From an uncultured archaeon (GTDB lineage Archaea; Thermoproteota; EX4484-205; JAAOZP01), in contig CALIBN010000029.1 in assembly GCA_938045545.1 (NCBI GenBank), positions 1-64,000 of the forward strand: a stretch of 64,000 nt of DNA, given 5' to 3'. The notes under the pieces were generated by a model. The model had not been told where the DNA came from. It did not search any database and saw nothing but the letters and a program-made list of their open reading frames with translations. Positions 1-64,000 of this stretch are shown here, piece by piece (within the stretch, counting starts at the first letter, position 1; each line of letters starts with the position of its first letter). The translations under genes and the position numbers were made by a program.

Positions 1-260
1 CCACTCCCCACCGCCAGCGTCCCTCAAGACCTCCCTGTAATCTTAAGCCTGAAAAAGGATTGGAAGAACCTGTCAACAGCCCTTAAAAACTTTACTCCTC
101 ACGTCTTCGGGGAGCTTCTTAAGCTCCCCCGGAAAGCTCTTGGTTAACGCAGCCCTGTAGGGCAAGGTGCTTGTTCACTCGACGAGCTTGATTTCCTCAC
201 CGCTCTCCACGATAACGTAGTCTCCTCTTCGATACTCTTCTTCAGCCTCCTTCTAGTCAC
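1..260 (-). pseudogene. Degenerate RelBE-type toxin-antitoxin pair (antitoxin C-terminus, then frameshifted RelE/ParE toxin running off the window edge)
   Basis: Manual minus-strand translation: ...AEEEYRRGDYVIVESGEEIKLVE* (stop 175-177), then TTG at 165: PYRAALTKSFPGELKKLPEDVRSKV / frameshifts / RAVD..NPFSGLRLQGGLEGRWRW, matching the RelE pattern (F.KELKKL...NP..G..L.G.L.G.WR.R.G). Confidence 0.6.
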
Positions 261-410
261 CTCTCTCCCAATACAGAATCAAGATGCTTTTAAGCATCAA
301 TGTTACAATATCCTTCAGGAAAAACCTTCAAAAGTTCTACTCAGGTGCAACAAGTTTCACGTGCGCTAACCAGTGGAAACGCATCCCCGTAATAGAACTA
401 GTCGAGAAGC

Positions 411-851
411 TTGAAAAACTGGAGAATCATAAACCTCGAAAAATATAAGAATGACGTGAAAGAAAATGTGGATTTTGAATGGCTGGGAGAAAGGAACAAG
501 GGTAAGGAAGTGACAGATATAGTTATGAGGGCGAAAGGAGAGGTAACGATTGGTAAGTCGAAATTCCATGCTGGCGAGGTCATCGCGATAATAGAAGTAA
601 AGAGCACCACCGATACTGTTAGCGAGAGTAATTTCTTAGATAGATTTAAGGATGCGAAGGATAGCCTTAAGAACCACATCAACCTCGACGAATATAAGAA
701 GGCTCAGTTCGGCGTTGCCATAGCCTTCGCCTACGACCCCGTTGATATGCTCTCGGATGGAACCTATCCCAGCGAAGTGGGTTCTTATAATAACCCATAT
801 GCAGAGGTATTTACGAAGACGGAGATAGAGAAACTCGGGGGCGGCGGGTAG
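411..851 (+). CDS. PD-(D/E)XK nuclease-like domain, probable C-terminal tip of a truncated polymorphic toxin
   Basis: TDIVM...IAIIEVKST motif spacing; no obvious RBS or promoter; the next gene starts 1 nt after the stop. Confidence 0.5.
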   Translation: MKNWRIINLEKYKNDVKENVDFEWLGERNKGKEVTDIVMRAKGEVTIGKSKFHAGEVIAIIEVKSTTDTVSESNFLDRFKDAKDSLKNHINLDEYKKAQFGVAIAFAYDPVDMLSDGTYPSEVGSYNNPYAEVFTKTEIEKLGGGG

Positions 852-852
852 A

Positions 853-1531
853 ATGGTAAGCGAGAAACTCTTGGAGAGGCTAAGGGACTATCTCAACGAG
901 AAGTATAGAAACGAGACGAAATTTAAGCCGTTCTTCATAGAAATAAGGCCTTCATATCTTCCCGATAGAAAGTGGGAAATAAACACCGACTGGTCGAGTG
1001 GCGTAGGGGTCTATGAGTCACTCGATGGGAAGATCGTCGTGCATTCTCATAGAGTTGGAGACTATGAAGATGCGGTAGAGATAATATCGCTAGAATATGT
1101 TTATGGCCCGAAGCTGAAAAAGGCTAAAAACTGAGGAGGAGAAAGAGAAGATTAGAAGCAAAAGGAAAAAAGAAATAGAGGAGATCCTCGAGGACCTGGA
1201 GAGAAGCGAATGGGAAAAGTATTTCACAGATAGGAATTACCGCTTCCTAGTCATGAACCTCTACTGGAACAGAGAGGTAGCTAGAAGGATAAATGAGGAA
1301 TACGGAACGGACGTTATCTTCGAGCTGTCCGGGGGCAGAGGGTTCTTTACCTCTACCTTCGACCCAAGTGGCATGACCGAGGACCAGATCTTTGATGAAA
1401 TAGTGAAGAGAGCCGATATATGCCGCAAGGCATATACCTATGCACTTACGAGCCGTAAGGAGGAGGGAGCGTTTTACAAGGAATTTAGAGAGAAGATAAA
1501 GGAGTTGGAGGAGAAGCGGAAAAATCGATGA
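853..1531 (+). pseudogene. Putative immunity/partner protein split by a frameshift (ORFs 853-1134 and 1253-1531 appear to be one gene)
   Basis: The frame of ORF 1253 is open back to 1118 (KRLKTEEEKEKIRSKRKKEIEEILEDLE...); removing one A from an A5 run at 1117-1121 or 1126-1130 fuses both into ~225 aa. Confidence 0.55.
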
Positions 1532-1650
1532 AAAGGAAGTAGTGTTTGATGAGCACTTGCAGAGATGTTGGGAGGACCCCTTAGAAGACACTTTTTGGCC
1601 AATGGTGTAGAAACATTTAAACGTCGAAAATATTCTGTAAACTCCACAAA

Positions 1651-2928
1651 ATGAGCATGGAAACAGAGCCTAGGATAGAGGATAAGGGATGGACGCCGGA
1701 ACCCGGAAGGAAGCGTCGTCTGGAAATAAGATGGCTACTCGTTTTAACAGGCTTCCTGACTAACATGTGTCTGGGTGCGATATATTCTTTCAGCGTCTTC
1801 AGAAAACCGTTGGAAGACCTGTGGGGGATAAGCGCCGCCCAAAGCGGCTTGCCCTTCATGGTTTTCCTGGCGGTTTTCGCCGTGACGATGGCAATCGCGG
1901 GAGGTTTAATCAAGAAATGGGGGCCGAGGAGGACAAGCCTGCTGGGAAGCATTCTGGTCAGCGTAGGATGGATGGGGGCTGGTTTTTCACCAAACATAGA
2001 GGCTTTAACGATACTCTACGGGGTAATAGGTGGGGCCGGCGTCGGGATTGCTTACGGCTGCCCGATAGCGGTGACAGCAGCATGGTTTCCACGTAGAAGC
2101 GGTTTCGCCATAGGTTTAACGGTGATGGGTTTCGGATTGTCCGGGCTTGTGACCGCGCCGATCATGATGGAGCTGATAAAAACGGTTGGAGTGCTTCAAA
2201 CTTTCCTTTATCTGGGCATTGCATTCCTAGCTTTGTTAACTATTCTCTCCCTGCCTCTGAGTTTCCCCCCGGCGGAGGTTAGTAAGACGGGGGCTGTTTC
2301 CACAGCAACCGTAAGCATGGAAACCGGTAGCGACATGAAGAGAAGCCAAATGGTCCGGACGCCGAGCTTCTACGCCTTATGGTTAACCTACATGATGGGA
2401 TGCATGGCTGGCCTGATGGCGATAGGAATAGCTTCACCATTCGGGATCGAGGTGGCGAAGCTTGATGCCACTATAGCGGCATTCTCAATCTCCTTGTTCT
2501 CCGTGTTCAACGGTGTTGGAAGACCGGCGTTCGGAGTGGTAGCCGACAAGCTGGGCCCTAAGAATAGTGTGCTACTATCCTTTGGGCTGGTGTTCGCTTC
2601 TTCCATTGCGCTATACTTCTTCGGAGAGGGAAACCCCTTCGTGTACCTAGTGTTCTTCAGCATACTTTGGCTAAACCTCGGCGGATGGCTCGCGATGGCT
2701 CCGACGATAACAAAGATATTCTTCGGACTCAAACATTACTCTGAGAACTATGGACTGGTATTCACGGCCTACGGTGCCGGAGCGATCATAGGGACCTTCA
2801 TGTCCGGAATGCTTAGAGATATGACAGGTACATACTTGTCTGTGCTCCCGGCGACAATAGCGTTAACCGTTCTCGGCTTCATGATCGCACTTGCCGGATT
2901 AAAGCCGGTTGCTAAAGGCCGAAAATAA
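1651..2928 (+). CDS. MFS transporter, oxalate/formate antiporter (OFA) family
   Basis: About 12 hydrophobic segments; GAIYSFSVF, GIAYGCP..WFP.R.G.A.G, NGVGRPAFG.VADKLG, NYG.VFTAYG motifs. Confidence 0.85.
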   Translation: MSMETEPRIEDKGWTPEPGRKRRLEIRWLLVLTGFLTNMCLGAIYSFSVFRKPLEDLWGISAAQSGLPFMVFLAVFAVTMAIAGGLIKKWGPRRTSLLGSILVSVGWMGAGFSPNIEALTILYGVIGGAGVGIAYGCPIAVTAAWFPRRSGFAIGLTVMGFGLSGLVTAPIMMELIKTVGVLQTFLYLGIAFLALLTILSLPLSFPPAEVSKTGAVSTATVSMETGSDMKRSQMVRTPSFYALWLTYMMGCMAGLMAIGIASPFGIEVAKLDATIAAFSISLFSVFNGVGRPAFGVVADKLGPKNSVLLSFGLVFASSIALYFFGEGNPFVYLVFFSILWLNLGGWLAMAPTITKIFFGLKHYSENYGLVFTAYGAGAIIGTFMSGMLRDMTGTYLSVLPATIALTVLGFMIALAGLKPVAKGRK

Positions 2929-2941
2929 CTGGATGGTTCTT

Positions 2942-4195
2942 CTAATCCCATTCGTAAGCGGGCTCGCCGTCGCTGAAAGTATAATGGATGTTTCTAAATC
3001 TGCCAGCCAGATCCTTAACCTCCTCTTTAACAGCCCTGGCAGAATCCGGAGATTTCACAACTCTGGCTATTAGGCTTCCTATGAGAGCCATCTCGTCCCT
3101 ACCCATTCCGAGCCTAGTCACCTCCTGTACCCCGAGCCTTATCCCGCTGGCTGTTGTTTCAGACTTGTCCGTCGGAAGAGGGGTCATGCTGGTTATTATG
3201 TTGGCCTTCTCAAGGTTTTTCGAAACCTCTAGCGCGGTGCCTTCCTTAACTCTGAATATTACTTGATGCGACTTGGTGAAGCCCCTGTCTGAACATATCA
3301 CGTCAACCCCGTTGTTGTATAGTGCTTCGGCGAGAGCCTGAGCGTTGCTCACAACCATTCTAGAGTAATCCTGTCCGAAAGCCAGGAACTCTGCAAGCGT
3401 GTACGCTAGGGCTGCAACCCTGTTTATATGATGATTATTAATCATGCTCAGCGCAACCCTGTCTATGTCTTCACCATACTGTCTTTTACACAGGATTATG
3501 CCTCCCTGCGGTCCGAAAAAGGTTTTATGAGTGCTGCCTGTCACGACGGCTGCTCCTTCTCTCAACGGGTCTTGAAAGCAGCCTCCTGCCACCAGGCCTA
3601 GGACGTGGGCAGCATCGTAGACAACCGTAGCGCCCACGTTTGAAGCCGCCTCGGAAACCTCCTTAACCGGCTGTGGGAACAGGAGTTCAGATGCCCCAAG
3701 CATCACCATTTTAGGCATAACTTTCGCAATCATTTTCCTAGACTGCTCGACATCAATATTATACTCCTCCGCGTTGAACGGAAGGGGAACCATGCTTACC
3801 CCATGGTACCTTGAGACCTCTCTGAAACTACTATGGCCCCCGTCCATCACACTCAGGCCCATCATAGTGTCCCCGGGCCTCGTGAAAGCACCTATTGCAA
3901 CGATGTTCGCAACCGTCCCTGAAACAGGCAGCGTGTTGACATGCTCAACCTTGAAGAGCTTCCTAGCAAGGAAATGGGTCAGCTCTTCAAGCTTATCTAT
4001 GTACTCGCAGCCCCTGTACATTCTTTCGTAAAGGAATCCCACAGCGTACCTATGTCCCATGTCGCATGTTAAAAGCCTCCTAACCCCCCTGCTGGTAATG
4101 TTCTCGCTGGCAATAAGGTTCAGGGAGTAGCTTCTGAAGGCATGATGCTCCCTAACTATTTCGAAAACCTCTTCCGCAAGGCTTTTCTCTGACAA
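2942..4195 (-). CDS. glyA: Serine hydroxymethyltransferase
   Basis: LNLIASEN, YDAAHVLGL, GSTHKTFFGPQGG (PLP lysine), SGIRLG. Confidence 0.95.
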   Translation of the reverse strand: MSEKSLAEEVFEIVREHHAFRSYSLNLIASENITSRGVRRLLTCDMGHRYAVGFLYERMYRGCEYIDKLEELTHFLARKLFKVEHVNTLPVSGTVANIVAIGAFTRPGDTMMGLSVMDGGHSSFREVSRYHGVSMVPLPFNAEEYNIDVEQSRKMIAKVMPKMVMLGASELLFPQPVKEVSEAASNVGATVVYDAAHVLGLVAGGCFQDPLREGAAVVTGSTHKTFFGPQGGIILCKRQYGEDIDRVALSMINNHHINRVAALAYTLAEFLAFGQDYSRMVVSNAQALAEALYNNGVDVICSDRGFTKSHQVIFRVKEGTALEVSKNLEKANIITSMTPLPTDKSETTASGIRLGVQEVTRLGMGRDEMALIGSLIARVVKSPDSARAVKEEVKDLAGRFRNIHYTFSDGEPAYEWD

Positions 4196-4307
4196 TTACT
4201 TGGGCTTGAGGTAAAAAGGTCTTTAAAAAGTTTCCCATAGCCTTTCCGCGTTAAACCATAAATAATAATCCTCAGGCGGTTTAGAACACTGGAAGGGTGG
4301 AAGAATC

Positions 4308-5558
4308 ATGAGGCAGAGAATTGCTCTCCGCGTGGGGAAAACCCTCTTGGTAGACGGGCCGGCTATAGTGAGGGTTGCCAACGGCATGGTTAACGTGATG
4401 GGCGCTGTTTTCGCGGAGGGCAGCTTGGTGAAGGTCAGAGGATTCAGGCGGACGCCTTTCTACGCTGAGCAGTCTGAAGCCAGCCTCCTCGTTGAAGGCA
4501 ACAACTACCGTGTGGTAGACGGCTCAACAATACCTGGTAGCTGGCTTGAAGCCGCTGAGATGACCGCTGCCGAGGAGAAGGGCGTTGTGATGGTAGTCGG
4601 CGAGGCGGACTCGGGTAAGACGAGTCTAGCAACGTTCCTGGTTAACTATTATCTCAACTTCCAGGGAGAGATTGGGATCGTCGACTCCGACCCTGGGCAG
4701 AATGATCTTGGAATACCTGGCACTGTCAGCGGCGGGGTGGTGAACAAGGGTTTAAGCGACCTAAGCCAGGTTAAGCCCGAAGTCATGGAGTTCGTAGGCT
4801 TCACAGCTCCTGAATCAGGGGTTGAAGAATTGAAGGAGGCTGTTGCCACCGTGCTTAGGAGGCTCATGGAAAGGGGGGTTTGGAAAATAGTTTTGAACAC
4901 TGACGGCTGGGCTGACTCTAAAGGCCTGTTTTTCAAAGCCGAGCTTACCCGTGCTGTTAAGCCGAGCTTCGTGTTATCGCTGCTTGACGGGGAAAAAGCC
5001 TTGATGTTCACCAGGGCGGTTGACCAAGATACTAGGATGATTCAGGTTGAGAAGTCCCGATACGTGAAGAGGAGAAGCAGAATGCAAAGGAGAACGCTCA
5101 GGATGCTGAATTACAGGAGGCATTTCGCAAAATCTAGGCTGGTTAAGAAGCCTTTGAGCGAAAAAGTTTTCATAAATCATCCTTTCATGAAAGGCGAGCC
5201 TGCTCAAGCACCCGTGGGGCTCAGAAAGCTTGGCTTCGAAGCCTTGGAAGCCAGGCTGTACATGGGCACGCTCTACGTAAGAATCAGGAATGAGGTTGAG
5301 GAGCCCGTTATGCTTAACGTCGATGGGAAAAGGGTTATCCTGCTGGGGGAGGGATGGGAGAGGGGCCTCCTAGTCGGCTTGGGAAGAGAGAGCAGGATTA
5401 TTGGAGTCGGCGTAATAGAGTCTTTAGGCAGCAGTGAGGTGACTGTTAAAACACCGTTGGCAATAGGCTTCGATACTGTTAAACTCGGCGAAATAAAGCT
5501 TGACGCTTCCTTCAACGAAAGAAACTTCTATTGGAGGCCTTCACGGCACCGCGATTAA
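4308..5558 (+). CDS. Clp1/Grc3-family polynucleotide 5'-hydroxyl kinase
   Basis: Walker A GEADSGKT, DSDPGQ, LNTDGW, RR.R..RR lid motif. Confidence 0.85.
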   Translation: MRQRIALRVGKTLLVDGPAIVRVANGMVNVMGAVFAEGSLVKVRGFRRTPFYAEQSEASLLVEGNNYRVVDGSTIPGSWLEAAEMTAAEEKGVVMVVGEADSGKTSLATFLVNYYLNFQGEIGIVDSDPGQNDLGIPGTVSGGVVNKGLSDLSQVKPEVMEFVGFTAPESGVEELKEAVATVLRRLMERGVWKIVLNTDGWADSKGLFFKAELTRAVKPSFVLSLLDGEKALMFTRAVDQDTRMIQVEKSRYVKRRSRMQRRTLRMLNYRRHFAKSRLVKKPLSEKVFINHPFMKGEPAQAPVGLRKLGFEALEARLYMGTLYVRIRNEVEEPVMLNVDGKRVILLGEGWERGLLVGLGRESRIIGVGVIESLGSSEVTVKTPLAIGFDTVKLGEIKLDASFNERNFYWRPSRHRD

Positions 5559-5630
5559 TGGCTAACGTGTTCCTTTAACGGTTAACCCTACAAACCTAAA
5601 AAGACTTGGGAAAAAGGGTTCGAAGGGTTC

Positions 5631-6656
5631 TTAAGAAGCTAGCGCGTTTTTAAGCTCTATCAAAGACTTGTCCACAAGCTTCGTTTCGGCAACAGCCTCG
5701 GAAAGGTCGATGCTCACAATCTCTGTTCCCTTCAATGCAACCATTTTCCCGAAAACGCCCTTCCTGACAAGCTCCACGGCAGCGTAGCCGAGCCTCGTGG
5801 CCAGAACCCTGTCGAAAGCAGTAGGCGACATGCCTCTTATTATGTGTGCTGGTGCGACTGCCCTAGTCTCGAAACCGGTGGCCTTCTCGATCTCCTTGGC
5901 TAGGAACTCGCCTATGCCACCCAAGTATACGTGTCCATACTGGTCCACTTTAACATCCTTCGTTATCGGACCCTTATAGTCCTCTATTAAAGCACCTTCT
6001 GCAACAACAATCGTTAAACTACCCTTCTCAGGCTTCTTTCTCTTTACAAACTCCACCACGTCGCTAATCTTGAAAGGCTCCTCGGGAATCAGGATCAAGT
6101 CTGCGCCGGCAGCAAGCCCGGAGTAGAGCGCTATCCAGCCCGCATGTCTGCCCATAATCTCAACAACCATCACCCTGTCGTGCGACCTCCCCGTGGTCTT
6201 CAAAGACTCAATAGCCTGCATAGCAGCGTTCACCGCGGTGTCGAAGCCGAAAGTATAATCCGTACCTTTAAGATCGTTGTCGATAGTCTTCGGAACACCC
6301 ACCACCCTCAAACCAGCCTCGTGGAGCTTCCTCGCGGCAGTAAGAGTATCGTCACCACCTATAGCGATTAAAGCATCCAGCCCCAGTTTCCTAAAGTTCT
6401 CTATGCATCTGTTCATCGTAGCCTCATCCTTAGCAGGGTTCGTCCTAGAAGTTTTAATCACTGTTCCAGCCTCTCCAACCTTATCCTCAACATCACTATA
6501 CTTCAGCGGCACAGTATCCATGTTCAGCAGACCGGCCCAGCCATACCTAATGCCGACAACCTCGAAACCATACTCCTCGGCACGCTTCAAAACAGCACGG
6601 ATTACTGCGTTAAGCCCTGGTGCGTCCCCTCCCCCCGTTAGCACTCCTATTCTCAT
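5631..6656 (-). CDS. pfp: PfkA-family phosphofructokinase, probably PPi-dependent
   Basis: TGGGDAPGLN, GGDDT (Asp where ATP-PFKs have Gly), PKTIDND, EIMGRHAG. Confidence 0.85.
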   Translation of the reverse strand: MRIGVLTGGGDAPGLNAVIRAVLKRAEEYGFEVVGIRYGWAGLLNMDTVPLKYSDVEDKVGEAGTVIKTSRTNPAKDEATMNRCIENFRKLGLDALIAIGGDDTLTAARKLHEAGLRVVGVPKTIDNDLKGTDYTFGFDTAVNAAMQAIESLKTTGRSHDRVMVVEIMGRHAGWIALYSGLAAGADLILIPEEPFKISDVVEFVKRKKPEKGSLTIVVAEGALIEDYKGPITKDVKVDQYGHVYLGGIGEFLAKEIEKATGFETRAVAPAHIIRGMSPTAFDRVLATRLGYAAVELVRKGVFGKMVALKGTEIVSIDLSEAVAETKLVDKSLIELKNALAS

Positions 6657-6746
6657 TCCTGTCTCACCTTTACGGATACTTTAGCAAAGGGGTTTTAACT
6701 TTTTCTGCTTCATCCCCTAGCCTTCAGGTTAAAGCCTAATGCTTTT

Positions 6747-8020
6747 TCAGATTTTCCAACGGGTCTGTTTATGGATTGTACCGAGGCCTTTCAGATTCCA
6801 TGTATCTCTATACCTTTGAGTTACCGCGCGCCATGAGGATGGCGATCCGTTTAGAAGCTCTGTCCTACAGTCGTCGTATGCAGGTTCTACTGGTTTTACG
6901 GGCTCGTCGACTAGGCGAGTCATTATAAAAATAGAAAAGAGGATTAGCACGGTGCTTTTTGCAAAACTTTTTCAGGTTGAAGCCTGCCTGTCATGGCTCT
7001 CGTTGCTTCGGCTAACGCTTGTTAATCCTTCAGGATTTCCTTCTTAACGATTTCCCTACTGGGCCGGCTTCGGTTCCGTGTGCTTAAATCCCGAGTTCAG
7101 AAACCCTTACTGAGTAGCAGGTCATAGACAACTTCGAAAGAGCCTTCTCCAGAATTATTGCCTAAAGTTGTCACCCAGGCTTGTGGAAACCATTCGTAGA
7201 ATAACCTTGCTCATGTAAACGAGGTGCTGGCCGCCGACGACGTCGAACTCCCTTGAGCCGAAGCCGGCCCCCGGGTCAGCCAGTATACCACTGCCGCTGA
7301 CGCTTTCATCAGCCTCCTTCCTCAGCTTCTCCTGGACGCTTCCTTCAGGGCATTGGCTAAGCCTTCTGAGCTTATCCAAGAGGTTTTTCAAAGGCTGGGG
7401 GCTGTCTGAAGCGGCTTCAACCCTTATTTTAAACGTCTCCGCTTGGCTTCACCTCGCAAAGTATTGCACACTCCTCCGCAAAGCTTTCCATAACCGTCTC
7501 AACAAGAGTTGAAAGACTTCCCTCTAGCCTAAGCGTCTCACGGTGTTTGAACGATTTAATGAAAACATCCTTGGGGAGCCTTAGGTGGATCCTTGCCTCG
7601 CACCCCAAAACCTTTATAACCTCATTCAGGCTGAACCCGTTGAGGAAAACAGTCTTCGGGACGGGTGCGACACATTAGAATATTATGGTGTTTCAGTTTA
7701 ACGGGCTGGTCTCCGCAAACTATCCTCAGCATGGTCTCAAGAAGTCTTGAAACCACTCGAAATCTGAGTAGAAAGTAAGTAAACGCCATAGGAATCCTGC
7801 CTGAATACGGTTTGAAACGCGCAGAAGGGCTGTTGAAAACGTGCCGCCACCCATATTGAAAGGACACTATGAGTTCTTAAAAAGCGCTTTAACCCTTCCT
7901 TTCGGGTCAACCCTTAGGAAGCGCCAGGCTGAGTCAATAATGCTCTTAACCAGTGCTCAACCACCAGTATTACTGCGAGCAGCACGGTTTTCCTAATTAT
8001 TCCACCAGCATCCTTCATCA
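6747..8020 (-). pseudogene. Heavily eroded gene for a secreted/membrane-anchored protein
   Basis: Chain of short minus-strand fragments (7622-7867, 7155-7391, 6747-6950) with an N-terminal signal-like stretch (IIRKTVLLAVILVV) and a late hydrophobic stretch; no long ORF on either strand in 1.4 kb. Confidence 0.4.
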
Positions 8021-8186
8021 CGTTTAGAAGCATGGTGGAAACGTATTTATGGCGTGTGAAAGCGAAAATTTGCGATTGCAGTCAGCAAATTTCCGGCAGA
8101 CTTATATAGAGGATTCTGGAAACGGCCGTTAAAACTTTTAAATAACCTTCTTGCACGATGGTTAAAGCCTAAAGCAGTGTCGGGAG

Positions 8187-9302
8187 ATGGATGTGAAAGT
8201 ATCAGTAATAATCCCATCGTTCAAAGGCTCCCCCCGGCTAGTTGAGCTCGTCACCAGGCTTGTCGAAGACAATTACCGTAATAAGGAGGTGCTGGTCGTT
8301 GTCGACGACCCTCACCCGGAGGTTGCTGAGAAACTCAGGCAAAAACCCGTGAAAACCATCTTCCGCCAAAGTAGAGGGGGGAGGGTGAGCGCGCTTATAG
8401 AGGCTTTTAAAAAGTCATCGGGCGACCTTCTCATTTTTCTGGACGACGACGTGTGTATAACGGGCGAAGGATTCCTGTCTAAAGCTGTGGAGTCGATGAA
8501 AGGCTTCGAAATAGGCGAATTCATGAAAACCGTTGGGGGAGAAGGGCTGCTGGCCCAGACGGTGAACTACGAGTTCATGTCTTTCAACTATGGAAGCATG
8601 CTTCTCGCGAGCAGGACTGGGAGGTGCCTCGGGTTGAACGGTGCAGCCTTCGCGATATGGAGGCAGGCTTACGAGAAGATAGGGGGCTTCAGGCCTAAGA
8701 TACCGGATGACTTCGACCTCGGTATTAGAAGCCACGTCGCCGGGCTGCGCTTCGGCTTCGTGAAGAACCCCAGCGTGGTAAACTACGCCCCCTCAGGATG
8801 GAGAGACTGGTTTAAACAGCGTGTAAGATGGGGCATAGGCGCCGCCGTCTGGGTTAAGGAGAACTGGCGCACGCTTTTAAAAATACTCAGGAAGGAACCA
8901 TCGTTAATACTGGTCCTGCTATTCCTAATACTCCCGTCGCTAGCCTCCTTCACCATAACCTTCCTAATGAACACTCTTCTGGAGGACAGGCTCATATGGG
9001 TGGGGCTGCTCACGGTCTCATCACTATACTCGGGCCTACTGCCTTTTGCAACACTATTCTCCTACGGGCTGTTCGTCAAGATACTGCTCCTCTTCACCAA
9101 GACGCTCATAGCGCTCATAGCCGCTTTCGCGTTTTTCTCACTCTCCTACTACAGGATCGCCAGGGAAATGGGGTTCAGGTTCAACCTGGCTAAATTCGCC
9201 TTCCTGTACTTCGTGTACTCGCCGCTCTGGTTTACAATACTTTTATCAGGCTTCATAAGGGTCTTCGTCTTCAACAAGAATTCTCTTAAGGATAGGCCGT
9301 GA
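8187..9302 (+). CDS. GT2 glycosyltransferase with C-terminal membrane segments
   Basis: VSVIIP, VVVDD, FLDDD (DxD), PDDF, QRVRW (QxxRW processive motif), several TM helices. Confidence 0.85.
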   Translation: MDVKVSVIIPSFKGSPRLVELVTRLVEDNYRNKEVLVVVDDPHPEVAEKLRQKPVKTIFRQSRGGRVSALIEAFKKSSGDLLIFLDDDVCITGEGFLSKAVESMKGFEIGEFMKTVGGEGLLAQTVNYEFMSFNYGSMLLASRTGRCLGLNGAAFAIWRQAYEKIGGFRPKIPDDFDLGIRSHVAGLRFGFVKNPSVVNYAPSGWRDWFKQRVRWGIGAAVWVKENWRTLLKILRKEPSLILVLLFLILPSLASFTITFLMNTLLEDRLIWVGLLTVSSLYSGLLPFATLFSYGLFVKILLLFTKTLIALIAAFAFFSLSYYRIAREMGFRFNLAKFAFLYFVYSPLWFTILLSGFIRVFVFNKNSLKDRP

Positions 9303-9346
9303 ACCCATCCATAATCCTTTTAATGGTCTTTTAAAAGACAATTCTG

Positions 9347-9979
9347 ATGGAACTGTCTCTAGAGGAAGGTAGGCTGCTCGTTAGGATTGCGAGGAAAGCC
9401 GTGGAGACGTATCTCAGGGATGAAAAAATGTTAAGCCCTCCAGCCGGCCTGAAGAATGTTTTCTACGAGCCCCGCGGAGTCTTCGTCACCCTCAACAGGC
9501 TTACTGGCCGACCAGGGTCTGAACGTAAGGAGCTCAGGGGCTGCATAGGCTTCCCGGAACCTGTTAAGCCCCTTGTTGAAGCGTTGATAGAAGCGGCTGT
9601 GGCTGCGGCTGTCGAGGATCCTCGTTTCCCCCCAGTGGCCCTTGAAGAAATGAGCAGGATCGTGATAGACGTAAGCGTCTTGACTCCTCCAAGGCTTTTA
9701 GACGTTAGAGATAGGAGGATGCTTCTGAAGGAGGTCAGGATAGGCAGGGACGGGCTTATTGTTGAACGCGGCTTCAACAGGGGCCTACTGCTCCCCCAGG
9801 TTGCTGTCGAGGAGAACTGGGATCCTGAAACCTTTCTATCCTATACATGTGTTAAAGCAGGCCTGCCACCGGGCTGCTGGCTTGACGAGAAAACAAGGGT
9901 CTACAGGTTCGAGGCGATCGTCTTCGAGGAAGAATCTCCAAACGGTGAAGTAAGGAGAATGGTTTTTGGCACGCACTAG
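9347..9979 (+). CDS. AMMECR1-domain protein
   Basis: GVFVT, LRGCIG, DPRFPPV, GLLLPQV, C.KAGL signature motifs. Confidence 0.92.
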   Translation: MELSLEEGRLLVRIARKAVETYLRDEKMLSPPAGLKNVFYEPRGVFVTLNRLTGRPGSERKELRGCIGFPEPVKPLVEALIEAAVAAAVEDPRFPPVALEEMSRIVIDVSVLTPPRLLDVRDRRMLLKEVRIGRDGLIVERGFNRGLLLPQVAVEENWDPETFLSYTCVKAGLPPGCWLDEKTRVYRFEAIVFEEESPNGEVRRMVFGTH

Positions 9980-10011
9980 AGCGTGTGATTCCCGAATGCT
10001 TGAATTATGCT

Positions 10012-10608
10012 TTACTGCCCGCTTTCGCCGGGGGAGCCTACGACCCGCTGCTCCTTCTCAGCCATCCTGAAAAACGTCCATGAGATGGAGTTCGCCAGCT
10101 CCTTCAGCCTTATCTTATCCCTAAAGTTCCTGAGAATAATCGCTTTCAACAAACCGCCTTCCTCCAGTATGTCGTATGAGAACATTTGGTCCGGTCTAAG
10201 CTCGTTTTTAGCAGCCCGTTCCACATCCCTCTCCCTCATGGGCTCCAGGACCTTCCTAACCAGGAAGGCTTCAAAGGGGGAGACCGCTGTGCTCAGCCTA
10301 AGCTCGGGCAGCGGAATGACTTTGGCGTAAGTCTGGTAGACCTCCATTTCCCCAACCTTAGTATTCTTATACGTGAGCTCAAGCTTTTGAACCACCGCCT
10401 CAGCCTCAGCCTTCTTCATCAACTCAGTCCCGGTTTTAAAGCTCTTGGAAGCCAAAAGATCGTCTACGACCTGCATCAGGCTGTCCAGCTTTTCAAGCTC
10501 TTCTTCAAGCTCTGCTTTCTTCTCAGTCAAGTATTTCTTCAGGTCCGCCAGCCTCTGAGTCTCCTCCTCCCCGCTTTCAGACAAGACTGCTCCATTAACC
10601 TTGCGCAT
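10012..10608 (-). CDS. Hypothetical protein with N-terminal coiled coil
   Basis: LKKYLTEKKAELEEELEKL coiled coil; start moved downstream (10608 or TTG 10584) because the longest ORF's 5' end runs into an IS left-end hairpin. Confidence 0.7.
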   Translation of the reverse strand: MRKVNGAVLSESGEEETQRLADLKKYLTEKKAELEEELEKLDSLMQVVDDLLASKSFKTGTELMKKAEAEAVVQKLELTYKNTKVGEMEVYQTYAKVIPLPELRLSTAVSPFEAFLVRKVLEPMRERDVERAAKNELRPDQMFSYDILEEGGLLKAIILRNFRDKIRLKELANSISWTFFRMAEKEQRVVGSPGESGQ

Positions 10609-10630
10609 GGATGTAGATATGTTTTTACCT

Positions 10631-10873
10631 ATTCGGCGAGAAAGCCCGTGTCCTTCAGGCATGAGGATGAATCGCCCTTTCTCCGCTGAAAGCCTTCCCC
10701 CATGTTCATCCGAGTACGATCGGAGTAATAATAACTACCCATTTATCTAATATGGTTGGGAGCTGCGGAGGAGCGCGAAACGAGGAGTTTTAGAAGAAGC
10801 ATCGCAACCGGCGGAATGAGCCCTCAGGGCGACGAACAGGGAATCCCGCTGGCTTCAGCCATGGGAGTGTCAA
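10631..10873 (+). mobile_element. Non-autonomous IS200/IS605-family mini-element (left-end hairpin, structured core, omegaRNA-like right end)
   Basis: Left end GGCGA-GAAAGCCCGTGTCCTTCAGGCATGAGGATGAA-TCGCC; right end GAATCCCGCTGGCTTCAGCCATGGGAGTGTCAA; shares segments with the tnpB locus at 46.8-48.1 kb; no intact transposase ORF. Confidence 0.8.
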
Positions 10874-10970
10874 ACCATGGGGTCTGTTTAAACGTTCTCG
10901 CTAAAAAGTTAAAACCTCCTTCTAAGCGTTTTAAAAACGTTGAAAGGGTTGGGAATGGGGTGGTGGAGAA

Positions 10971-11336
10971 GTGTCTGAAAGGAAGCTTCCAATGGGTGAA
11001 AGCCTTGTTTACGAGGGGCCTGCAAGGTTCATCGGCGGTTCAACCTTCCTAGAGGCCCCTTTAAAAGGCATGCTCGTGTTAACGACGCACAGAATACTCT
11101 TCGAGGAGTACGTGGGCAGGAGGAACAGGAGAACAGTCATCAGGCTTGAAATACCCCTCAACGTTCTCGAGCAGGTTAAGCTGACCAGCGGCGGCTTGCT
11201 TAGAAAACCAGTCGTCACACTGGTCTACCACTCCGACAAGAACCTGCTTGAACAGCCAAGTTTCAGCGTGAAAGAGGCCAATTCGTGGCGTGCATCTTTC
11301 TCCCGGGTTAACATCGGAGGCTTCAGAATAGTTTAG
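10971..11336 (+). CDS. PH-like (GRAM/bPH) domain protein
   Basis: GMLVLTTHRILFE...IPL..L..V beta-sandwich pattern with terminal W-containing helix. Confidence 0.6.
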   Translation: MSERKLPMGESLVYEGPARFIGGSTFLEAPLKGMLVLTTHRILFEEYVGRRNRRTVIRLEIPLNVLEQVKLTSGGLLRKPVVTLVYHSDKNLLEQPSFSVKEANSWRASFSRVNIGGFRIV

Positions 11337-11526
11337 CGAATTCGTTGGAGCACGAATCTAGACTCGTTGAAGCAGGCATATTCTTCAGGAGCTTACGTGA
11401 TTTATAAAGAGCAATAGCATCCTGTTTCGCTCTAGACATCTTACACCTGAAGATTGTGAAATATCCCTGATCATCGTACGGCTTTTTGAAAAAGCTTAAA
11501 ACGAATCATATGAGAAAACAGTTTCG

Positions 11527-12771
11527 ATGCAGCTGAACGGGCTTGCCAAGAAGGTTTGCGAAAGAGCAATGGCTGAAAACGGGAATATAGTATGTTTTTC
11601 TTCAGCCCCAGCCCGATGCGATTTTCTTAATACGCATCAGGATTATAAGATGCTTCCGGTTGTTCCAGCGGCCATCAGGAGAAGAACTTTCGTGGTTTGT
11701 TCGAGGCTGAGTGAGCGGGCTATTGTGAGGGTTAAGTCTCTAACCTTTGAAAGGGAAGGTGTTGAGAGCGAGGATGTTTTCCAATCCGGCGGGGCTGAGC
11801 TTTTGAAGGGAAAATGGTTCGGGAATTATTTCCGCTCTATTCACAAGCTTGTTTCACAGAAGTATGGGATGGTTGAGGCTGGATTAGCAATCTATGTTGA
11901 CAGTGAGGTGCCTGTTGCCTCAGGTTTAGCGAGCAGCGCTGCGCTTCACGTTTCCCTGGCGGCAATGTACTCGGAGCTGTTGAGTCTAGGTTTAAGCAGG
12001 ATGGAGATTGCGGAGCTCGCGTACGAGGCTGAGCACAACGTCATGGGTATTCCCTGCGGGAGGCTTGACCAGTATGCTGCCTCATACGGGGGCATAGTGA
12101 AGCTTGACTTTAAGCCTCGTGTAAGCGTGGAGGAGTTTGAAGGCGAAGGGATCTTCTTCACCGTGGCTGACTCGGGCGTTAGGCATAGTACTGCTGAAAT
12201 ACATCCCGTCAGGCAGTCTGAGCTTAACGCTGCGTTAAAAATGCTCAGGGAGGCTTCGCACGGCCAGCTTTCGAGAATTCTTGAGGGAGACTTTGCCAGT
12301 GTCGAGTGGAGAATGATTAGGGAGGAGCATTTGAAAGACCTGCTGAGCGTGATCCCGCCGAGGCTTGCCTCAAGAGTCTTGTTCACTCTAAGGATGCAGG
12401 CCTCCACCGAGGTTGCGCTTCAAATCCTTAAGCACAGGATGGTTAGGAGGCAAGACTTGGAGAAGCTGGGTTTGAAGCCTATTGAAAACTGGCTTCACGC
12501 TTTAGGCGAGCTGGTAAACCTGCAACACACTTTACTCAGGGATCTTTACGAGGTTAGCCATGAGAAGCTTGAAGCCATGCGTGACTCTGCTTTAGAAGCA
12601 GGTGCCCTCGGCGTTAAAATATCGGGTGCAGGCATGGGGGGCTCGCTGTTGGCCCTCATAAGGAGTATGGATGACGCTCCCAAGGTTGAGGAGGCTTTCC
12701 GGAGAGCTGGGGCACGGAGCGTTTTCACGACGGGCGTGGGCCCAGGGGTTTCAGCGATGCTTCTGCGGTGA
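11527..12771 (+). CDS. GHMP-family sugar kinase (galactokinase-like)
   Basis: APAR.DF..THQDY, PVASGLASSAA, CGRLDQY, KISGAGMGG. Confidence 0.85.
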   Translation: MQLNGLAKKVCERAMAENGNIVCFSSAPARCDFLNTHQDYKMLPVVPAAIRRRTFVVCSRLSERAIVRVKSLTFEREGVESEDVFQSGGAELLKGKWFGNYFRSIHKLVSQKYGMVEAGLAIYVDSEVPVASGLASSAALHVSLAAMYSELLSLGLSRMEIAELAYEAEHNVMGIPCGRLDQYAASYGGIVKLDFKPRVSVEEFEGEGIFFTVADSGVRHSTAEIHPVRQSELNAALKMLREASHGQLSRILEGDFASVEWRMIREEHLKDLLSVIPPRLASRVLFTLRMQASTEVALQILKHRMVRRQDLEKLGLKPIENWLHALGELVNLQHTLLRDLYEVSHEKLEAMRDSALEAGALGVKISGAGMGGSLLALIRSMDDAPKVEEAFRRAGARSVFTTGVGPGVSAMLLR

Positions 12772-12778
12772 AAACCAT

Positions 12779-13735
12779 ATGTCTACAGCCTTGGTGACTG
12801 GTGGCGCAGGATTCATCGGCAGCCACATTGTTGATAGGCTTCTTGAAGAAGGCTGGAGAGTAATTGTTATCGACAATTTTTCAACAGGCAGGTTTGAGAA
12901 CGTTGAACAAGCCTTTAAAACAGGCAGGTTGAGAATCATAATCGGGGACGCTAAGACTATCGACCTTCTAGGCGAGGAGAGCAGCGTGGAGCATGTTTTC
13001 CACTTCGCCGCGAACCCGGATGTGAGGGAAACCTCTCCCTCAATACATTTCCAGGAGAACATCGTGGCGACTTTCAACATGCTTGAATACGCTAGGAGGG
13101 CGGGCGTGAAGATGTTTGTCTTCGCATCCTCCTCCACCGTGTACGGTGACGCTTCCAAGATCCCTACGCCGGAGGACTATGGTCCCCTGAAACCCATCTC
13201 CCTTTATGGGGCTGCTAAGCTCGCTGCAGAAGGCCTGGTTTCATCCTACTGCCACACGTTCGGGATGAAAGGCGTATCTCTGAGGCTTGCTAACGTTGTC
13301 GGCCCAAGGCTTACACACGGGGTGGTGCACGACTTCATCAATAAGCTCCTGAACAACCCTGGGAGGCTTGAAATCCTTGGAGACGGTTCTCAGAGTAAGT
13401 CCTACATTTGGGTGGGCGACTGTGTTGAAGCTGTTCTCCATGTTTTAAAGCATGCTGGGGCTTCTCGTTACGAGGTTTACAACATTGGCTCGGAAGACTG
13501 GGTCACCGTCTCCGAGATTGCCGACATGGTTGTGGAGTCAATGGGGCTCAGAAGCGTTGAGAAGGTTTTCACAGGGGGTGTTGAAAACGGCAGGGGCTGG
13601 ATTGGGGATGTTAAACTCATGAGCCTAGATATAAGTAGGATTAAAGCAACCGGCTGGAGGCCGAGGCACACGAGCAGGGAGGCTGTTAAACTGTGCATCG
13701 AGACGAGGCTTAGGGAGCTTGGGCTGAAGCCCTAA
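12779..13735 (+). CDS. NAD-dependent nucleotide-sugar epimerase (UDP-glucose 4-epimerase-like)
   Basis: VTGGAGFIGSH, ASSSTVYG, YGAAK; true start MSTALV at 12779. Confidence 0.9.
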   Translation: MSTALVTGGAGFIGSHIVDRLLEEGWRVIVIDNFSTGRFENVEQAFKTGRLRIIIGDAKTIDLLGEESSVEHVFHFAANPDVRETSPSIHFQENIVATFNMLEYARRAGVKMFVFASSSTVYGDASKIPTPEDYGPLKPISLYGAAKLAAEGLVSSYCHTFGMKGVSLRLANVVGPRLTHGVVHDFINKLLNNPGRLEILGDGSQSKSYIWVGDCVEAVLHVLKHAGASRYEVYNIGSEDWVTVSEIADMVVESMGLRSVEKVFTGGVENGRGWIGDVKLMSLDISRIKATGWRPRHTSREAVKLCIETRLRELGLKP

Positions 13736-13985
13736 CCACGAACACGCTGTCCCCCTCCTTAACCCTTTCAACGGTCTTCAGGCCTATTGAGCTGCCCGGT
13801 GGAGCAACCTCAACCCTCTTATGCTCTATCTCCATGGATTCAACCCTCTGCCTAATGTTAGTCGTCCTACCCTGAATAATTATCTCATCGCCGGTCTTAA
13901 GCTCCCCAACGAGGTCAACTATGGCAACGCTGATCCTCGGGAAGAAGTGCCTCACGTTCCCCACGTAAACCTTCTCCTCGCTCAA
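13710..13985 (-). CDS. Small EF-Tu domain II-like beta-barrel protein
   Basis: VG.VRHFFPRISVA, LKTGDEI, Q.VESMEI, RVKEGD pattern. Confidence 0.75.
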   Translation of the reverse strand: MSEEKVYVGNVRHFFPRISVAIVDLVGELKTGDEIIIQGRTTNIRQRVESMEIEHKRVEVAPPGSSIGLKTVERVKEGDSVFVVRASAQAP

Positions 13986-14064
13986 CCCGTTTCTAACACT
14001 CGTCTAAAATATATAGCTTTTACGCGGAACACTAATAAGCCTCCAACGGCTTTCAAACCTGTTC

Positions 14065-14577
14065 ATGGAGGACATGGGCTTGCAGGAGCTGATTAAACAG
14101 GCCTTGATAAAATGGCTGGCTGAGGCTGAAAAGCTCATTGTACTCGGGGTTGGAAACGAGCTTAGGGGTGATGACGCTGCCGGGCTACTAGTAGCCGGCG
14201 CCCTTAAGCTTTTCAACAGCGAAAGGTTTGAGGCGGTTGAATGCGGGGTTTCGGTTGAAGACTGCATCGACTACGCCTTTGGGAAAAAGCCTTCCCACCT
14301 GCTGATTGTCGATGCTTTCCGAGACAGGGAGATTATGGTGCTTCTTGACCCTTCTGAATTGGAGTCGCAGACACCGGTTTCGACCCACGCGATTCCACTC
14401 CCCCTGCTTCTAGAGGCTTTGGGGAAACCCGTGGAAACAAGCGTAAAAATACTTGGAATAGGCATGGAGAACTTTGAGCTCGGGTCAACGATTTCTGAAA
14501 GATGTCTTAAGATTGTTAATGAAGCGGCTGAGGCTATTCGTGAGGCTGCAGCGTTTTCAGGTCTTTTAAGAGAGTAA
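14065..14577 (+). CDS. Hydrogenase maturation endopeptidase (HycI/HybD family)
   Basis: LGVGNELRGDDAAG, LIVDA, STHAIPL. Confidence 0.9.
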   Translation: MEDMGLQELIKQALIKWLAEAEKLIVLGVGNELRGDDAAGLLVAGALKLFNSERFEAVECGVSVEDCIDYAFGKKPSHLLIVDAFRDREIMVLLDPSELESQTPVSTHAIPLPLLLEALGKPVETSVKILGIGMENFELGSTISERCLKIVNEAAEAIREAAAFSGLLRE

Positions 14578-14660
14578 TAAGTTTAAGAAAAAGGGGAAAA
14601 TCCTACGTTAAGAGAACGGTGCGCTTAATATAGGATGCGTTTGACCTTCAGCAGAAGAAG

Positions 14661-15947
14661 TCAGCTCCTGGCAAGCTTGACAGTAAACGAGTGGACCGAG
14701 CATGATATGCAGGGGTCGTACGCCCTCACAAGCATGCCGAGCAGTCTTCTAAGAGCCTCATCGTCCAAGTGAGCTACCGATGGAACCAGTTCGAAAACAT
14801 CTCTCTCTATTCTCCAAGAATTATGGGCTGTCGGAGTAACAATGTCCGCGTTCAAAACGTTGCCCTCCCTGTCAATAGCGTACGAGTGGTACAATAGTCC
14901 TCTAGGCGCCTCCGTCAATGCTGCTCCAATACTCTGTCGGAACCTTAGTTTCCTCGGAGGCGGGATTCTTACACCATCTTTCAATATATTCCTCATCTCT
15001 TCTATTGCCTGCACTATCTCCACAGCCCTGACGATCGTTGATTTAAACGGGTTCTTCACAGGCGGCTTGAGACCGGATTTCTCAGCAGCCTCCTTAGCCC
15101 TGTTGCAAAGCAGCTCGTAGTTGAGGTTGAACCTTGAAACCGGGCCTACTTCGAAGGAGCCGTTGTTCTTCAGCATCGACCTCTTGGTGTTTGAATGAGG
15201 AACCTGCTCCTCAGAAACGTATCTCCTGTAATCCCTGCTTTCAAAATATTCTCCTGAACTGGTCTTGGCAAAGCCCTCCGTTATCGCATATTCATTTCTG
15301 CTTGAGAGCGCAACGTTAACATGTTCGGGCTCAAACTCAGGGTAGTTAAAGCCTGAAACCAGCTTAACGGTTTCGAAAGCGTCTTCGAAAGCGGCTTCAA
15401 GGGCCTTAACAACTTCATCCAGTCTGTCAGCAGGCGGGGGCCTTGTGAAGCCTCCGGCCACGAGCGTAACAGGGTGCACAGCCCTCCCGCCTACGTATTC
15501 GGAAACCATGTTCGCAATCCTCTTAAGCCTAAAGCCTCTACGGACAACATCCGCCAGATCCTTTGAGGCCGCTATCGCGCTCGGGTAGCCAAGGAAATCA
15601 GGGGATGCGAGGAAGTATATGTGGAGCGCGTGGCTCTGCATTATTCCGGAGAGTGCAAGCACCTTTCTTAACGCTACAGTCCTCTCATCCAGAGAGACTT
15701 CGAAAGCGTTTTCCACAGCCTTGGCTGCGGTTATGGCGTGGGCTATCGGGCATATGCCGCATATCCTGGATGATAATTCAGGAAGCTCGGAAGCCTTCCT
15801 GCCCCTTAAGAATGCTTCGAAGAACCTGGGTGCTTCAAATATCTTCAGCTTCGCATCCGAAACCCTCCCGTTAGAGATGGCGACTTCTAGAGAACCCTCG
15901 CCTTCAACCCTGCTTATGTAATCGTAGACTATGGTTCTGTCAACCAT
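14661..15947 (-). CDS. hydA: Group 3b [NiFe] sulfhydrogenase large (alpha) subunit
   Basis: RVEGEG, L1 RICGICPIAH, EAPRG, L2 DPCISCSVH with short C-terminal extension. Confidence 0.92.
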   Translation of the reverse strand: MVDRTIVYDYISRVEGEGSLEVAISNGRVSDAKLKIFEAPRFFEAFLRGRKASELPELSSRICGICPIAHAITAAKAVENAFEVSLDERTVALRKVLALSGIMQSHALHIYFLASPDFLGYPSAIAASKDLADVVRRGFRLKRIANMVSEYVGGRAVHPVTLVAGGFTRPPPADRLDEVVKALEAAFEDAFETVKLVSGFNYPEFEPEHVNVALSSRNEYAITEGFAKTSSGEYFESRDYRRYVSEEQVPHSNTKRSMLKNNGSFEVGPVSRFNLNYELLCNRAKEAAEKSGLKPPVKNPFKSTIVRAVEIVQAIEEMRNILKDGVRIPPPRKLRFRQSIGAALTEAPRGLLYHSYAIDREGNVLNADIVTPTAHNSWRIERDVFELVPSVAHLDDEALRRLLGMLVRAYDPCISCSVHSFTVKLARS

Positions 15948-15953
15948 GCTTAA

Positions 15954-16718
15954 TCACCTCCCCAAAGCCTGGAGGAAATTATACTTCCTGAGCTTCAGCC
16001 GTATGAGTTCAGGGCTTACCCCGGCGTTCTCCCATGCTGAAACAAGCCCGCTAACGTTAGTCCCATTCAAAACACCCCGGCAGCCCTCGCATGCCACGTT
16101 GTTCGACGGGCAGAGTGCGCCGCAACCCCCCACCGTGACGGGACCAAGGCACGGCTCCTTTCTCGTGAGGAAAACACACTCATTACCCTTCATCTTGCAC
16201 TCCATGCATACGGTTAAGCCTGGTATGTATGGCGGGACGCGCAGCACCAGCGACATAAGCGTGTTGACAAGTTCATTCCTGTCTATCGGGCATCCGTATA
16301 GGTATGCGTCAACCCTGACGTACTCGTTCAAACCGAATGCTTTCCCAGACCTGATGTGTTCAGGCGAAGAATAAACCATGCTTTCAACCTCCCCCTCGGG
16401 AATAATGTTCTTCATCGCGTTGATCCCGCCGGTTGCCGCACAGGCTCCGGCTGCAACCAGGAACCTCGACATCCTCCTGATTTTCTTCAACATCGCCGCC
16501 TCCTCCTCATTTGTAACGGCGCCCTCAACCAAGGCGGCATCCAGAGGCTCATCCGGAAGATCATCGTCGCTAACCATTCTGAAATACTTCAGCTCAACAT
16601 GCTTAAGAACTTCAAGCAGGCTTTCCTCCAGGTGGACTAGAACCATCTGGCACCCTGAGCAGGACGTGAACTTGAAGACGCCGACCTTAAGCTTATCCGC
16701 CATCCTCAACCACCTCAC
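15954..16718 (-). CDS. hydD: Sulfhydrogenase small (delta) subunit
   Basis: SCSGC, GACA..GG, GCP, C-terminal Cys clusters (CMEC, CLGPVT.GGCGA.CP, CEGC); likely start 16703. Confidence 0.9.
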   Translation of the reverse strand: MRWLRMADKLKVGVFKFTSCSGCQMVLVHLEESLLEVLKHVELKYFRMVSDDDLPDEPLDAALVEGAVTNEEEAAMLKKIRRMSRFLVAAGACAATGGINAMKNIIPEGEVESMVYSSPEHIRSGKAFGLNEYVRVDAYLYGCPIDRNELVNTLMSLVLRVPPYIPGLTVCMECKMKGNECVFLTRKEPCLGPVTVGGCGALCPSNNVACEGCRGVLNGTNVSGLVSAWENAGVSPELIRLKLRKYNFLQALGR

Positions 16719-17554
16719 TCGATCACGTCAGGGAGGAGCCCAATCTCCTCCATGTTGAAGACAGGACCATCCTTGCAGACATACTTGTACCCTATCTGAC
16801 AGTGTCCACACTTCCCCACTCCACACTTCATCCTCCTCTCCAGCGAAAGATAGACTTCAGACGGGTAGAAGCCTATTCTAAGCAGCATTTGAGAGGCAAA
16901 CTTCATCATGACCTCTGGGCCACATATGAAGACGGTGGTGTAGCGCATCCTGGGCTTCACATACCTTAATAGTTCAGTTACAACACCCACGTCATGCTCC
17001 CAGCTGACGTCCGGCGGAACATAATCCACAGTCAGGTAGAGGCGTGTGTTAGGGATATTCCGCCACGAGTCAAACTCGTAAGTATATATCATGTCCCCAG
17101 GGGTTCTCGCCCCGTAGAGTATGTCGACTGAACCGTAAAGGTCCCTGTGCCTAGCGACATAGTGTATGACTGGCCTCAGCGGGGCTAGGCCCATCCCCCC
17201 AGCTATGAGAATAAGGTCGTTTCCAGCGGCTTTCTCAAGCGGCCAAGGCTTGCCGTAAGGCCCCCTGACGCCGAGGACATCCCCAGGCTTAGTGTTGAAG
17301 AGCGCTGTGGTGACTCTTCCAACCCTTCTAACAGTGTTTTCAAACACGTCCTTCTCCTCGGGACTTGAACATATCGAGAAGGCTGATTCTCCGACTCCAA
17401 AGCAGGACACTATGTCGAACTGGCCTGGCCTGAATCTCATCGCCCCACCGTTAACCATTCTCAGCGTGAAAGTTTTAGTCGTAGAGTTCTCGTTCCTGAC
17501 GCTGACGACCTTTGCAAAGACAGGTATGTAAGGGTTTTCAAGCATGTTGCTCAA
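16715..17554 (-). CDS. hydG: Sulfhydrogenase gamma subunit (FAD/NAD(P)-binding, 2Fe-2S)
   Basis: FRPGQF, RGPYG, AGGMGLAP, CGPEVMM, MKCGVGKCGHC. Confidence 0.9.
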   Translation of the reverse strand: MSNMLENPYIPVFAKVVSVRNENSTTKTFTLRMVNGGAMRFRPGQFDIVSCFGVGESAFSICSSPEEKDVFENTVRRVGRVTTALFNTKPGDVLGVRGPYGKPWPLEKAAGNDLILIAGGMGLAPLRPVIHYVARHRDLYGSVDILYGARTPGDMIYTYEFDSWRNIPNTRLYLTVDYVPPDVSWEHDVGVVTELLRYVKPRMRYTTVFICGPEVMMKFASQMLLRIGFYPSEVYLSLERRMKCGVGKCGHCQIGYKYVCKDGPVFNMEEIGLLPDVIE

Positions 17555-18603
17555 GGCGTCTCACCCCTAAGCCTGGCGACAACCCTGGTTATATCTATGC
17601 CTGCGGGACACTGCTCTATGCACCTTCCACACCCCACGCAGCCCAGCGAGCCATACTGGTTCAGCCAATAGTTCATCTTATGGTTTACGAACTGCCTGAT
17701 CCTGGCCGACAAATCCCTCCTGAAGTTTCCTCCCAAAGCCACTTCAGCATACTCCCATAATAAGCATCCGTCCCAGGTCCTTTTCCTCAACACGCCACCC
17801 GTATCCAGCTCAGGCTCGTCCACCACGTTGAAGCAGAAGCAGGTTGGACAGACCATGTTGCATGCGCCGCAGCCGGTGCATTTTTCTGCGAGCTCGTTCC
17901 AAACGGGATTGTATAGTGCTCCGGTCATTAACCTCTGGAGTCCCGCAGTGTTCACATGCCTCCTTATAGAGTTTCTAGCCTCTCTTATAACATCGTTCTT
18001 CTCGAGGATGTCGACGCTCGTAGCCTGAGGCATGTAAAAGTCGCCTACTAGCTCCGCCCCTCTCTTGGAGCCTACTTCCAGCAGAAACCTGTCTCCCAAG
18101 TCCGTCAGGAGAAGGTCGAACCCCTCTTCGAGCGAAGGCCCTGTTCCCAAGGATGTGCAGAAGCAGTATTCGTCGGAGTTCTTACAGTTTAAAGCTATTA
18201 CGAGAAGGTTTTTCCTCCTTGCTTCAAAATAAGGGTCCTTAGGGCGATCCATGTATACTCTTTCCAGTAGATTCATTGCGTTCACGTCGCAGGGATGTAC
18301 ACCCAGTATCGCCGTCCTACTGTTCGGATCTGGAAGCGTCTCCTCGATCCTCCCGTCTTTAATCCTGAATAGGGTTTCTCGCGGAGGTATGAGAAGGGTT
18401 TTCAGAGGGGGCATCGTGGTTCTAACGTAGTTCAACGATATTTCTTCAACCTGGTTTTCGCCTATTCTCCTGAAGACGTGTCGGTATTCTCCCTTAACAG
18501 GCGCGAAAAGGGCGTATCCTTTAGAGATTACGTGTCTGGAGAAATGGGGAATCTCTTCCCTCCTGATTACGAAGGACATTTTCGCCACAAGCCTGTGCAC
18601 CAC
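17551..18603 (-). CDS. hydB: Sulfhydrogenase beta subunit (4Fe-4S)
   Basis: PCD, CFC, CTGCGACNMVCPTCFC, CVGCGRCIEQCP. Confidence 0.9.
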   Translation of the reverse strand: MVHRLVAKMSFVIRREEIPHFSRHVISKGYALFAPVKGEYRHVFRRIGENQVEEISLNYVRTTMPPLKTLLIPPRETLFRIKDGRIEETLPDPNSRTAILGVHPCDVNAMNLLERVYMDRPKDPYFEARRKNLLVIALNCKNSDEYCFCTSLGTGPSLEEGFDLLLTDLGDRFLLEVGSKRGAELVGDFYMPQATSVDILEKNDVIREARNSIRRHVNTAGLQRLMTGALYNPVWNELAEKCTGCGACNMVCPTCFCFNVVDEPELDTGGVLRKRTWDGCLLWEYAEVALGGNFRRDLSARIRQFVNHKMNYWLNQYGSLGCVGCGRCIEQCPAGIDITRVVARLRGETP

Positions 18604-18676
18604 CTTTTTTATAAATCTTTTTTACATTACTTTCATGGGAAGCATCAGGTCAGCTTAAAGGACCTGTAGAGCGGAA

Positions 18677-18730
18677 AGGCAAATTCTTAAATATCAACAT
18701 GTTAGGCAAATTCTTAAATATCGGCATGTT
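18677..18730 (+). repeat. 27-bp tandem duplication containing a BRE/TATA-like element in the divergent hyd/hox promoter
   Basis: AGGCAAATTCTTAAATATCAACATGTT followed by AGGCAAATTCTTAAATATCGGCATGTT (2 mismatches). Confidence 0.9.
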
Positions 18731-18750
18731 AGCCACTCCGCAGCTGCATA

Positions 18751-19269
18751 ATGCCTGATTCAGGGGCTGCACGAACAGGTTTGAAAAACGATAGACGCCT
18801 TCAGATGCTTGAGGCCACCATCAAGCAGCATCAATACAGTAAGGATGCCCTCTTGGAGATCCTTCACACCGCCCAAGAGCTCTACGGGTATTTGGATAGA
18901 GATCTTCTGCTTCATGTTTCAAGGCAGCTCCGCCTGCCTCCGAGCCAGGTCTACGGGGTTGCAACCTTCTACAATCTTTTCAAGCTCAAGAAGCCCGGTA
19001 CACACGTAGTGACGGTTTGCATGGGGACAGCCTGCTACGTTAAAGGCGCTGAAGATATTGTTTCAGCCGTCGAGAGGGAGTTTAACGTTATACGCGGGGG
19101 GACGACGGGCGACGGAAGGCTCTCACTATTCGTGACGAGATGCATAGGCGCATGCGCAATGGCTCCCAACGCTATTGTTGACGGGGAGACTGTTGGAAAG
19201 GCGACTGTGGAAAACGTTTTGAAAAGGGTTAAGGCTGTTCTGGAGGCTGAGATGGTTGAAGCCAGATGA
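18751..19269 (+). CDS. hoxE: Bidirectional hydrogenase diaphorase subunit (NuoE-like, 2Fe-2S)
   Basis: LLEILHTAQELYGYL, VYGVATFY, CMGTACYVKG, CIGAC. Confidence 0.88.
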   Translation: MPDSGAARTGLKNDRRLQMLEATIKQHQYSKDALLEILHTAQELYGYLDRDLLLHVSRQLRLPPSQVYGVATFYNLFKLKKPGTHVVTVCMGTACYVKGAEDIVSAVEREFNVIRGGTTGDGRLSLFVTRCIGACAMAPNAIVDGETVGKATVENVLKRVKAVLEAEMVEAR

Positions 19270-20908
19270 GCTCCGGGGTCTCGCGCAAAAAGAGCAGGAG
19301 GCGCGTAAATCCTACAGGTTTAGGATTAACGTTTGCTGCTCAAGCGGCTGCATGCCTTTCGGCGCGCTCAGGGTTTTAACCGCCTTCAGGGATGCTGTAA
19401 GGGAATTCAAGGTTGAGGAGGAGTGTTACGTTGCGAGAACGGGCTGCATAGGGACATGCTCGCTCGCCCCCGCGGTCCTCGTCGAGCCGGGTGACTATCT
19501 CTATCAGAATGTTACTCCTGAAAGGGCCAGGGAGATAGTTAAGGAGCATATTGTCAACGGCAGGCCTGTTAAAAGCATGCTTTACGGGAACGAGGCGTTC
19601 TTCAAGAAGCAGCTGAGAGTAGTCTTAAGAAACACGGGTAAAATAGATCCTTTAAGAATAGAGGATTATATTGCTGTCGGGGGCTATTACGCTCTTCTCA
19701 AGGCTTTAACCAGGATGACTCCTCAGGGTGTGATTGAGGAGGTTGCCTTAAGCGGGTTGAAGGGGCGCGGGGGCGCGGGCTTCCTGACAGGCTTGAAGTG
19801 GAGGTATGTTGCAAGAGCACCTGGGTCGCCGAAATACGTTATAGCTAACCTTGACGAGGGTGACCCAGGTGTTTTCGCGAACCGCACGCTGGCCGAGGCT
19901 GATCCGCACGCGATTCTGGAGGGAATGGCTATAGCTGCATACGCCGTAGGCTCTCAGAAGGGTTACATATATGTTCGCAGTGAATACCCGTTGGCTGTCC
20001 AGACTCTTAAGAAGGCTATTGAGGCGGCGAAGAGCATGGGTTTTCTGGGCGAGAATATTTTCGAGACTTCTTTCAGCTTCGACGTTGAGCTGAGGCTTGG
20101 CGCAGGAGCATTCGTGGCCGGCGAAGAGACCGCTATACTCGCCTCCATAGAGGGTCGCAGAGCCATGCCTAGGCCTAGGCCTCCCTACCCTGCGCAGTCA
20201 GGCCTCTGGGGGAAGCCTACTCTGGTAAATAATGTGGAAACCTTGGCGAACGTTCCAGTAATACTGCTAAAGGGTAGCGAATGGTTCTCAAGCATAGGCT
20301 CGAAGAACTGTACGGGGACGAAATGCTTCTCGCTAACCGGCAAGGTGAACAACCCGGGCTTGATTGAAGTCCCGATGGGCATAACCCTGAGGGAGGTTGT
20401 GTTTGAAATAGGTGGAGGCGTGCCGCCGGGGAGGCGTTTCAAGGCTGTTCAAGTAGGCGGGCCCTCAGGAGGATTCCTTCCTGAGCAGCTTCTCGACCTC
20501 CCGATAGACTATGAGTCTCTTACTAAAGCGGGGGCAATAATGGGCTCCGGGGGGATTGTTGTGCTAGACGACACATCATGCATGGTTGACACGGCGAAGT
20601 TCTTCACAGAGTTCTGCGTAGACGAGTCCTGCGGCAAGTGTACTCCTTGCAGAGCCGGTCTCCACAAGCTTTTCAAGATTCTCGACGGCTTCACGCGGGG
20701 GGAAGGGAGTGTTGAAGACTTGTCTAAGGTTGAGGACCTGTGTGAGTTCATCAAGGAGGCTAGTCTCTGCGGCCTAGGCCAGACGGCTCCAAACCCTACC
20801 CTGACGACGCTCAGATACTTTAGGGACGAGTATGTCGCACACGTCATGGATAAGAGGTGTCCCGCGGGCAAATGCTTCAGGAGCGGTGGAGGTGGCGGAG
20901 TTGAGTAA
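19256..20908 (+). CDS. hoxF: Bidirectional hydrogenase diaphorase flavoprotein (NuoF-like with N-terminal 2Fe-2S domain)
   Basis: GRGGAGF, DEGDPG, GEETA, NNVET, GGPSGG, ESCGKCTPC, SLCGLG. Confidence 0.9.
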   Translation: MKPDELRGLAQKEQEARKSYRFRINVCCSSGCMPFGALRVLTAFRDAVREFKVEEECYVARTGCIGTCSLAPAVLVEPGDYLYQNVTPERAREIVKEHIVNGRPVKSMLYGNEAFFKKQLRVVLRNTGKIDPLRIEDYIAVGGYYALLKALTRMTPQGVIEEVALSGLKGRGGAGFLTGLKWRYVARAPGSPKYVIANLDEGDPGVFANRTLAEADPHAILEGMAIAAYAVGSQKGYIYVRSEYPLAVQTLKKAIEAAKSMGFLGENIFETSFSFDVELRLGAGAFVAGEETAILASIEGRRAMPRPRPPYPAQSGLWGKPTLVNNVETLANVPVILLKGSEWFSSIGSKNCTGTKCFSLTGKVNNPGLIEVPMGITLREVVFEIGGGVPPGRRFKAVQVGGPSGGFLPEQLLDLPIDYESLTKAGAIMGSGGIVVLDDTSCMVDTAKFFTEFCVDESCGKCTPCRAGLHKLFKILDGFTRGEGSVEDLSKVEDLCEFIKEASLCGLGQTAPNPTLTTLRYFRDEYVAHVMDKRCPAGKCFRSGGGGGVE

Positions 20909-21605
20909 GCCCATAGAGCTCACTATAGACGGGAGGAAGGTGGTTGCAGAAGAAGGGGAAACTATTCTTAAGGCTGCGAAGAAGAACGGGATATACGTTC
21001 CAACGTTATGTTACCTTGAAGGAGTTTCTTCATTCGGCGGATGCAGGCTCTGCATGGTTGAGATTAAAGGTTCTCCAAGGCTTTTCGCCTCATGCATCAC
21101 ACCTGTGGCTGAAGGAATGGAAGTGCTTACGGATTCGGAGAGGCTCAGGCGCTACCGGAAATGGGCGGTGGAGCTTCTTTTAGCTGAGAGGCCACACGTC
21201 TGCTCGGTCTGCGTTGCCAACGGAAGCTGCGAGCTTCAGCAGCTCGCCACGGAGCTCGGGGTTGATCACCTCAGGGTGGATAGGGAGTGGACTGACTATG
21301 AGGTTGACCTTACTCACGAGAGGTTTGCGTATGACCCTAACAGGTGTATCCTCTGCACGCGTTGCATAAGGGTCTGTGACGAGGTTGAGGGCGTGCACAC
21401 TTTAGACCTTATGCTCAGAGGTAAGAACTCTAAAGTTGTTTTCGACCTGGATGAAAACTGGGGTTTCTCGCAATCCTGCACTTCCTGTGGAAAGTGCTCT
21501 GCAGCATGCCCTGTCGGAGCGCTATATGTTAAGGGTAAGCCTCTTTCAGAGGTTAAGAAGAAGGATCTCGTCTCATTCATAATGGAGAGGAGGAGTGGTA
21601 AATAG
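20901..21605 (+). CDS. hoxU: Bidirectional hydrogenase Fe-S subunit
   Basis: PTLC..GGCRLC..SC, HVCSVCVANGSCELQ, CILCTRC, CTSCGKC; TTG start at 20901 after GGAGGTGG. Confidence 0.9.
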   Translation: MSKPIELTIDGRKVVAEEGETILKAAKKNGIYVPTLCYLEGVSSFGGCRLCMVEIKGSPRLFASCITPVAEGMEVLTDSERLRRYRKWAVELLLAERPHVCSVCVANGSCELQQLATELGVDHLRVDREWTDYEVDLTHERFAYDPNRCILCTRCIRVCDEVEGVHTLDLMLRGKNSKVVFDLDENWGFSQSCTSCGKCSAACPVGALYVKGKPLSEVKKKDLVSFIMERRSGK

Positions 21606-22139
21606 TTGGCTAAGGTGAGGCTGGCAACAGTCTGGCTGAGCGGCTGCTCAGGGTGCCACATGTCCTTCCTGGATCAGGATGAGAAGGTTCTTGAGCTGGC
21701 TGAGAAGATTGAGCTTGTCTACAGTCCAATCGCTGACGTTAAGGATTTCCCTGAGAACGTCGACGTTACGCTTGTAGAAGGCGCTGTTGGAAACGAGGAG
21801 CAACTCGAGCTTTTAAAACGAATTAGGAGGAATACTAGGATTCTCGTAGCGCTTGGTGACTGTGCTGTAAACGGAAACGTGACAGCCCTGAGGAACAGCC
21901 TGAGGAACAGTGATGAAGAGGTTTTGAAAAGAGCCTATGTCGAAAACGCGAGCATTAATCAGGCTGCTCCGAAACAGGTGCCCAGGCTCCTGAAGAGGGT
22001 TCTGGCTTTAAACGAGGTTGTTAATGTTGACGCCTATGTTCCAGGCTGCCCACCATCTGCGGAGTTGATAAACCAGGTTTTGAACGATCTTCTGGAGGGC
22101 AGGACTCCGGTTTTAGAAGGCAGGTTTAAGTACGGTTAG
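21606..22139 (+). CDS. hoxY: Group 3d [NiFe] hydrogenase small subunit
   Basis: WLSGCSGCHMS, GDCA, PGCPP; 177 aa single-cluster form. Confidence 0.9.
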   Translation: MAKVRLATVWLSGCSGCHMSFLDQDEKVLELAEKIELVYSPIADVKDFPENVDVTLVEGAVGNEEQLELLKRIRRNTRILVALGDCAVNGNVTALRNSLRNSDEEVLKRAYVENASINQAAPKQVPRLLKRVLALNEVVNVDAYVPGCPPSAELINQVLNDLLEGRTPVLEGRFKYG

Positions 22140-22148
22140 GAGGATTGG

Positions 22149-23585
22149 TTGAAAATGGTTGAGGAGATTGTTGTCAACCCGGTCACCAGAATAGAGGGTC
22201 ACGCGAAGATAACGATACATCTTAACGAAGATGGATCAGTCAGAGAGGCTAGGTTCCACGTCACGGATTTCAGAGGTTTTGAAAAATTCTGCGAAGGAAG
22301 ACCATTCTACGAGATGCCGAGCATAACTTCAAGGATATGCGGCATATGCCCAGTAAGCCACCTGCTGGCTTCCGCGAAAGCATGCGACGATCTCGTCGCT
22401 GTTGAAACACCTAGAACAGCAGTGTTGCTGCGCAGACTGATGCACATGGGTCAAATAATACAGTCCCACGCTTTAAGCTTCTTCTACCTTTCCTCTCCAG
22501 ACTTCCTGCTCGGTATGGATTCAGACCCGTCTAGAAGAAACATTCTCGGCCTCGCTGAAAAGCATCCTGAGATCGCTAAGCAGGGAGTCTGGCTTAGAAA
22601 ATTTGGACAGAGCATTATTGAAAGCCTTGCAGGAAAAAGGATTCACTCGAGCGACTGGATTGTACCGGGCGGCGTGAAAACACCGCTCTCCAAGGAAAAG
22701 GCTGAGGCGATTCTCTCCGCGATTCCTAAGGCTGTCGAGACCGCTTTAAACGCAGTCACGCTATTCAGTAAAACTCTTGAAAGCCTCGGGGATAATGTTG
22801 GAGACTTTGGAGACTTCCCGTCTTACTATATGGGTCTCGTCACAAGGGACGGTGGGCTCGAACACTACGATGGCAGGATAAGGATAATGAGCTCAGATGG
22901 AAAGATAGTGGCGGACCAACTGGATCCTTCTAAATACTTCGAATACATCGGGGAGGCTGTTGAAGACTGGTCTTACATGAAGTTCCCATACTACAAGCCT
23001 GCGGGCTACCCTGGAGGTGCCTACCGGGTGGGCCCACTCGCCAGGCTTAACGTTTCTTCGCGCTGCGGCACAAGGATTGCAGACGGCCTCCTAAAGGAGT
23101 TTAAGAAGCTTGGCGGCAACGGCGTTGTTCAAAACACCTTCATGTATCACTATGCCCGCCTGATCGAAATAGTCTACTGCGTCGAGAAGGCTGAGGAGAT
23201 CCTCCGAGACCCTGAGATTTTTGACATGAACATTCAGGCTAAAGCCTCCCTTAACAGGAGGGAAGGCACAGGGGTGATTGAGGCCCCTAGGGGAACCTTG
23301 ATCCACCACTATAGGGTTGACGAGCAGGGTAGGATAAGCTGGGTTAACCTGATAATCGCCACCGTTAACAATAATCTTGCTTTCAACAGGGCTGTTGCCC
23401 AGGTTGCTAAAAAATACGTTAATGGGCGGACCCTCAGCGAAGGGATGCTGAACAGGGTTGAGGCTGTTGTGCGCGCCCTAGATCCTTGCCTAAGCTGTGC
23501 GACCCACGCCATAGGCGAAATGCCTCTGAAGATATTGCTTTACGACTCTGAAAACAACCTCGTGGATGAGGTTGGAAGAGGCTGA
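22149..23585 (+). CDS. hoxH: Group 3d [NiFe] hydrogenase large subunit
   Basis: PVTRIEGHAKI, L1 RICGICPVSH, EAPRGTL, L2 DPCLSCATH with C-terminal extension. Confidence 0.9.
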   Translation: MKMVEEIVVNPVTRIEGHAKITIHLNEDGSVREARFHVTDFRGFEKFCEGRPFYEMPSITSRICGICPVSHLLASAKACDDLVAVETPRTAVLLRRLMHMGQIIQSHALSFFYLSSPDFLLGMDSDPSRRNILGLAEKHPEIAKQGVWLRKFGQSIIESLAGKRIHSSDWIVPGGVKTPLSKEKAEAILSAIPKAVETALNAVTLFSKTLESLGDNVGDFGDFPSYYMGLVTRDGGLEHYDGRIRIMSSDGKIVADQLDPSKYFEYIGEAVEDWSYMKFPYYKPAGYPGGAYRVGPLARLNVSSRCGTRIADGLLKEFKKLGGNGVVQNTFMYHYARLIEIVYCVEKAEEILRDPEIFDMNIQAKASLNRREGTGVIEAPRGTLIHHYRVDEQGRISWVNLIIATVNNNLAFNRAVAQVAKKYVNGRTLSEGMLNRVEAVVRALDPCLSCATHAIGEMPLKILLYDSENNLVDEVGRG

Positions 23586-23693
23586 TAATGGCTTTTAAAT
23601 ATTTAATTTAAGCCTTTTTTAAACCCTTTTTAAGGCAATTTAAGGCATTTTTCTGTTCATTAAGTACTGTCCTAAAGATTTATATATTAATCT

Positions 23694-24020
23694 TTGGGAT
23701 TTGTTAACGATATAGAATTGTCAATCAAAAAGGAGGATGAGGAAGCGTTCAAGCATGCGGCCAAAGTTTTCAAGGCACTGGCCGACCCAACCCGGCTTAG
23801 AATACTCTCGATAATAGAGGGCGAGAGCATGATGATAACGGGCATCGTGGAGAAGTTCAACCTCTCCCAGCCCACAGTATCATACCACATCAGGATTCTC
23901 GAGAACGCTGGCTTGGTTAAAACCGTTAAGAAGGGCAGGGAAGTATACTGCTCCCTCGTTAAGAAGGGCGTGTTAAAGAGGGCGCTAGACTTCTCAAAGT
24001 GGGTTAAAGGCGCGGAGTAA
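23694..24020 (+). CDS. ArsR/SmtB-family transcriptional regulator
   Basis: FKALADPTRLRIL, LSQPTVSYHIRILENAGLV. Confidence 0.9.
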   Translation: MGFVNDIELSIKKEDEEAFKHAAKVFKALADPTRLRILSIIEGESMMITGIVEKFNLSQPTVSYHIRILENAGLVKTVKKGREVYCSLVKKGVLKRALDFSKWVKGAE

Positions 24021-24113
24021 AAAATACGGACGACCATTAGAAGCCGGCCGCGTTATTCCGATCCATATCTCTCAAAAATTTTATTTCCAAGCCGTAAGCA
24101 ATTAGAGTGAGGA

Positions 24114-24983
24114 TTGAAGATAGAACCGATCTGCTCCGACTCGATGGGGGTTAGAAGCATGGCTACGCTCGTTGAGACTAGAGACCTGAGGCTTATGATA
24201 GACCCTGCCGCTGCGGTCGCGCCTCGAAGATACGGGCTCCCGCCGCATCCGAGGGAGCTCAGCCTCCTCGAGGAATTCTGGAGGAGAATAGCCTCTGCGG
24301 CAGAGGAATGCGAAGTAATTGTGGTGACGCACTACCATTATGATCATCACAGTTCAACAAGGTTTCTCGAGGAGATCTACAGGGGAAGAATAGTCATAGT
24401 CAAGGATCCGGAGAACATGATAAACTTCAGCCAGAGGGGAAGGGCAAGAATGTTTCTCGAGAGGATCAAGCCGATTGCTGCCCAGGTTATGGTTGCAGAC
24501 GGCAAGAAGCATGTTTTCAGTGAGACTAGGCTTGAGTTCTCCGACCCTGTTCCACACGGCCCAGATAGCCAGCTGGGCTACGTCGTCCAACTTAGCGTTA
24601 AGGATTCCACGGAAAGTTTTCTCTTCACGAGCGATGTGCAGGGCTTTCCGTTGGACTACCAGGTTAAGTTTGTAATCGGGAAGAAGCCGAGCACAATTTT
24701 CATAGACGGCCCATCTACGTATATGCTTGGTCTAAACCTCACAGTGGAGGAGCTTGAAGCCAGCCTTAGAAACATCAGGGGGATAATGAGCCAGGTGCGT
24801 CCCTCAGTGATGATTCTCGACCACCACCTGCTGAGAGACTTGGAGTGGAGGAAGCATTTCGTAAGCTTGTTTGAGGAGGCTGAAAAAATGGGCGTAGCCT
24901 TAGAATCCGCCGCGGAATACGTGCACATGGAGGCCAATCAGCTTGAGGCCTTAAGGGGCTCGCTTTATGCCGCTAAGGTTTGA
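24114..24983 (+). CDS. Metallo-beta-lactamase-fold hydrolase (UPF0282-like)
   Basis: DSMGVRSMAT, THYHYDHH, PVPHG, SDVQG, DHHLLRD. Confidence 0.85.
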   Translation: MKIEPICSDSMGVRSMATLVETRDLRLMIDPAAAVAPRRYGLPPHPRELSLLEEFWRRIASAAEECEVIVVTHYHYDHHSSTRFLEEIYRGRIVIVKDPENMINFSQRGRARMFLERIKPIAAQVMVADGKKHVFSETRLEFSDPVPHGPDSQLGYVVQLSVKDSTESFLFTSDVQGFPLDYQVKFVIGKKPSTIFIDGPSTYMLGLNLTVEELEASLRNIRGIMSQVRPSVMILDHHLLRDLEWRKHFVSLFEEAEKMGVALESAAEYVHMEANQLEALRGSLYAAKV

Positions 24984-25064
24984 AGAAAAGCAGTTTTACT
25001 ACTTTACATTTTTTGATAACTATGCAGGAAGAAACCTTTATAAAATACCTGCTATGCCCTATTT

Positions 25065-27527
25065 ATGATGAGAAAAATGATGCGGCAAGATTTAAAGAGC
25101 AAGATAACACCATGCGCAGCGTCGATCCTAATTCTCCTGATGTTGACACAAGCTGTAGGACTAATAGTCACAACTCTTTCAGCGCCAGAGGAGTATCCAA
25201 TTTACAAATACGGGTGGTTTGACGAAGTAGTCTTCTTTCCGGTGGCGGATGCGGCTAAGGCTGTTGAAATGATGGAGAAGGGAGACATGGACATCTACTT
25301 CAAAGATATAGGTGACCCGACGCTCTTCAGGAGGGTACGGGATTCACCAGCATTGTCCTACGAGTTCTCATACGGCTTGTATTACGAGCTTACCTTCAAC
25401 CCTGTTGGGCCAGAGACCCTAGACGGCAAGTTCAACCCGTTCTACAATCCTAAGATAAGGGAAGCCATGAACATGCTTGTAGACAGGCAGTATATAGTGG
25501 ACGAGATCTCAGGGGGTCTTGCAATACCTAAGTATGTGCCGGTCTGCAATGGTTTCCCAGACTACAAGAGGCATGAGACCGTGATAAAAAGTATTGAGGC
25601 CAAATACGCGTACAATTTCGAAAAGGCGAAGGAAATAATATTCGGAGAGTTGTCTAAGGAGCCAAAGGTAGAGTATAGCGGTGGAAAGTGGCTCTACAAG
25701 GGCGAACCGATCGTCTTGAAATTCATCATAAGGACAGAGGATAGGAGGAGGCAAATAGGAGACTATGTTTCAGGACAATTGGAGAAGCTCGGCTTCACGG
25801 TGGATAGGCAGTATAAGACTTCGAGAGAGGCCTCTCCAATATGGATGAGGGGTAATCCTGCTGAGGGAAGATGGCATGTGTACACTGGCGGCTGGGTGAC
25901 GACAGTGGTTTCGAGGGACGATTCCGACAACTTCCAGTTCTTCTACACCAGTAAGTCTGGCATGGCATCCATCAGCCCCCTGTGGGCTTCATACAAGCCC
26001 TCCCCTGAGTTCAGCGATCTTGCAGATAAGCTTGCTGAAAAGAAGTTCACCACCATGGAGGAGAGAACAGCCTGGATGAGTCGAGCGTTCGAACTGGCGC
26101 TTCAAGACTCTGTTAGAGTCTGGCTCGTAGACCAGACTGCAGCCTGGGTTAAGAGGAAGGAGATAACCGCCATAGCTGACTACTCTGGAGGTTACTGGGT
26201 CGGAATATGGGGATTCACATTGAACCGTGGAGGCACTCTAGGCGGATCGGTGAAAATAGGCAGCTCAGACGTGTTGACTGGAGACGCATGGAACCCGATT
26301 TCCGGGTCCAACTGGATATACGACGGCATGGTGAGCTCAGCAACAGGCATGCCTGCTTTCTTAAGCGATCCTAAAAGCGGGCTCCCAATACCGACAGGCT
26401 TCGTTAAAAGCGTTAAGATAGAGGCGGAGAAAGGCCTCTTAACCTTCCAGAACCCTGAGAGCACTGGCTGGCTAACCCTAACCTTCGTTGACAGTGTTGC
26501 AATACCTTCAGACGCGTGGTACGGCTGGGATGTTGAGAAAAAGAAGATCGTGACTGCTGGAGAGGCAGGCGTAACCAGCGCGAAGGTAAAGGTGGTTGCA
26601 GAGTACGAGGACATCATAGGCAAGTTCGAATACCACGACGGGACGGTTATGAGTCTAGCCGACTGGGTGTGGAGCTGGCCCCTCAACTTTGAGAGAGCCA
26701 GTAACATAAGTGCTCTCTACGACGAGGCCTATGTTGGCTCATTCCAATCCTGGAGGGAAGTTTTCAAGGCGTGGAGGATTCTGAGCGAGCACCCGTTGAG
26801 AATAGAGTGGTACACCGACTACACTAACATGGATGCTGAGCTAATAGCTAGTGCTTACGTGGGTTTAGCTGGGCCATGGCACACCACCGCAATAGGCATT
26901 AGGGCGGAGGAGAAAGGCCTCCTAGCCTTCGGCCAAGATAAGGCTTTGAAGAATAAAGTTGAGTGGATGAACTACATAGCTGGCCCAAGCCTTGGAATAC
27001 TCTCTCAGATGCTGGACGAAGCAATAACGGAAGGCTACATACCTTTCAGGGAGCTTAACAGCCAGTATATCAGTGTGGATGAGGCTAGAGCAAGGTATAA
27101 CGCCCTTAAAAAATGGTATTCTACGTACAAGCACTTCTGGGTTGGAGCCGGCCCCTACTACTTGGAGACAGCTGACATAACTGCTCACACAGCGGTTCTG
27201 AAACCGTTCCGAAAGCTTCTGCAGCGTGAGCTCACGATCTCTGTGGAGGGAAGTGGGACAACTGATCCTGAACCTGGTTCACACGGGTACCTTGGGCGTG
27301 AAACAGTGACAATAAGGGCTAAACCGGGCTTCCTAAGCGTCCTTGAAAAATGGGTTGTCGACGGAGTGGAGAAGGGAGCATCCGAGACGCTCACGCTTGT
27401 TACTGATAAGCCTCACAACGTTAAAGCCGTGTTCAGAGTATGGTATGAGGCGGTAATCGGAATAGTCGCGGTGATCGTGGTCATCGTCATAGTCGCGATA
27501 CTATTTTTAAGGAAGAAAAGGAAATAG
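25065..27527 (+). CDS. Peptide ABC transporter substrate-binding protein (family 5) with C-terminal InlB-B-repeat-like domain and membrane anchor
   Basis: Signal peptide, NPKIREAMN.LVDR, GAGPYYL; C-terminal LTISVEGSGTT.P..G...TVTI.A.P....W..DG, TM helix and RKKRK. Confidence 0.85.
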   Translation: MMRKMMRQDLKSKITPCAASILILLMLTQAVGLIVTTLSAPEEYPIYKYGWFDEVVFFPVADAAKAVEMMEKGDMDIYFKDIGDPTLFRRVRDSPALSYEFSYGLYYELTFNPVGPETLDGKFNPFYNPKIREAMNMLVDRQYIVDEISGGLAIPKYVPVCNGFPDYKRHETVIKSIEAKYAYNFEKAKEIIFGELSKEPKVEYSGGKWLYKGEPIVLKFIIRTEDRRRQIGDYVSGQLEKLGFTVDRQYKTSREASPIWMRGNPAEGRWHVYTGGWVTTVVSRDDSDNFQFFYTSKSGMASISPLWASYKPSPEFSDLADKLAEKKFTTMEERTAWMSRAFELALQDSVRVWLVDQTAAWVKRKEITAIADYSGGYWVGIWGFTLNRGGTLGGSVKIGSSDVLTGDAWNPISGSNWIYDGMVSSATGMPAFLSDPKSGLPIPTGFVKSVKIEAEKGLLTFQNPESTGWLTLTFVDSVAIPSDAWYGWDVEKKKIVTAGEAGVTSAKVKVVAEYEDIIGKFEYHDGTVMSLADWVWSWPLNFERASNISALYDEAYVGSFQSWREVFKAWRILSEHPLRIEWYTDYTNMDAELIASAYVGLAGPWHTTAIGIRAEEKGLLAFGQDKALKNKVEWMNYIAGPSLGILSQMLDEAITEGYIPFRELNSQYISVDEARARYNALKKWYSTYKHFWVGAGPYYLETADITAHTAVLKPFRKLLQRELTISVEGSGTTDPEPGSHGYLGRETVTIRAKPGFLSVLEKWVVDGVEKGASETLTLVTDKPHNVKAVFRVWYEAVIGIVAVIVVIVIVAILFLRKKRK

Positions 27528-27599
27528 CTGTGCATCAGAAAAGTTTTTATCCTCTTCTTTTTTCTCCTTTGGAAAAATGAGCAGGGTGACCCATGGTCG

Positions 27600-28664
27600 A
27601 TGATTCCCAAGGGTTTCTTAAAATTCGTGGCTAAAAGGACAGTCTTGCTGCTTATAAGCCTCGTAATCGCTGTATACATATCTATATTGCTTGCTAACTT
27701 CGGTGGTCTTATAGATGAGATGGTTAAAGCCGACCTTCTGATGAGCATTACGATGAACGTTAGGAATAACCCTGCTTACCAAGGGCTCACAGCCTCCGAG
27801 AGGCAGAGGATAATAGACAGCATGTACCAGGCCGCGTTGGAGGCGAGGGGGCTTAACACCCCGTTCTTAGTAAGGAGTCTCTACCACTTGAAGAACGCCT
27901 TAACCATGGATCTGGGGACAGCCCTCTACTTAACGAGCGACAGCGGGTCGAAACAGGTGAGGCTGATAATCTTGGAGAGGCTGCCTCAAACAGTAATGCT
28001 TTTCACGACGGTGACAGTGATCAACTTCTTCCTTAATCTTCTCGGGGGCCTTTTCATAGCCAGGAAATACGGCTCTAAAATCGATAGGGCAATAGCAGCC
28101 TTGGCTCCGACGTCAGTAATACCCGGCTGGGTTTACGGGATATTTCTAATTCTGATCTTCTACACGTGGCTGCACGTTCTCCCTCCTGGCGGTTTGGTGG
28201 ATTATCCCCCGCCTAAGGATCCTGCTCTATACTTCCTGTCTGTTTTAAAACACATGATATTGCCGATGCTCTCTTGGATAATAGCTGGATTATTCTTAGG
28301 GCTCTATTCGAACAGGACCTTCTTCCTGATATTCTCAACGGAGGATTACGTGGAGGTGGCTAGAGCAAAAGGTCTTCCGCCCAGACAGGTGGATATGGGC
28401 TACGTGATGAGGCCGACACTGCCTTCGATAATAACCGGGCTCTCCCTAGCCATCATCGGCTCATGGGGAGGTGCCATAATAACTGAGACGGTGTTCGACT
28501 GGCCTGGATTAGGCAGGCTCTTGGCGGCAGCGCTCTCCTATCCAGATCCTCCCGTGATAGTGGGGGAGGTAGCAATATACGCTTGGCTGTTAACCATAAC
28601 GGTCTTAACGCTGGATGTTATTTATGCTTTTCTAGATCCAAGGGTTAAAGTATGGGGTGGTTAA
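27600..28664 (+). CDS. Peptide ABC transporter permease (DppB/OppB-like)
   Basis: ERLPQT, EDYVEVARAKGL EAA loop, ETVFDWPGLG. Confidence 0.9.
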   Translation: MIPKGFLKFVAKRTVLLLISLVIAVYISILLANFGGLIDEMVKADLLMSITMNVRNNPAYQGLTASERQRIIDSMYQAALEARGLNTPFLVRSLYHLKNALTMDLGTALYLTSDSGSKQVRLIILERLPQTVMLFTTVTVINFFLNLLGGLFIARKYGSKIDRAIAALAPTSVIPGWVYGIFLILIFYTWLHVLPPGGLVDYPPPKDPALYFLSVLKHMILPMLSWIIAGLFLGLYSNRTFFLIFSTEDYVEVARAKGLPPRQVDMGYVMRPTLPSIITGLSLAIIGSWGGAIITETVFDWPGLGRLLAAALSYPDPPVIVGEVAIYAWLLTITVLTLDVIYAFLDPRVKVWGG

Positions 28665-30049
28665 AAACGGGTTCGCCGAAGCCTAGTGCTGGTTTAAAGG
28701 GGGTTTTACGCGAAGTTTTAAGCTACAAGTCTGCCGTCGCGGGTATTGTGATACTCCTCTTCCTAATAGGTCTGTCTGTCTACACTGTGGTAACAATACC
28801 CTTGCCGGAGGCGATTCAAGCCTGGAGGTCGAGCGAGGCTTGGAGCCGGAATCCTAGAAACGCTCAGCCAGAGTGGATTGAGCTATTCTACGGGAGGAAG
28901 CTGCCCCGCACAATAACAGTTTCACTCGGAGAAAAAGCTTCTGAGGTTTTGCGTGAAGACGGAACGCTTTCTGTCTCATGGGTCATCCATTTCAACTATG
29001 AATACGATGATTTTCCATCGGAGATCATAGTTTTCTTCAACTCGAGCTTTGTTGAGAAGCCTGTGGTTGATATCTACTGGATAAGACCGGATGGTGACGA
29101 GATTCTTCTTAAGAAACACACTTTGAGAAGACCCGATGACAGACTGTATTTGAGCAATGACCTTGGCCTAGAGCTGAGGCTGGAAAGGCTTTTCGAAAGC
29201 AAGATCGGAAAGAAACCAAACTTCACAGTGACGGTTGAGAAAGGCCTGTTCTCAGAGTATTCGCAGGATCCCCGGGTCTTAAAAGGTTTGTATGGAATGC
29301 GATTCGAAACAGCTCTGAACAAGAGCGATGTTTTGAATGCTGAAGTAGTGATATATGGTACTGTTCATGGGTTAGCTGGAACGGATCATTTAAGGAGACC
29401 CTTAATAATAGGTTTGCTCTGGGGGACTCCGATAGCAATGTCCTTCGGGCTTACAACAGCCTTGCTTACGACAGCACTCGGCCTCATAATCGGAACGATC
29501 AGCGGCTGGTACGGCGGTAAGATTGACACTATTATACAGCGGATAGTGGAGATAAACGCTGTCCTCCCATTCCTGCCGATTCTAATATTGCTTACAACAT
29601 TCTACAGAATCGATCTATTCGTTATCCTGCTCAGCGTTGTCGTTCTAAGCATATTCTCACTCGGCATAAAAGGCACCCGTATCTTGGTCATGCAGATTAA
29701 GAGCTATCCGTACATAGAGGCGGCGCAGGCTTACGGAGCCAGTAATATGAGACTTATACTATTCTACGTGATACCGAAGATCATGCCCCCGGTGGTTCCT
29801 GGGATGATTTCCTCGGTGCCGGGCTTCGTATTTCTTGAGGCCGGACTCTCATACCTTGGGCTTGGCGACCCATTCCTACCGACATGGGGCAAGATCATAA
29901 GTGATGCTCAGACTAACGGCGCCTTCTACAAAGGCATGTACTACTGGGTTTTAGAGCCTGCTTTCATGCTGATACTTACAGCCATCGCGTTCGCGCTGAT
30001 AGGGATGGCTCTAGAGAGAATAGTCAACCCTAAGCTGAAGGAGCTGTAG
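28652..30049 (+). CDS. Peptide ABC transporter permease (DppC/OppC-like)
   Basis: GTDHLRR, YIEAAQAYGA, EAGLSYLGLG. Confidence 0.9.
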   Translation: MGWLKTGSPKPSAGLKGVLREVLSYKSAVAGIVILLFLIGLSVYTVVTIPLPEAIQAWRSSEAWSRNPRNAQPEWIELFYGRKLPRTITVSLGEKASEVLREDGTLSVSWVIHFNYEYDDFPSEIIVFFNSSFVEKPVVDIYWIRPDGDEILLKKHTLRRPDDRLYLSNDLGLELRLERLFESKIGKKPNFTVTVEKGLFSEYSQDPRVLKGLYGMRFETALNKSDVLNAEVVIYGTVHGLAGTDHLRRPLIIGLLWGTPIAMSFGLTTALLTTALGLIIGTISGWYGGKIDTIIQRIVEINAVLPFLPILILLTTFYRIDLFVILLSVVVLSIFSLGIKGTRILVMQIKSYPYIEAAQAYGASNMRLILFYVIPKIMPPVVPGMISSVPGFVFLEAGLSYLGLGDPFLPTWGKIISDAQTNGAFYKGMYYWVLEPAFMLILTAIAFALIGMALERIVNPKLKEL

Positions 30050-30053
30050 AAGA

Positions 30054-31028
30054 ATGAGCAGTAGCAAATCTGTTTTATCAGTCCGCGACCTTAAGCTTTA
30101 CTATAGGACTAGAAAAGGAGTTGTGAAGGCTCTGGAGGAGATAAGTTTCGACTTGGAGAAGGAGGATACGCTTGCGGTCGTCGGCGAGTCAGGATGTGGG
30201 AAGAGTACTTTGGCACGTGCCCTAGTTCGGGTTCTCCCTAGGAACATTCATACTTATGAGGGAAAAGTGATTCTTGAAGGCAGGAATGTTATGGAGTTAA
30301 ACGAGGAAGATTTCAGGAGAGAAATAAGGTGGAGGAAAATATCTATTGTCTTTCAAGGGGCCATGAACTCCTTTAACCCAGTGTACAAGGTTGGTTACCA
30401 GGTGGCTGAGCCGCTAATCATTCACGATCATTTGGAGAAGAAGGAGGCGTTGAAAAGGGCGAGGCAGTTGATAGAGCTTATGGGGATGCCTGGAGTCTTC
30501 GCCGATAGGTATCCGTTCGAGCTGAGCGGCGGAATGAAGCAGAGAGCAGCAATAGCTATGGCTTTGATAACAAATCCTGAAATAGTGATTCTAGACGAGC
30601 CTACTTCAGCACTAGATGTCTTGACCCAGGCTAACATAATCAATCTCCTGAAGAAGATTAAAAACGAGTTCAAGCTTACCTACATCTTCATAACTCATGA
30701 CTTAGGTTTGGCCAGCGAACTCGCAAATAGGGTTGCAGTCATATACGCCGGTAAGATGGTTGAGCTCTCCAGTGCAGACATATTCTACACGCAGCCGAAG
30801 CATCCTTATTCAAAGGGTCTGCTGGCAAGTGTTCCTACGCTCAGTACCGATAGGAGGCCAGAGTTCATAACCGGGGTGCCACCTAGCCTGATCGACCCTC
30901 CGTCAGGCTGCAGGTTTCACCCTAGGTGTAGATTCGCATGGGAAAAATGCAGCTCTGAAGAACCAGCTATGTTCCAGGTGGGAAAGGATCATTTAGTTAG
31001 GTGCTGGCTGTACGGTGATGGAAAATGA
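30054..31028 (+). CDS. Peptide ABC transporter ATPase (DppD-like)
   Basis: GESGCGKS, LSGGMKQR, DEPT, HPY, GCRFHPRC. Confidence 0.92.
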   Translation: MSSSKSVLSVRDLKLYYRTRKGVVKALEEISFDLEKEDTLAVVGESGCGKSTLARALVRVLPRNIHTYEGKVILEGRNVMELNEEDFRREIRWRKISIVFQGAMNSFNPVYKVGYQVAEPLIIHDHLEKKEALKRARQLIELMGMPGVFADRYPFELSGGMKQRAAIAMALITNPEIVILDEPTSALDVLTQANIINLLKKIKNEFKLTYIFITHDLGLASELANRVAVIYAGKMVELSSADIFYTQPKHPYSKGLLASVPTLSTDRRPEFITGVPPSLIDPPSGCRFHPRCRFAWEKCSSEEPAMFQVGKDHLVRCWLYGDGK

Positions 31029-32026
31029 ATTCTGAAGGGCGACTTCTTGAATTGGAGGATTTGCGGAAATGGTTTGAAATCAGACGAGGCTTTTTAAGTT
31101 CTAAGGTGAGTTATGTGAAGGCGGTAGACGGCGTGACTTTCACGTTGGACGAGGGTATGGCTGTGTCGCTTGTGGGTGAGAGTGGAAGCGGGAAGACGAC
31201 TCTGGGTAAGACTATCATAAGGCTTTACGAGCCTAACGGCGGGAGAATCATATTCCAAGATAGGGATGTCACCCATTTAAAGGCTAACGACTTAAAGTGG
31301 TACAGGAGGATGACGGGTCTTGTGCAACAGGATCCTTTCGGCGCCTTCGCGTCTCATTTCACAATATTCAGGTCCCTAGAGGAGCCTCTCCTCATCCATA
31401 ACACGGTTAAGTCGAAAGAAGAGAGGGCTGAAAAAGTATTCAAGGCGCTTGAAGAAGTTAGGCTTACGCCCGTGGAGGATTTCGCATACAAATATCCCCA
31501 TATGCTCAGCGGCGGTCAGCTTCAGAGGGTTGCTATCGCTAGAGCTATAATTCTCGAACCGCGCCTGCTAGTTGCCGACGAGCCTGTGTCGATGCTGGAT
31601 GCTTCTGTCCGTATAGAGATCCTGACCCTCTTAAGAAGGCTTCAGGAAAGACTCAGACTTGGCGTGATATACATAACGCATGACCTTGCGACAACAAGGT
31701 TCTTCTCAGAGTGGGCGTTGATAATGTATGCCGGACACGTTATGGAGAAGGCTTTCACTCAGGAAATCCTGAGGAATCCTTTACATCCTTATACGAGGGC
31801 TCTGCTCACAGCTACTCCTGAGCCAAACCCGGAGAATAGAAATAGGTTTAAACAGGTTCCGCCTGGGGAGCCTCCTGCGCTAATTGATCCTCCTAAGAGC
31901 TGCAGGTTCTCTCCACGCTGTCCACGCGCTTTCGACAAGTGTTTTAAGGAGGAGCCGCCAGAGTTCGAAGCAGCCTCAGGGCACTGGGTTAAATGCTGGC
32001 TTTACGAAAGGTCTGAAGGGAAATGA
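31025..32026 (+). CDS. Peptide ABC transporter ATPase (DppF-like)
   Basis: GESGSGKT, LSGGQLQR, DEPVSMLD, CRFSPRC. Confidence 0.92.
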   Translation: MNSEGRLLELEDLRKWFEIRRGFLSSKVSYVKAVDGVTFTLDEGMAVSLVGESGSGKTTLGKTIIRLYEPNGGRIIFQDRDVTHLKANDLKWYRRMTGLVQQDPFGAFASHFTIFRSLEEPLLIHNTVKSKEERAEKVFKALEEVRLTPVEDFAYKYPHMLSGGQLQRVAIARAIILEPRLLVADEPVSMLDASVRIEILTLLRRLQERLRLGVIYITHDLATTRFFSEWALIMYAGHVMEKAFTQEILRNPLHPYTRALLTATPEPNPENRNRFKQVPPGEPPALIDPPKSCRFSPRCPRAFDKCFKEEPPEFEAASGHWVKCWLYERSEGK

Positions 32027-32265
32027 GTCCTAAGAAAGCGATGCTCATTGGGGTTCTGCTCTATCTGCTATCTTTTTTTACCGGTCTATATAACATGTGG
32101 TACATTAGGCAAGGCTATAATCCAACCTTGTTAACCAGTCTCGTCGTAATTCAAGTCGCCTTTTCTTTTTCCAGCATCGCGTTGGTTGGATATGGTACTC
32201 TAGCCTACCTGATAGCGATCGTAAGGGAGGCTGTGAGGAAACAAGGAGAATCTGGCGGAGAATAG
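32023..32265 (+). CDS. Small two-TM membrane protein at end of ABC operon
   Basis: ATGA overlap with upstream gene; two hydrophobic helices. Confidence 0.65.
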   Translation: MSPKKAMLIGVLLYLLSFFTGLYNMWYIRQGYNPTLLTSLVVIQVAFSFSSIALVGYGTLAYLIAIVREAVRKQGESGGE

Positions 32266-32303
32266 TTTTTCTTACTAGGTGAACCTCTAATAAACGGTTA
32301 TTT

Positions 32304-33947
32304 TTAAACCGAAAGCTTCCGTCTGACTTTAACAGTTTTAAGAACAAGGTAGGAAAAGATGGCAAGCGCTAAAACAGCGCTAATTGTAATAAGCGGTGAC
32401 AATTGTTCCCGGGTTTTCTCGCCTATCCCCAGGACATAGATTCCGGTCTCAGTCAATAGGAAGGATGCTGAACCCTTTGAAGAAGACTCCTCTGCTAAGA
32501 AGCCCCTTACGGTCTTCCACTCCACGCCTGTCCAGCAATAGAGGACAGGCTCCTCCTTCTGAATATCCCGAATGTCTTTCAAACTATATGTGACGTTAAC
32601 CCTTGTCCAGCCGTCAGATGAGAGTAGAGTGATGTTGAAGAAACCGCTTAGGAGTCTTCCTGTTCCAAATTCAACCGGCCTAGATCCCTTTACGGAAACA
32701 TCACCCCCATAAGTAAAGGAGATTTCGCTACTATTGCCATAGCTATTTATCTCCAAGTTTTTGACTATAATGTCTCCAGAGCCTTCAGAATAGAAATCGG
32801 CAATCGTGTTGTTAACGCACCGGTTATTTATAATCAGTATCTTGGATGAGCGGAATAAGTAAAGGCCATATGAATTCTGCCCAACTAGATTGTTTTCAAC
32901 CTTGGCTGATAGACTGTTTTCAACGGAGATCCCAACGCGGCAGAAGGAGATGGAATTCATTGATAAAACATTGTTGATTGTCTCGTAAGTAATGATACCG
33001 TGTCCCTTAGCGTATTCCAGCGTGTTGCCGGAAACAGTCACGTTAATACTGGAGTCAATAGCAATATTATTAGTTGAGAGGCGCACAGTGTTATCAAGTA
33101 TGGCCACGTTCTGAGAGCCCTGAACCTTTATGCCTATAAGCCCTTCAACCACATCGTTCCCAGCTACAAGGCTTCTACGTGCGTCATCCAAATAAACTCC
33201 GTAAAAGTTGTAGAGGATTTCGTTCTGGAATAATAAGGTCATTCTAGACCTGACGATGGACACGCCTATCGTATTTCCCTGAAAAACGTTTTTCGATACA
33301 TTGTTTTCGTCAGATATGTGAGAGTAGAAACCATAGGTGCAATTTATCACCCTGTTTTCGATAATCGTGTTGTTAAAACACAGTGAAAGGCTGACTCCAT
33401 ATTTACTTAATTCGATATTGTTTCGGGAAAGAGTGTTTCCAAAACTCTCATGCAGATATATTCCGAAACTACATTCTTTAACATCATTCCCCATGAGTAA
33501 ACCATTCCTCGAGCCATTAACCATAAACCCGAAATCGCCGCCTATAACTTTGTTTCCAATAATCTTATACCCCGAAGACCCTCTTATGCGTATTCCGCGT
33601 ATTCCCCCAGGGTTTAGGACAGTGAAACCAATCAGCGAAACATTATCTTTCGAGATTTCTATAACATCGTTTCCAGGATTAACTGGGGTTAATTCAACTG
33701 TTCCATTGGCAATGAGTTTCACGGATTTGTTTATTTTGAGATTCTCCATATATTTGCCGGGTGGAACATATATCGTGTCTCCAACGTCAGCCGAGTTGAT
33801 CGCCACCTGTATTGAAAAGCCTTTTTCAGCAGCGTTTTTGAAACTATACAGATTAGCTCCATCCGCTGACGGAAGGAGGTGGTTACCCGCGTTTTGTGAA
33901 GTAAACAATGCGAGCATTAGGAATGCCGTGTAAACGGGTCTTTCCAA
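32304..33947 (-). CDS. Cell-surface parallel beta-helix (NosD/CASH) protein with C-terminal TM anchor
   Basis: SIQVAINSA..GDTIYVPPG.Y.EN, repeated GI.L..S..N.I..N units, terminal TM and basic tail. Confidence 0.85.
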   Translation of the reverse strand: MERPVYTAFLMLALFTSQNAGNHLLPSADGANLYSFKNAAEKGFSIQVAINSADVGDTIYVPPGKYMENLKINKSVKLIANGTVELTPVNPGNDVIEISKDNVSLIGFTVLNPGGIRGIRIRGSSGYKIIGNKVIGGDFGFMVNGSRNGLLMGNDVKECSFGIYLHESFGNTLSRNNIELSKYGVSLSLCFNNTIIENRVINCTYGFYSHISDENNVSKNVFQGNTIGVSIVRSRMTLLFQNEILYNFYGVYLDDARRSLVAGNDVVEGLIGIKVQGSQNVAILDNTVRLSTNNIAIDSSINVTVSGNTLEYAKGHGIITYETINNVLSMNSISFCRVGISVENSLSAKVENNLVGQNSYGLYLFRSSKILIINNRCVNNTIADFYSEGSGDIIVKNLEINSYGNSSEISFTYGGDVSVKGSRPVEFGTGRLLSGFFNITLLSSDGWTRVNVTYSLKDIRDIQKEEPVLYCWTGVEWKTVRGFLAEESSSKGSASFLLTETGIYVLGIGEKTREQLSPLITISAVLALAIFSYLVLKTVKVRRKLSV

Positions 33948-34293
33948 GACTGTTTGCAGAAATTTAGCAAGCCTTATAAACGTAGTGGTTAACTGCCGGA
34001 TATTTTCATGAGATGAATCTTCCTAGTCAATGAGGGAAGAAGAGGACTATTAGTTAAAACCAAGACCCTAGTGCGCTAACCGTGGAAAATAGATTTTAAA
34101 GGCTACGTGGAGCTTATCCTCGCTTTAATTCAAACAGATTCCTTCCACTGATAGTTTTAATAGATATGCTCGTAGTGATAGTGTTGCTCTTGTGTCAAGT
34201 CTTGCTGGAGCGATCATTCTTTTCTGCCACCATCAGTTTTAAAGCCTCAGGGATCTATCGGGGTTATGGCGAAGAATAACTTTATATTCAACC

Positions 34294-34953
34294 TTGTTCC
34301 AACTACTTAAATCCAGTTTGATAGAGGTTAAGGGTGTTAAGATATATTGGCTGGGGCACGCTGGCTTCAGGATAGCTGGAGAAGGGAAAACAATCTACAT
34401 AGACCCGTTCAAGATTAAGGGCGGCCCAGCAGCGGACATGATTCTTATAACACATAGTCATTTTGACCATTTGAGCGTTGAAGACGTAAGGAAAATCTCC
34501 TCTTCCAAGACTCTTTTAATAGGCCCAAAAGAGTGTGAAGCAAGGTTCAGACAGTTGGGCTTAGAGCATAAATTGGTTAAGCCGGGCGTAACCATGGATG
34601 TCTCAGGAGTAAGGGTGGAGGCTGTTCCAGCATATAATGTTGGAAAATCTTTCCACCCTAAGGTGGACGGCAAGGTTGGGTACGTGGTTACAGTGGGCGG
34701 AGTGAAAATATATCACGCAGGGGACACTGACAGGATACCTGAGATGGCCGGCATAAAGCCGGATGTCTCGATTCTCCCGGTTGGAGGAACATACACCATG
34801 AGCGCTGAGGAGGCTGCTCAAGCGGCTAAAGACATAGGCGTGGGAATATTCGTACCTATGCACTACGGCTCCATCGTCGGGGGCAAGAGTGATGCTGAAA
34901 GGTTCCGCAGCCTCATTGGGGAAAATGCCGTTATAATGGAGCCTGAGGAATAG
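34294..34953 (+). CDS. Metallo-beta-lactamase-fold hydrolase (UPF0173-like)
   Basis: WLGHAGF, THSHFDH, YHAGDT, PMHY; start may be TTG 34318. Confidence 0.88.
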   Translation: MFQLLKSSLIEVKGVKIYWLGHAGFRIAGEGKTIYIDPFKIKGGPAADMILITHSHFDHLSVEDVRKISSSKTLLIGPKECEARFRQLGLEHKLVKPGVTMDVSGVRVEAVPAYNVGKSFHPKVDGKVGYVVTVGGVKIYHAGDTDRIPEMAGIKPDVSILPVGGTYTMSAEEAAQAAKDIGVGIFVPMHYGSIVGGKSDAERFRSLIGENAVIMEPEE

Positions 34954-34977
34954 CTGAAAACCCATTTTTTCTAAAAC

Positions 34978-35244
34978 CTAAGAGTTATCTATCTGTTTAG
35001 CACGTTTAAAAATGATCAGCGTAATCATTATCATCACTGCAGCAATAATGACACTGATGAGTATGAGTATTGGTGAGTATTCTCCGAAGCCGAATGCCAG
35101 TGGGAAAGGGCCTATGAGGATGAAGATTGCGAAGGCTCCTCCGCCCTTGGCTTCAGCCGAGGACAGCGAGGCTAGGATAAGCGTTACAAATCCGATCATT
35201 ATCAGGAGGAAGCCCGTTAAAAGGAGCTTTCCGAAAGTATTCAA
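34978..35244 (-). CDS. DUF131-family membrane protein
   Basis: GGG...ILIGPFPLAFG motif between TM helices. Confidence 0.75.
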   Translation of the reverse strand: MNTFGKLLLTGFLLIMIGFVTLILASLSSAEAKGGGAFAIFILIGPFPLAFGFGEYSPILILISVIIAAVMIMITLIIFKRAKQIDNS

Positions 35245-35250
35245 GGCTCC

Positions 35251-35514
35251 TCAGCCGTAAGTAAAGAAGACAGTTAAAAAGATCAAAATCAAGGTGAGTA
35301 TGATCGCGAGTACGAGCAGCATCCTGGCTGTCTTAGGGTCTGAAGCAAGGACTATTGGGATTGGGCCTATCATCACCACAGCCCCACCGTGCTTCTCAAC
35401 CTCTGCATCTTTCTGCTTGAGAGCGCGTAGAAGCTCCATGAAAACAGCTATAAAAACGAGTAGAAAGCCCGCCAAAACTAGGAGCATAGCGACCAGGGTC
35501 AACGGTGGACTCAT
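35251..35514 (-). CDS. DUF131-family membrane protein (tandem paralogue)
   Basis: GGAVVMIGPIPIVL motif. Confidence 0.8.
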   Translation of the reverse strand: MSPPLTLVAMLLVLAGFLLVFIAVFMELLRALKQKDAEVEKHGGAVVMIGPIPIVLASDPKTARMLLVLAIILTLILIFLTVFFTYG

Positions 35515-35520
35515 ATGGGT

Positions 35521-36108
35521 CTACTCTATCGGTATCTCCTCGCCCTTCTTCTCCTTCCTGATCCTGTTCAGAGTTACTTCGAGAATACCGTTCTTGTAGC
35601 TGGCCTTAGCCGTTTTCGGATCAACCTCCTCAGGCAGCTCAACATCCTTACTGTACTTTCTCTTCTCAGACTCAGCCCGTATTGAAAGAGTTTTTCCGAC
35701 AACGTTCAGCTTAATGTCCTGCTTATCCACGCCAGGCACCTCCGCTATGACTTTAATCTTGTCCTCCTCGGTGATAACGTCCACCAGTGGCTCAGCCGCC
35801 TCCTTGACTTCAAGAGGCTTCACGGGCGATACTTTACGCTTAACGTTTCCAAACTCCCTTACGATAGGCTTACCGTCAGGGCCTATTCTGACGGAGTAAC
35901 CGTATATGAAGGGTCCGTACTCCCTCTTCACGCTACCATCCGGAAGCTTTTCCTCCCTAACGAGGTCCTTAGGAAACTTCTCCTCAAAGCCTTTGAAGAG
36001 GTCGAAGAAATCCTCCTCGAAGGGCGATGCACTGAAGGCTCTCCGCATCATTCTCCTCAAATCCTTCTCAAGCTTTTCAAACCAGTCCTCAAACCAGTCT
36101 TCGGACAT
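35521..36108 (-). CDS. hsp20: Small heat-shock protein Hsp20
   Basis: GPFIYGYSVRIGPDGKP..REFGN, EPLVDV, AEVPGVDK, ASYKNGILEV; ATG 36108 follows GGAGGTG. Confidence 0.92.
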   Translation of the reverse strand: MSEDWFEDWFEKLEKDLRRMMRRAFSASPFEEDFFDLFKGFEEKFPKDLVREEKLPDGSVKREYGPFIYGYSVRIGPDGKPIVREFGNVKRKVSPVKPLEVKEAAEPLVDVITEEDKIKVIAEVPGVDKQDIKLNVVGKTLSIRAESEKRKYSKDVELPEEVDPKTAKASYKNGILEVTLNRIRKEKKGEEIPIE

Positions 36109-36260
36109 TCTTAACACCTCCGTTTTAAAGCATGCTTACAGGAAGATATTAATTTTTCCCTGACGATTTCAAGCCAATATTTCTGGAGACAATGGGCTTA
36201 GAAAGGTTGTAGACATAAGGGGCCAAAGCTTTTATTTAACCTTTGTCAAACTCTTCCAAC

Positions 36261-37349
36261 ATGTCTGGAGAATGGATGGTTAAAGTGCTAGAGGACCTAA
36301 CAAACTCATTCGGGCCCGCTGGATATGAGAAAGAAGTTCTGTCGAAGGCGAAGAGCTACATGCAGGCCTATGCTGACGAGATTATGTCTGACAAACTTGG
36401 CTCTCTGGCTTTCGTCAAGAAAGGTGGCTCAGAGAGGCCTCGCGTCCTTCTCGCCGGCCATGTTGACGAGGTTGGCTTCGTCGTCTCAGGCATAAACGAC
36501 CAGGGCTTCCTGTCTTTCGCATCCCTCGGAGGATGGTTCGACCAGGTTCTGCTGTCAACCAGAGTCATAGTTAGGACTCAGAAGGGTGATTTAAACGGGG
36601 TTATAGCCGCGAAGCCCCCACACCTAATACCTCCGGAGGAGGCCAACAAGGTGATTACGAAGGACAACATGTTCATAGATATAGGTGCTTCCTCAGCCGA
36701 CGAGGCTAGAAACATGGGTGTTAGAATAGGAGACCCGGTTGTACCCTGCTCGAGCTTCACCATTATGAAGAATGGCGAGGTTGCGATGGGCAAGGCTTTC
36801 GACGACAGGGTTGGAGCAGCGATAGCCATGGAGGTTGTGAGAAGGCTTAGAACCGAGGGGATTCAACACCCGAACACCGTATTTGGTGCAGCCACGGTAA
36901 TGGAGGAGGTTGGCCTGAGAGGGGCTACGACGATCGCAAGCCTAGTGGATCCAGACGTGGCAATCGTGCTCGAAGTAGATATTGCCGGCGACGTCCCAGG
37001 GATACCTGCTGGACAGGCCCAGACGAAAATCGGAAGGGGGCCGTCTATAGTAGCGATGGATGCATCCATGATTCCAAATCAACCGTTGAAAAACCTGGCG
37101 ATAAGAGTTGCCGAGGAAAACAATATTCCGTATCAGCTCTCGCTGGTGGCTAGAGGCGGTACGGATGCTGGGAGGATTCACATTCATAAAGTCGGCTGCC
37201 CCAGCCTAGTTATAGGTGTTCCGACGAGACACATTCATTCAGCAGCATCAATAATGAGTCTCAGTGACGTGAGGAATGCTGTCAGGCTTGTCCTGGAGAT
37301 GGTTAAGAGGCTCGATGCGGAAACGGTAAGGAAACTTACAGAATGGTGA
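36261..37349 (+). CDS. M42-family (TET-type) aminopeptidase
   Basis: AGHVDE, KAFDDR, MEEVGLRGA, GGTDA, RHIHS. Confidence 0.92.
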   Translation: MSGEWMVKVLEDLTNSFGPAGYEKEVLSKAKSYMQAYADEIMSDKLGSLAFVKKGGSERPRVLLAGHVDEVGFVVSGINDQGFLSFASLGGWFDQVLLSTRVIVRTQKGDLNGVIAAKPPHLIPPEEANKVITKDNMFIDIGASSADEARNMGVRIGDPVVPCSSFTIMKNGEVAMGKAFDDRVGAAIAMEVVRRLRTEGIQHPNTVFGAATVMEEVGLRGATTIASLVDPDVAIVLEVDIAGDVPGIPAGQAQTKIGRGPSIVAMDASMIPNQPLKNLAIRVAEENNIPYQLSLVARGGTDAGRIHIHKVGCPSLVIGVPTRHIHSAASIMSLSDVRNAVRLVLEMVKRLDAETVRKLTEW

Positions 37350-37549
37350 CGCACCGACCTGTTTAAATGGTTTGAAGTCCCTTCGGGCCTCAATTCGTCG
37401 CCTCATGACCTCATCACGTTAGTTTCTATGTTCGCCAAATATAAAAAGTCCGAAGAGCAGTTATACAAAAAATCCAGCTCAAGCGTGCATTATGAATCAT
37501 AGAAAGTTTAGGATTGCTTTAATGCTGCTCATTCTACTCGTGCGTTAAG

Positions 37550-38613
37550 TAATCATGAAATACTACATCTCGAGCACGGAGTGTTGCAGAAGCTCATAGA
37601 AGAAGGCATAGAAAGAGCGGGATGTAAGGCTAAGTTAAAAGATGAGGTAGGTTTATCTCAATCTGCCCTATACTGCATACTGATGAAGAAAGGGATACCA
37701 TAACTGTTGGTCACATTAAAGACTTGCTGGATTTTCTGGAGGTGCCCTATGAGAGTATAGATCTAAACATCGTCGGAATTGGCGGTCCTTCCAATTCAAT
37801 AAAATACCCGCATCTTCCGTTTACTTTGATACGTATGAGGGTGTCACGTTAATCGCAGCCGCCTTAAAAGGTGGCTGTATTTCAAAAACGGGTCGCTACT
37901 TAAGGTATGCAAATAAAGATAGAGGGAGCCTAGAAAGGGTAAAAAAAGCTGTTAAGAGGGTATTCGGTCACGTAGAACCGTACGAAACAACGGGAGGGTC
38001 CCTAATAACGATAACGTATCACTCCACCCTAATGGAAAAGGCTTTAGAAGAAGCTGGCGTTACGCCCGGTAAGAAAGCCGAACAGGAATATCATGTGCCT
38101 GAATTTATCAGAGAAGGCGATGAGGTAGTGCAGAAAGCATACCTATATCAGACCCTGATGGATGAGGGAACGTGGGAAGTATCAAAATATGGCGAGGTAT
38201 ATAGCATAAAGTATCTCCAAGCAGTATCCATTGATAAAGAACTTACCGAAGATGACAGAGTTCCTTTAGAAGTTAGAGGGGGAAGAACGCGAGTTACCTC
38301 ACCCTAGAAAGGAAGAGACGTACCACATCCACTGCATTGTTATTAATGATGAACTGGAGATGAAAATAGAGAAAGAAGCTCCCAATTTATGGAGGGTAAT
38401 AAGGCAATCTAAACCGCCCAATATGGAAGAGGAGAAAGAAATGTTTGAAAAGTTATTCGAAATAGATGTTAGACTTAGGCCTTTTATGCTCTACTACACA
38501 GAAGGACGTGGCTATCGAGTATCTTGAATATTAAGAATCAGTAGTAAAGAACAATGCCGTAGGGTTGTAGAGGGACTCGGTCTTCCTTTGCATAAACATG
38601 AAGATGGAGAATA
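37550..38613 (+). pseudogene. Degenerate HTH + double-motif LAGLIDADG endonuclease-like gene
   Basis: Manual translation over frameshifts: KLKDEVGLSQSALY (HTH), LIAAALKGGCI (motif 1), PEFIREGDEVVQKAYLYQTLMDEG (motif 2), and ILRISSKE..RRVVEGLG tail. Confidence 0.65.
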
Positions 38614-38669
38614 GCTATCCTTATTGAGATGAAGATTTTTAAAGTAGTCTTTCGACATGTCAGTGAAGT

Positions 38670-39305
38670 TTGACGGTAAAGGCGGTAATACTGGACTATG
38701 ATGGAACTCTCGCGGACACAGTGGACCTTCTCTCCGAAGCGTGGTCCAGGGCGGCTAGCCTCATAGGGATAAGGGTCGACCCCAAGGATGTTGAGAGGTA
38801 CGTTGGGCTCGCAGGGCCGGAGATATCTCTTAAAATAGCCGGAGGGGACGAGGCTAGGGCTGCAGAGCTGATGAGGCTTAAAGACGAGATATACGACTCT
38901 GAATACGCGGGGAGAATGAGGCTCTTCGAGGACGTTGGGCCTTCTTTAAGCATGCTTAGGGATAGGGGGCTTAAGATAGCGGTTGCAAGCTCCCAGACTT
39001 CAAGGAGGCTTAAGAAATATCTTTCCCTCCTGGGGATTTTGAAGATGTTCGACGTGCTCGTAGGCTCAGACACTGTGGCGAGGAGGAAACCGGCTCCGGA
39101 CGTTTTCCTGAAGGCCGCTGAACTCTTGGGAGTTAAGCCCATCGAATGCTTCGCGGTTGGGGACACTTGTTTTGATTGCGAGTCAGCTAAGAACGCCGGG
39201 ATGCGCTTCATACTCGTTTCAAGGAGGGGCACTGAGTGCGAGAAAGCGGAGTTCACGGTGAAAAGCCTTAGCGAGGCCGTTTCGGTAATATTAAGCACCT
39301 CATAG
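38670..39305 (+). CDS. HAD-superfamily phosphatase
   Basis: DYDGTL, ASS, KPAPD, VGDT..D. Confidence 0.9.
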   Translation: MTVKAVILDYDGTLADTVDLLSEAWSRAASLIGIRVDPKDVERYVGLAGPEISLKIAGGDEARAAELMRLKDEIYDSEYAGRMRLFEDVGPSLSMLRDRGLKIAVASSQTSRRLKKYLSLLGILKMFDVLVGSDTVARRKPAPDVFLKAAELLGVKPIECFAVGDTCFDCESAKNAGMRFILVSRRGTECEKAEFTVKSLSEAVSVILSTS

Positions 39306-39322
39306 CCCTGTCTTAGACGGGC

Positions 39323-39727
39323 TCACCATGATTCAACTATTAGGCCTGGAACCCTTTCAAAGTGATCCTTGTCGGCGGTCAATATGGGTTCGTTATGAGT
39401 TAAGGCTAGGCTCGCTATGATGGCATCAAGGTCGCCGATCGGCGTTCCCGCGCGTTCAAGATCATTTACAAGCTTCCCATATCTTTCACAGGAGCCAATT
39501 GAGAAATCCAACATTTCTAGTAGCGCAAGCATGTCCCTGACTTTTCTAACCTCTGCATCTCTCTTCCTAGACCTGTAAGCCCCTTTAAACAATTCACACG
39601 CTGTTATGGGAGTAGTGGACAGCCTTGTCCCGCTATCTACATATTCCTCAAGCTTCCTCTCCGCCCTTGGATCGCGTCTTAAAAGGGCGATTATGAAACT
39701 CGTGTCCAAGCAAACCATTGGATACAC
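39323..39727 (-). CDS. vapC: VapC PIN-domain toxin
   Basis: LDTSF, EL..G, DAIIA, LTADKDHF. Confidence 0.9.
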   Translation of the reverse strand: MYPMVCLDTSFIIALLRRDPRAERKLEEYVDSGTRLSTTPITACELFKGAYRSRKRDAEVRKVRDMLALLEMLDFSIGSCERYGKLVNDLERAGTPIGDLDAIIASLALTHNEPILTADKDHFERVPGLIVESW

Positions 39728-39958
39728 CTACAATCCGGGTGTTCTTAATCTGACTCTCCTCCTCTCCTTGACCACATCCTCCATTATCTCGGCGAACTCC
39801 TCGTCAGGCTCAAGCGACCTAATGTAATCTAAGAGGGTGCTCTTCGTCCTCCTCTTAGCTAGCCTTAGTATCACGTCAGTGAACGATTCTTTGCCACGTT
39901 TAAGACTGGCCAATGCTCTGTATGCCTCCTCTGAGATCGTGATAGTCTTATGTCCCAC
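39728..39958 (-). CDS. vapB: VapB-type antitoxin
   Basis: KTITISEEAY..L...K...ESFTDVILRL; abuts vapC. Confidence 0.88.
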   Translation of the reverse strand: MGHKTITISEEAYRALASLKRGKESFTDVILRLAKRRTKSTLLDYIRSLEPDEEFAEIMEDVVKERRRVRLRTPGL

Positions 39959-40025
39959 ACAAATGCATACACATACGTGTATTTAAATTTTATTCCTTAG
40001 ACAACTACTCATAAACCACTACCAC

Positions 40026-40039
40026 TTAGCGCGCGCTAA
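40026..40039. repeat. Perfect 14-bp palindrome TTAGCGCGCGCTAA (double copy of a recurrent intergenic motif)
   Basis: Read directly; half-sites recur at other intergenic positions (see findings). Confidence 0.85.
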
Positions 40040-40112
40040 CATGTCTCGCTTTCCCTCACTGTAGTTCCACTTTCACGTAAGTTTTAAAAGGTTTTATGTT
40101 AAAGTTCCATAG

Positions 40113-41051
40113 ATGCTTCCGGCGAACGTCAAGACTTTACTCGAAAAGCAGCAGTACCGGATCATCGGCAGGCACTCCGCAGTCAAGATATGTTATTGGA
40201 CAAAGGAAAGGCTAACGCACGGGAGGGCTTGCTATAAGGAGCTATGGTACGGCAACGTACAAAGTCATAGATGTATGCAGATGACCCCTCTGCTTGGTTG
40301 TAACTATCGTTGTACCTACTGTTGGCGGCTCCATTCCGGGGACAGGCCCGGTTATGTTTGGCAGGAGTATCCTGCTAGTGTTTCTGAGCTGGATGAGCCG
40401 GCTTATATAGTTGAAGAAGCCGTTAGGATGAGGAGGCTCCTACTCATAGGTTATAAGGCAAACCCAATGGTCGACCCCAAGCTCTTCGAGGAAGCCCTTA
40501 AACCATCCATGGTGACTTTCAGCCTGACGGGTGAGCCGACACTATACCCTAGGCTGGGCGAGCTGATAGGCGAGGCCCGCAAAAGGGGCATGGTGACCTA
40601 TCTTGTGACTAACGGCAGCATGCCGGAGGTCTTGGAAAGCTTAAACCCGCTTCCGGACCAGCTTTACGTCAGCATCCAGGCTTCTAACGAGGCGGTTTTC
40701 AAAAGGGTTGCGAGACCATTGGTTAAAGATGCTTGGCGAAGGTTGTTAAGGTCGTTGGAGTTGCTACCCAGCTTTAAGGGTGTTAAACGCTTGCTTCGGA
40801 TAACAATGGTTAAGGGTGTTAACGATAGTGATGCAGATGGTTACGCTAGGCTGATAAGCGTCGCTAACCCTGATTATGTTGAAGTCAAGGCTTACGAGTG
40901 GGTTGGGGAAAGCCAGTCGAGGCTTCCTAAGGATGCAATGCCATGGATGAGCGACGTGGCTTCTTTTTCCGAGAAAATAGCCAAGTCGTCAGGATACTTG
41001 AAAAGGGGGGAGTTCGAGCCGAGTGGAGTAGTGCTGCTCTCCAAAACGTGA
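40113..41051 (+). CDS. taw1: 4-demethylwyosine synthase (radical SAM tRNA-modifying enzyme)
   Basis: HSAVKIC.W, CYK, SHRCMQMTP, CNYRCTYCWR, SLTGEPTLYP, EVKAY. Confidence 0.92.
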   Translation: MLPANVKTLLEKQQYRIIGRHSAVKICYWTKERLTHGRACYKELWYGNVQSHRCMQMTPLLGCNYRCTYCWRLHSGDRPGYVWQEYPASVSELDEPAYIVEEAVRMRRLLLIGYKANPMVDPKLFEEALKPSMVTFSLTGEPTLYPRLGELIGEARKRGMVTYLVTNGSMPEVLESLNPLPDQLYVSIQASNEAVFKRVARPLVKDAWRRLLRSLELLPSFKGVKRLLRITMVKGVNDSDADGYARLISVANPDYVEVKAYEWVGESQSRLPKDAMPWMSDVASFSEKIAKSSGYLKRGEFEPSGVVLLSKT

Positions 41052-41053
41052 TT

Positions 41054-41125
41054 TATCACTCTCCACAACTGAAATCGGAGGCTTCCGGTTCGTCGCCCCT
41101 GGGTTTACATGAGGCTATGTTTAGC
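41054..41125 (-). mobile_element. Isolated, degenerate IS605-type right end (omegaRNA-like remnant)
   Basis: Minus strand GGGGCGACGAACCGGAAGCCTCCGATTTCAGTTGTGGAGAGTGATAA, sharing GGGCGACGAAC and the terminal hairpin with the copies ending at 10873 and 46836. Confidence 0.65.
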
Positions 41126-41453
41126 GGCTGCATTCCCAGCAGAACTCTCTGTCCACATTGGTCCAGAAACTCTTGCCGCATTTCTTACATACGACCTTCC
41201 TCAAACCTTTTGACCAAGATCTCTCAGTTTTTCTGAAACCCTGGTGTCGCGGAAACTCTATTGCCTTCTTAGGGCAAAGCAGCATGCATGCTACACAGCC
41301 CTCGACACAGTTCTGCGGATTTGCCACCATCGCCTTATTGTCCACTAGTGTGAAAACATTGTGGGGGCAGAACTCTATGCATTTCGGCCTATCTAGCTCC
41401 CGACAACCGTCGCAACGATCTGGGTAAACAGTGGGGTACCAGGTTATGGTCAT
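41121..41453 (-). CDS. 2x[4Fe-4S] ferredoxin-like protein with C-terminal Zn ribbon
   Basis: CDGC.....CIEFCP, CVEGCVAC...CP, CKKC...CWEC; start taken at MTITWY. Confidence 0.8.
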   Translation of the reverse strand: MTITWYPTVYPDRCDGCRELDRPKCIEFCPHNVFTLVDNKAMVANPQNCVEGCVACMLLCPKKAIEFPRHQGFRKTERSWSKGLRKVVCKKCGKSFWTNVDREFCWECSR

Positions 41454-41491
41454 CGGTAATTGGTCGACGCTTTCGCTTAAAAATTTTATAC

Positions 41492-44400
41492 CTATTTCTC
41501 CTTCCTGCTGTACGTCCACCGCTCTGAAACAGTGATCTTCAAAAGTTCGTCACGCAGCTCGTAAAGCATTGACTTCATCAACGCTTTATGCTCCACATAG
41601 GCATACGAGCTCCTCTCAATATTCTTAACAATCAACTCGACATTGTAGAAATCTCTGTCAGGAACATATTTAATCTCTACATCGTAATCCGCTATCCTTT
41701 CAGAAAGGCCAGAAACCGCCTTATAGCTTAAGTTCAATTTCACCCCATCCTCCCCTTTTCCATGCGAGTGGATTATAATGCCGTAGAGAGAGTAGGAATG
41801 GGATTGCGCCATATCTATGATGAGCGAGGAGAACTGCTCCAAATGCTCCTTCTTCAGCCGAATAGGGGTTGACGCTCTTTTAGAACCATCCTTCTCTGTT
41901 TTAATGTCAATTCCTCCTCTGACCAGCATTATTTTACTCGGGACTATTTTAAGAATGGCTTCTTTCGCGGGGAATGCTGAGCCGATGCCCGTAACCAGAA
42001 TGGCGATTATGAAAACCAGGAGCAGTGGTGTTAGGCTGTAGAGCTCCGTAAATATTTCCGGGCTGCTAGCGCCTATCGAATACGCCCAAGCATAGCCTAG
42101 AACATACCCTAAGCAGCCTCCCATCACCCCTATTATCAAGCCTTCGGTCAAAAATAAGTGGGTTATGAAGCTTGGAGATGCTCCCAAGCTGGACATTATT
42201 ACTGACTCCTTTCTCCGCTCATATATCGAGTTTAGCATCGCGTTTAGAATGATGAGAGAACCTATCAGTATCATCATGAGAACAGACTCCCAGCTGCCTA
42301 AAGCCATTAGGAGCGGTGCTCCAAGCTGAATGGTCTCAAGCTGTAAGCCTTTATTTATGGTTGCTGAATAAGAGGAGACAACGTCGATAGAGATGCCTGA
42401 TCCTCCGGTTGTTATGGCGCGGCTGAGCCAGTTTTTATGGGATGAGACTAGGGTCTTTAAATAGTTCTCTATTGCAACCAAGTTGGCAACAGGATAAGTC
42501 GCGATCACGGCTACGACTCGTTTAAAAGCAGGAAGGTTTCTCACAGCCTCAATATCTACCAATCCGACCACTGGGCTTGATATAATAAGCATCCTATTCC
42601 CCTCCGTCAAAAGGTTATCTTTTGTTAATCTGGATGGAGTTTGTACAGCATCCCAGTTAAGTGCTCCTATGAAGATCGGTCTGCTCCAAAGATAACTCTC
42701 CAACTCTTCTCCGCTTGGCATTTGTAGAGTAGATTTGTCGAATACTCCTGTGACATTCAAGTTTAAACCCATCACATTTAACTGGCTTGGAAAATACTGT
42801 TTTTGGAAAGACTCCTTGTCAATTAGAATACCGTTTTTAAAATCTCCTGAAAAGTTTAATCCCAGATGATTTTTCATAAAGGTGAGGTTTGCAAATATTA
42901 TTAAGCCTCCTAGCTCTTGGCTATCCGACTCCACCGGGATGGTGATGTTTAATCCTCCCGGCCCGGTTAGGTTTAACTGGCTCGAGGAAGATCCTGTTTG
43001 CAAAAACTCTAGTTCGCAGAAAGCTATGCAGATTGGCGTGTATTCCGCCATCCCAAGTTTCTCTGCGTAGAAAGCAGCCTCTTCAAGGCTCATTAAAAAC
43101 AGACCGTTGTACTTTTCTTCAAAAGTGCCTGCAGGAGTTGATATCACTACTCTTGCCAGCCAGGATTTTGAGAAAAAGATTGCTCCCTCTTCATCCCGGG
43201 TTTCTTGAATCGAGATGGCGAGTGGCACGACGGTTTTCAGAGTTATGGCTGGGACAGTTGCCATCGCTATTGTAGTAACGGTAAGTATTACTAGTGCGCC
43301 TCTAAGCCTTCTACTTTTAAGCATTCTAACCGCGGTTGATGCGGCTAGGCTGTAAATCGTGGCTGTTCCAGAGTACTTGAACATCAGCCGTGCTGTCAAA
43401 AGTAAAAGGATAATGCTTACGAGGGCTGAGGCGACTGGAAGCAGTAGGAATGGTATTCCGTGTGTGAAGTTCGATATGGACCAGAGATTTATCAATGGTT
43501 TCGGTTTCGTTGAGAAGAGTATTAGTCTTAAACCCGGATGGAATTCGAAAGCCAACAGCGAGAAGAGCGTGAAGAGAATGATAGTCAGTTTCCCGCTTCC
43601 GTTAAATATTAGGTGTGAAACAACTGCTCCCGCTATCAGAATAATTGTCAGCACGATAGGGACAATTAGCATTCCTGATGATAAGACTAGCATGCCGATA
43701 CTGCTGCCAGCTTCACAGACAAGATTAATAGCTGCTTCAAGCGGGAAAATATTTTTGTTCTCCAGTTCCTCAATATCGGTTGGCTGAATATCGTTTAAAT
43801 ATGACCTTGCCTGTTGAAGCTTTGCAGATATGTCTGGAGCATAAATCCTTGTTTCACTCAGAAACTCGCTGGCAGCTTTAATCAGGCTGTCGGTCGAGTT
43901 GAAAAGTGCTATGTAGATTTCTGGGCCGATTCTAAGGTTTTCCTCACGTAGGTTCAGGTCCATTTCAAACGGAAAGGTTAGCCGTGTCGGAGTGGATTCA
44001 AGTGTGTGAAGTTCAACCAAGTATCTGCCTGAAAGCTTTAAGCTATCCATGTTACTACGTGCTATTAGAAAGAGGCTTCCATTCCCAAAATAACTTATGT
44101 GAGTACCTGCATACTCGTCGAATACGATTCTAGCATTAAGCCTTTGAAAAGGCGACACATCAACAATATAAAGGTTCGCTAGGCCGGCCCTTAAAACTAG
44201 GTTGATGCTGATTATCCTACCCGTATTATTCACCCTGTACCATAATGTGGAATCGACATCGGGTTCCAGTCTATACGTGCTACTCAAGCCAAGCTGATCA
44301 ATATAGTAAATATAGTTCTTGCCATCAAACTTTACGTTCCAATTCCGAACCGTCCCATAGTAATCCGTCAAAACCGCTAACCTGTTTAACTGGAGACAAG

Positions 44401-44707
44401 AATCAGTATACAGCCGGATGGCATTAATCAGATAACGCTGATACTGCTGTATGCGTGAATCCAAACTTATTTCCTGTTGTTGAGTTACGCTGCCTGATTG
44501 ATTCGTGCTCCATGAAAAACGAAATAACCCTATCCACATTGTGAAATTAACAGGTTTTTGCGGGGCTTGGTCGAAAAACACCTCGGTGTTTAGAACAACC
44601 GTGTAATTCACGTAGCTTACTTGAGCTGAAAGAGGCCTTTCAGAAATAAATATAATGACAGCGAGTAAGAGACTTAGAAGAGTTGTTAGCAGTTGCCGTT
44701 TAACCAT
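41492..44707 (-). CDS. Large multi-pass membrane protein with FtsX/MacB-type permease domain
   Basis: Signal peptide, extracellular domain, TM bundle, RRLRGALVILTV, SIYERRKESVIMSSLGASP...EGLIIG FtsX motif. Confidence 0.8.
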   Translation of the reverse strand: MVKRQLLTTLLSLLLAVIIFISERPLSAQVSYVNYTVVLNTEVFFDQAPQKPVNFTMWIGLFRFSWSTNQSGSVTQQQEISLDSRIQQYQRYLINAIRLYTDSCLQLNRLAVLTDYYGTVRNWNVKFDGKNYIYYIDQLGLSSTYRLEPDVDSTLWYRVNNTGRIISINLVLRAGLANLYIVDVSPFQRLNARIVFDEYAGTHISYFGNGSLFLIARSNMDSLKLSGRYLVELHTLESTPTRLTFPFEMDLNLREENLRIGPEIYIALFNSTDSLIKAASEFLSETRIYAPDISAKLQQARSYLNDIQPTDIEELENKNIFPLEAAINLVCEAGSSIGMLVLSSGMLIVPIVLTIILIAGAVVSHLIFNGSGKLTIILFTLFSLLAFEFHPGLRLILFSTKPKPLINLWSISNFTHGIPFLLLPVASALVSIILLLLTARLMFKYSGTATIYSLAASTAVRMLKSRRLRGALVILTVTTIAMATVPAITLKTVVPLAISIQETRDEEGAIFFSKSWLARVVISTPAGTFEEKYNGLFLMSLEEAAFYAEKLGMAEYTPICIAFCELEFLQTGSSSSQLNLTGPGGLNITIPVESDSQELGGLIIFANLTFMKNHLGLNFSGDFKNGILIDKESFQKQYFPSQLNVMGLNLNVTGVFDKSTLQMPSGEELESYLWSRPIFIGALNWDAVQTPSRLTKDNLLTEGNRMLIISSPVVGLVDIEAVRNLPAFKRVVAVIATYPVANLVAIENYLKTLVSSHKNWLSRAITTGGSGISIDVVSSYSATINKGLQLETIQLGAPLLMALGSWESVLMMILIGSLIILNAMLNSIYERRKESVIMSSLGASPSFITHLFLTEGLIIGVMGGCLGYVLGYAWAYSIGASSPEIFTELYSLTPLLLVFIIAILVTGIGSAFPAKEAILKIVPSKIMLVRGGIDIKTEKDGSKRASTPIRLKKEHLEQFSSLIIDMAQSHSYSLYGIIIHSHGKGEDGVKLNLSYKAVSGLSERIADYDVEIKYVPDRDFYNVELIVKNIERSSYAYVEHKALMKSMLYELRDELLKITVSERWTYSRKEK

Positions 44708-44865
44708 CTGGAAATTGCTATTAACGCGCGTCTCTTATAAGTTTTAAGAAGTCTTTGAAAATAGACTCAGCTTCAAAGCGTGCATCACAAGCATCCTTGG
44801 TCTCAATAAAGATTTTTAAAAAATTGGAAATTGTTTAAAAACAATAAGTTTTGAGGGAACAGGGC

Positions 44866-44982
44866 CTACTTGAAGCAGAGCCTTACGTGACGGTACTCCC
44901 TAGCGGGAAGGTCTGCGCGAAGATCCTTCGCAACCTCCTCCCAGTCAATCTTCTTCTCACCGTTCCTTTTCCTCCAAGCCAT
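44866..44982 (-). CDS. 38-aa peptide MAWRKRNGEKKIDWEEVAKDLRADLPAREYRHVRLCFK (not in ORF track)
   Basis: GGAGGTGA SD 7 nt upstream of ATG, TTTAAATA TATA box at 45020-45027, T-rich tract downstream. Confidence 0.7.
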   Translation of the reverse strand: MAWRKRNGEKKIDWEEVAKDLRADLPAREYRHVRLCFK

Positions 44983-45245
44983 CTTTCTTTCACCTCCAAT
45001 CATGCCAAGGAAGGGTGAATATTTAAAGCCGGCTCGCATATCAAGCTTACAACCCGTATACCAGCATAGTAATCACATTACGTGACTTCATTTCAGATTC
45101 TATGTGTCAGAAGTATGTTTTTCAAGCCGTTATTACTTATTGGCTGAATAAAGCTGGAAAGATGAATGGCTAGAGGCCAAGGAATAGCCAGGTTGAGTAC
45201 TCTGAAGTTATGCTTATATTATACTTAAACATCATTAAACGTTAA

Positions 45246-45962
45246 GTGATGGTTAAGCTGCTCGAATCCGTTTCGAAGATGATTGACCACTCGCTTCTCC
45301 ACCCTACTCTCACAGATGAGGATCTTAAGGCAGGATGCTTGGTGGCTAAAGAATATAATGTTGCAGCAGTATGCATTAAGCCCTACGCGGTTAGGCTTGC
45401 GAAAGAAATGCTTTCAGGGTCAACCGTGGCTGTTTGCACCGTTGTCGGTTTTCCGCATGGCGGTAGCACTACTGAAATAAAGGTGAAAGAAACTGAGAAG
45501 GCTTGCGAAGACGGTGCTACTGAAATAGATTTCGTCGTAAACATAGGGAAGGTTTTAAGCGGAGACTGGGATTATGTTTCGAGGGAGATTAAAGCGGTTA
45601 ACGATACTGCTGTTGAAAGAGGCGCTATTGTAAAAGTGATTTTTGAAAATGATTATCTCACGGATGATTACAAGATACAGTTGTGCCATGTTTGCAATAA
45701 GCATCGCGTAGCATTCGTTAAAACATCAACGGGATATGGTTTTGTTAGGCAACCCGACGGGACATACATGTATAGGGGTGCTGTCGACAGCGATATTATC
45801 CTGATGCGTAGAGAATGCATCCCGGAGATACAGATAAAGGCTGCTGGCCGCATCCGTACGCTTGACGACCTGCTAAGGCTTAAAGCGCTGGGCGCGACGA
45901 GAATAGGGACTTCCTCTACGGTAAAGATATTGGAAGAGGCGAGGAAAAGAGGTTACTGTTGA
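45246..45962 (+). CDS. deoC: Deoxyribose-phosphate aldolase
   Basis: IDHSLL.P, VGFPHG, EIDFV, FVKTSTG, IKAAG, RIGTS. Confidence 0.93.
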   Translation: MMVKLLESVSKMIDHSLLHPTLTDEDLKAGCLVAKEYNVAAVCIKPYAVRLAKEMLSGSTVAVCTVVGFPHGGSTTEIKVKETEKACEDGATEIDFVVNIGKVLSGDWDYVSREIKAVNDTAVERGAIVKVIFENDYLTDDYKIQLCHVCNKHRVAFVKTSTGYGFVRQPDGTYMYRGAVDSDIILMRRECIPEIQIKAAGRIRTLDDLLRLKALGATRIGTSSTVKILEEARKRGYC

Positions 45963-46057
45963 AAAGCGTTGTGAAAACGCTGAGGGCTTTCGGGCTTCCT
46001 TTTCATCCCGGCATGCTAGGCATAATTTTTTTAAAACAGGAACTGTCGAAATCCTTC

Positions 46058-46900
46058 GTGAAAATCAACTACCATATTCACACCACGTTTAGCGACGGCT
46101 CCTCCCGGATGTCGGATTACTGCGAGGCCGCGGCTCGCAAAGGCTTTGAGGAAATAGCTTTCACCGATCATTTAACTGTCTTCCCAGACGGTTCTTCATC
46201 GTCCAGCTCTTTAGACCGGCTTAGGCTTGAAAACTATGTTAAGGAGGCAAGAATGGTTTCCGAAAAGTATGGAGACAGGTTGACGGTGAGGCTGGGGCTG
46301 GAAGTTGATTATATCCCTGGAAACGAGAAGTTTTTAGAGGATATGTTGGGCAGTTACGACTTCGACTTTCTAATGGGCAGCGTGCACTTCGTTGGAGGAA
46401 TCTGCATTGATTCCCCCCGTCATAGGATGCTGATGGAAAAGGAAATAGGTAAGAATGGTTTCAACAAGTTTTACTCCGCCTATATGCGTCTAGTCGGTAA
46501 AGCCGTAGAAACAGGTCTTTTCAACGTCGTCGGTCACATCGACATAGTTAGGATATGGGGGTTCACTCCTAGCAATGGTTTTCTCGACGAGCAGAACGTG
46601 TTAAGACTTGTTAAACAGCATGGAATGTGTATTGAGGTTTCTTCAAGAGGGTTGAGGCAGCCCGTTAACTCAATATATCCTTCGCAGAGAATCATGAGGA
46701 AGGCCAGTGAACTAGAAATACCTTTGACAGTGGGTACTGATGCACATTCTGTTGAAGAAATAGACTATGCTTATGATTCTCTAATAAATTATGTAAAGGC
46801 ATTTGGCTATGATAGTGTAGCTGCCATAAGCAAGCTTGACATCCCCCACGCTAGGGGTTCCCGGTTCGTCGCCCTTGTGAGCTCATCCTACCGGGTTTAG
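46058..46900 (+). CDS. PHP-domain phosphatase (histidinol-phosphatase HisJ-like); C-terminus derived from the inserted IS end
   Basis: YHIHT..SDG, FTDH, GLEVD, GSVH, GHID, GTDAH; GTG start 46058. Confidence 0.85.
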   Translation: MKINYHIHTTFSDGSSRMSDYCEAAARKGFEEIAFTDHLTVFPDGSSSSSSLDRLRLENYVKEARMVSEKYGDRLTVRLGLEVDYIPGNEKFLEDMLGSYDFDFLMGSVHFVGGICIDSPRHRMLMEKEIGKNGFNKFYSAYMRLVGKAVETGLFNVVGHIDIVRIWGFTPSNGFLDEQNVLRLVKQHGMCIEVSSRGLRQPVNSIYPSQRIMRKASELEIPLTVGTDAHSVEEIDYAYDSLINYVKAFGYDSVAAISKLDIPHARGSRFVALVSSSYRV

Positions 46901-47947
46901 GGCTGTGTCAAGCCAGTCCCTGCCATACGCGTGTAGCGAATGGCCCGCTTCATTATGTTCATCGCTCTGTTATAGTCTGCGTTGCATGAGTAGTTGGCTT
47001 GGGCATTCGAAGAGGCTCCCTTTACGAATCCCCCTGCTTCCACATCTATGGCACAGCTTTGAAGTGTTCCTCTCATTCACTTTTATTACTTTGATTCCAA
47101 GCCGCCTCGCCTTGTACTCTATGAGCTTGCTGAGCTTGTAGTATGGAAATCCGTTTAGCTTCCTGTTGAATCTATTGTCCTTATCGCTCTCCCTGATCCC
47201 CTTCAAGTCTCCAAGCGCGATCATCGCATCGGTCTCCAATGCTTCGTTCACTTTCTCCCTGCTTATCTTATGCAAGATGTTGTTTATATCCTCGCTCCCT
47301 ATCTCCGATCTTCTTTATTACCTCCATACGCTTTCTTCATTGCAAGACTCCTCCTCAAGTAGAAGAAGTGTCCCTTGACCCTCCTCAGCTCTCTGCCGTA
47401 GAACTTCGGGATCGGGTTGCTGGAGTTGACCGTTGTAGCGATCCACCTTATTCTCATGTCGATAGCTAAGATGTTCCTCGAAGTCCTCTCCCTGTCTCCT
47501 TTCTCAACGCGATGTGAATGAGCCACTCGTTATCCTTACGGATCACCTTGGCCTGCTTAGTCTACACAGGGCATCTTGAGCAGATAGGGGCTTTGCCCTG
47601 TGTAGACCCTGTAAGTATCGTTCCTCAAGAGCAGCGGGTATTCCCTCTTCTTTAGCCTCCTTGGAGGCTTTCGGCAGTTTGTTTGGTAGCGGAGTATAGC
47701 TGAACGTTTTTCTCGCCCCGCAGGTATCGTTGGAAATCCTTGTATTCACGCTCGAGAAGCTCTCTTTCTTTTTCGCTCAGCTTCAGGGCCTTCGCCTTTA
47801 TCGTCTTCCTAGCTATAATATTATTCCGGAGAAGACATCCTGACATCACCTCCCAGAAGCTTGGAGCGATAGCCCTGGCTAGCGCTAGCTAGAATCCTCA
47901 GAATCCACTCATGGCCCATGCCCGATTAAAGGCGGGCTTCAGCCACT
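46836..47947 (-). mobile_element. IS200/IS605-family (IS1341-like) element carrying a tnpB pseudogene
   Basis: Right end ...GGGCGACGAACCGGGAACCCCTAGCGTGGGGGATGTCAA at 46836; left-end-like hairpin GGCTGAAGCCCGCCTTTAATCGGGGCATGGGCC near 47913-47945; left boundary uncertain. Confidence 0.8.
46897..47849 (-). pseudogene. tnpB: TnpB RNA-guided nuclease, frameshifted into at least 3 pieces
   Basis: RKTIKAK..LYSATKQ.A N-terminus, ILAIDMR (RuvC-I), IALGDL, IEYKA, NERNTSKLCHRCG Zn finger, NADYNRAMNI (RuvC-III). Confidence 0.88.
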
Positions 47948-47959
47948 ACAAAGCAGATT

Positions 47960-48082
47960 AAGACGCTTGCTCTAAAACTCCCTGTTTCACGCTCCTCCGT
48001 AGCTCCCAATTATGTTAACAAATGGGCAGCATATAGACATTCCGGTGGCACTCGGATGACACATGGATGGAATACGGATGGT
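47960..48082 (-). repeat. Second copy of the structured core of the 10631-10873 mini-element
   Basis: + strand CTAAAACTCCCTGTTTCACGCTCCTCCGTAGCTCCCAA...ACTCGGATGACACATGG aligns with the reverse complement of 10700-10793 (CTAAAACTCCTCGTTTCGCGCTCCTCCGCAGCTCCCAA...ACTCGGATGAACATGG). Confidence 0.85.
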
Positions 48083-48314
48083 ACACAGTCGCCTTTATAT
48101 GGGGAAAAAGGATCTTAAGAGCTTCCGCTTAGCGCGCACTCTACACAGTTTAGGAGGGAGGAAGAGGATGAATCCGGCTGAGGCTAAAGAATAGGGGTTA
48201 ACCCTCCCATTCCTATCGTTCATGATTCCGCCTTCTTCAATCTTAAAAATGTCATCTCTAGATTATCATACGTCATTGGAAGCCCGGCTTTGTCTCTCAT
48301 GACAAAAAACGTGT

Positions 48315-48530
48315 CTAAGCAGGCTTAACCCTTAGGATATCCCTAAGCCTCTTAACATTCTCCTCGTGTCTAGACTTCCTCCTGAGGTCTACTGCTAATC
48401 CAAGCCTTCTAGCTTGATCAACAGTTAAGCCGGCCTCTTTTAATTCCCCTAGGGAAAACCCTCGTGCCTGCCTCCAGTATAGGACAATTCCCTTTCTCCT
48501 CTTAGCCAAAGGAATTGTTTTGCCATTCAT
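48315..48530 (-). CDS. rpl13e: 50S ribosomal protein L13e
   Basis: RGFSLGELKEAGL....ARRLGL.VD.RR.S...ENV. Confidence 0.92.
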   Translation of the reverse strand: MNGKTIPLAKRRKGIVLYWRQARGFSLGELKEAGLTVDQARRLGLAVDLRRKSRHEENVKRLRDILRVKPA

Positions 48531-48704
48531 CTCTCATCCCCGATGGTTTCACACTCCTTTAAAGGTTTAACTGCTCAGTTTCAGTTGGCAGTGGTCCAGA
48601 CCATGCTCCCCGCTATACAGTCACATAGTTGGGTCTCTCCATAGTTAAAGAATGAGGATTGACTAAGCTGCGCGCGCTATTAATGGATAAGCCGAGGCAA
48701 ATAG

Positions 48705-49733
48705 CTACTCCAGATTAAAATACAGTTCTCTAGGCTGAAGCTCCTTATACTCGCCCGTCTGCTGGGCTATGTGTCTCCTTATGTCTATGCAGAGGTGGCA
48801 TTTGGAAATATATCCTTCTTCTTTCTCCTTGTAGTCGAATTCTCTAGAGGCAAACTCGTAAAGATTCCCAATGCTTTCAACAAGCATGCGTAGCACGGGC
48901 TTATCCTGCAAGTCTATCCCTTGGGTTAAAGCGTTTAGGTCTCTAGCGTCTCCTAGAGATATTCCGCCACAGTACCCAGGCACATAGTTGAAATAGTTGT
49001 CCACATGGATGTGCCAGCTCCTAGTTAGCTCTGATATGCATTGTTCGCCGAAGAAAGCTTTAGCAGGGTATTTTACGAATAAGTGGTTAAGCCTGTAGCA
49101 GGCCCTCCCCATCGGAAGGAGCTCAGAGTGGTGCAGTGCCCACTTGTCTTTCTCCAAATACTGGTCGAGCGTAAGAGTATCCCTTATGCGGAGGCTCTTG
49201 AACCGGCGGTAGTACGTCTCTTGGTATATCGTCATGTTCGCTCCAAATATCTTCCCACCTATCTTAACTGCCCTTTCAACCCGTTCGAAGGGAACCTGTT
49301 CAAGTATGAAAGGATTGACGCTGACAAGTATCCCTTTTAACCCGGCCTGTTTCAGCGCCATAAGCTTCTCCTCAACCTGTTCATCGTTAATACACCAGAA
49401 GCAATTGGTTTCGACGAATGTTGAGGGAATCCTAAGCTCTTCCGCAGTTTCAACAGCGTTCCGAAGAAGCTTAAAATTCAGGAAAGGTTCTCCCCCTGTA
49501 AAATGAAGCCCGTGGTTCAGACTTATGTTTTCAGGACCGTAGGGGCTGGGCTTAATGCTTGAAGCCAACTGTCCTATGATTAGCTTGATGCTTCCTTCCG
49601 TGGGCCAGTCAGCCCTCCATTTCGGGGAGCAAGCATACATGCAGTGTTTACAAGTGCTGCTACACTTATAGGAGAGAATTATGCCTGCGGAAACAGGTTT
49701 AGGTAATTGAAGCCTATCCATCGGGTTTTTCAC
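48705..49733 (-). CDS. Radical SAM protein of unknown function
   Basis: CSSTCKHC, FTGGEPF, ETN; extra C-terminal cysteines (C, GYC, KCHLC). Confidence 0.85.
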   Translation of the reverse strand: MKNPMDRLQLPKPVSAGIILSYKCSSTCKHCMYACSPKWRADWPTEGSIKLIIGQLASSIKPSPYGPENISLNHGLHFTGGEPFLNFKLLRNAVETAEELRIPSTFVETNCFWCINDEQVEEKLMALKQAGLKGILVSVNPFILEQVPFERVERAVKIGGKIFGANMTIYQETYYRRFKSLRIRDTLTLDQYLEKDKWALHHSELLPMGRACYRLNHLFVKYPAKAFFGEQCISELTRSWHIHVDNYFNYVPGYCGGISLGDARDLNALTQGIDLQDKPVLRMLVESIGNLYEFASREFDYKEKEEGYISKCHLCIDIRRHIAQQTGEYKELQPRELYFNLE

Positions 49734-49841
49734 ACTGATTAGTTTAAAGTGTTTGGATAAGCTTTTCCATTGTCGGGGGACCCATGGCGGTAGGATAGGC
49801 TTATTAAAGGTTTAGAGAAACGTAATTCTAGGCGGGTTGAG

Positions 49842-50552
49842 ATGGTGAAACCGGGGCGTCTGATCTCCGATAAGGATAGGGAGCTTTTAAAACGTCTGGC
49901 GGAGGTGCGGACTGCAGACGTCATAGATGCGTTAGACAGATATAATGTTTACGATTCTACAATAATGTCGGAGGAGATAAGGCCTCTTTTCAGCGATATA
50001 AAGATGGTTGGCGTTGCGCTAACAATACGTTTGGTCAAGGCGAGGGAGCCGATACCGAACATGTCGCCCGAGGAGTATGATAACTACGCCTCCGAATGGT
50101 ACAGGAGTAAAAACAATGCTGAGCTCTTCCTACGGTTAGCGGAGCCAGGGCATGTTCTAGTTGCCGACGCCGGCGGCTACATTAGGGTTGGCTTCTGGGG
50201 CTCGTACATTGCTTTAATCGCCAGGGACAGGGGTATAGTTGGGCTAGTGATAGATGGCGGCTGCAGGGATGTGGCTGAAATAAGGAGGGAAAGGTTCCCA
50301 GTTTTCTGCAGGGGAGTGGGGCGCACCGAAACCGTGGGGAGGCTTATTCTTAGGCCTGAGGACGTTAACATACCTGTAACCGTCGGCGACGTGCCTGTGG
50401 AACCAGGGGACTTTGTGATGGGTGACGATGACGGGGTGGTCGTCATACCGAGGGAGCTGGCTGACGCTGTTTCAGAGAGGGCGCTCCGACAGTTCCAAGA
50501 GGATCGTGCTAACCAGAAGCCTTATTTGGAGAGGTTTGGCATACGGCTTTAG
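49842..50552 (+). CDS. RraA/HMG-aldolase family protein
   Basis: TADVIDAL, WG, VIDGGCRD, V.PGD.V.GDDDGVVVIP. Confidence 0.88.
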   Translation: MVKPGRLISDKDRELLKRLAEVRTADVIDALDRYNVYDSTIMSEEIRPLFSDIKMVGVALTIRLVKAREPIPNMSPEEYDNYASEWYRSKNNAELFLRLAEPGHVLVADAGGYIRVGFWGSYIALIARDRGIVGLVIDGGCRDVAEIRRERFPVFCRGVGRTETVGRLILRPEDVNIPVTVGDVPVEPGDFVMGDDDGVVVIPRELADAVSERALRQFQEDRANQKPYLERFGIRL

Positions 50553-50564
50553 GAGGGTTGAAAA

Positions 50565-50993
50565 ATGGATTCTTGGGAGGCGGGATTAGGAAGAATTATT
50601 GTTCTGAGGGGTGACCGTGGCGAGGATCTTTTAGAAACCATTGAAACCGCCGCCCGGGCCAACCGTGTTGCAAACAGCGTCATAATCTCGGCAATAGGTA
50701 CTCTTGAAAACTGTCGGATGCATAGGGTTACTTCAAGAGGGCTTCCGCCGGAGGAGGAGTACGTTGACATAGATGGTCCTTTAGAAATAAACTCGGTCAG
50801 CGGCATTATTGCGAACGGGAGGCTTCATGCGCATATTTCTGTTTCCAATGGTAAGGGTACTTACGGGGGGCACTTAGAGCCGGGAAGCCGAATACTTTAT
50901 CTTGCAGAGATAGTGGTGGCAGAGATCACTGGGGTCTCGTTCAACCGGGTTAGAGACGTGACGACAGGTCTGAGTCTTCTAAGGGCTGTTTGA
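50565..50993 (+). CDS. PPC-domain (DUF296) protein
   Basis: GEDLLE, SAIG, EI.S.SG, HAHIS, GGHL. Confidence 0.88.
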   Translation: MDSWEAGLGRIIVLRGDRGEDLLETIETAARANRVANSVIISAIGTLENCRMHRVTSRGLPPEEEYVDIDGPLEINSVSGIIANGRLHAHISVSNGKGTYGGHLEPGSRILYLAEIVVAEITGVSFNRVRDVTTGLSLLRAV

Positions 50994-51053
50994 GTTAAAG
51001 GTTTACTTCTGTTTGTCTGTAAAATTCTTAAAGGACTTTGGCTGATCAGTCTC

Positions 51054-51377
51054 ATGGGCGAGTATATTCAGGTCTTAACAACGACCGGGAAAAGGGAGGA
51101 TGCTGTGAGGATTGCGAAAATACTCTTGGAAAGGAAGCTGGCAGGGTGTGTTCAAATAATCGGTCCAGTTTCAAGCTCATACTGGTGGAAGGGGAAAGTT
51201 GAAGAAGCAGAGGAATGGCTGTGTATAATCAAGAGTAAGATGGATTTGTACAATGAACTTGAGGAAACTATTAAAGAGAATCACCCGTATGAGATTCCGG
51301 AGATCATCGCAATTCCAATAGTTTCTGGAAATAGGAGCTACTTAGAGTGGATGAACACGGAGCTTAGAAGGCAATAG
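51054..51377 (+). CDS. cutA: Divalent-cation tolerance protein CutA
   Basis: LAGCVQ, S.YWWKG, HPYEIPEI. Confidence 0.93.
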   Translation: MGEYIQVLTTTGKREDAVRIAKILLERKLAGCVQIIGPVSSSYWWKGKVEEAEEWLCIIKSKMDLYNELEETIKENHPYEIPEIIAIPIVSGNRSYLEWMNTELRRQ

Positions 51378-51461
51378 TTTGTTCGCTTTTAGCGCGCGTG
51401 CTCGTTCAGAATAGTCATCTAGCCAACCTAAGCTATTGCCATTTATCCAGCAACGCATAGA

Positions 51462-52337
51462 TTAATGGCTTAATTCTTCATCGAGCTTTTCAATCATCTT
51501 CAGTATTTCAGTGTCAAGAGGCTTATGCTTTTTCCTTCGATATCTCCCAGCTACGTAAGGACCTGTTGAAGCAAAGGCCTTCTCGGCAAAATCGTCCCCC
51601 TCGCCCTCTGAGAAACGCCTCCACGAGTCCGGAAAATGAACGTAGGATTTCGGGTCTGTCCAGCTTATTTCGAATTCATCCAGTTTTTCAGGCGGGAAAC
51701 ATACGGCTACACGGTCTAGAGTTCTATGTAAGGATAAGGGGGAAGTGAAAACCCTCTGAATATCTATTCTGCTTTCAACGATAAGCCCATTCAGAGTCTC
51801 AAGCCTGTTGGTGATGAAGCTAGTTGCTGAGTACGCTATGTCGATCGGCTCTATTGTTCTTCTAATTTCGGTGCTGAAGCAGAAGGGATTGATTTGGACG
51901 TGAGCACCCCTGCCACTCCATTTGACAAATACAGATTTAGCAACTCCAAACTTGTCTAGCAGGCTTACTATTTCCTGAGCCTTCCTGATTACTTTCTTCC
52001 AGTCTCCATCTCTAGAGTCTATATCCCACACGGGAGAAGAGTAGAGGATGTTACTTCTGTCTAAAAGATCCTCTCTGACCCTAAGCCTAGAGTAAGTGTG
52101 AACCGTAGCGTAAAATGCTCTCGGCCTATACTTCTTATAACGATTGATCAATTCGATAACTTCCGATTCCGAACTTATAGTTAGCGGTTTATTTTTATCA
52201 TACCTGATCATTAAACGTGTACCATTCTCTCCGATTTCCTCGCAGTGAATGGCAACCCACTTGTTCTTACAATAATCAGCTATTTCCCTCTTGACCTCCG
52301 GCTTTCCATAATGCTCTAATGGAAGCCAAGGATTCAT
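51462..52337 (-). CDS. Archaeo-eukaryotic primase (AEP) superfamily protein, PriS/Prim-Pol-like
   Basis: Motif I WDID, motif II KWSGRGAH, motif III IDIQRVF..PLSLH. Confidence 0.8.
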   Translation of the reverse strand: MNPWLPLEHYGKPEVKREIADYCKNKWVAIHCEEIGENGTRLMIRYDKNKPLTISSESEVIELINRYKKYRPRAFYATVHTYSRLRVREDLLDRSNILYSSPVWDIDSRDGDWKKVIRKAQEIVSLLDKFGVAKSVFVKWSGRGAHVQINPFCFSTEIRRTIEPIDIAYSATSFITNRLETLNGLIVESRIDIQRVFTSPLSLHRTLDRVAVCFPPEKLDEFEISWTDPKSYVHFPDSWRRFSEGEGDDFAEKAFASTGPYVAGRYRRKKHKPLDTEILKMIEKLDEELSH

Positions 52338-53128
52338 AATTCCCTCTCCATCTCCTTTTTAGCGTCGATTATTTTCTTCATTACTTCAAACGGTAGCTTA
52401 TAGTCCTCAACTCTCCTCTCAACCCTGCCCAGAACCACCAGGCCTAAGCCGGGCTTAACGTCAATCTCATGAAGATACCTGCTGTGATCAGTCTGCCTCA
52501 TCTTCTCGATTACGATGAACCTTTTCAACTCTCCACCTCTTAAAAGCCTCCTAAACCTTATTATTCCGTCAGCTATGTGTTCAACACCGAAGCCAAAGCT
52601 TTCAGCAGTGGTTATAGCATACTGGCTTACGGCAAGTATCGTGAAGTTCCATTTAGAGAGAACCTTCTTAACATAATAGCTGTACCTTCTAGCCATTGCA
52701 GGCTTGTCCAGCCAGAATGCTGAGAGACTGTCAATGACGATCCTAGCCCGACCGTATCCAAGCTCCTTCTTAGCCTCTATTATCTTGGATACGAGCGCCT
52801 CCATGTCTAGGCTCTGCAGGCTCCACTTGTCCGTCCTGCCCATTAAAGCGTCGATTATTATCAGTCTACCCTCTTCAATCCTCTTCTGGAAATCCATTTT
52901 AAACTGTGAGGCCTGTCTAACTATAGACTCCCTGCTCTCCTCAGTCGTGACGTAAATACACTTATCTCCCTCTTCAACACCCTTGTTGATGAAATGTATC
53001 GAGAGTATTGTTTTTCCACATCCCGGTTCCCCGGTGACGGCGACGAAGAAGCCCTCCGGTATCCCGCCTTGAAGCAGAGAGTCCAGCCCCCCAACCCCGG
53101 TGCTGAGCCTCTTCACCTCCAGCGTCAT
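52334..53128 (-). CDS. Single-domain KaiC/RecA-family ATPase (PAE1156-like)
   Basis: RLSTG..GLD.LL.GGIP, GEPGCGKT, TTEE, IVIDS, EHIADGII, IEKMR. Confidence 0.9.
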   Translation of the reverse strand: MTLEVKRLSTGVGGLDSLLQGGIPEGFFVAVTGEPGCGKTILSIHFINKGVEEGDKCIYVTTEESRESIVRQASQFKMDFQKRIEEGRLIIIDALMGRTDKWSLQSLDMEALVSKIIEAKKELGYGRARIVIDSLSAFWLDKPAMARRYSYYVKKVLSKWNFTILAVSQYAITTAESFGFGVEHIADGIIRFRRLLRGGELKRFIVIEKMRQTDHSRYLHEIDVKPGLGLVVLGRVERRVEDYKLPFEVMKKIIDAKKEMEREL

Positions 53129-53199
53129 TATGTATTGTCTTGCGGAGGAGGCATATGAACTTATCACCCTGCTGTCGACTACTTGCTTTTAAATTATGG

Positions 53200-55917
53200 T
53201 TAACCGGTTTCAGATCGAGCTATCTCGTACCAGATGGTCTGGAAATCAGGCCCGATCGAAAAAACTTTATACTGCCCCTCGTGAGAAACCTGGACCTGCT
53301 TAACCCTGTTACCTATACTGTCTAAAACCCATACTTCCATCTTCCTGTCTGTTCTAATCCTTAGCGTTGCCCTAACCCCCTCCACCAGTGTTGGAGCTGA
53401 ACCCCAGTTTACGCCACAAGTTACGGGCTCCATGAGTGGTTTCAAGTCAGCCAAATCGTTCAGTCTCCACGTTAACAATGCTACGTTTCCCTCATACGTG
53501 CGGAGCCTCATCCCAGTATTCGTAACGTAGCCGGCAGCTATGAGCAGAAGCCTGTTCCAAGACTCAAAGCTTTCTCCCTCCAGCACTGTGACAGTTATAA
53601 TGCTCCAGCCTTCTAGAAGCGTTTCCCCCGAGTCTATGACTAGCGCCCCGAAGTCGAGGCTTCTACCACCGGAGAACCCTATGGCCGCAATGCTTCTCGA
53701 AGTGTTAACCGTTATGATTCCCCTCCCAGCATAAGAAGTGTCCCAAGCGACTTCCCCCGTGTCGGAGCGGTGAACAGGCCCAGAAACATTCAAATCGACC
53801 CCGGGTAATTTTTCACCGTCGAGCTTGATGGCTGTTCTATGTGTTAGAGAGGCCAACGGGTTTAAGCCCATGTGGCCAGCATCCGGCAGCGCCCAAGCGT
53901 AGACTCTACCGCTCGCTATCAGGTTTACCTCATCCTGCCTGTCCAATCTCATGCAAACAAGCCGGTCGGCCGGCTTAACGTCTCCTCTCAAGAATATCAT
54001 GTGCGCAGCTATCAGGGTCGCCATTTTAACAGGGTGCTGGTCAATGTCGAAAAACCCCCTTATCCTCCTGGAGTCCCAGTTGCCCCGGCTCCCATAGTCG
54101 AACAGAAATATTCCATCCCAGTCTTGCAGTGCAGCGTACGCGGCTAGCGTTACGACTGTTTCAGAATCATACATGTTCGGAGCAGGATGATTGTATTCGG
54201 TAACGAAGTGAGGCTTGTTCCCAACCCTTTTAACAGCTAAGCCTACTATGGTGCTTCTCTCCGGATTGTTAACCATCGGCTCGTTAACCACGTACCAATT
54301 GCTAGGGTCCCAAGGGGTCCTTGGGAAAGAGGGGTGGTTCCAGTAGGCATGCGTGTCTACGACGTCGAGCTTAGACATTATGTTCGGCGTGCTGCACCCG
54401 ACTATGGTGCCTATCACGAGGGCTCTCACGCCTAGCTCATCTCTAATGAATCTCCTCATCTCCGTGAAAAACCCTTCCTCCATGCTGTACAGGAATTCGA
54501 CCCAGTCTCTTCTGGCTACGCTCGTCCTCAAGCCGTATTCGGCGAGCGCCAGTATCCTAACGGTTGCTTTTTCAACGCTCTCATCCCCCATCGCGCCGTA
54601 TCCGCTGAAAAGCCTCATGGAGAAGCAGGAGAACATGTAGGCTGCTATGTTCCTCCCAAGCCCCGAGACATCTAGCCTAGCATTGTCCTCTGATTCCGAC
54701 GCAACCAGGGCAACCTCGTACTCCCTCCACTCTGTAGTCAGCGGTACTCCAACCCTTTGCGAAACCAGTCTCCAGGGCTCGTGCGCCTGAACAAGGCCTA
54801 TGCTTACACTGGCCGTTTTATCAGCCCTAGCCTTAAACCTTACAAGATAGTTTTCACCCTCCCTTATTCTTAAACCCGGCTGGTTGAACTGCACATGCCA
54901 GCTTTCAGACCCGAGCCTCGTAACCCTGATTTCCAGGTTCCTTCCCCCACCCTCTTCAACCACTCTCGCCGATGCTTGCGCACCGTTGTGAACCTCAACC
55001 ACCCAGCCCTCCAAACCTTGTTCGAAGCAACCGTTCCTAAGAACTTCAGCCTGAGCCCAGGGGCTTGTCTCGCCGCCCCATGCTTTTCTAAACTCCTCGT
55101 CAGACACATACTTAGAACCCAAATAGGCGTTCCATTTCTCCCGAAGCCTGTTTCTAAAGACTTGTGGAAGCCTGTCAACCACGCCGCCGAGCCAAGAATG
55201 AATAAGCCCCTGCTCGTTCACTATTTCAACGAAGGCGACCGCAGGGTCCTCAGCGTAAGTCATTCCAGTATAGGGGTTCAAATGGGTTAAGAGCTGCCTA
55301 GCATACTCTTTCTCAAGCTCTTTAACCTCATCTGTGAAAAACCCGAGTACCTGCTGGTCCTTCCAGTCCACCGTCTCAACTTCTCTAGGTAGACCATCCG
55401 CGTAAGTAAACCTTCTTGATACGAGCAGGTTTAGGTCAACGTATATACCGTTCTCCTTAAGCTTTGAAATAAAGTAGTCGAGCCTGTCGAGCGCATCCTT
55501 GTTAAGGCGGCGCGTACCCCCCGTGGTCTTGTCGAAAATGTTGAAAGCCTCCCAGCTCGCATCCATGTGGTGGAAACGCGCCACGTTGACCCCGAATTTA
55601 GCTAGCCTGCTAGCTATCTTCTCAGCCTCATCCTTCTCTGGGAAGCATGCTCCTCCGCAAATGTTGACCCCTAGAAACTTTACTCTTTCCCCGTTAACAT
55701 AAAGATGACCGTCCTCTCCAACATACACGTGTCCAAGACTGCCCGCCGGCTTGTGGAGCCTACTGCTCATGCTTATCGCAGTCTGCTCACTGTCGTCCCA
55801 GGGGAGATAGAAGGGGAACACTCGTTTCTCAAGCGTTACGGGTTTAAACAGGTTTTGGAGTAAGGCTAGGGACATTATCGAGCCTACTGCCATCAGGATT
55901 AAAACTGCTTTCTTCAT
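53200..55917 (-). CDS. Secreted clan GH-A glycoside hydrolase with internal CBM4/9-like module (GH5/GH148-like)
   Basis: Signal peptide, GVNVARFHHMD, EIVNE (acid/base), NGCFE.G...W and W.VQF.Q CBM motifs, DTHAYW, VTEY (nucleophile). Confidence 0.8.
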   Translation of the reverse strand: MKKAVLILMAVGSIMSLALLQNLFKPVTLEKRVFPFYLPWDDSEQTAISMSSRLHKPAGSLGHVYVGEDGHLYVNGERVKFLGVNICGGACFPEKDEAEKIASRLAKFGVNVARFHHMDASWEAFNIFDKTTGGTRRLNKDALDRLDYFISKLKENGIYVDLNLLVSRRFTYADGLPREVETVDWKDQQVLGFFTDEVKELEKEYARQLLTHLNPYTGMTYAEDPAVAFVEIVNEQGLIHSWLGGVVDRLPQVFRNRLREKWNAYLGSKYVSDEEFRKAWGGETSPWAQAEVLRNGCFEQGLEGWVVEVHNGAQASARVVEEGGGRNLEIRVTRLGSESWHVQFNQPGLRIREGENYLVRFKARADKTASVSIGLVQAHEPWRLVSQRVGVPLTTEWREYEVALVASESEDNARLDVSGLGRNIAAYMFSCFSMRLFSGYGAMGDESVEKATVRILALAEYGLRTSVARRDWVEFLYSMEEGFFTEMRRFIRDELGVRALVIGTIVGCSTPNIMSKLDVVDTHAYWNHPSFPRTPWDPSNWYVVNEPMVNNPERSTIVGLAVKRVGNKPHFVTEYNHPAPNMYDSETVVTLAAYAALQDWDGIFLFDYGSRGNWDSRRIRGFFDIDQHPVKMATLIAAHMIFLRGDVKPADRLVCMRLDRQDEVNLIASGRVYAWALPDAGHMGLNPLASLTHRTAIKLDGEKLPGVDLNVSGPVHRSDTGEVAWDTSYAGRGIITVNTSRSIAAIGFSGGRSLDFGALVIDSGETLLEGWSIITVTVLEGESFESWNRLLLIAAGYVTNTGMRLRTYEGNVALLTWRLNDLADLKPLMEPVTCGVNWGSAPTLVEGVRATLRIRTDRKMEVWVLDSIGNRVKQVQVSHEGQYKVFSIGPDFQTIWYEIARSETG

Positions 55918-56041
55918 CCTTTTAGACGGACTTATAAAGGATAATAAATCTTCTTAAGGCTGGAGCATGCCAAATGTCTAGGTCAAAGGGTTTCAAAAAT
56001 AGGTGTGGGGAAAGATTTAGCCGACTTTTAAGATTCTGTTT

Positions 56042-57955
56042 TCACCAGGGCCATATCCATGAGGCTCTTGAAACCAGGGTGATGGTGGTTCCTACCGCTA
56101 CGACAATGCCTATGCCTGCTGCAAACCCTGCTAGGACTATGCCTCTAATGGAGAACCATTTTTCAGGTCCAAGTATACGCGTCATCAAGTACTTGCTTAC
56201 CAAGGACATTATGAACACCATCATGGTGTACGGTTGAATGCTGTACATTCCACCAACTAGTCCAACAGGGTTAAATGGTATCCCCAGCTTGTTCAAAGGC
56301 AGTGAGACGAGGCTGATCCCCACGGCTATGCCAACGCCGAGAAGTATCTGATCCGCTTTTATAAGTATCTGGCGAGTTGCGAACAATGAGTCGCTTATAG
56401 CATAGTTTGGCCATATTCCGTACACGTATGGGAATAAGTAGGAGGGTATTGGGGCTATTCTCCAGAAGAAATCAGTAAATATCAGGCCGAATGTTGTTAC
56501 TAGTATGAAGGATATTATGACTGCCTTAAAATAGTCCATGGGTCTTGTCCCCGTCGCATAAGCCACCTTAGTGGAGTTTGCGAAGTATGGTGTGGAGAAG
56601 CCCGCTATGGCGGGTGTGAAAATCCATCCAGCATAGCCGTTGTAGGGGCTGAAGTATATGGCTGCCTTCCACATGTTGTATATGAAGTCCGGTGAAAATG
56701 TTAATCCGAGTTCACCGTAAATCCTGGCGCCGACGGATGCTAAAACGAAGCTGAACCCTACTGAGACCAGTATTGGGAGCCAGAAGGGAACATCTGGAAG
56801 GAGAATCTCGTAGAGAAACGCGCTAAGAATCGTGGAACTGAAGAACGTGACAAGCAGTATCTTGGGCGAAGGATATCCAGGCCCACCCTTCACCCTGCTT
56901 AGTTTCGGAAGTGTTTTAAACGCTGCCACGATTTTCCTGCTGGTCGATGCTAAAAGGAAGACGGCTAGGCCGAAGGATAAACCCATGAAAAAGGAAAGCC
57001 AGAGTCTTAAGCCTGCTCTCTGAAGTATCAGGAATATTCCCATTCCTGGGGAATATTCTTCAACCCACTGGGGGGAGAAGCTCTTGAAAGTTGTGAGGGT
57101 AAGAGTGTTTCCAAAGATCCATGTGATTACTGATCCAACTAGCATAGCGAAGGTTAATGAGGGAGGTAGGATCATACCGTAGAGGAAGCTCAACGGGTCT
57201 GTAGCTATGCCTATGACTGCCCCAGGTAGGAAGAACTGCGTGTAGGGCGTTAAGTCAACCCAAGGATACGGTATTAAACGTGCCTGGGGGCCGATAAGCA
57301 TGGGTGTCAGGTAAAGGATTAAACCGTATATGGCTCCCATTGTCAAAGACAAGATGAAGTAAAGCAGGTCCTGAGGCCTCCTGTCATGCAGAGTGTTCAC
57401 CATGGCTGTGTCGATCTGTGCAAATGGGAACGGCAGAGGCTCCTCCACCACGTAAAGATAGGAGAAAAGTATGCCTATGGATAGTTCTGCTGCCAGGCCT
57501 AGGATTGAGAAAGCAAGGTTTACGCCTAGGGCGAAAAACCAGTCTGGATGCAGCAGGGTTCTCAACTGGTGGACGGGTGACGTGGCTGGTGGGGACATCC
57601 ATGTGGGAACGTATTCCCTAAGCGGAATGTTGAAGAGCGTGAACTCTAGGCTTAAAGGGTTCGTAACATAATAGGACCTGAATACGAGCCAGTAGTACAT
57701 CGGCATGGCTCCACCTATTCCCCCTACAATAGAATAAATGATGAAAAGCTCCTGTCTCGAAAGCCTCCTGCCGTAAATCTGTGTTAAGGCCGTGAAAAGT
57801 ATTGCTGTCACGTAAGTGGCGGCAGTACTTACACCAGACCCTACTGCAAACCATAGATATATTGAGGATGGCAGGAAGATTAATGCGGCCATTATCATTG
57901 CTAAGATGCTTCTCCAAGTCAATCCCGGTGAAAATTCCTGCGAGGATTGCGTCAG
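56042..57955 (-). CDS. OPT-superfamily-like multi-pass transporter (probable CTG start at 57955)
   Basis: GLTWRS, LSRQEL.IIY, EEPLPFP.A, PYPWVD, WRIAPIPS..FP; more than 12 hydrophobic segments. Confidence 0.75.
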   Translation of the reverse strand: MTQSSQEFSPGLTWRSILAMIMAALIFLPSSIYLWFAVGSGVSTAATYVTAILFTALTQIYGRRLSRQELFIIYSIVGGIGGAMPMYYWLVFRSYYVTNPLSLEFTLFNIPLREYVPTWMSPPATSPVHQLRTLLHPDWFFALGVNLAFSILGLAAELSIGILFSYLYVVEEPLPFPFAQIDTAMVNTLHDRRPQDLLYFILSLTMGAIYGLILYLTPMLIGPQARLIPYPWVDLTPYTQFFLPGAVIGIATDPLSFLYGMILPPSLTFAMLVGSVITWIFGNTLTLTTFKSFSPQWVEEYSPGMGIFLILQRAGLRLWLSFFMGLSFGLAVFLLASTSRKIVAAFKTLPKLSRVKGGPGYPSPKILLVTFFSSTILSAFLYEILLPDVPFWLPILVSVGFSFVLASVGARIYGELGLTFSPDFIYNMWKAAIYFSPYNGYAGWIFTPAIAGFSTPYFANSTKVAYATGTRPMDYFKAVIISFILVTTFGLIFTDFFWRIAPIPSYLFPYVYGIWPNYAISDSLFATRQILIKADQILLGVGIAVGISLVSLPLNKLGIPFNPVGLVGGMYSIQPYTMMVFIMSLVSKYLMTRILGPEKWFSIRGIVLAGFAAGIGIVVAVGTTITLVSRASWIWPW

Positions 57956-58033
57956 GGGCCCTTCACCTCGTTTTTACCTGGGGGTTCTTATATAAAAATT
58001 TTTAAATCCCAGCTAAAAAACTTATAAGCCGAC

Positions 58034-61000
58034 ATGCTCCCCATTCTCCTAAAAGGCATGACTGTCAGAATTAGAATCATGTTAATATCGCTTCTCCTCC
58101 TATCTGTTTTCCTCACGCCAGTCGCACAGGTTCTCGCAACCCCTGGGCAGCTTTATGCGTCATTTTCAAAACCTGATCTTAAACCTGGTTTAAGCACTTC
58201 TGTTTCAGCCCAAGCGGAAAAACTTTTCCCGTTAGACACGGCTTGGATGAACCGGTTTATAACAGAAGTGTCTTCCTACGGTTCTAGGATGACCGGTTAC
58301 CCGGGCTACTACAAGACGCTCGAGCATCTTTACAACTATCTGAACGAGGTGGGAATAGCAAGCCAGAAACACAAGTATAAGGTGCTGGTGCCCTACGACG
58401 AGGAGACTTATGTCGAGGCCCTAGAGCCGTTTAAAGCCAGGTTTAAAGCTTACGCGCTCTATCCTAACGGTATCAACCCTTGTCCAACTTCCTCCAACGG
58501 GATTGTTGGAAGCCTGATTTATGCTGGGGGAGGCGACTTGCAGGAGTTAGATGGGAAGAACGTCGAGGGAAGCATAGTGGCCATGGAGTTTAATTCTCGG
58601 GATAACTGGCTTAAGGCGGTTAACCTCGGAGCCGAGGCAATAATATTCATAGAGCCGGAGCAAACGACCTATCAGGAGTGCTACGCCAAGTTCTTAGACA
58701 CTCCCATGGGTCTTACAAGGGTTTACGTTAAGAAGCAGGATTGGAATGTTTTGAAAGCCGCCACCCGTGTAAAAATCGTTTCAAGAATAGCGTGGAGGGA
58801 GGTTGAGGCTGAGAACATAGTTGGATTTATAAATGGGACAGCCATACCTAACGAGGTCGTCGTACTTTCCGCGCATTTCGACTCATGGTCTGTTGTCCCA
58901 GGCTTGTCGTCAAGTAAGACTGAGCTGTTACCCTTGGCTCTTCTGCTTCAGTATGCCCTTCACCTCAAGGCCAACCCGCCTAGATATTCAGTATGGATAG
59001 TGCTTTACTCGGGACACTGGCAGGCACTTAGCGGCTCGAGAGAGTTTGTCGAGGACTACTTTTTCAGGGAGGATGTGAGCAGTGGCAAGATAACGATCCT
59101 CGGAAACATAAACTTCGACCTTATGGCGAGTGACTCCGACGGTCTGCAGCTTCTCCACGCCAGCCAGTACTCAACCTACGGCGCTACCCCTATACATGGC
59201 GGTGGCTTCCCGCTTAGGCTCTCCTGGTTTAGCACAACGATAGGGAGCATGATTGACACGCCTGAAGTCAGGCTTTTCGCAAGGAGGATACCGAACATTA
59301 ACGTTTCAGCCCCCTCCAGCGCATTCATCTCCTCGCTCGTAAGCATTTTCTTCCAGTATAATACTTTTTCAGGCACCGAGCCCATCCCGTTTATGCTGGA
59401 CTCCGAGCCTGCTTCGATCGCAGGCATACCGGCGTTCTCCATAACGACCAGGCGTTCAAACAGGATCTACGTGGGCTCCCCCATAGATGATTCGAGCTAT
59501 GCTAATGTAGACGTTATAGACCCATACCTCCAACTTGCCCTCTACATTGTTGACGGCCTTCTCCGAATGGAGTGGAATATCGATAGGGCTTCGATCAAGC
59601 CGACAAGGTTTCTCCTTTCAAATACGAGAGGATACCCGGGCTACGCTGCTCTTCAAGGCAGGGTTGTTGTCTACAACTATAGTAAAGGATGGTACGACGG
59701 GGTTCCTGATGCTCTTGTTGAAGTAAGGCTGGTTACTTCAACCTATAAGCTTAACAGGATAGTGATGAAAAGCGGCGAGGATGGGTCTTTCACAGTCCAC
59801 GGCGTTCCTATTGCCGGTGCCGCCGGGGGAGGAGGCACCGTAGTAATATTCTCAAGATGGATCGCCAGGGGGTGGGTGCTTAACGATGAGGGCATCATCA
59901 CGATGGCTACTGACCTGGGGCAGTTCGGAATGATGAACTTCCCGCTTGAAATAACCGTCTTACACGCTTATGAGAATGTTACCGTGGTGATTGCTAAAGC
60001 CGTGTCTGTGGAAGTGCTTGATTTCGAGATCCCAACCATCATAATGACGCCGAGCATAATAGATCCTAGGGCTGGCGCGTTCGAAATGTGGAGGAGCCCG
60101 CCTCAACCTGTTGCCGTGTTCTCATTCGAGATGCTTACTAAGAGTCCGCCGATAAGCTACGGCTACTATTCTAACGGCTGGGAGCCTGTTTCAATAGTAT
60201 GGGTTCAGCCGGGGATAAGGTTCGTCGTCGTAAGCCCAACTGGGATACTTTTAACTAATTCTTCTCTTGAAAACACGGAGGGAAGCGGGTTCTACGTGGA
60301 ATATGGGAAGAGGGAGAGAGTGTGTTTCTCAACTTTCAGGACTGCTAAAGACCTCTACTATGTTTCATACGGCCGTTATCTTGAGCTGGTTAACAGAAAC
60401 ATGGGTAGCCCGAGCGCCGATGAAACCCTGAATAAGGCTCGGAGATACATAGAGGAGGTTGAGAAACTTTTAAACGAGAGGAAGTATAGCGGCATGTATG
60501 CTTACGCTCTTCTAGCCAGAGCCTACGCAATTAGGGCTTACTCCGTGGAAGTCATGCCCCTGATAAACGATTCTGCGAAGTCTCTTCTCTACATGTTTAT
60601 CATAGTCATATTCGGATCTTTCTTCTTGGAGAAACTCATCATCCAGGCTCGCGGCTCAAGGCGTATTGTTGCTCTCGCCGTTCTTGCAGCAATATTCCTA
60701 GCATTGTTCAGCATTCTGCATCCAGCATTCGGATTGATGAGCAACATATCTCTAGGCATGATGGGCTCTCTAATCCTGATCGTTATCATAATAGTGTTCA
60801 TAATAATACTTTCTATAAGCGAGGAGGTTAGGAAAGGCATTGAGAAGAGGGTTCTAGGTGTCCACAGGGCTGAAGTAAGCAGGCTTGACACGGCGATGAT
60901 ATCTTTCTCGCTGGGGAGCGAACACATGCGTCGCAGGCCTTTCCGCGCCATACTTGTTTTCCTAACACTGATCACAATGGTTGTAGCCATGACATCCTTC

Positions 61001-62611
61001 ACCTCTCTCATGCCCGGGAGGATAACGGTTCCGGTCACAAGGTATGGTTACGAGTGTAATTCCTACAGGGATGAGATCCTGGTAAAACAGGGGAGAGGCG
61101 TCCCCCCGAACATTCTTTCAGACAAGGTTCTAGATATTGCGAAAATATTCGCCGGAGACAAATACTATGTTTTCCCGAGAGTATGGATTTACGGTCCGGT
61201 GGATAGGGCCGCGTGGACCACCTCCTTCCGAGTGTGGAGCGCAACAAACACTTCCAGAGTGCCTGCAATAATGGGAATGACGGTGGAGGAGTTCAACCGG
61301 ATTGTGAGGGGCACATGCATCGTGAGGGGTGGGCTGCTTTCCGACGATGCTGACCAGGCAGTAATATCGAGGTCGCTGGCAACTAACTTGAGCGTAACGA
61401 TAGGGGACACTATTTACGTTTCAGGCATCAGGTTCACGGTGACCGGAATAATTGATTCAAACGAGGTTGATTTCCTACAGGAGGCTGACGGATACAATAT
61501 TTTCCCGGCGAACCCGAGTTTCTTCCCATCTATAAGCAGGGACATGGCTGTCTCTGCTCAAGCCGGCTCGTCTCCCCCAAACCTCGGCGTTTCAACAACA
61601 ATAATAATACCCTACAGGAGGGCGCTGATGATAGGGGGATACATTGCTTCAATAGCCATAGTGCCTAAGGGAAACATGTCTTTCAACGAGATATTCAGCC
61701 TAGCTAAGGAGCTGGCCTACTCCCTAGACCTTTCAATATATGTTTCCCACCAGGGAAAGCCTTATCTGCTTTCAACCTTCACCACTGTGCTTCTGGGAGG
61801 GTGGGAAATAATATGGATGATCATCATCCTGGGGGCGTTGAACATATTTACCACGGTGCTGGGAAGCCTCAGGGAGCGCGTTAGAGAAGTGCACGTGTTC
61901 AGCATCGTCGGCTTATCTCCAATGGGTGTAACCGTGTTCTTCATGACCGAGGTCATTGTCTACGCTATAATAAGCGCCTTAGTAGGCTATATCGCAGGAT
62001 ATTTCATGACGAGGATCTTCATGCTTACCGGAATACTGCCTTCTGAACACGTTTTCAACTTCGCTTCAGCATTCGCGATCCTGGGGACCCTGGTGACGAT
62101 GGCTTCAGCCTTAGCGGCGGCTGCATACCCGTCTTACATGGCTTCGAAAGTGGCTACGCCCTCGCTCGAGAGGAGGTGGAAGTTTAAGACTAAGCCTAAG
62201 GGAGACGAGTGGGATATTCCTCTGCTCGTAAGCGTTTCAACAGTCGATGAGGGGAGGGGGCTCTTAGCGTATTTACACGAGTATTTCGCGGGCGCAGGGG
62301 CTGTTAAAGAGGGTGTTCACATGGTTAAGGAGCTGCAACCTCCAAACTACGAGAGTCTATCGTTGAGCCTAACAGTCAGCCTCTCGCCGTTTGAAGTAGG
62401 TGTTTCCCAGAGGGTTGATATTGCCGCAAGGCTGAACGAGGAGGTGAAAAGATACGATGTTATACTCCACTTGGAGAGGCTTACGGGCCCGCAGAGCACA
62501 TGGGTGACTTCAAACTACAGGTTTGTAAACGAGTTGAGGAAACAACTGATAATGTGGGGATCATTCTCAGCCACTGAGAAAGCAAGCTACATATCTATGG
62601 CAAAAGCTTAG
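58034..62611 (+). CDS. Giant membrane protein: PA/M28 peptidase-like domain, extracellular domains, and FtsX/MacB permease domain
   Basis: Signal peptide, SRMTGYPG, PA-like LIYAG.G...G.IV, SAHFDS, NFD, MRRRPFRA.L, ERVREV..FS.VGLSP...E FtsX motif. Confidence 0.82.
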   Translation: MLPILLKGMTVRIRIMLISLLLLSVFLTPVAQVLATPGQLYASFSKPDLKPGLSTSVSAQAEKLFPLDTAWMNRFITEVSSYGSRMTGYPGYYKTLEHLYNYLNEVGIASQKHKYKVLVPYDEETYVEALEPFKARFKAYALYPNGINPCPTSSNGIVGSLIYAGGGDLQELDGKNVEGSIVAMEFNSRDNWLKAVNLGAEAIIFIEPEQTTYQECYAKFLDTPMGLTRVYVKKQDWNVLKAATRVKIVSRIAWREVEAENIVGFINGTAIPNEVVVLSAHFDSWSVVPGLSSSKTELLPLALLLQYALHLKANPPRYSVWIVLYSGHWQALSGSREFVEDYFFREDVSSGKITILGNINFDLMASDSDGLQLLHASQYSTYGATPIHGGGFPLRLSWFSTTIGSMIDTPEVRLFARRIPNINVSAPSSAFISSLVSIFFQYNTFSGTEPIPFMLDSEPASIAGIPAFSITTRRSNRIYVGSPIDDSSYANVDVIDPYLQLALYIVDGLLRMEWNIDRASIKPTRFLLSNTRGYPGYAALQGRVVVYNYSKGWYDGVPDALVEVRLVTSTYKLNRIVMKSGEDGSFTVHGVPIAGAAGGGGTVVIFSRWIARGWVLNDEGIITMATDLGQFGMMNFPLEITVLHAYENVTVVIAKAVSVEVLDFEIPTIIMTPSIIDPRAGAFEMWRSPPQPVAVFSFEMLTKSPPISYGYYSNGWEPVSIVWVQPGIRFVVVSPTGILLTNSSLENTEGSGFYVEYGKRERVCFSTFRTAKDLYYVSYGRYLELVNRNMGSPSADETLNKARRYIEEVEKLLNERKYSGMYAYALLARAYAIRAYSVEVMPLINDSAKSLLYMFIIVIFGSFFLEKLIIQARGSRRIVALAVLAAIFLALFSILHPAFGLMSNISLGMMGSLILIVIIIVFIIILSISEEVRKGIEKRVLGVHRAEVSRLDTAMISFSLGSEHMRRRPFRAILVFLTLITMVVAMTSFTSLMPGRITVPVTRYGYECNSYRDEILVKQGRGVPPNILSDKVLDIAKIFAGDKYYVFPRVWIYGPVDRAAWTTSFRVWSATNTSRVPAIMGMTVEEFNRIVRGTCIVRGGLLSDDADQAVISRSLATNLSVTIGDTIYVSGIRFTVTGIIDSNEVDFLQEADGYNIFPANPSFFPSISRDMAVSAQAGSSPPNLGVSTTIIIPYRRALMIGGYIASIAIVPKGNMSFNEIFSLAKELAYSLDLSIYVSHQGKPYLLSTFTTVLLGGWEIIWMIIILGALNIFTTVLGSLRERVREVHVFSIVGLSPMGVTVFFMTEVIVYAIISALVGYIAGYFMTRIFMLTGILPSEHVFNFASAFAILGTLVTMASALAAAAYPSYMASKVATPSLERRWKFKTKPKGDEWDIPLLVSVSTVDEGRGLLAYLHEYFAGAGAVKEGVHMVKELQPPNYESLSLSLTVSLSPFEVGVSQRVDIAARLNEEVKRYDVILHLERLTGPQSTWVTSNYRFVNELRKQLIMWGSFSATEKASYISMAKA

Positions 62612-63284
62612 TGTAAGTATACTCCTCTATTTTCTTAAGCAGGTTGACAACTGTGAGGAACGCTCTCCGGATAACGCCTCCAGACTGAACACCATACAGC
62701 ATGTGCATCCTTACGATCCACGATATGGATTGAGGCGCCTCCATATGTTTTTTAACCATGCTGCCAATTATCGGTCCTCTGTCTGAAGTCATCAGATATG
62801 TTTCAAAAAGTTCAACCGGTATAAGGGATGGGAAGATTTCTATCAAGTCTCCTCCCCCCTGTTTAACCAATTCCTCAACCTCCCTGCTCCTAACGACCTG
62901 CATTAGGCCTTCTTCCTCGAGCATGGTTACCCCGGATAGTGATGAGAGTCCACTCCACCTGCTGGCCTTCAGGCTTCTTCTTAAAACCCCTTTCAACTCC
63001 AGTTCCACGGATTCTGAAAGCATTCTTTTCAAAAGCTGACTTTTATCCCGGTTTTTAAGCCTGTCTTCAGGGATTTCAAGTACGCCGACCATTTCGAACT
63101 TCCTGTCTAAGCTGAACTGCATCCTCCTTACTAGGATAATAAGCCTTATTTGCGGGTTTTCAAGCGGCTTGGCAACTAGGTTTCCCCTTCCAGTCTCCTC
63201 GAAGGAGATTTCGAACTGTTCAAGCGCCTTCTTCACGCTCTGAACCCAGGACATTACCTCTACCAGTTTATTTGATGCACTCAT
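62595..63284 (-). CDS. Hypothetical protein
   Basis: 229-aa ORF with host-like composition, convergent overlap with the upstream gene; no recognised motif. Confidence 0.65.
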   Translation of the reverse strand: MSASNKLVEVMSWVQSVKKALEQFEISFEETGRGNLVAKPLENPQIRLIILVRRMQFSLDRKFEMVGVLEIPEDRLKNRDKSQLLKRMLSESVELELKGVLRRSLKASRWSGLSSLSGVTMLEEEGLMQVVRSREVEELVKQGGGDLIEIFPSLIPVELFETYLMTSDRGPIIGSMVKKHMEAPQSISWIVRMHMLYGVQSGGVIRRAFLTVVNLLKKIEEYTYTKLLP

Positions 63285-63438
63285 AAATCTAACTTAAAGA
63301 GAAAATGTTTCGCGTAAACAGGTGGGTTTATGAACCCATTTTAATTGGTTTAACGCGTGTGGAAACTCTAAAGGACACATTTACATCCGTAAAGTTTAAA
63401 TTTTGCAAATGTATAGCATAAACGAAGGTGAAAACGTT

Positions 63439-64000
63439 ATGGCTACGGAAGTAGAGCTTAAAACAGGTTTAACAGCAAGATCACTCGCCGTCTCCATCCC
63501 CCTCGCAATATTCTTCGCCTACATGTCGGTTGTCGTAGGCCTATATACCGACAAGACATCCACATTCGGTACTTTCATCCTACCTATGGTGTATTTCGTC
63601 GTAGTTTTCGAACTCCTTGGAAGAGCCAACCCTAAGCTGAGGCTGACACCTCAGGAATTAGTCTTTCTGTTCTCAGTCATCTCTTTCCTAGGGATGCACT
63701 CATACCTGACGATGCATGCTGCAGCCCACAACAATCCTTTAAGCATGCCCGTGTACGGTGCTCTCAGCGACTACGAGGCTTTCTCGATAGACGCTTTAAG
63801 GGATTACTGGAGCAGGGCTGTTCCCTCTGTTGTAATTGCTCCTGAGCCGATACGCTTCGAGATAGCTACGATAATGATGAACGGTAAAGCACCAGGCCAA
63901 GCTGTTCCATGGGGCTACATAACTAACGCCCTAATATACTGGGGCCTCGTCTACATGTTCTACGCCTTCATAAGCGTGTTCGTAACATTCGTCTTCGGCA
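63439..64000 (+). CDS. OPT/DUF6785-like multi-pass membrane protein (truncated by window end)
   Basis: Manual translation MATEVELKTGLTARSLAV...LRLTPQELVFLF...VPWG; shares GLT.RS and L..QEL with the 56042 protein; AGGTGA SD upstream. Confidence 0.75.
   Translation, partial: MATEVELKTGLTARSLAVSIPLAIFFAYMSVVVGLYTDKTSTFGTFILPMVYFVVVFELLGRANPKLRLTPQELVFLFSVISFLGMHSYLTMHAAAHNNPLSMPVYGALSDYEAFSIDALRDYWSRAVPSVVIAPEPIRFEIATIMMNGKAPGQAVPWGYITNALIYWGLVYMFYAFISVFVTFVFG

Follow-up and report, generated by a model that had tools for sequence, protein, structure and literature searches.

The locus and its features

The right-hand end of the window (the whole stretch of DNA analysed, 64,000 nucleotides) encodes a 1525 aa membrane protein, referred to here as the giant, together with two carrier-like proteins, T-A and T-B. 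The genes are considered real: in six further assemblies, orthologues with 91−97% identity are arranged in an identical order. The features are as follows.

53200..55917, − strand: CBM4_9 protein, 905 aa, secreted or anchored; immediately downstream of T-A, same strand
56042..57922, − strand: carrier T-A, 626 aa, OPT/YSL fold (ORF, family HMMs, AF2, Foldseek)
57923..58033, no strand: divergent intergenic region between T-A and the giant (sequence)
58034..62611, + strand: giant subunit, 1525 aa (ORF, Pfam, hydropathy, PDB profile)
58148..59593, + strand: PA/M28-like ectodomain of the giant (residues ~39−520) with a remodelled metal site (2ek8 alignment; column counts in 64 giants)
60572..60817, + strand: three extra TM helices (residues ~847−928) ahead of the MacB-type module (hydropathy; model helices H2-31, H36-56 and H66-102)
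60947..62149, + strand: MacB/FtsX type VII ABC permease module (residues ~972−1372), with TM1, extracellular core domain (PCD) and TM2−4 (Pfam, AF2, Foldseek)
62159..62608, + strand: C-terminal domain of the giant (residues 1376−1525), family-specific and cytoplasmic (alignment, profile, predicted secondary structure)
62595..63284, − strand: 229 aa soluble protein, convergent with the giant, the two genes sharing 17 nt at their 3′ ends
63439..63999, + strand: 5′ part of carrier T-B, 187 codons, running past the window end (ORF; L006 orthologue)

T-A and the giant are divergent, as the preliminary description had it; the ~80-bp promoter placed between them there is in fact a gap of 111 bp to the TTG start of T-A, which would be 78 bp only if a conserved in-frame N-terminal extension of T-A were translated from the CTG at 57955. 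The intergenic region contains an A/T-rich palindromic TATA-like element at ~57987−57997, and probably holds the promoters of both genes.

The 229 aa protein occupies this place in 15 sources, counting the window, and has no match in Pfam (E ≤ 10), NCBIfam (E ≤ 1) or the PDB profile search; it is either a clade-specific accessory gene or a bystander. The 905 aa protein has a hydrophobic N-terminal segment, a CBM_4_9 domain at residues 291−417 (1.8e-13) and a weak GH5-mannanase-like stretch at residues 141−238 (3pz9, 1.5e-6), in agreement with its earlier description as a secreted CBM-containing glycosidase. It lies next to the module in 9 of 81 sources and is a clade-specific neighbour, not a core part of the module.

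The giant subunit

The giant has 40 protein relatives and 145 genomic relatives. Its predicted layout begins with an N-terminal anchor (~15−33), followed by the extracellular PA/M28-like domain and further ectodomain (~39−850), the three extra TM helices, the MacB-type module, and the cytoplasmic C-terminal domain; polar conserved residues in the extra TM cluster include E866 and P897, both invariant columns. The fusion of a PA/M28-like domain to an FtsX-type permease, first noticed from the sequence, is upheld by Pfam, the family profile and the structure match, and an Atlas search with a giant homologue returned only further clusters of the same architecture. The window also encodes a second large FtsX protein (41492−44707), which has no T genes beside it.

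Peptidase_M28 (PF04389) matches residues 261−373 of the giant (1.4e-7, 31.8 bits against a cut-off of 21.3), the match covering only profile positions 1−104 of 193. Against the PDB, the giant family profile matches the PA-domain aminopeptidase 2ek8 (5e-21, profile positions 39−349), as well as LolC, MacB, the transferrin receptor (2e-9) and nicalin (1.6e-5). Canonical M28 enzymes have co-catalytic zinc ligands (His, a bridging Asp, Glu, Asp/Glu and His) and a catalytic Glu; compared with this list, the full set is not found in the 64 giants. The slot of the catalytic Glu is G327 in 64/64 giants and that of the zinc-binding Glu is H328 in 57/64, and the slot of the bridging Asp varies (D in 22, T in 14, E in 11, and others); also conserved are H281 (57/64), D283 (64/64), E/D297 (63/64), D456 (60/64), and E458 (62/64). 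The slots of residues 281−328 are assigned from the 2ek8 alignment and the known M28 ligands; E458 is taken to fill the slot of the last His ligand from the general M28 motif, the 2ek8 alignment ending near profile position 349.

With Gly at the catalytic position of every giant a canonical peptidase is unlikely; judged from the alignment, such a residue is as would be expected of a domain that binds rather than cleaves. The domain is better described as M28-like with the catalytic Glu absent than as an M28 peptidase. The conserved H/D/E/H/D/E pocket could bind metal, and could catalyse some type of reaction. The transferrin receptor and nicalin are inactive M28/PA relatives that, like the giant, are without the catalytic Glu; in contrast to them the giant keeps the possible ligands H281, D283, E/D297, H328, D456, and E458, and may retain a metal or ligand site of a different type.

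The C-terminal domain sits directly after TM4 in every giant, is predicted to have a β-α-β4-α2 arrangement with invariant W, R, Q, and W residues, and matches no known family. Its profile finds 1521 representatives at 50% clustering, 1319 of them with E ≤ 1e-10; in the best 150 of the 1521 the match ends within ~100 residues of the C-terminus, these proteins being ~1450−1560 aa or shorter.

The MacB/FtsX module and a possible ATPase partner

MacB_PCD (PF12704) matches residues 1056−1180 of the giant (7e-8, 33.4 bits against a cut-off of 27) and FtsX (PF02687) matches residues 1259−1372 (6.4e-10, 39.6 bits against a cut-off of 25.5); a profile search of the PDB with the single giant segment 1240−1379 gave no match. 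The MacB-type part is modelled by AF2 with a pLDDT of 84.3, and Foldseek with the C-terminal half returns MacB (5gko_A, 2.6e-12) and LolC/E (~1e-10), as well as HrtB, YbbP, and BceB; the isolated periplasmic domains of MacB, LolE, and YknZ are matched with target-normalised TM values of 0.52−0.61. Of the type VII features, the giant has the FtsX four-helix domain, a large extracellular core domain that follows TM1 and precedes TM2, and a cytoplasmic coupling helix between TM2 and TM3; a partner ABC ATPase, fused or alongside, is not found at the surveyed loci. The coupling helix carries the motif E1281-R1282-x-R-E, with E1281 kept in 59/64 giants and R1282 in 64/64, and the motif in the form E-R-x-R/K-E/D aligns with ‘ERtkEIG’ of MacB; the motif suggests that an ATPase may dock here, and its conservation makes it possible that such an ATPase is encoded elsewhere.

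By Pfam, no ABC ATPase is fused to the giant, and none is adjacent to it in the window, as had been noted before; the nearest are Opp-type ATPases at 30054−32026. A KaiC-like ATPase at 52334−53167, a candidate for the missing motor, is rejected as a core part: it does not belong to the ABC proteins, and only 7 of 81 sources have it. Only one giant has an ABC ATPase no more than two genes away, and this is an exporter-type fusion of ABC_membrane and ABC_tran; five genes or more separate the giants from the remaining 16 ABC-like ORFs. Two loci (L021 and L072) have small ABC ATPases beside ordinary FtsX permeases, 5−7 genes from the giant.

These observations bear on the ATP-driven model of the preliminary description, here spelled out as a MacB-type ABC ATPase, encoded elsewhere, that would dock on the coupling helix, with mechanotransmission in the ectodomains pushing or releasing captured substrate towards the carriers. 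The retained coupling-helix motif and the type VII fold are consistent with it, and the sharing of an ATPase is conceivable given those found at L021 and L072. Against it are the distance and exporter type of the ABC genes at the surveyed loci, and a module that survives many rearrangements would be expected to retain its motor; moreover, the contact of the coupling helix could be the giant’s own C-terminal domain. An ATP-driven trio is thus regarded as possible but doubtful.

The carriers T-A and T-B

T-A of the window has no Pfam family of its own and no match in Pfam at E ≤ 10 or in NCBIfam at E ≤ 1, so an OPT-like character cannot be read from direct HMM matches; 3 of 20 T-A relatives do match OPT (PF03169, best 1.9e-11), which the window protein itself does not. 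The AF2 model of T-A (pLDDT 86.9, pTM 0.85) aligns in Foldseek over the whole chain with barley YS1 (7wsr_A/7wst_A; E ~1e-11, TM 0.67−0.72, 664 aligned columns) at an identity of 14−15%; no other match is seen at E ≤ 1e-3, and the next has a TM of 0.15. Sequence-profile searches of the PDB with T-A and with T-B returned nothing at E ≤ 1, and the window T-A was not found in the Atlas. The matches of the relatives and the fold match to YS1 support the OPT-like assignment made for this first transporter.

The T-B ORF is open at the window end (63403/63439−63999, + strand), and its ATG at 63439 agrees with the start of the orthologue at L006. The 199 aa window fragment alone has no match in Pfam at E ≤ 10 or in NCBIfam at E ≤ 1, and the full-length orthologue (L006:12026−14125, 699 aa) matches DUF6785 at 4.2e-19; among T-B members DUF6785 is matched by 20/20 (best 2.2e-41), DUF6784 by 15/20 and the OPT model by 3/20. 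BLASTP gives no significant match between T-A and the T-B fragment (E 0.026), and a profile-profile comparison was therefore needed; hhalign finds T-A and T-B to be homologous over their whole length (probability 99.9%, E 9e-35, 607 columns), so that the second OPT-like paralogue described from 63439 onwards is genuine, if distant. The T proteins sort into two well-separated subfamilies, A with 63 members and B with 66. The T-B profile search returned only close archaeal relatives and has no bearing on bacteria. A complex prediction of the giant fragments 845−1000 and 1245−1379 with T-A, run without controls, scored 0.01 against a mark of 0.32.

Conservation of the trio

Both T-A and T-B lie within three genes in 47 of the 66 giants of at least 1350 aa; the remaining giants have T-A only (8), T-B only (1), or neither (10). 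When only giants flanked on each side by 4.5 kb or more are considered, 25/30 have a single T-A and a single T-B gene no further than three genes away, and the co-occurrence of the M28-FtsX giant with two OPT/DUF6785-type proteins thus extends far beyond this genome. Gene order and orientation of the trio vary widely among loci, and its retention through many arrangements argues for selection rather than for one inherited operon. In 41 trios the pairwise identities of the giant correlate with those of T-A (r=0.94) and of T-B (r=0.94; Mantel p=0.001). The trio is found in many heat-loving, sugar-degrading archaea, its hosts including Brockarchaeota, Bathyarchaeia and Thermofilaceae; in Planctomycetota there is at least the giant. 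Up to 6 giant copies per assembly occur among the 80 loci retained of 145. The three genes are one conserved membrane module of Thermoproteota, newly described here.

T genes are absent at four long-flank giants (L047, L053, L068, and L075), and L056, which has a short downstream flank, shows the same layout; the giant can therefore exist without T genes nearby. The two uncharacterised genes that follow the giant at these loci are unrelated to T-B (hhalign probability <1%). The five loci, together with the second FtsX protein of the window, are what would be expected if the giant were an orphan FtsX protein that merely neighbours two separate secondary carriers, all working independently; this is very improbable given that the trio persists in 25/30 long-flank giants through rearrangements across lineages, with co-divergence.

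Glycoside hydrolase context and hosts

Glycoside hydrolase domains are found in 11/61 non-redundant close neighbours of the module and, at the same loci, in 6/103 distant genes (odds ratio 3.6, p=0.017). Hydrolases are common among the distant genes as well, the hosts being sugar degraders overall, and the link of the module to glycan degradation is real but moderate. A neighbourhood survey, which had been proposed as a check on the preliminary description, thus supports the association with glycosidases to a moderate degree, but not that with an ABC ATPase. Recurrent neighbours are genes for GH3, GH42-like, CBM4_9, GFO/IDH/MocA, aldo-keto reductase, and sugar kinase proteins; URO-D or MttB-like methyltransferase genes also recur. 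Within two genes of the module are also found an M20 peptidase (L017, L050), SBP_bac_5 (L072), and a GT2 glycosyltransferase (L062); the M20, SBP_bac_5 and methyltransferase neighbours mean that the substrate could be other than sugars.

A peptide or glycopeptide system, in which the M28-like domain would bind or trim extracellular peptides and the OPT-fold proteins would take up oligopeptides in the manner of fungal and plant OPTs, fits the M28 and PA domains, which are typical of aminopeptidases, the naming of OPT as the oligopeptide transporter family, and the M20 and SBP_bac_5 neighbours. The Gly in the catalytic slot and the variable bridging Asp slot argue against it, as do neighbours that are mostly glycoside hydrolases and sugar-catabolic enzymes, with 11 hydrolases to 2 peptidases among the 61. 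In addition, the cargo of the structurally solved OPT-family member is a metal chelate and not a peptide (PMC9691689), so the OPT fold does not fix the substrate. A peptide system is considered unlikely.

Export or envelope assembly would have the giant extract or release a surface molecule (a lipid-anchored glycoprotein, S-layer component, or exopolysaccharide) and the OPT-fold pair flip or export its precursor. The GT2 gene at L062 agrees with such a role, and the characterised type VII systems matched by the giant (MacB, LolCDE, HrtBA, BceAB, and YbbAP) serve in export, extraction or sensing and not in import, which counts in its favour; the OPT-family members with known transport are, to our knowledge, importers, YS1 among them, which counts against it. 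Biosynthetic genes are rare among the neighbours, and many diverged copies per genome beside different glycoside hydrolases fit substrate-specific uptake better than a housekeeping role in the envelope; export is accordingly regarded as distinctly unlikely.

Proposed function

The trio is tentatively considered to be a surface capture protein that serves a proton-coupled OPT-fold heterodimer and imports glycan fragments; this is the best reading at present, though held with some reserve. T-A and T-B are anciently diverged OPT-fold proteins that most likely pair as a heterodimer, by analogy with the YS1 homodimer, and act as a proton-coupled, elevator-type translocator. Beside them the giant, with its ~800-residue ectodomain and MacB-type extracellular core domain, would be the surface capture and hand-over element; it may bind polysaccharide fragments freed by the neighbouring glycosidases and hand them to the carriers, with conformational coupling through its MacB-type stalk. 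The physical complex, the heterodimer, the substrate class, the direction of transport, and the energy source are all features that we infer. Points against capture and proton-coupled import are the conserved coupling helix, which hints at an ATPase partner that the model does not need, the export or extraction role of known MacB-type systems, the giants without T genes nearby, the moderate degree of hydrolase enrichment, neighbours that suggest substrates other than sugars, and a conserved pocket that could be catalytic. The observation of the preliminary description is confirmed and its interpretation partly supported.

Carried further, the trio might represent a new class of uptake machine, in which an ATPase-less MacB-type mechanotransmission protein is built onto an elevator-type OPT-fold heterodimer and the proton-driven movements of the carrier are coupled to those of the capture domain; it would be an archaeal counterpart of the bacterial polysaccharide utilisation loci, perhaps present in Planctomycetota too. 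This wider proposal is speculative, and doubtful in its full extent. Should the module be an uptake system, we know of no earlier example of a MacB-type permease that acts together with secondary carriers, possibly independently of ATP, and DUF6785/DUF6784 would gain a function. A literature search found no published description of a system of giant, T-A, and T-B, in keeping with the earlier statement that no experimental description was known.

The uptake of polysaccharide products in Thermoproteota (Bathyarchaeia, Brockarchaeota, Thermofilaceae) is for the most part attributed to generic ABC transporters and unnamed porters, as for instance in PMC12542729. The module is abundant and multi-copy, and lies amid genes for carbohydrate-active enzymes; should it serve uptake, the reading of carbon flow in these genomes would change. 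One carrier of the trio (L072; chromosome CP117708.1, 1,429,880 bp) is a cultured polysaccharide-fermenting archaeon (PMC12542729), and the proposal is therefore directly testable.

Comparison with known systems

The MacB-type systems known to us are exporters or extractors, not importers, and we know of none that is paired with two OPT-fold proteins, with which the literature search agrees. Residues ~972−1372 of the giant share with MacB, LolCDE, and FtsEX the four-TM FtsX topology, the core domain between TM1 and TM2, and the coupling-helix motif; unlike these systems, the giant has no ATPase gene alongside, carries ~970 extra N-terminal residues, and ends in a unique 150 aa cytoplasmic C-terminal domain.

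The OPT/YSL transporters (TC 2.A.67) known to us work without accessory subunits. T-A superposes on YS1 of this family over the whole chain, and some T-A and T-B proteins reach the Pfam OPT model; in contrast to the family, T-B is filed under DUF6785/DUF6784, and T-A and T-B form a diverged paralogue pair linked to a giant accessory protein. Barley YS1 is described in PMC9691689 as a homodimeric, proton-coupled, elevator-type importer; its dimeric state is consistent with a T-A/T-B pair.

With the TRAP/TTT transporters and the SusC/SusD systems of Bacteroidota polysaccharide utilisation loci the module would share logic only, namely a capture element combined with a non-ATP carrier; no sequence or fold relation was seen to DctP/DctQM, TctABC (TctC, TctAB), or SusC/D, and no such Pfam family is found in the three proteins. 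By this analogy the giant would be functionally akin to the binding protein of TRAP/TTT systems or to SusD of SusCD. A further parallel with these systems is the presence of numerous diverged copies in a genome, with different glycoside hydrolases next to each.

Organization and conservation of the module

The giant protein, in which a PA/M28-like ectodomain is joined to a MacB/FtsX-type permease, is encoded beside two carriers, T-A and T-B (together the T family).

Genes of the module in the window, from the ORF listing
56042-57922 (-): T-A gene, 626 aa
58034-62611 (+): giant gene, 1525 aa
62595-63284 (-): gene of a 229-aa protein
63403-63999, start 63439 (+): 5' part of the T-B gene, ORF open at the window end

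The closest genomic match to the window giant is found in a Candidatus Brockarchaeota MAG (97% identity, locus L006). The genome scan with the giant profile returned 145 relatives and 80 loci were kept; 912 ORFs called in these loci and the window were clustered by BLASTP, and the neighbourhood statistics are those of simple ORF calling and single-linkage clustering, with annotation on one representative per cluster. The T family is the largest cluster (129 members from 67 sources, i.e., loci or window) and splits into 63 T-A (median 640 aa) and 66 T-B (median 680.5 aa). One T-A and one T-B lie within three genes of 47 of the 66 giants that are 1350 aa or longer; T-A only is near 8, T-B only near 1, and neither near 10, five of which are at contig ends. 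The preliminary description called for a neighbourhood survey, and in this one both carriers accompany 25 of the 30 giants whose flanks are 4.5 kb or longer on either side (T-A only, 1; neither, 4). Gene orders (G, giant; arrowheads, direction) include T-A< G> x< T-B>; T-B< T-A< G>; T-B> G> T-A>; T-A< G> T-B>; T-B> T-A> G>; G> T-A> T-B>; and tandem double modules. Pairwise identities of each carrier correlate with those of the giant across 41 trios (r=0.94, Mantel p=0.001), which fits co-evolution or shared species history alike. That the three genes are mere neighbours is highly improbable; judged by comparison of the genes, it is nearly certain that they form one functional module.

Six giant copies occur among the kept loci in JAWCEH01, five loci are from QMRZ01, and two from the assembly closest to the window. 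Loci L045, L077 and L079 each hold two giants: in L045 and L079 two modules stand in tandem with T genes between, and in L077 other genes separate the giants, the second of which is truncated where the locus ends. Such loci suggest that the module was duplicated as a whole. Long-flank giants lacking T genes are found in L047, L053, L068 and L075, with the same layout in L056, so the giant does not strictly require T genes in cis. Downstream of the giants in this T-less clade (1556-1592 aa) come genes for two proteins of no known family, one of 339 aa with 3-4 TM helices and one of 296 aa that is soluble; GFO/IDH/MocA and aldo-keto reductase genes lie upstream. The 229-aa soluble protein of the window is convergent with the giant gene, overlaps its 3' end by 17 nt, and is found at the same position in 15 sources, window included; it has no match in Pfam, NCBIfam or the PDB.

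The giant protein

Pfam places Peptidase_M28 at residues 261-373, MacB_PCD at 1056-1180 and FtsX at 1259-1372, and the 19-member family profile matches the PA-domain aminopeptidase 2ek8 (5e-21) as well as LolC, MacB, transferrin receptor and nicalin. As drawn from hydropathy and an AF2 model of residues 840-1525 (mean pLDDT 84.3), the N-terminal part runs from an anchor through an ectodomain of ~800 residues to three extra TM helices; the C-terminal part features a MacB-type TM1, an extracellular core domain, TM2-4 and a 150-residue cytoplasmic domain. The model has the type VII ABC permease fold, with 53 Foldseek matches at E<=1e-3, led by MacB (5gko_A, 2.6e-12) and including LolC/E, HrtB, YbbP, YtrF and BceB. 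An export or envelope role of the trio is judged improbable. The coupling-helix motif of MacB is conserved in giants and aligns with MacB's own. The C-terminal domain is family-specific: its profile reaches 1521 representatives at E<=1e-3 (1319 at E<=1e-10), and among the best 150 of the 1521 the match always ends ~100 residues or less from the C-terminus, in proteins of ~1450-1560 aa or shorter. A 1668-aa Phycisphaeraceae protein combines a PA/M28-like N-terminus, TM cluster, FtsX module and the same C-terminal domain, so the giant is present in Planctomycetota too.

Over 64 giants, the M28-like site, compared with what we take to be the canonical ligands, keeps H281 in 57 and D283 in all 64. 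The bridging-Asp slot is variable (D22, T14, E11 and others) and followed by an acid in 63; the Glu-Glu pair is replaced by G327 (64/64) and H328 (57/64), and E458 (62/64) occupies what is presumably the slot of the last His ligand. Judged by these residues, the domain does not appear to be a canonical aminopeptidase; the pocket is nevertheless conserved. Peptide uptake by the trio is considered unlikely, if slightly less so than export.

The carriers T-A and T-B

T-A itself has no match in Pfam or NCBIfam; 3 of 20 relatives reach the OPT model (best 1.9e-11), and the T-A relatives in the protein database are all archaeal, the named ones being "hypothetical" except for one "OPT/YSL family transporter". 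The AF2 model of T-A (pLDDT 86.9, pTM 0.85) matches barley YS1 over the whole chain (7wst_A, 3.9e-12; 7wsr_A, 1.2e-11; TM 0.67-0.72), and the fold search returned nothing else at E<=1e-3. The window T-B gene is the 5' part of a ~699-aa protein, whose tested relatives match DUF6785 (20/20), DUF6784 (15/20) and OPT (3/20). T-A and T-B are homologous across 607 columns (hhalign 99.9%, E 9e-35), with no significant BLASTP match between window T-A and the window T-B fragment. The family matches, hhalign and the YS1 fold therefore show that the earlier label "OPT/DUF6785-like" was right, through family-level and structural evidence only.

Barley YS1 is a homodimer whose subunits meet at their scaffold domains and at a C-terminal strand, and it is described in PMC9691689 as a proton-coupled elevator-type importer. 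The C-terminus of T-A carries a conserved W-x-W-P-W motif, and one may speculate that this motif acts as a dimerisation strand. T-A relatives have ~13 more residues at the N-terminus, with a conserved E-F-x-x-G motif. In the window this motif is encoded in frame 5' of the TTG start (57923-57976, -), but from it back to the stop at 57976-57974 the sequence offers no ATG, GTG or TTG and only a CTG at 57955; the TTG start codon is putative.

Neighbouring genes and the question of an ATPase

Recurrent neighbours include GFO/IDH/MocA oxidoreductases (17 ORFs in 14 loci), GH3, a GH42-like protein, aldo-keto reductase, a CBM4_9 protein and URO-D-like (MtaA-type) genes (14 ORFs in 12 loci: L026, L010, L036-L038, L042 and others). 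MttB-like, cobalamin-independent methionine synthase-like and MTHFR-like genes are also found near trios. The substrates might include methylated sugars or methoxylated compounds. A further 61 ORFs, non-redundant and 200 aa or longer, lie no more than two genes from a core gene; 11 of them have glycoside hydrolase domains (GH4, GH5, GH10 x2, GH31, GH53, GH78 x2, GH106, GH127, GHL10), and one more is a beta-helix protein. In the control set, non-redundant ORFs five or more genes away, 6 of 103 have such domains (odds ratio 3.6, p=0.017). The enrichment is genuine, if moderate; the surrounding regions as a whole are sugar-oriented too.

ABC ATPase-like ORFs number 17 across all 81 sources; one, an exporter-type ABC_membrane+ABC_tran protein, has a giant no more than two genes away, and for the others the distance is five genes or more. 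The preliminary description proposed an ATP-driven FtsX protein feeding OPT-like carriers, which amounts to the same trio architecture with an ABC ATPase encoded elsewhere. The conserved coupling helix favours this main rival. Against it stand the family-specific cytoplasmic domain and the fact that a module otherwise kept so tightly together consistently lacks an ATPase, and it is regarded as doubtful.

A second large "orphan" FtsX protein (1071 aa, 41492-44707, -) is homologous over residues 616-1069 to the C-terminal half of the giant (hhalign 99.6%, E 3.5e-24), possibly including the giant-type C-terminal domain; it lacks the PA/M28 domain, and no T genes or ABC ATPase lie beside its gene. 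Similar FtsX proteins of ~1000 aa adjoin trios in L026, L074 and L078. After the CBM gene, on the T-A strand, come a gene for a KaiC-like ATPase of 277 aa and, overlapping it, an uncharacterised one of 291 aa (51462-53167, -), conserved in 7 and 6 sources, respectively (window included), a possible clade-specific operon. The window also encodes a conventional uptake system, a complete Opp/Dpp-type ABC importer (25065-32026, +) with an unusually large 820-aa SBP_bac_5 protein, two permeases and two oligo_HPY-containing ATPases, and two divergent [NiFe]-hydrogenase-type clusters (14661-23585) with NuoF/NuoE-like and ferredoxin-type subunits.

Relation to known systems

Literature searches found no paper on DUF6785 or DUF6784, on FtsX together with Peptidase_M28, or on Bathyarchaeia with FtsX and polysaccharide, and only an irrelevant match for FtsX, M28 and archaea; they agree with the earlier remark that no experimental description of such a system was known. 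All parts fall into known superfamilies; the literature searched does not describe their combination, the ATPase-less state or the pairing of the carriers. Locus L072 (CP117708.1, 152883-177202), of a cultured polysaccharide-fermenting Thermoproteota strain, has the order T-B> T-A> giant>, followed by an uncharacterised 583-aa protein and an SBP_bac_5 protein; two small ABC ATPases and FtsX fragments lie 5-6 genes upstream of the trio. Its strain number agrees with that of the fermenter of PMC12542729, a paper whose passage on transport names just "ABC transporters and different porters" for sugar import and in which the terms "FtsX" and "M28" are absent; its supplementary tables might carry the genes under generic names.

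In our tentative working model, a T-A/T-B heterodimer would act as a proton-coupled translocator and the giant as a surface capture and hand-over element for polysaccharide fragments; as a whole it is plausible, though short of probable. The bolder reading, a new class of uptake machine in which a MacB-type protein without its own ATPase sits on an OPT-fold carrier heterodimer, is rather unlikely. By analogy, the working model would follow the same logic as binding-protein-dependent secondary transporters and SusCD pairs.
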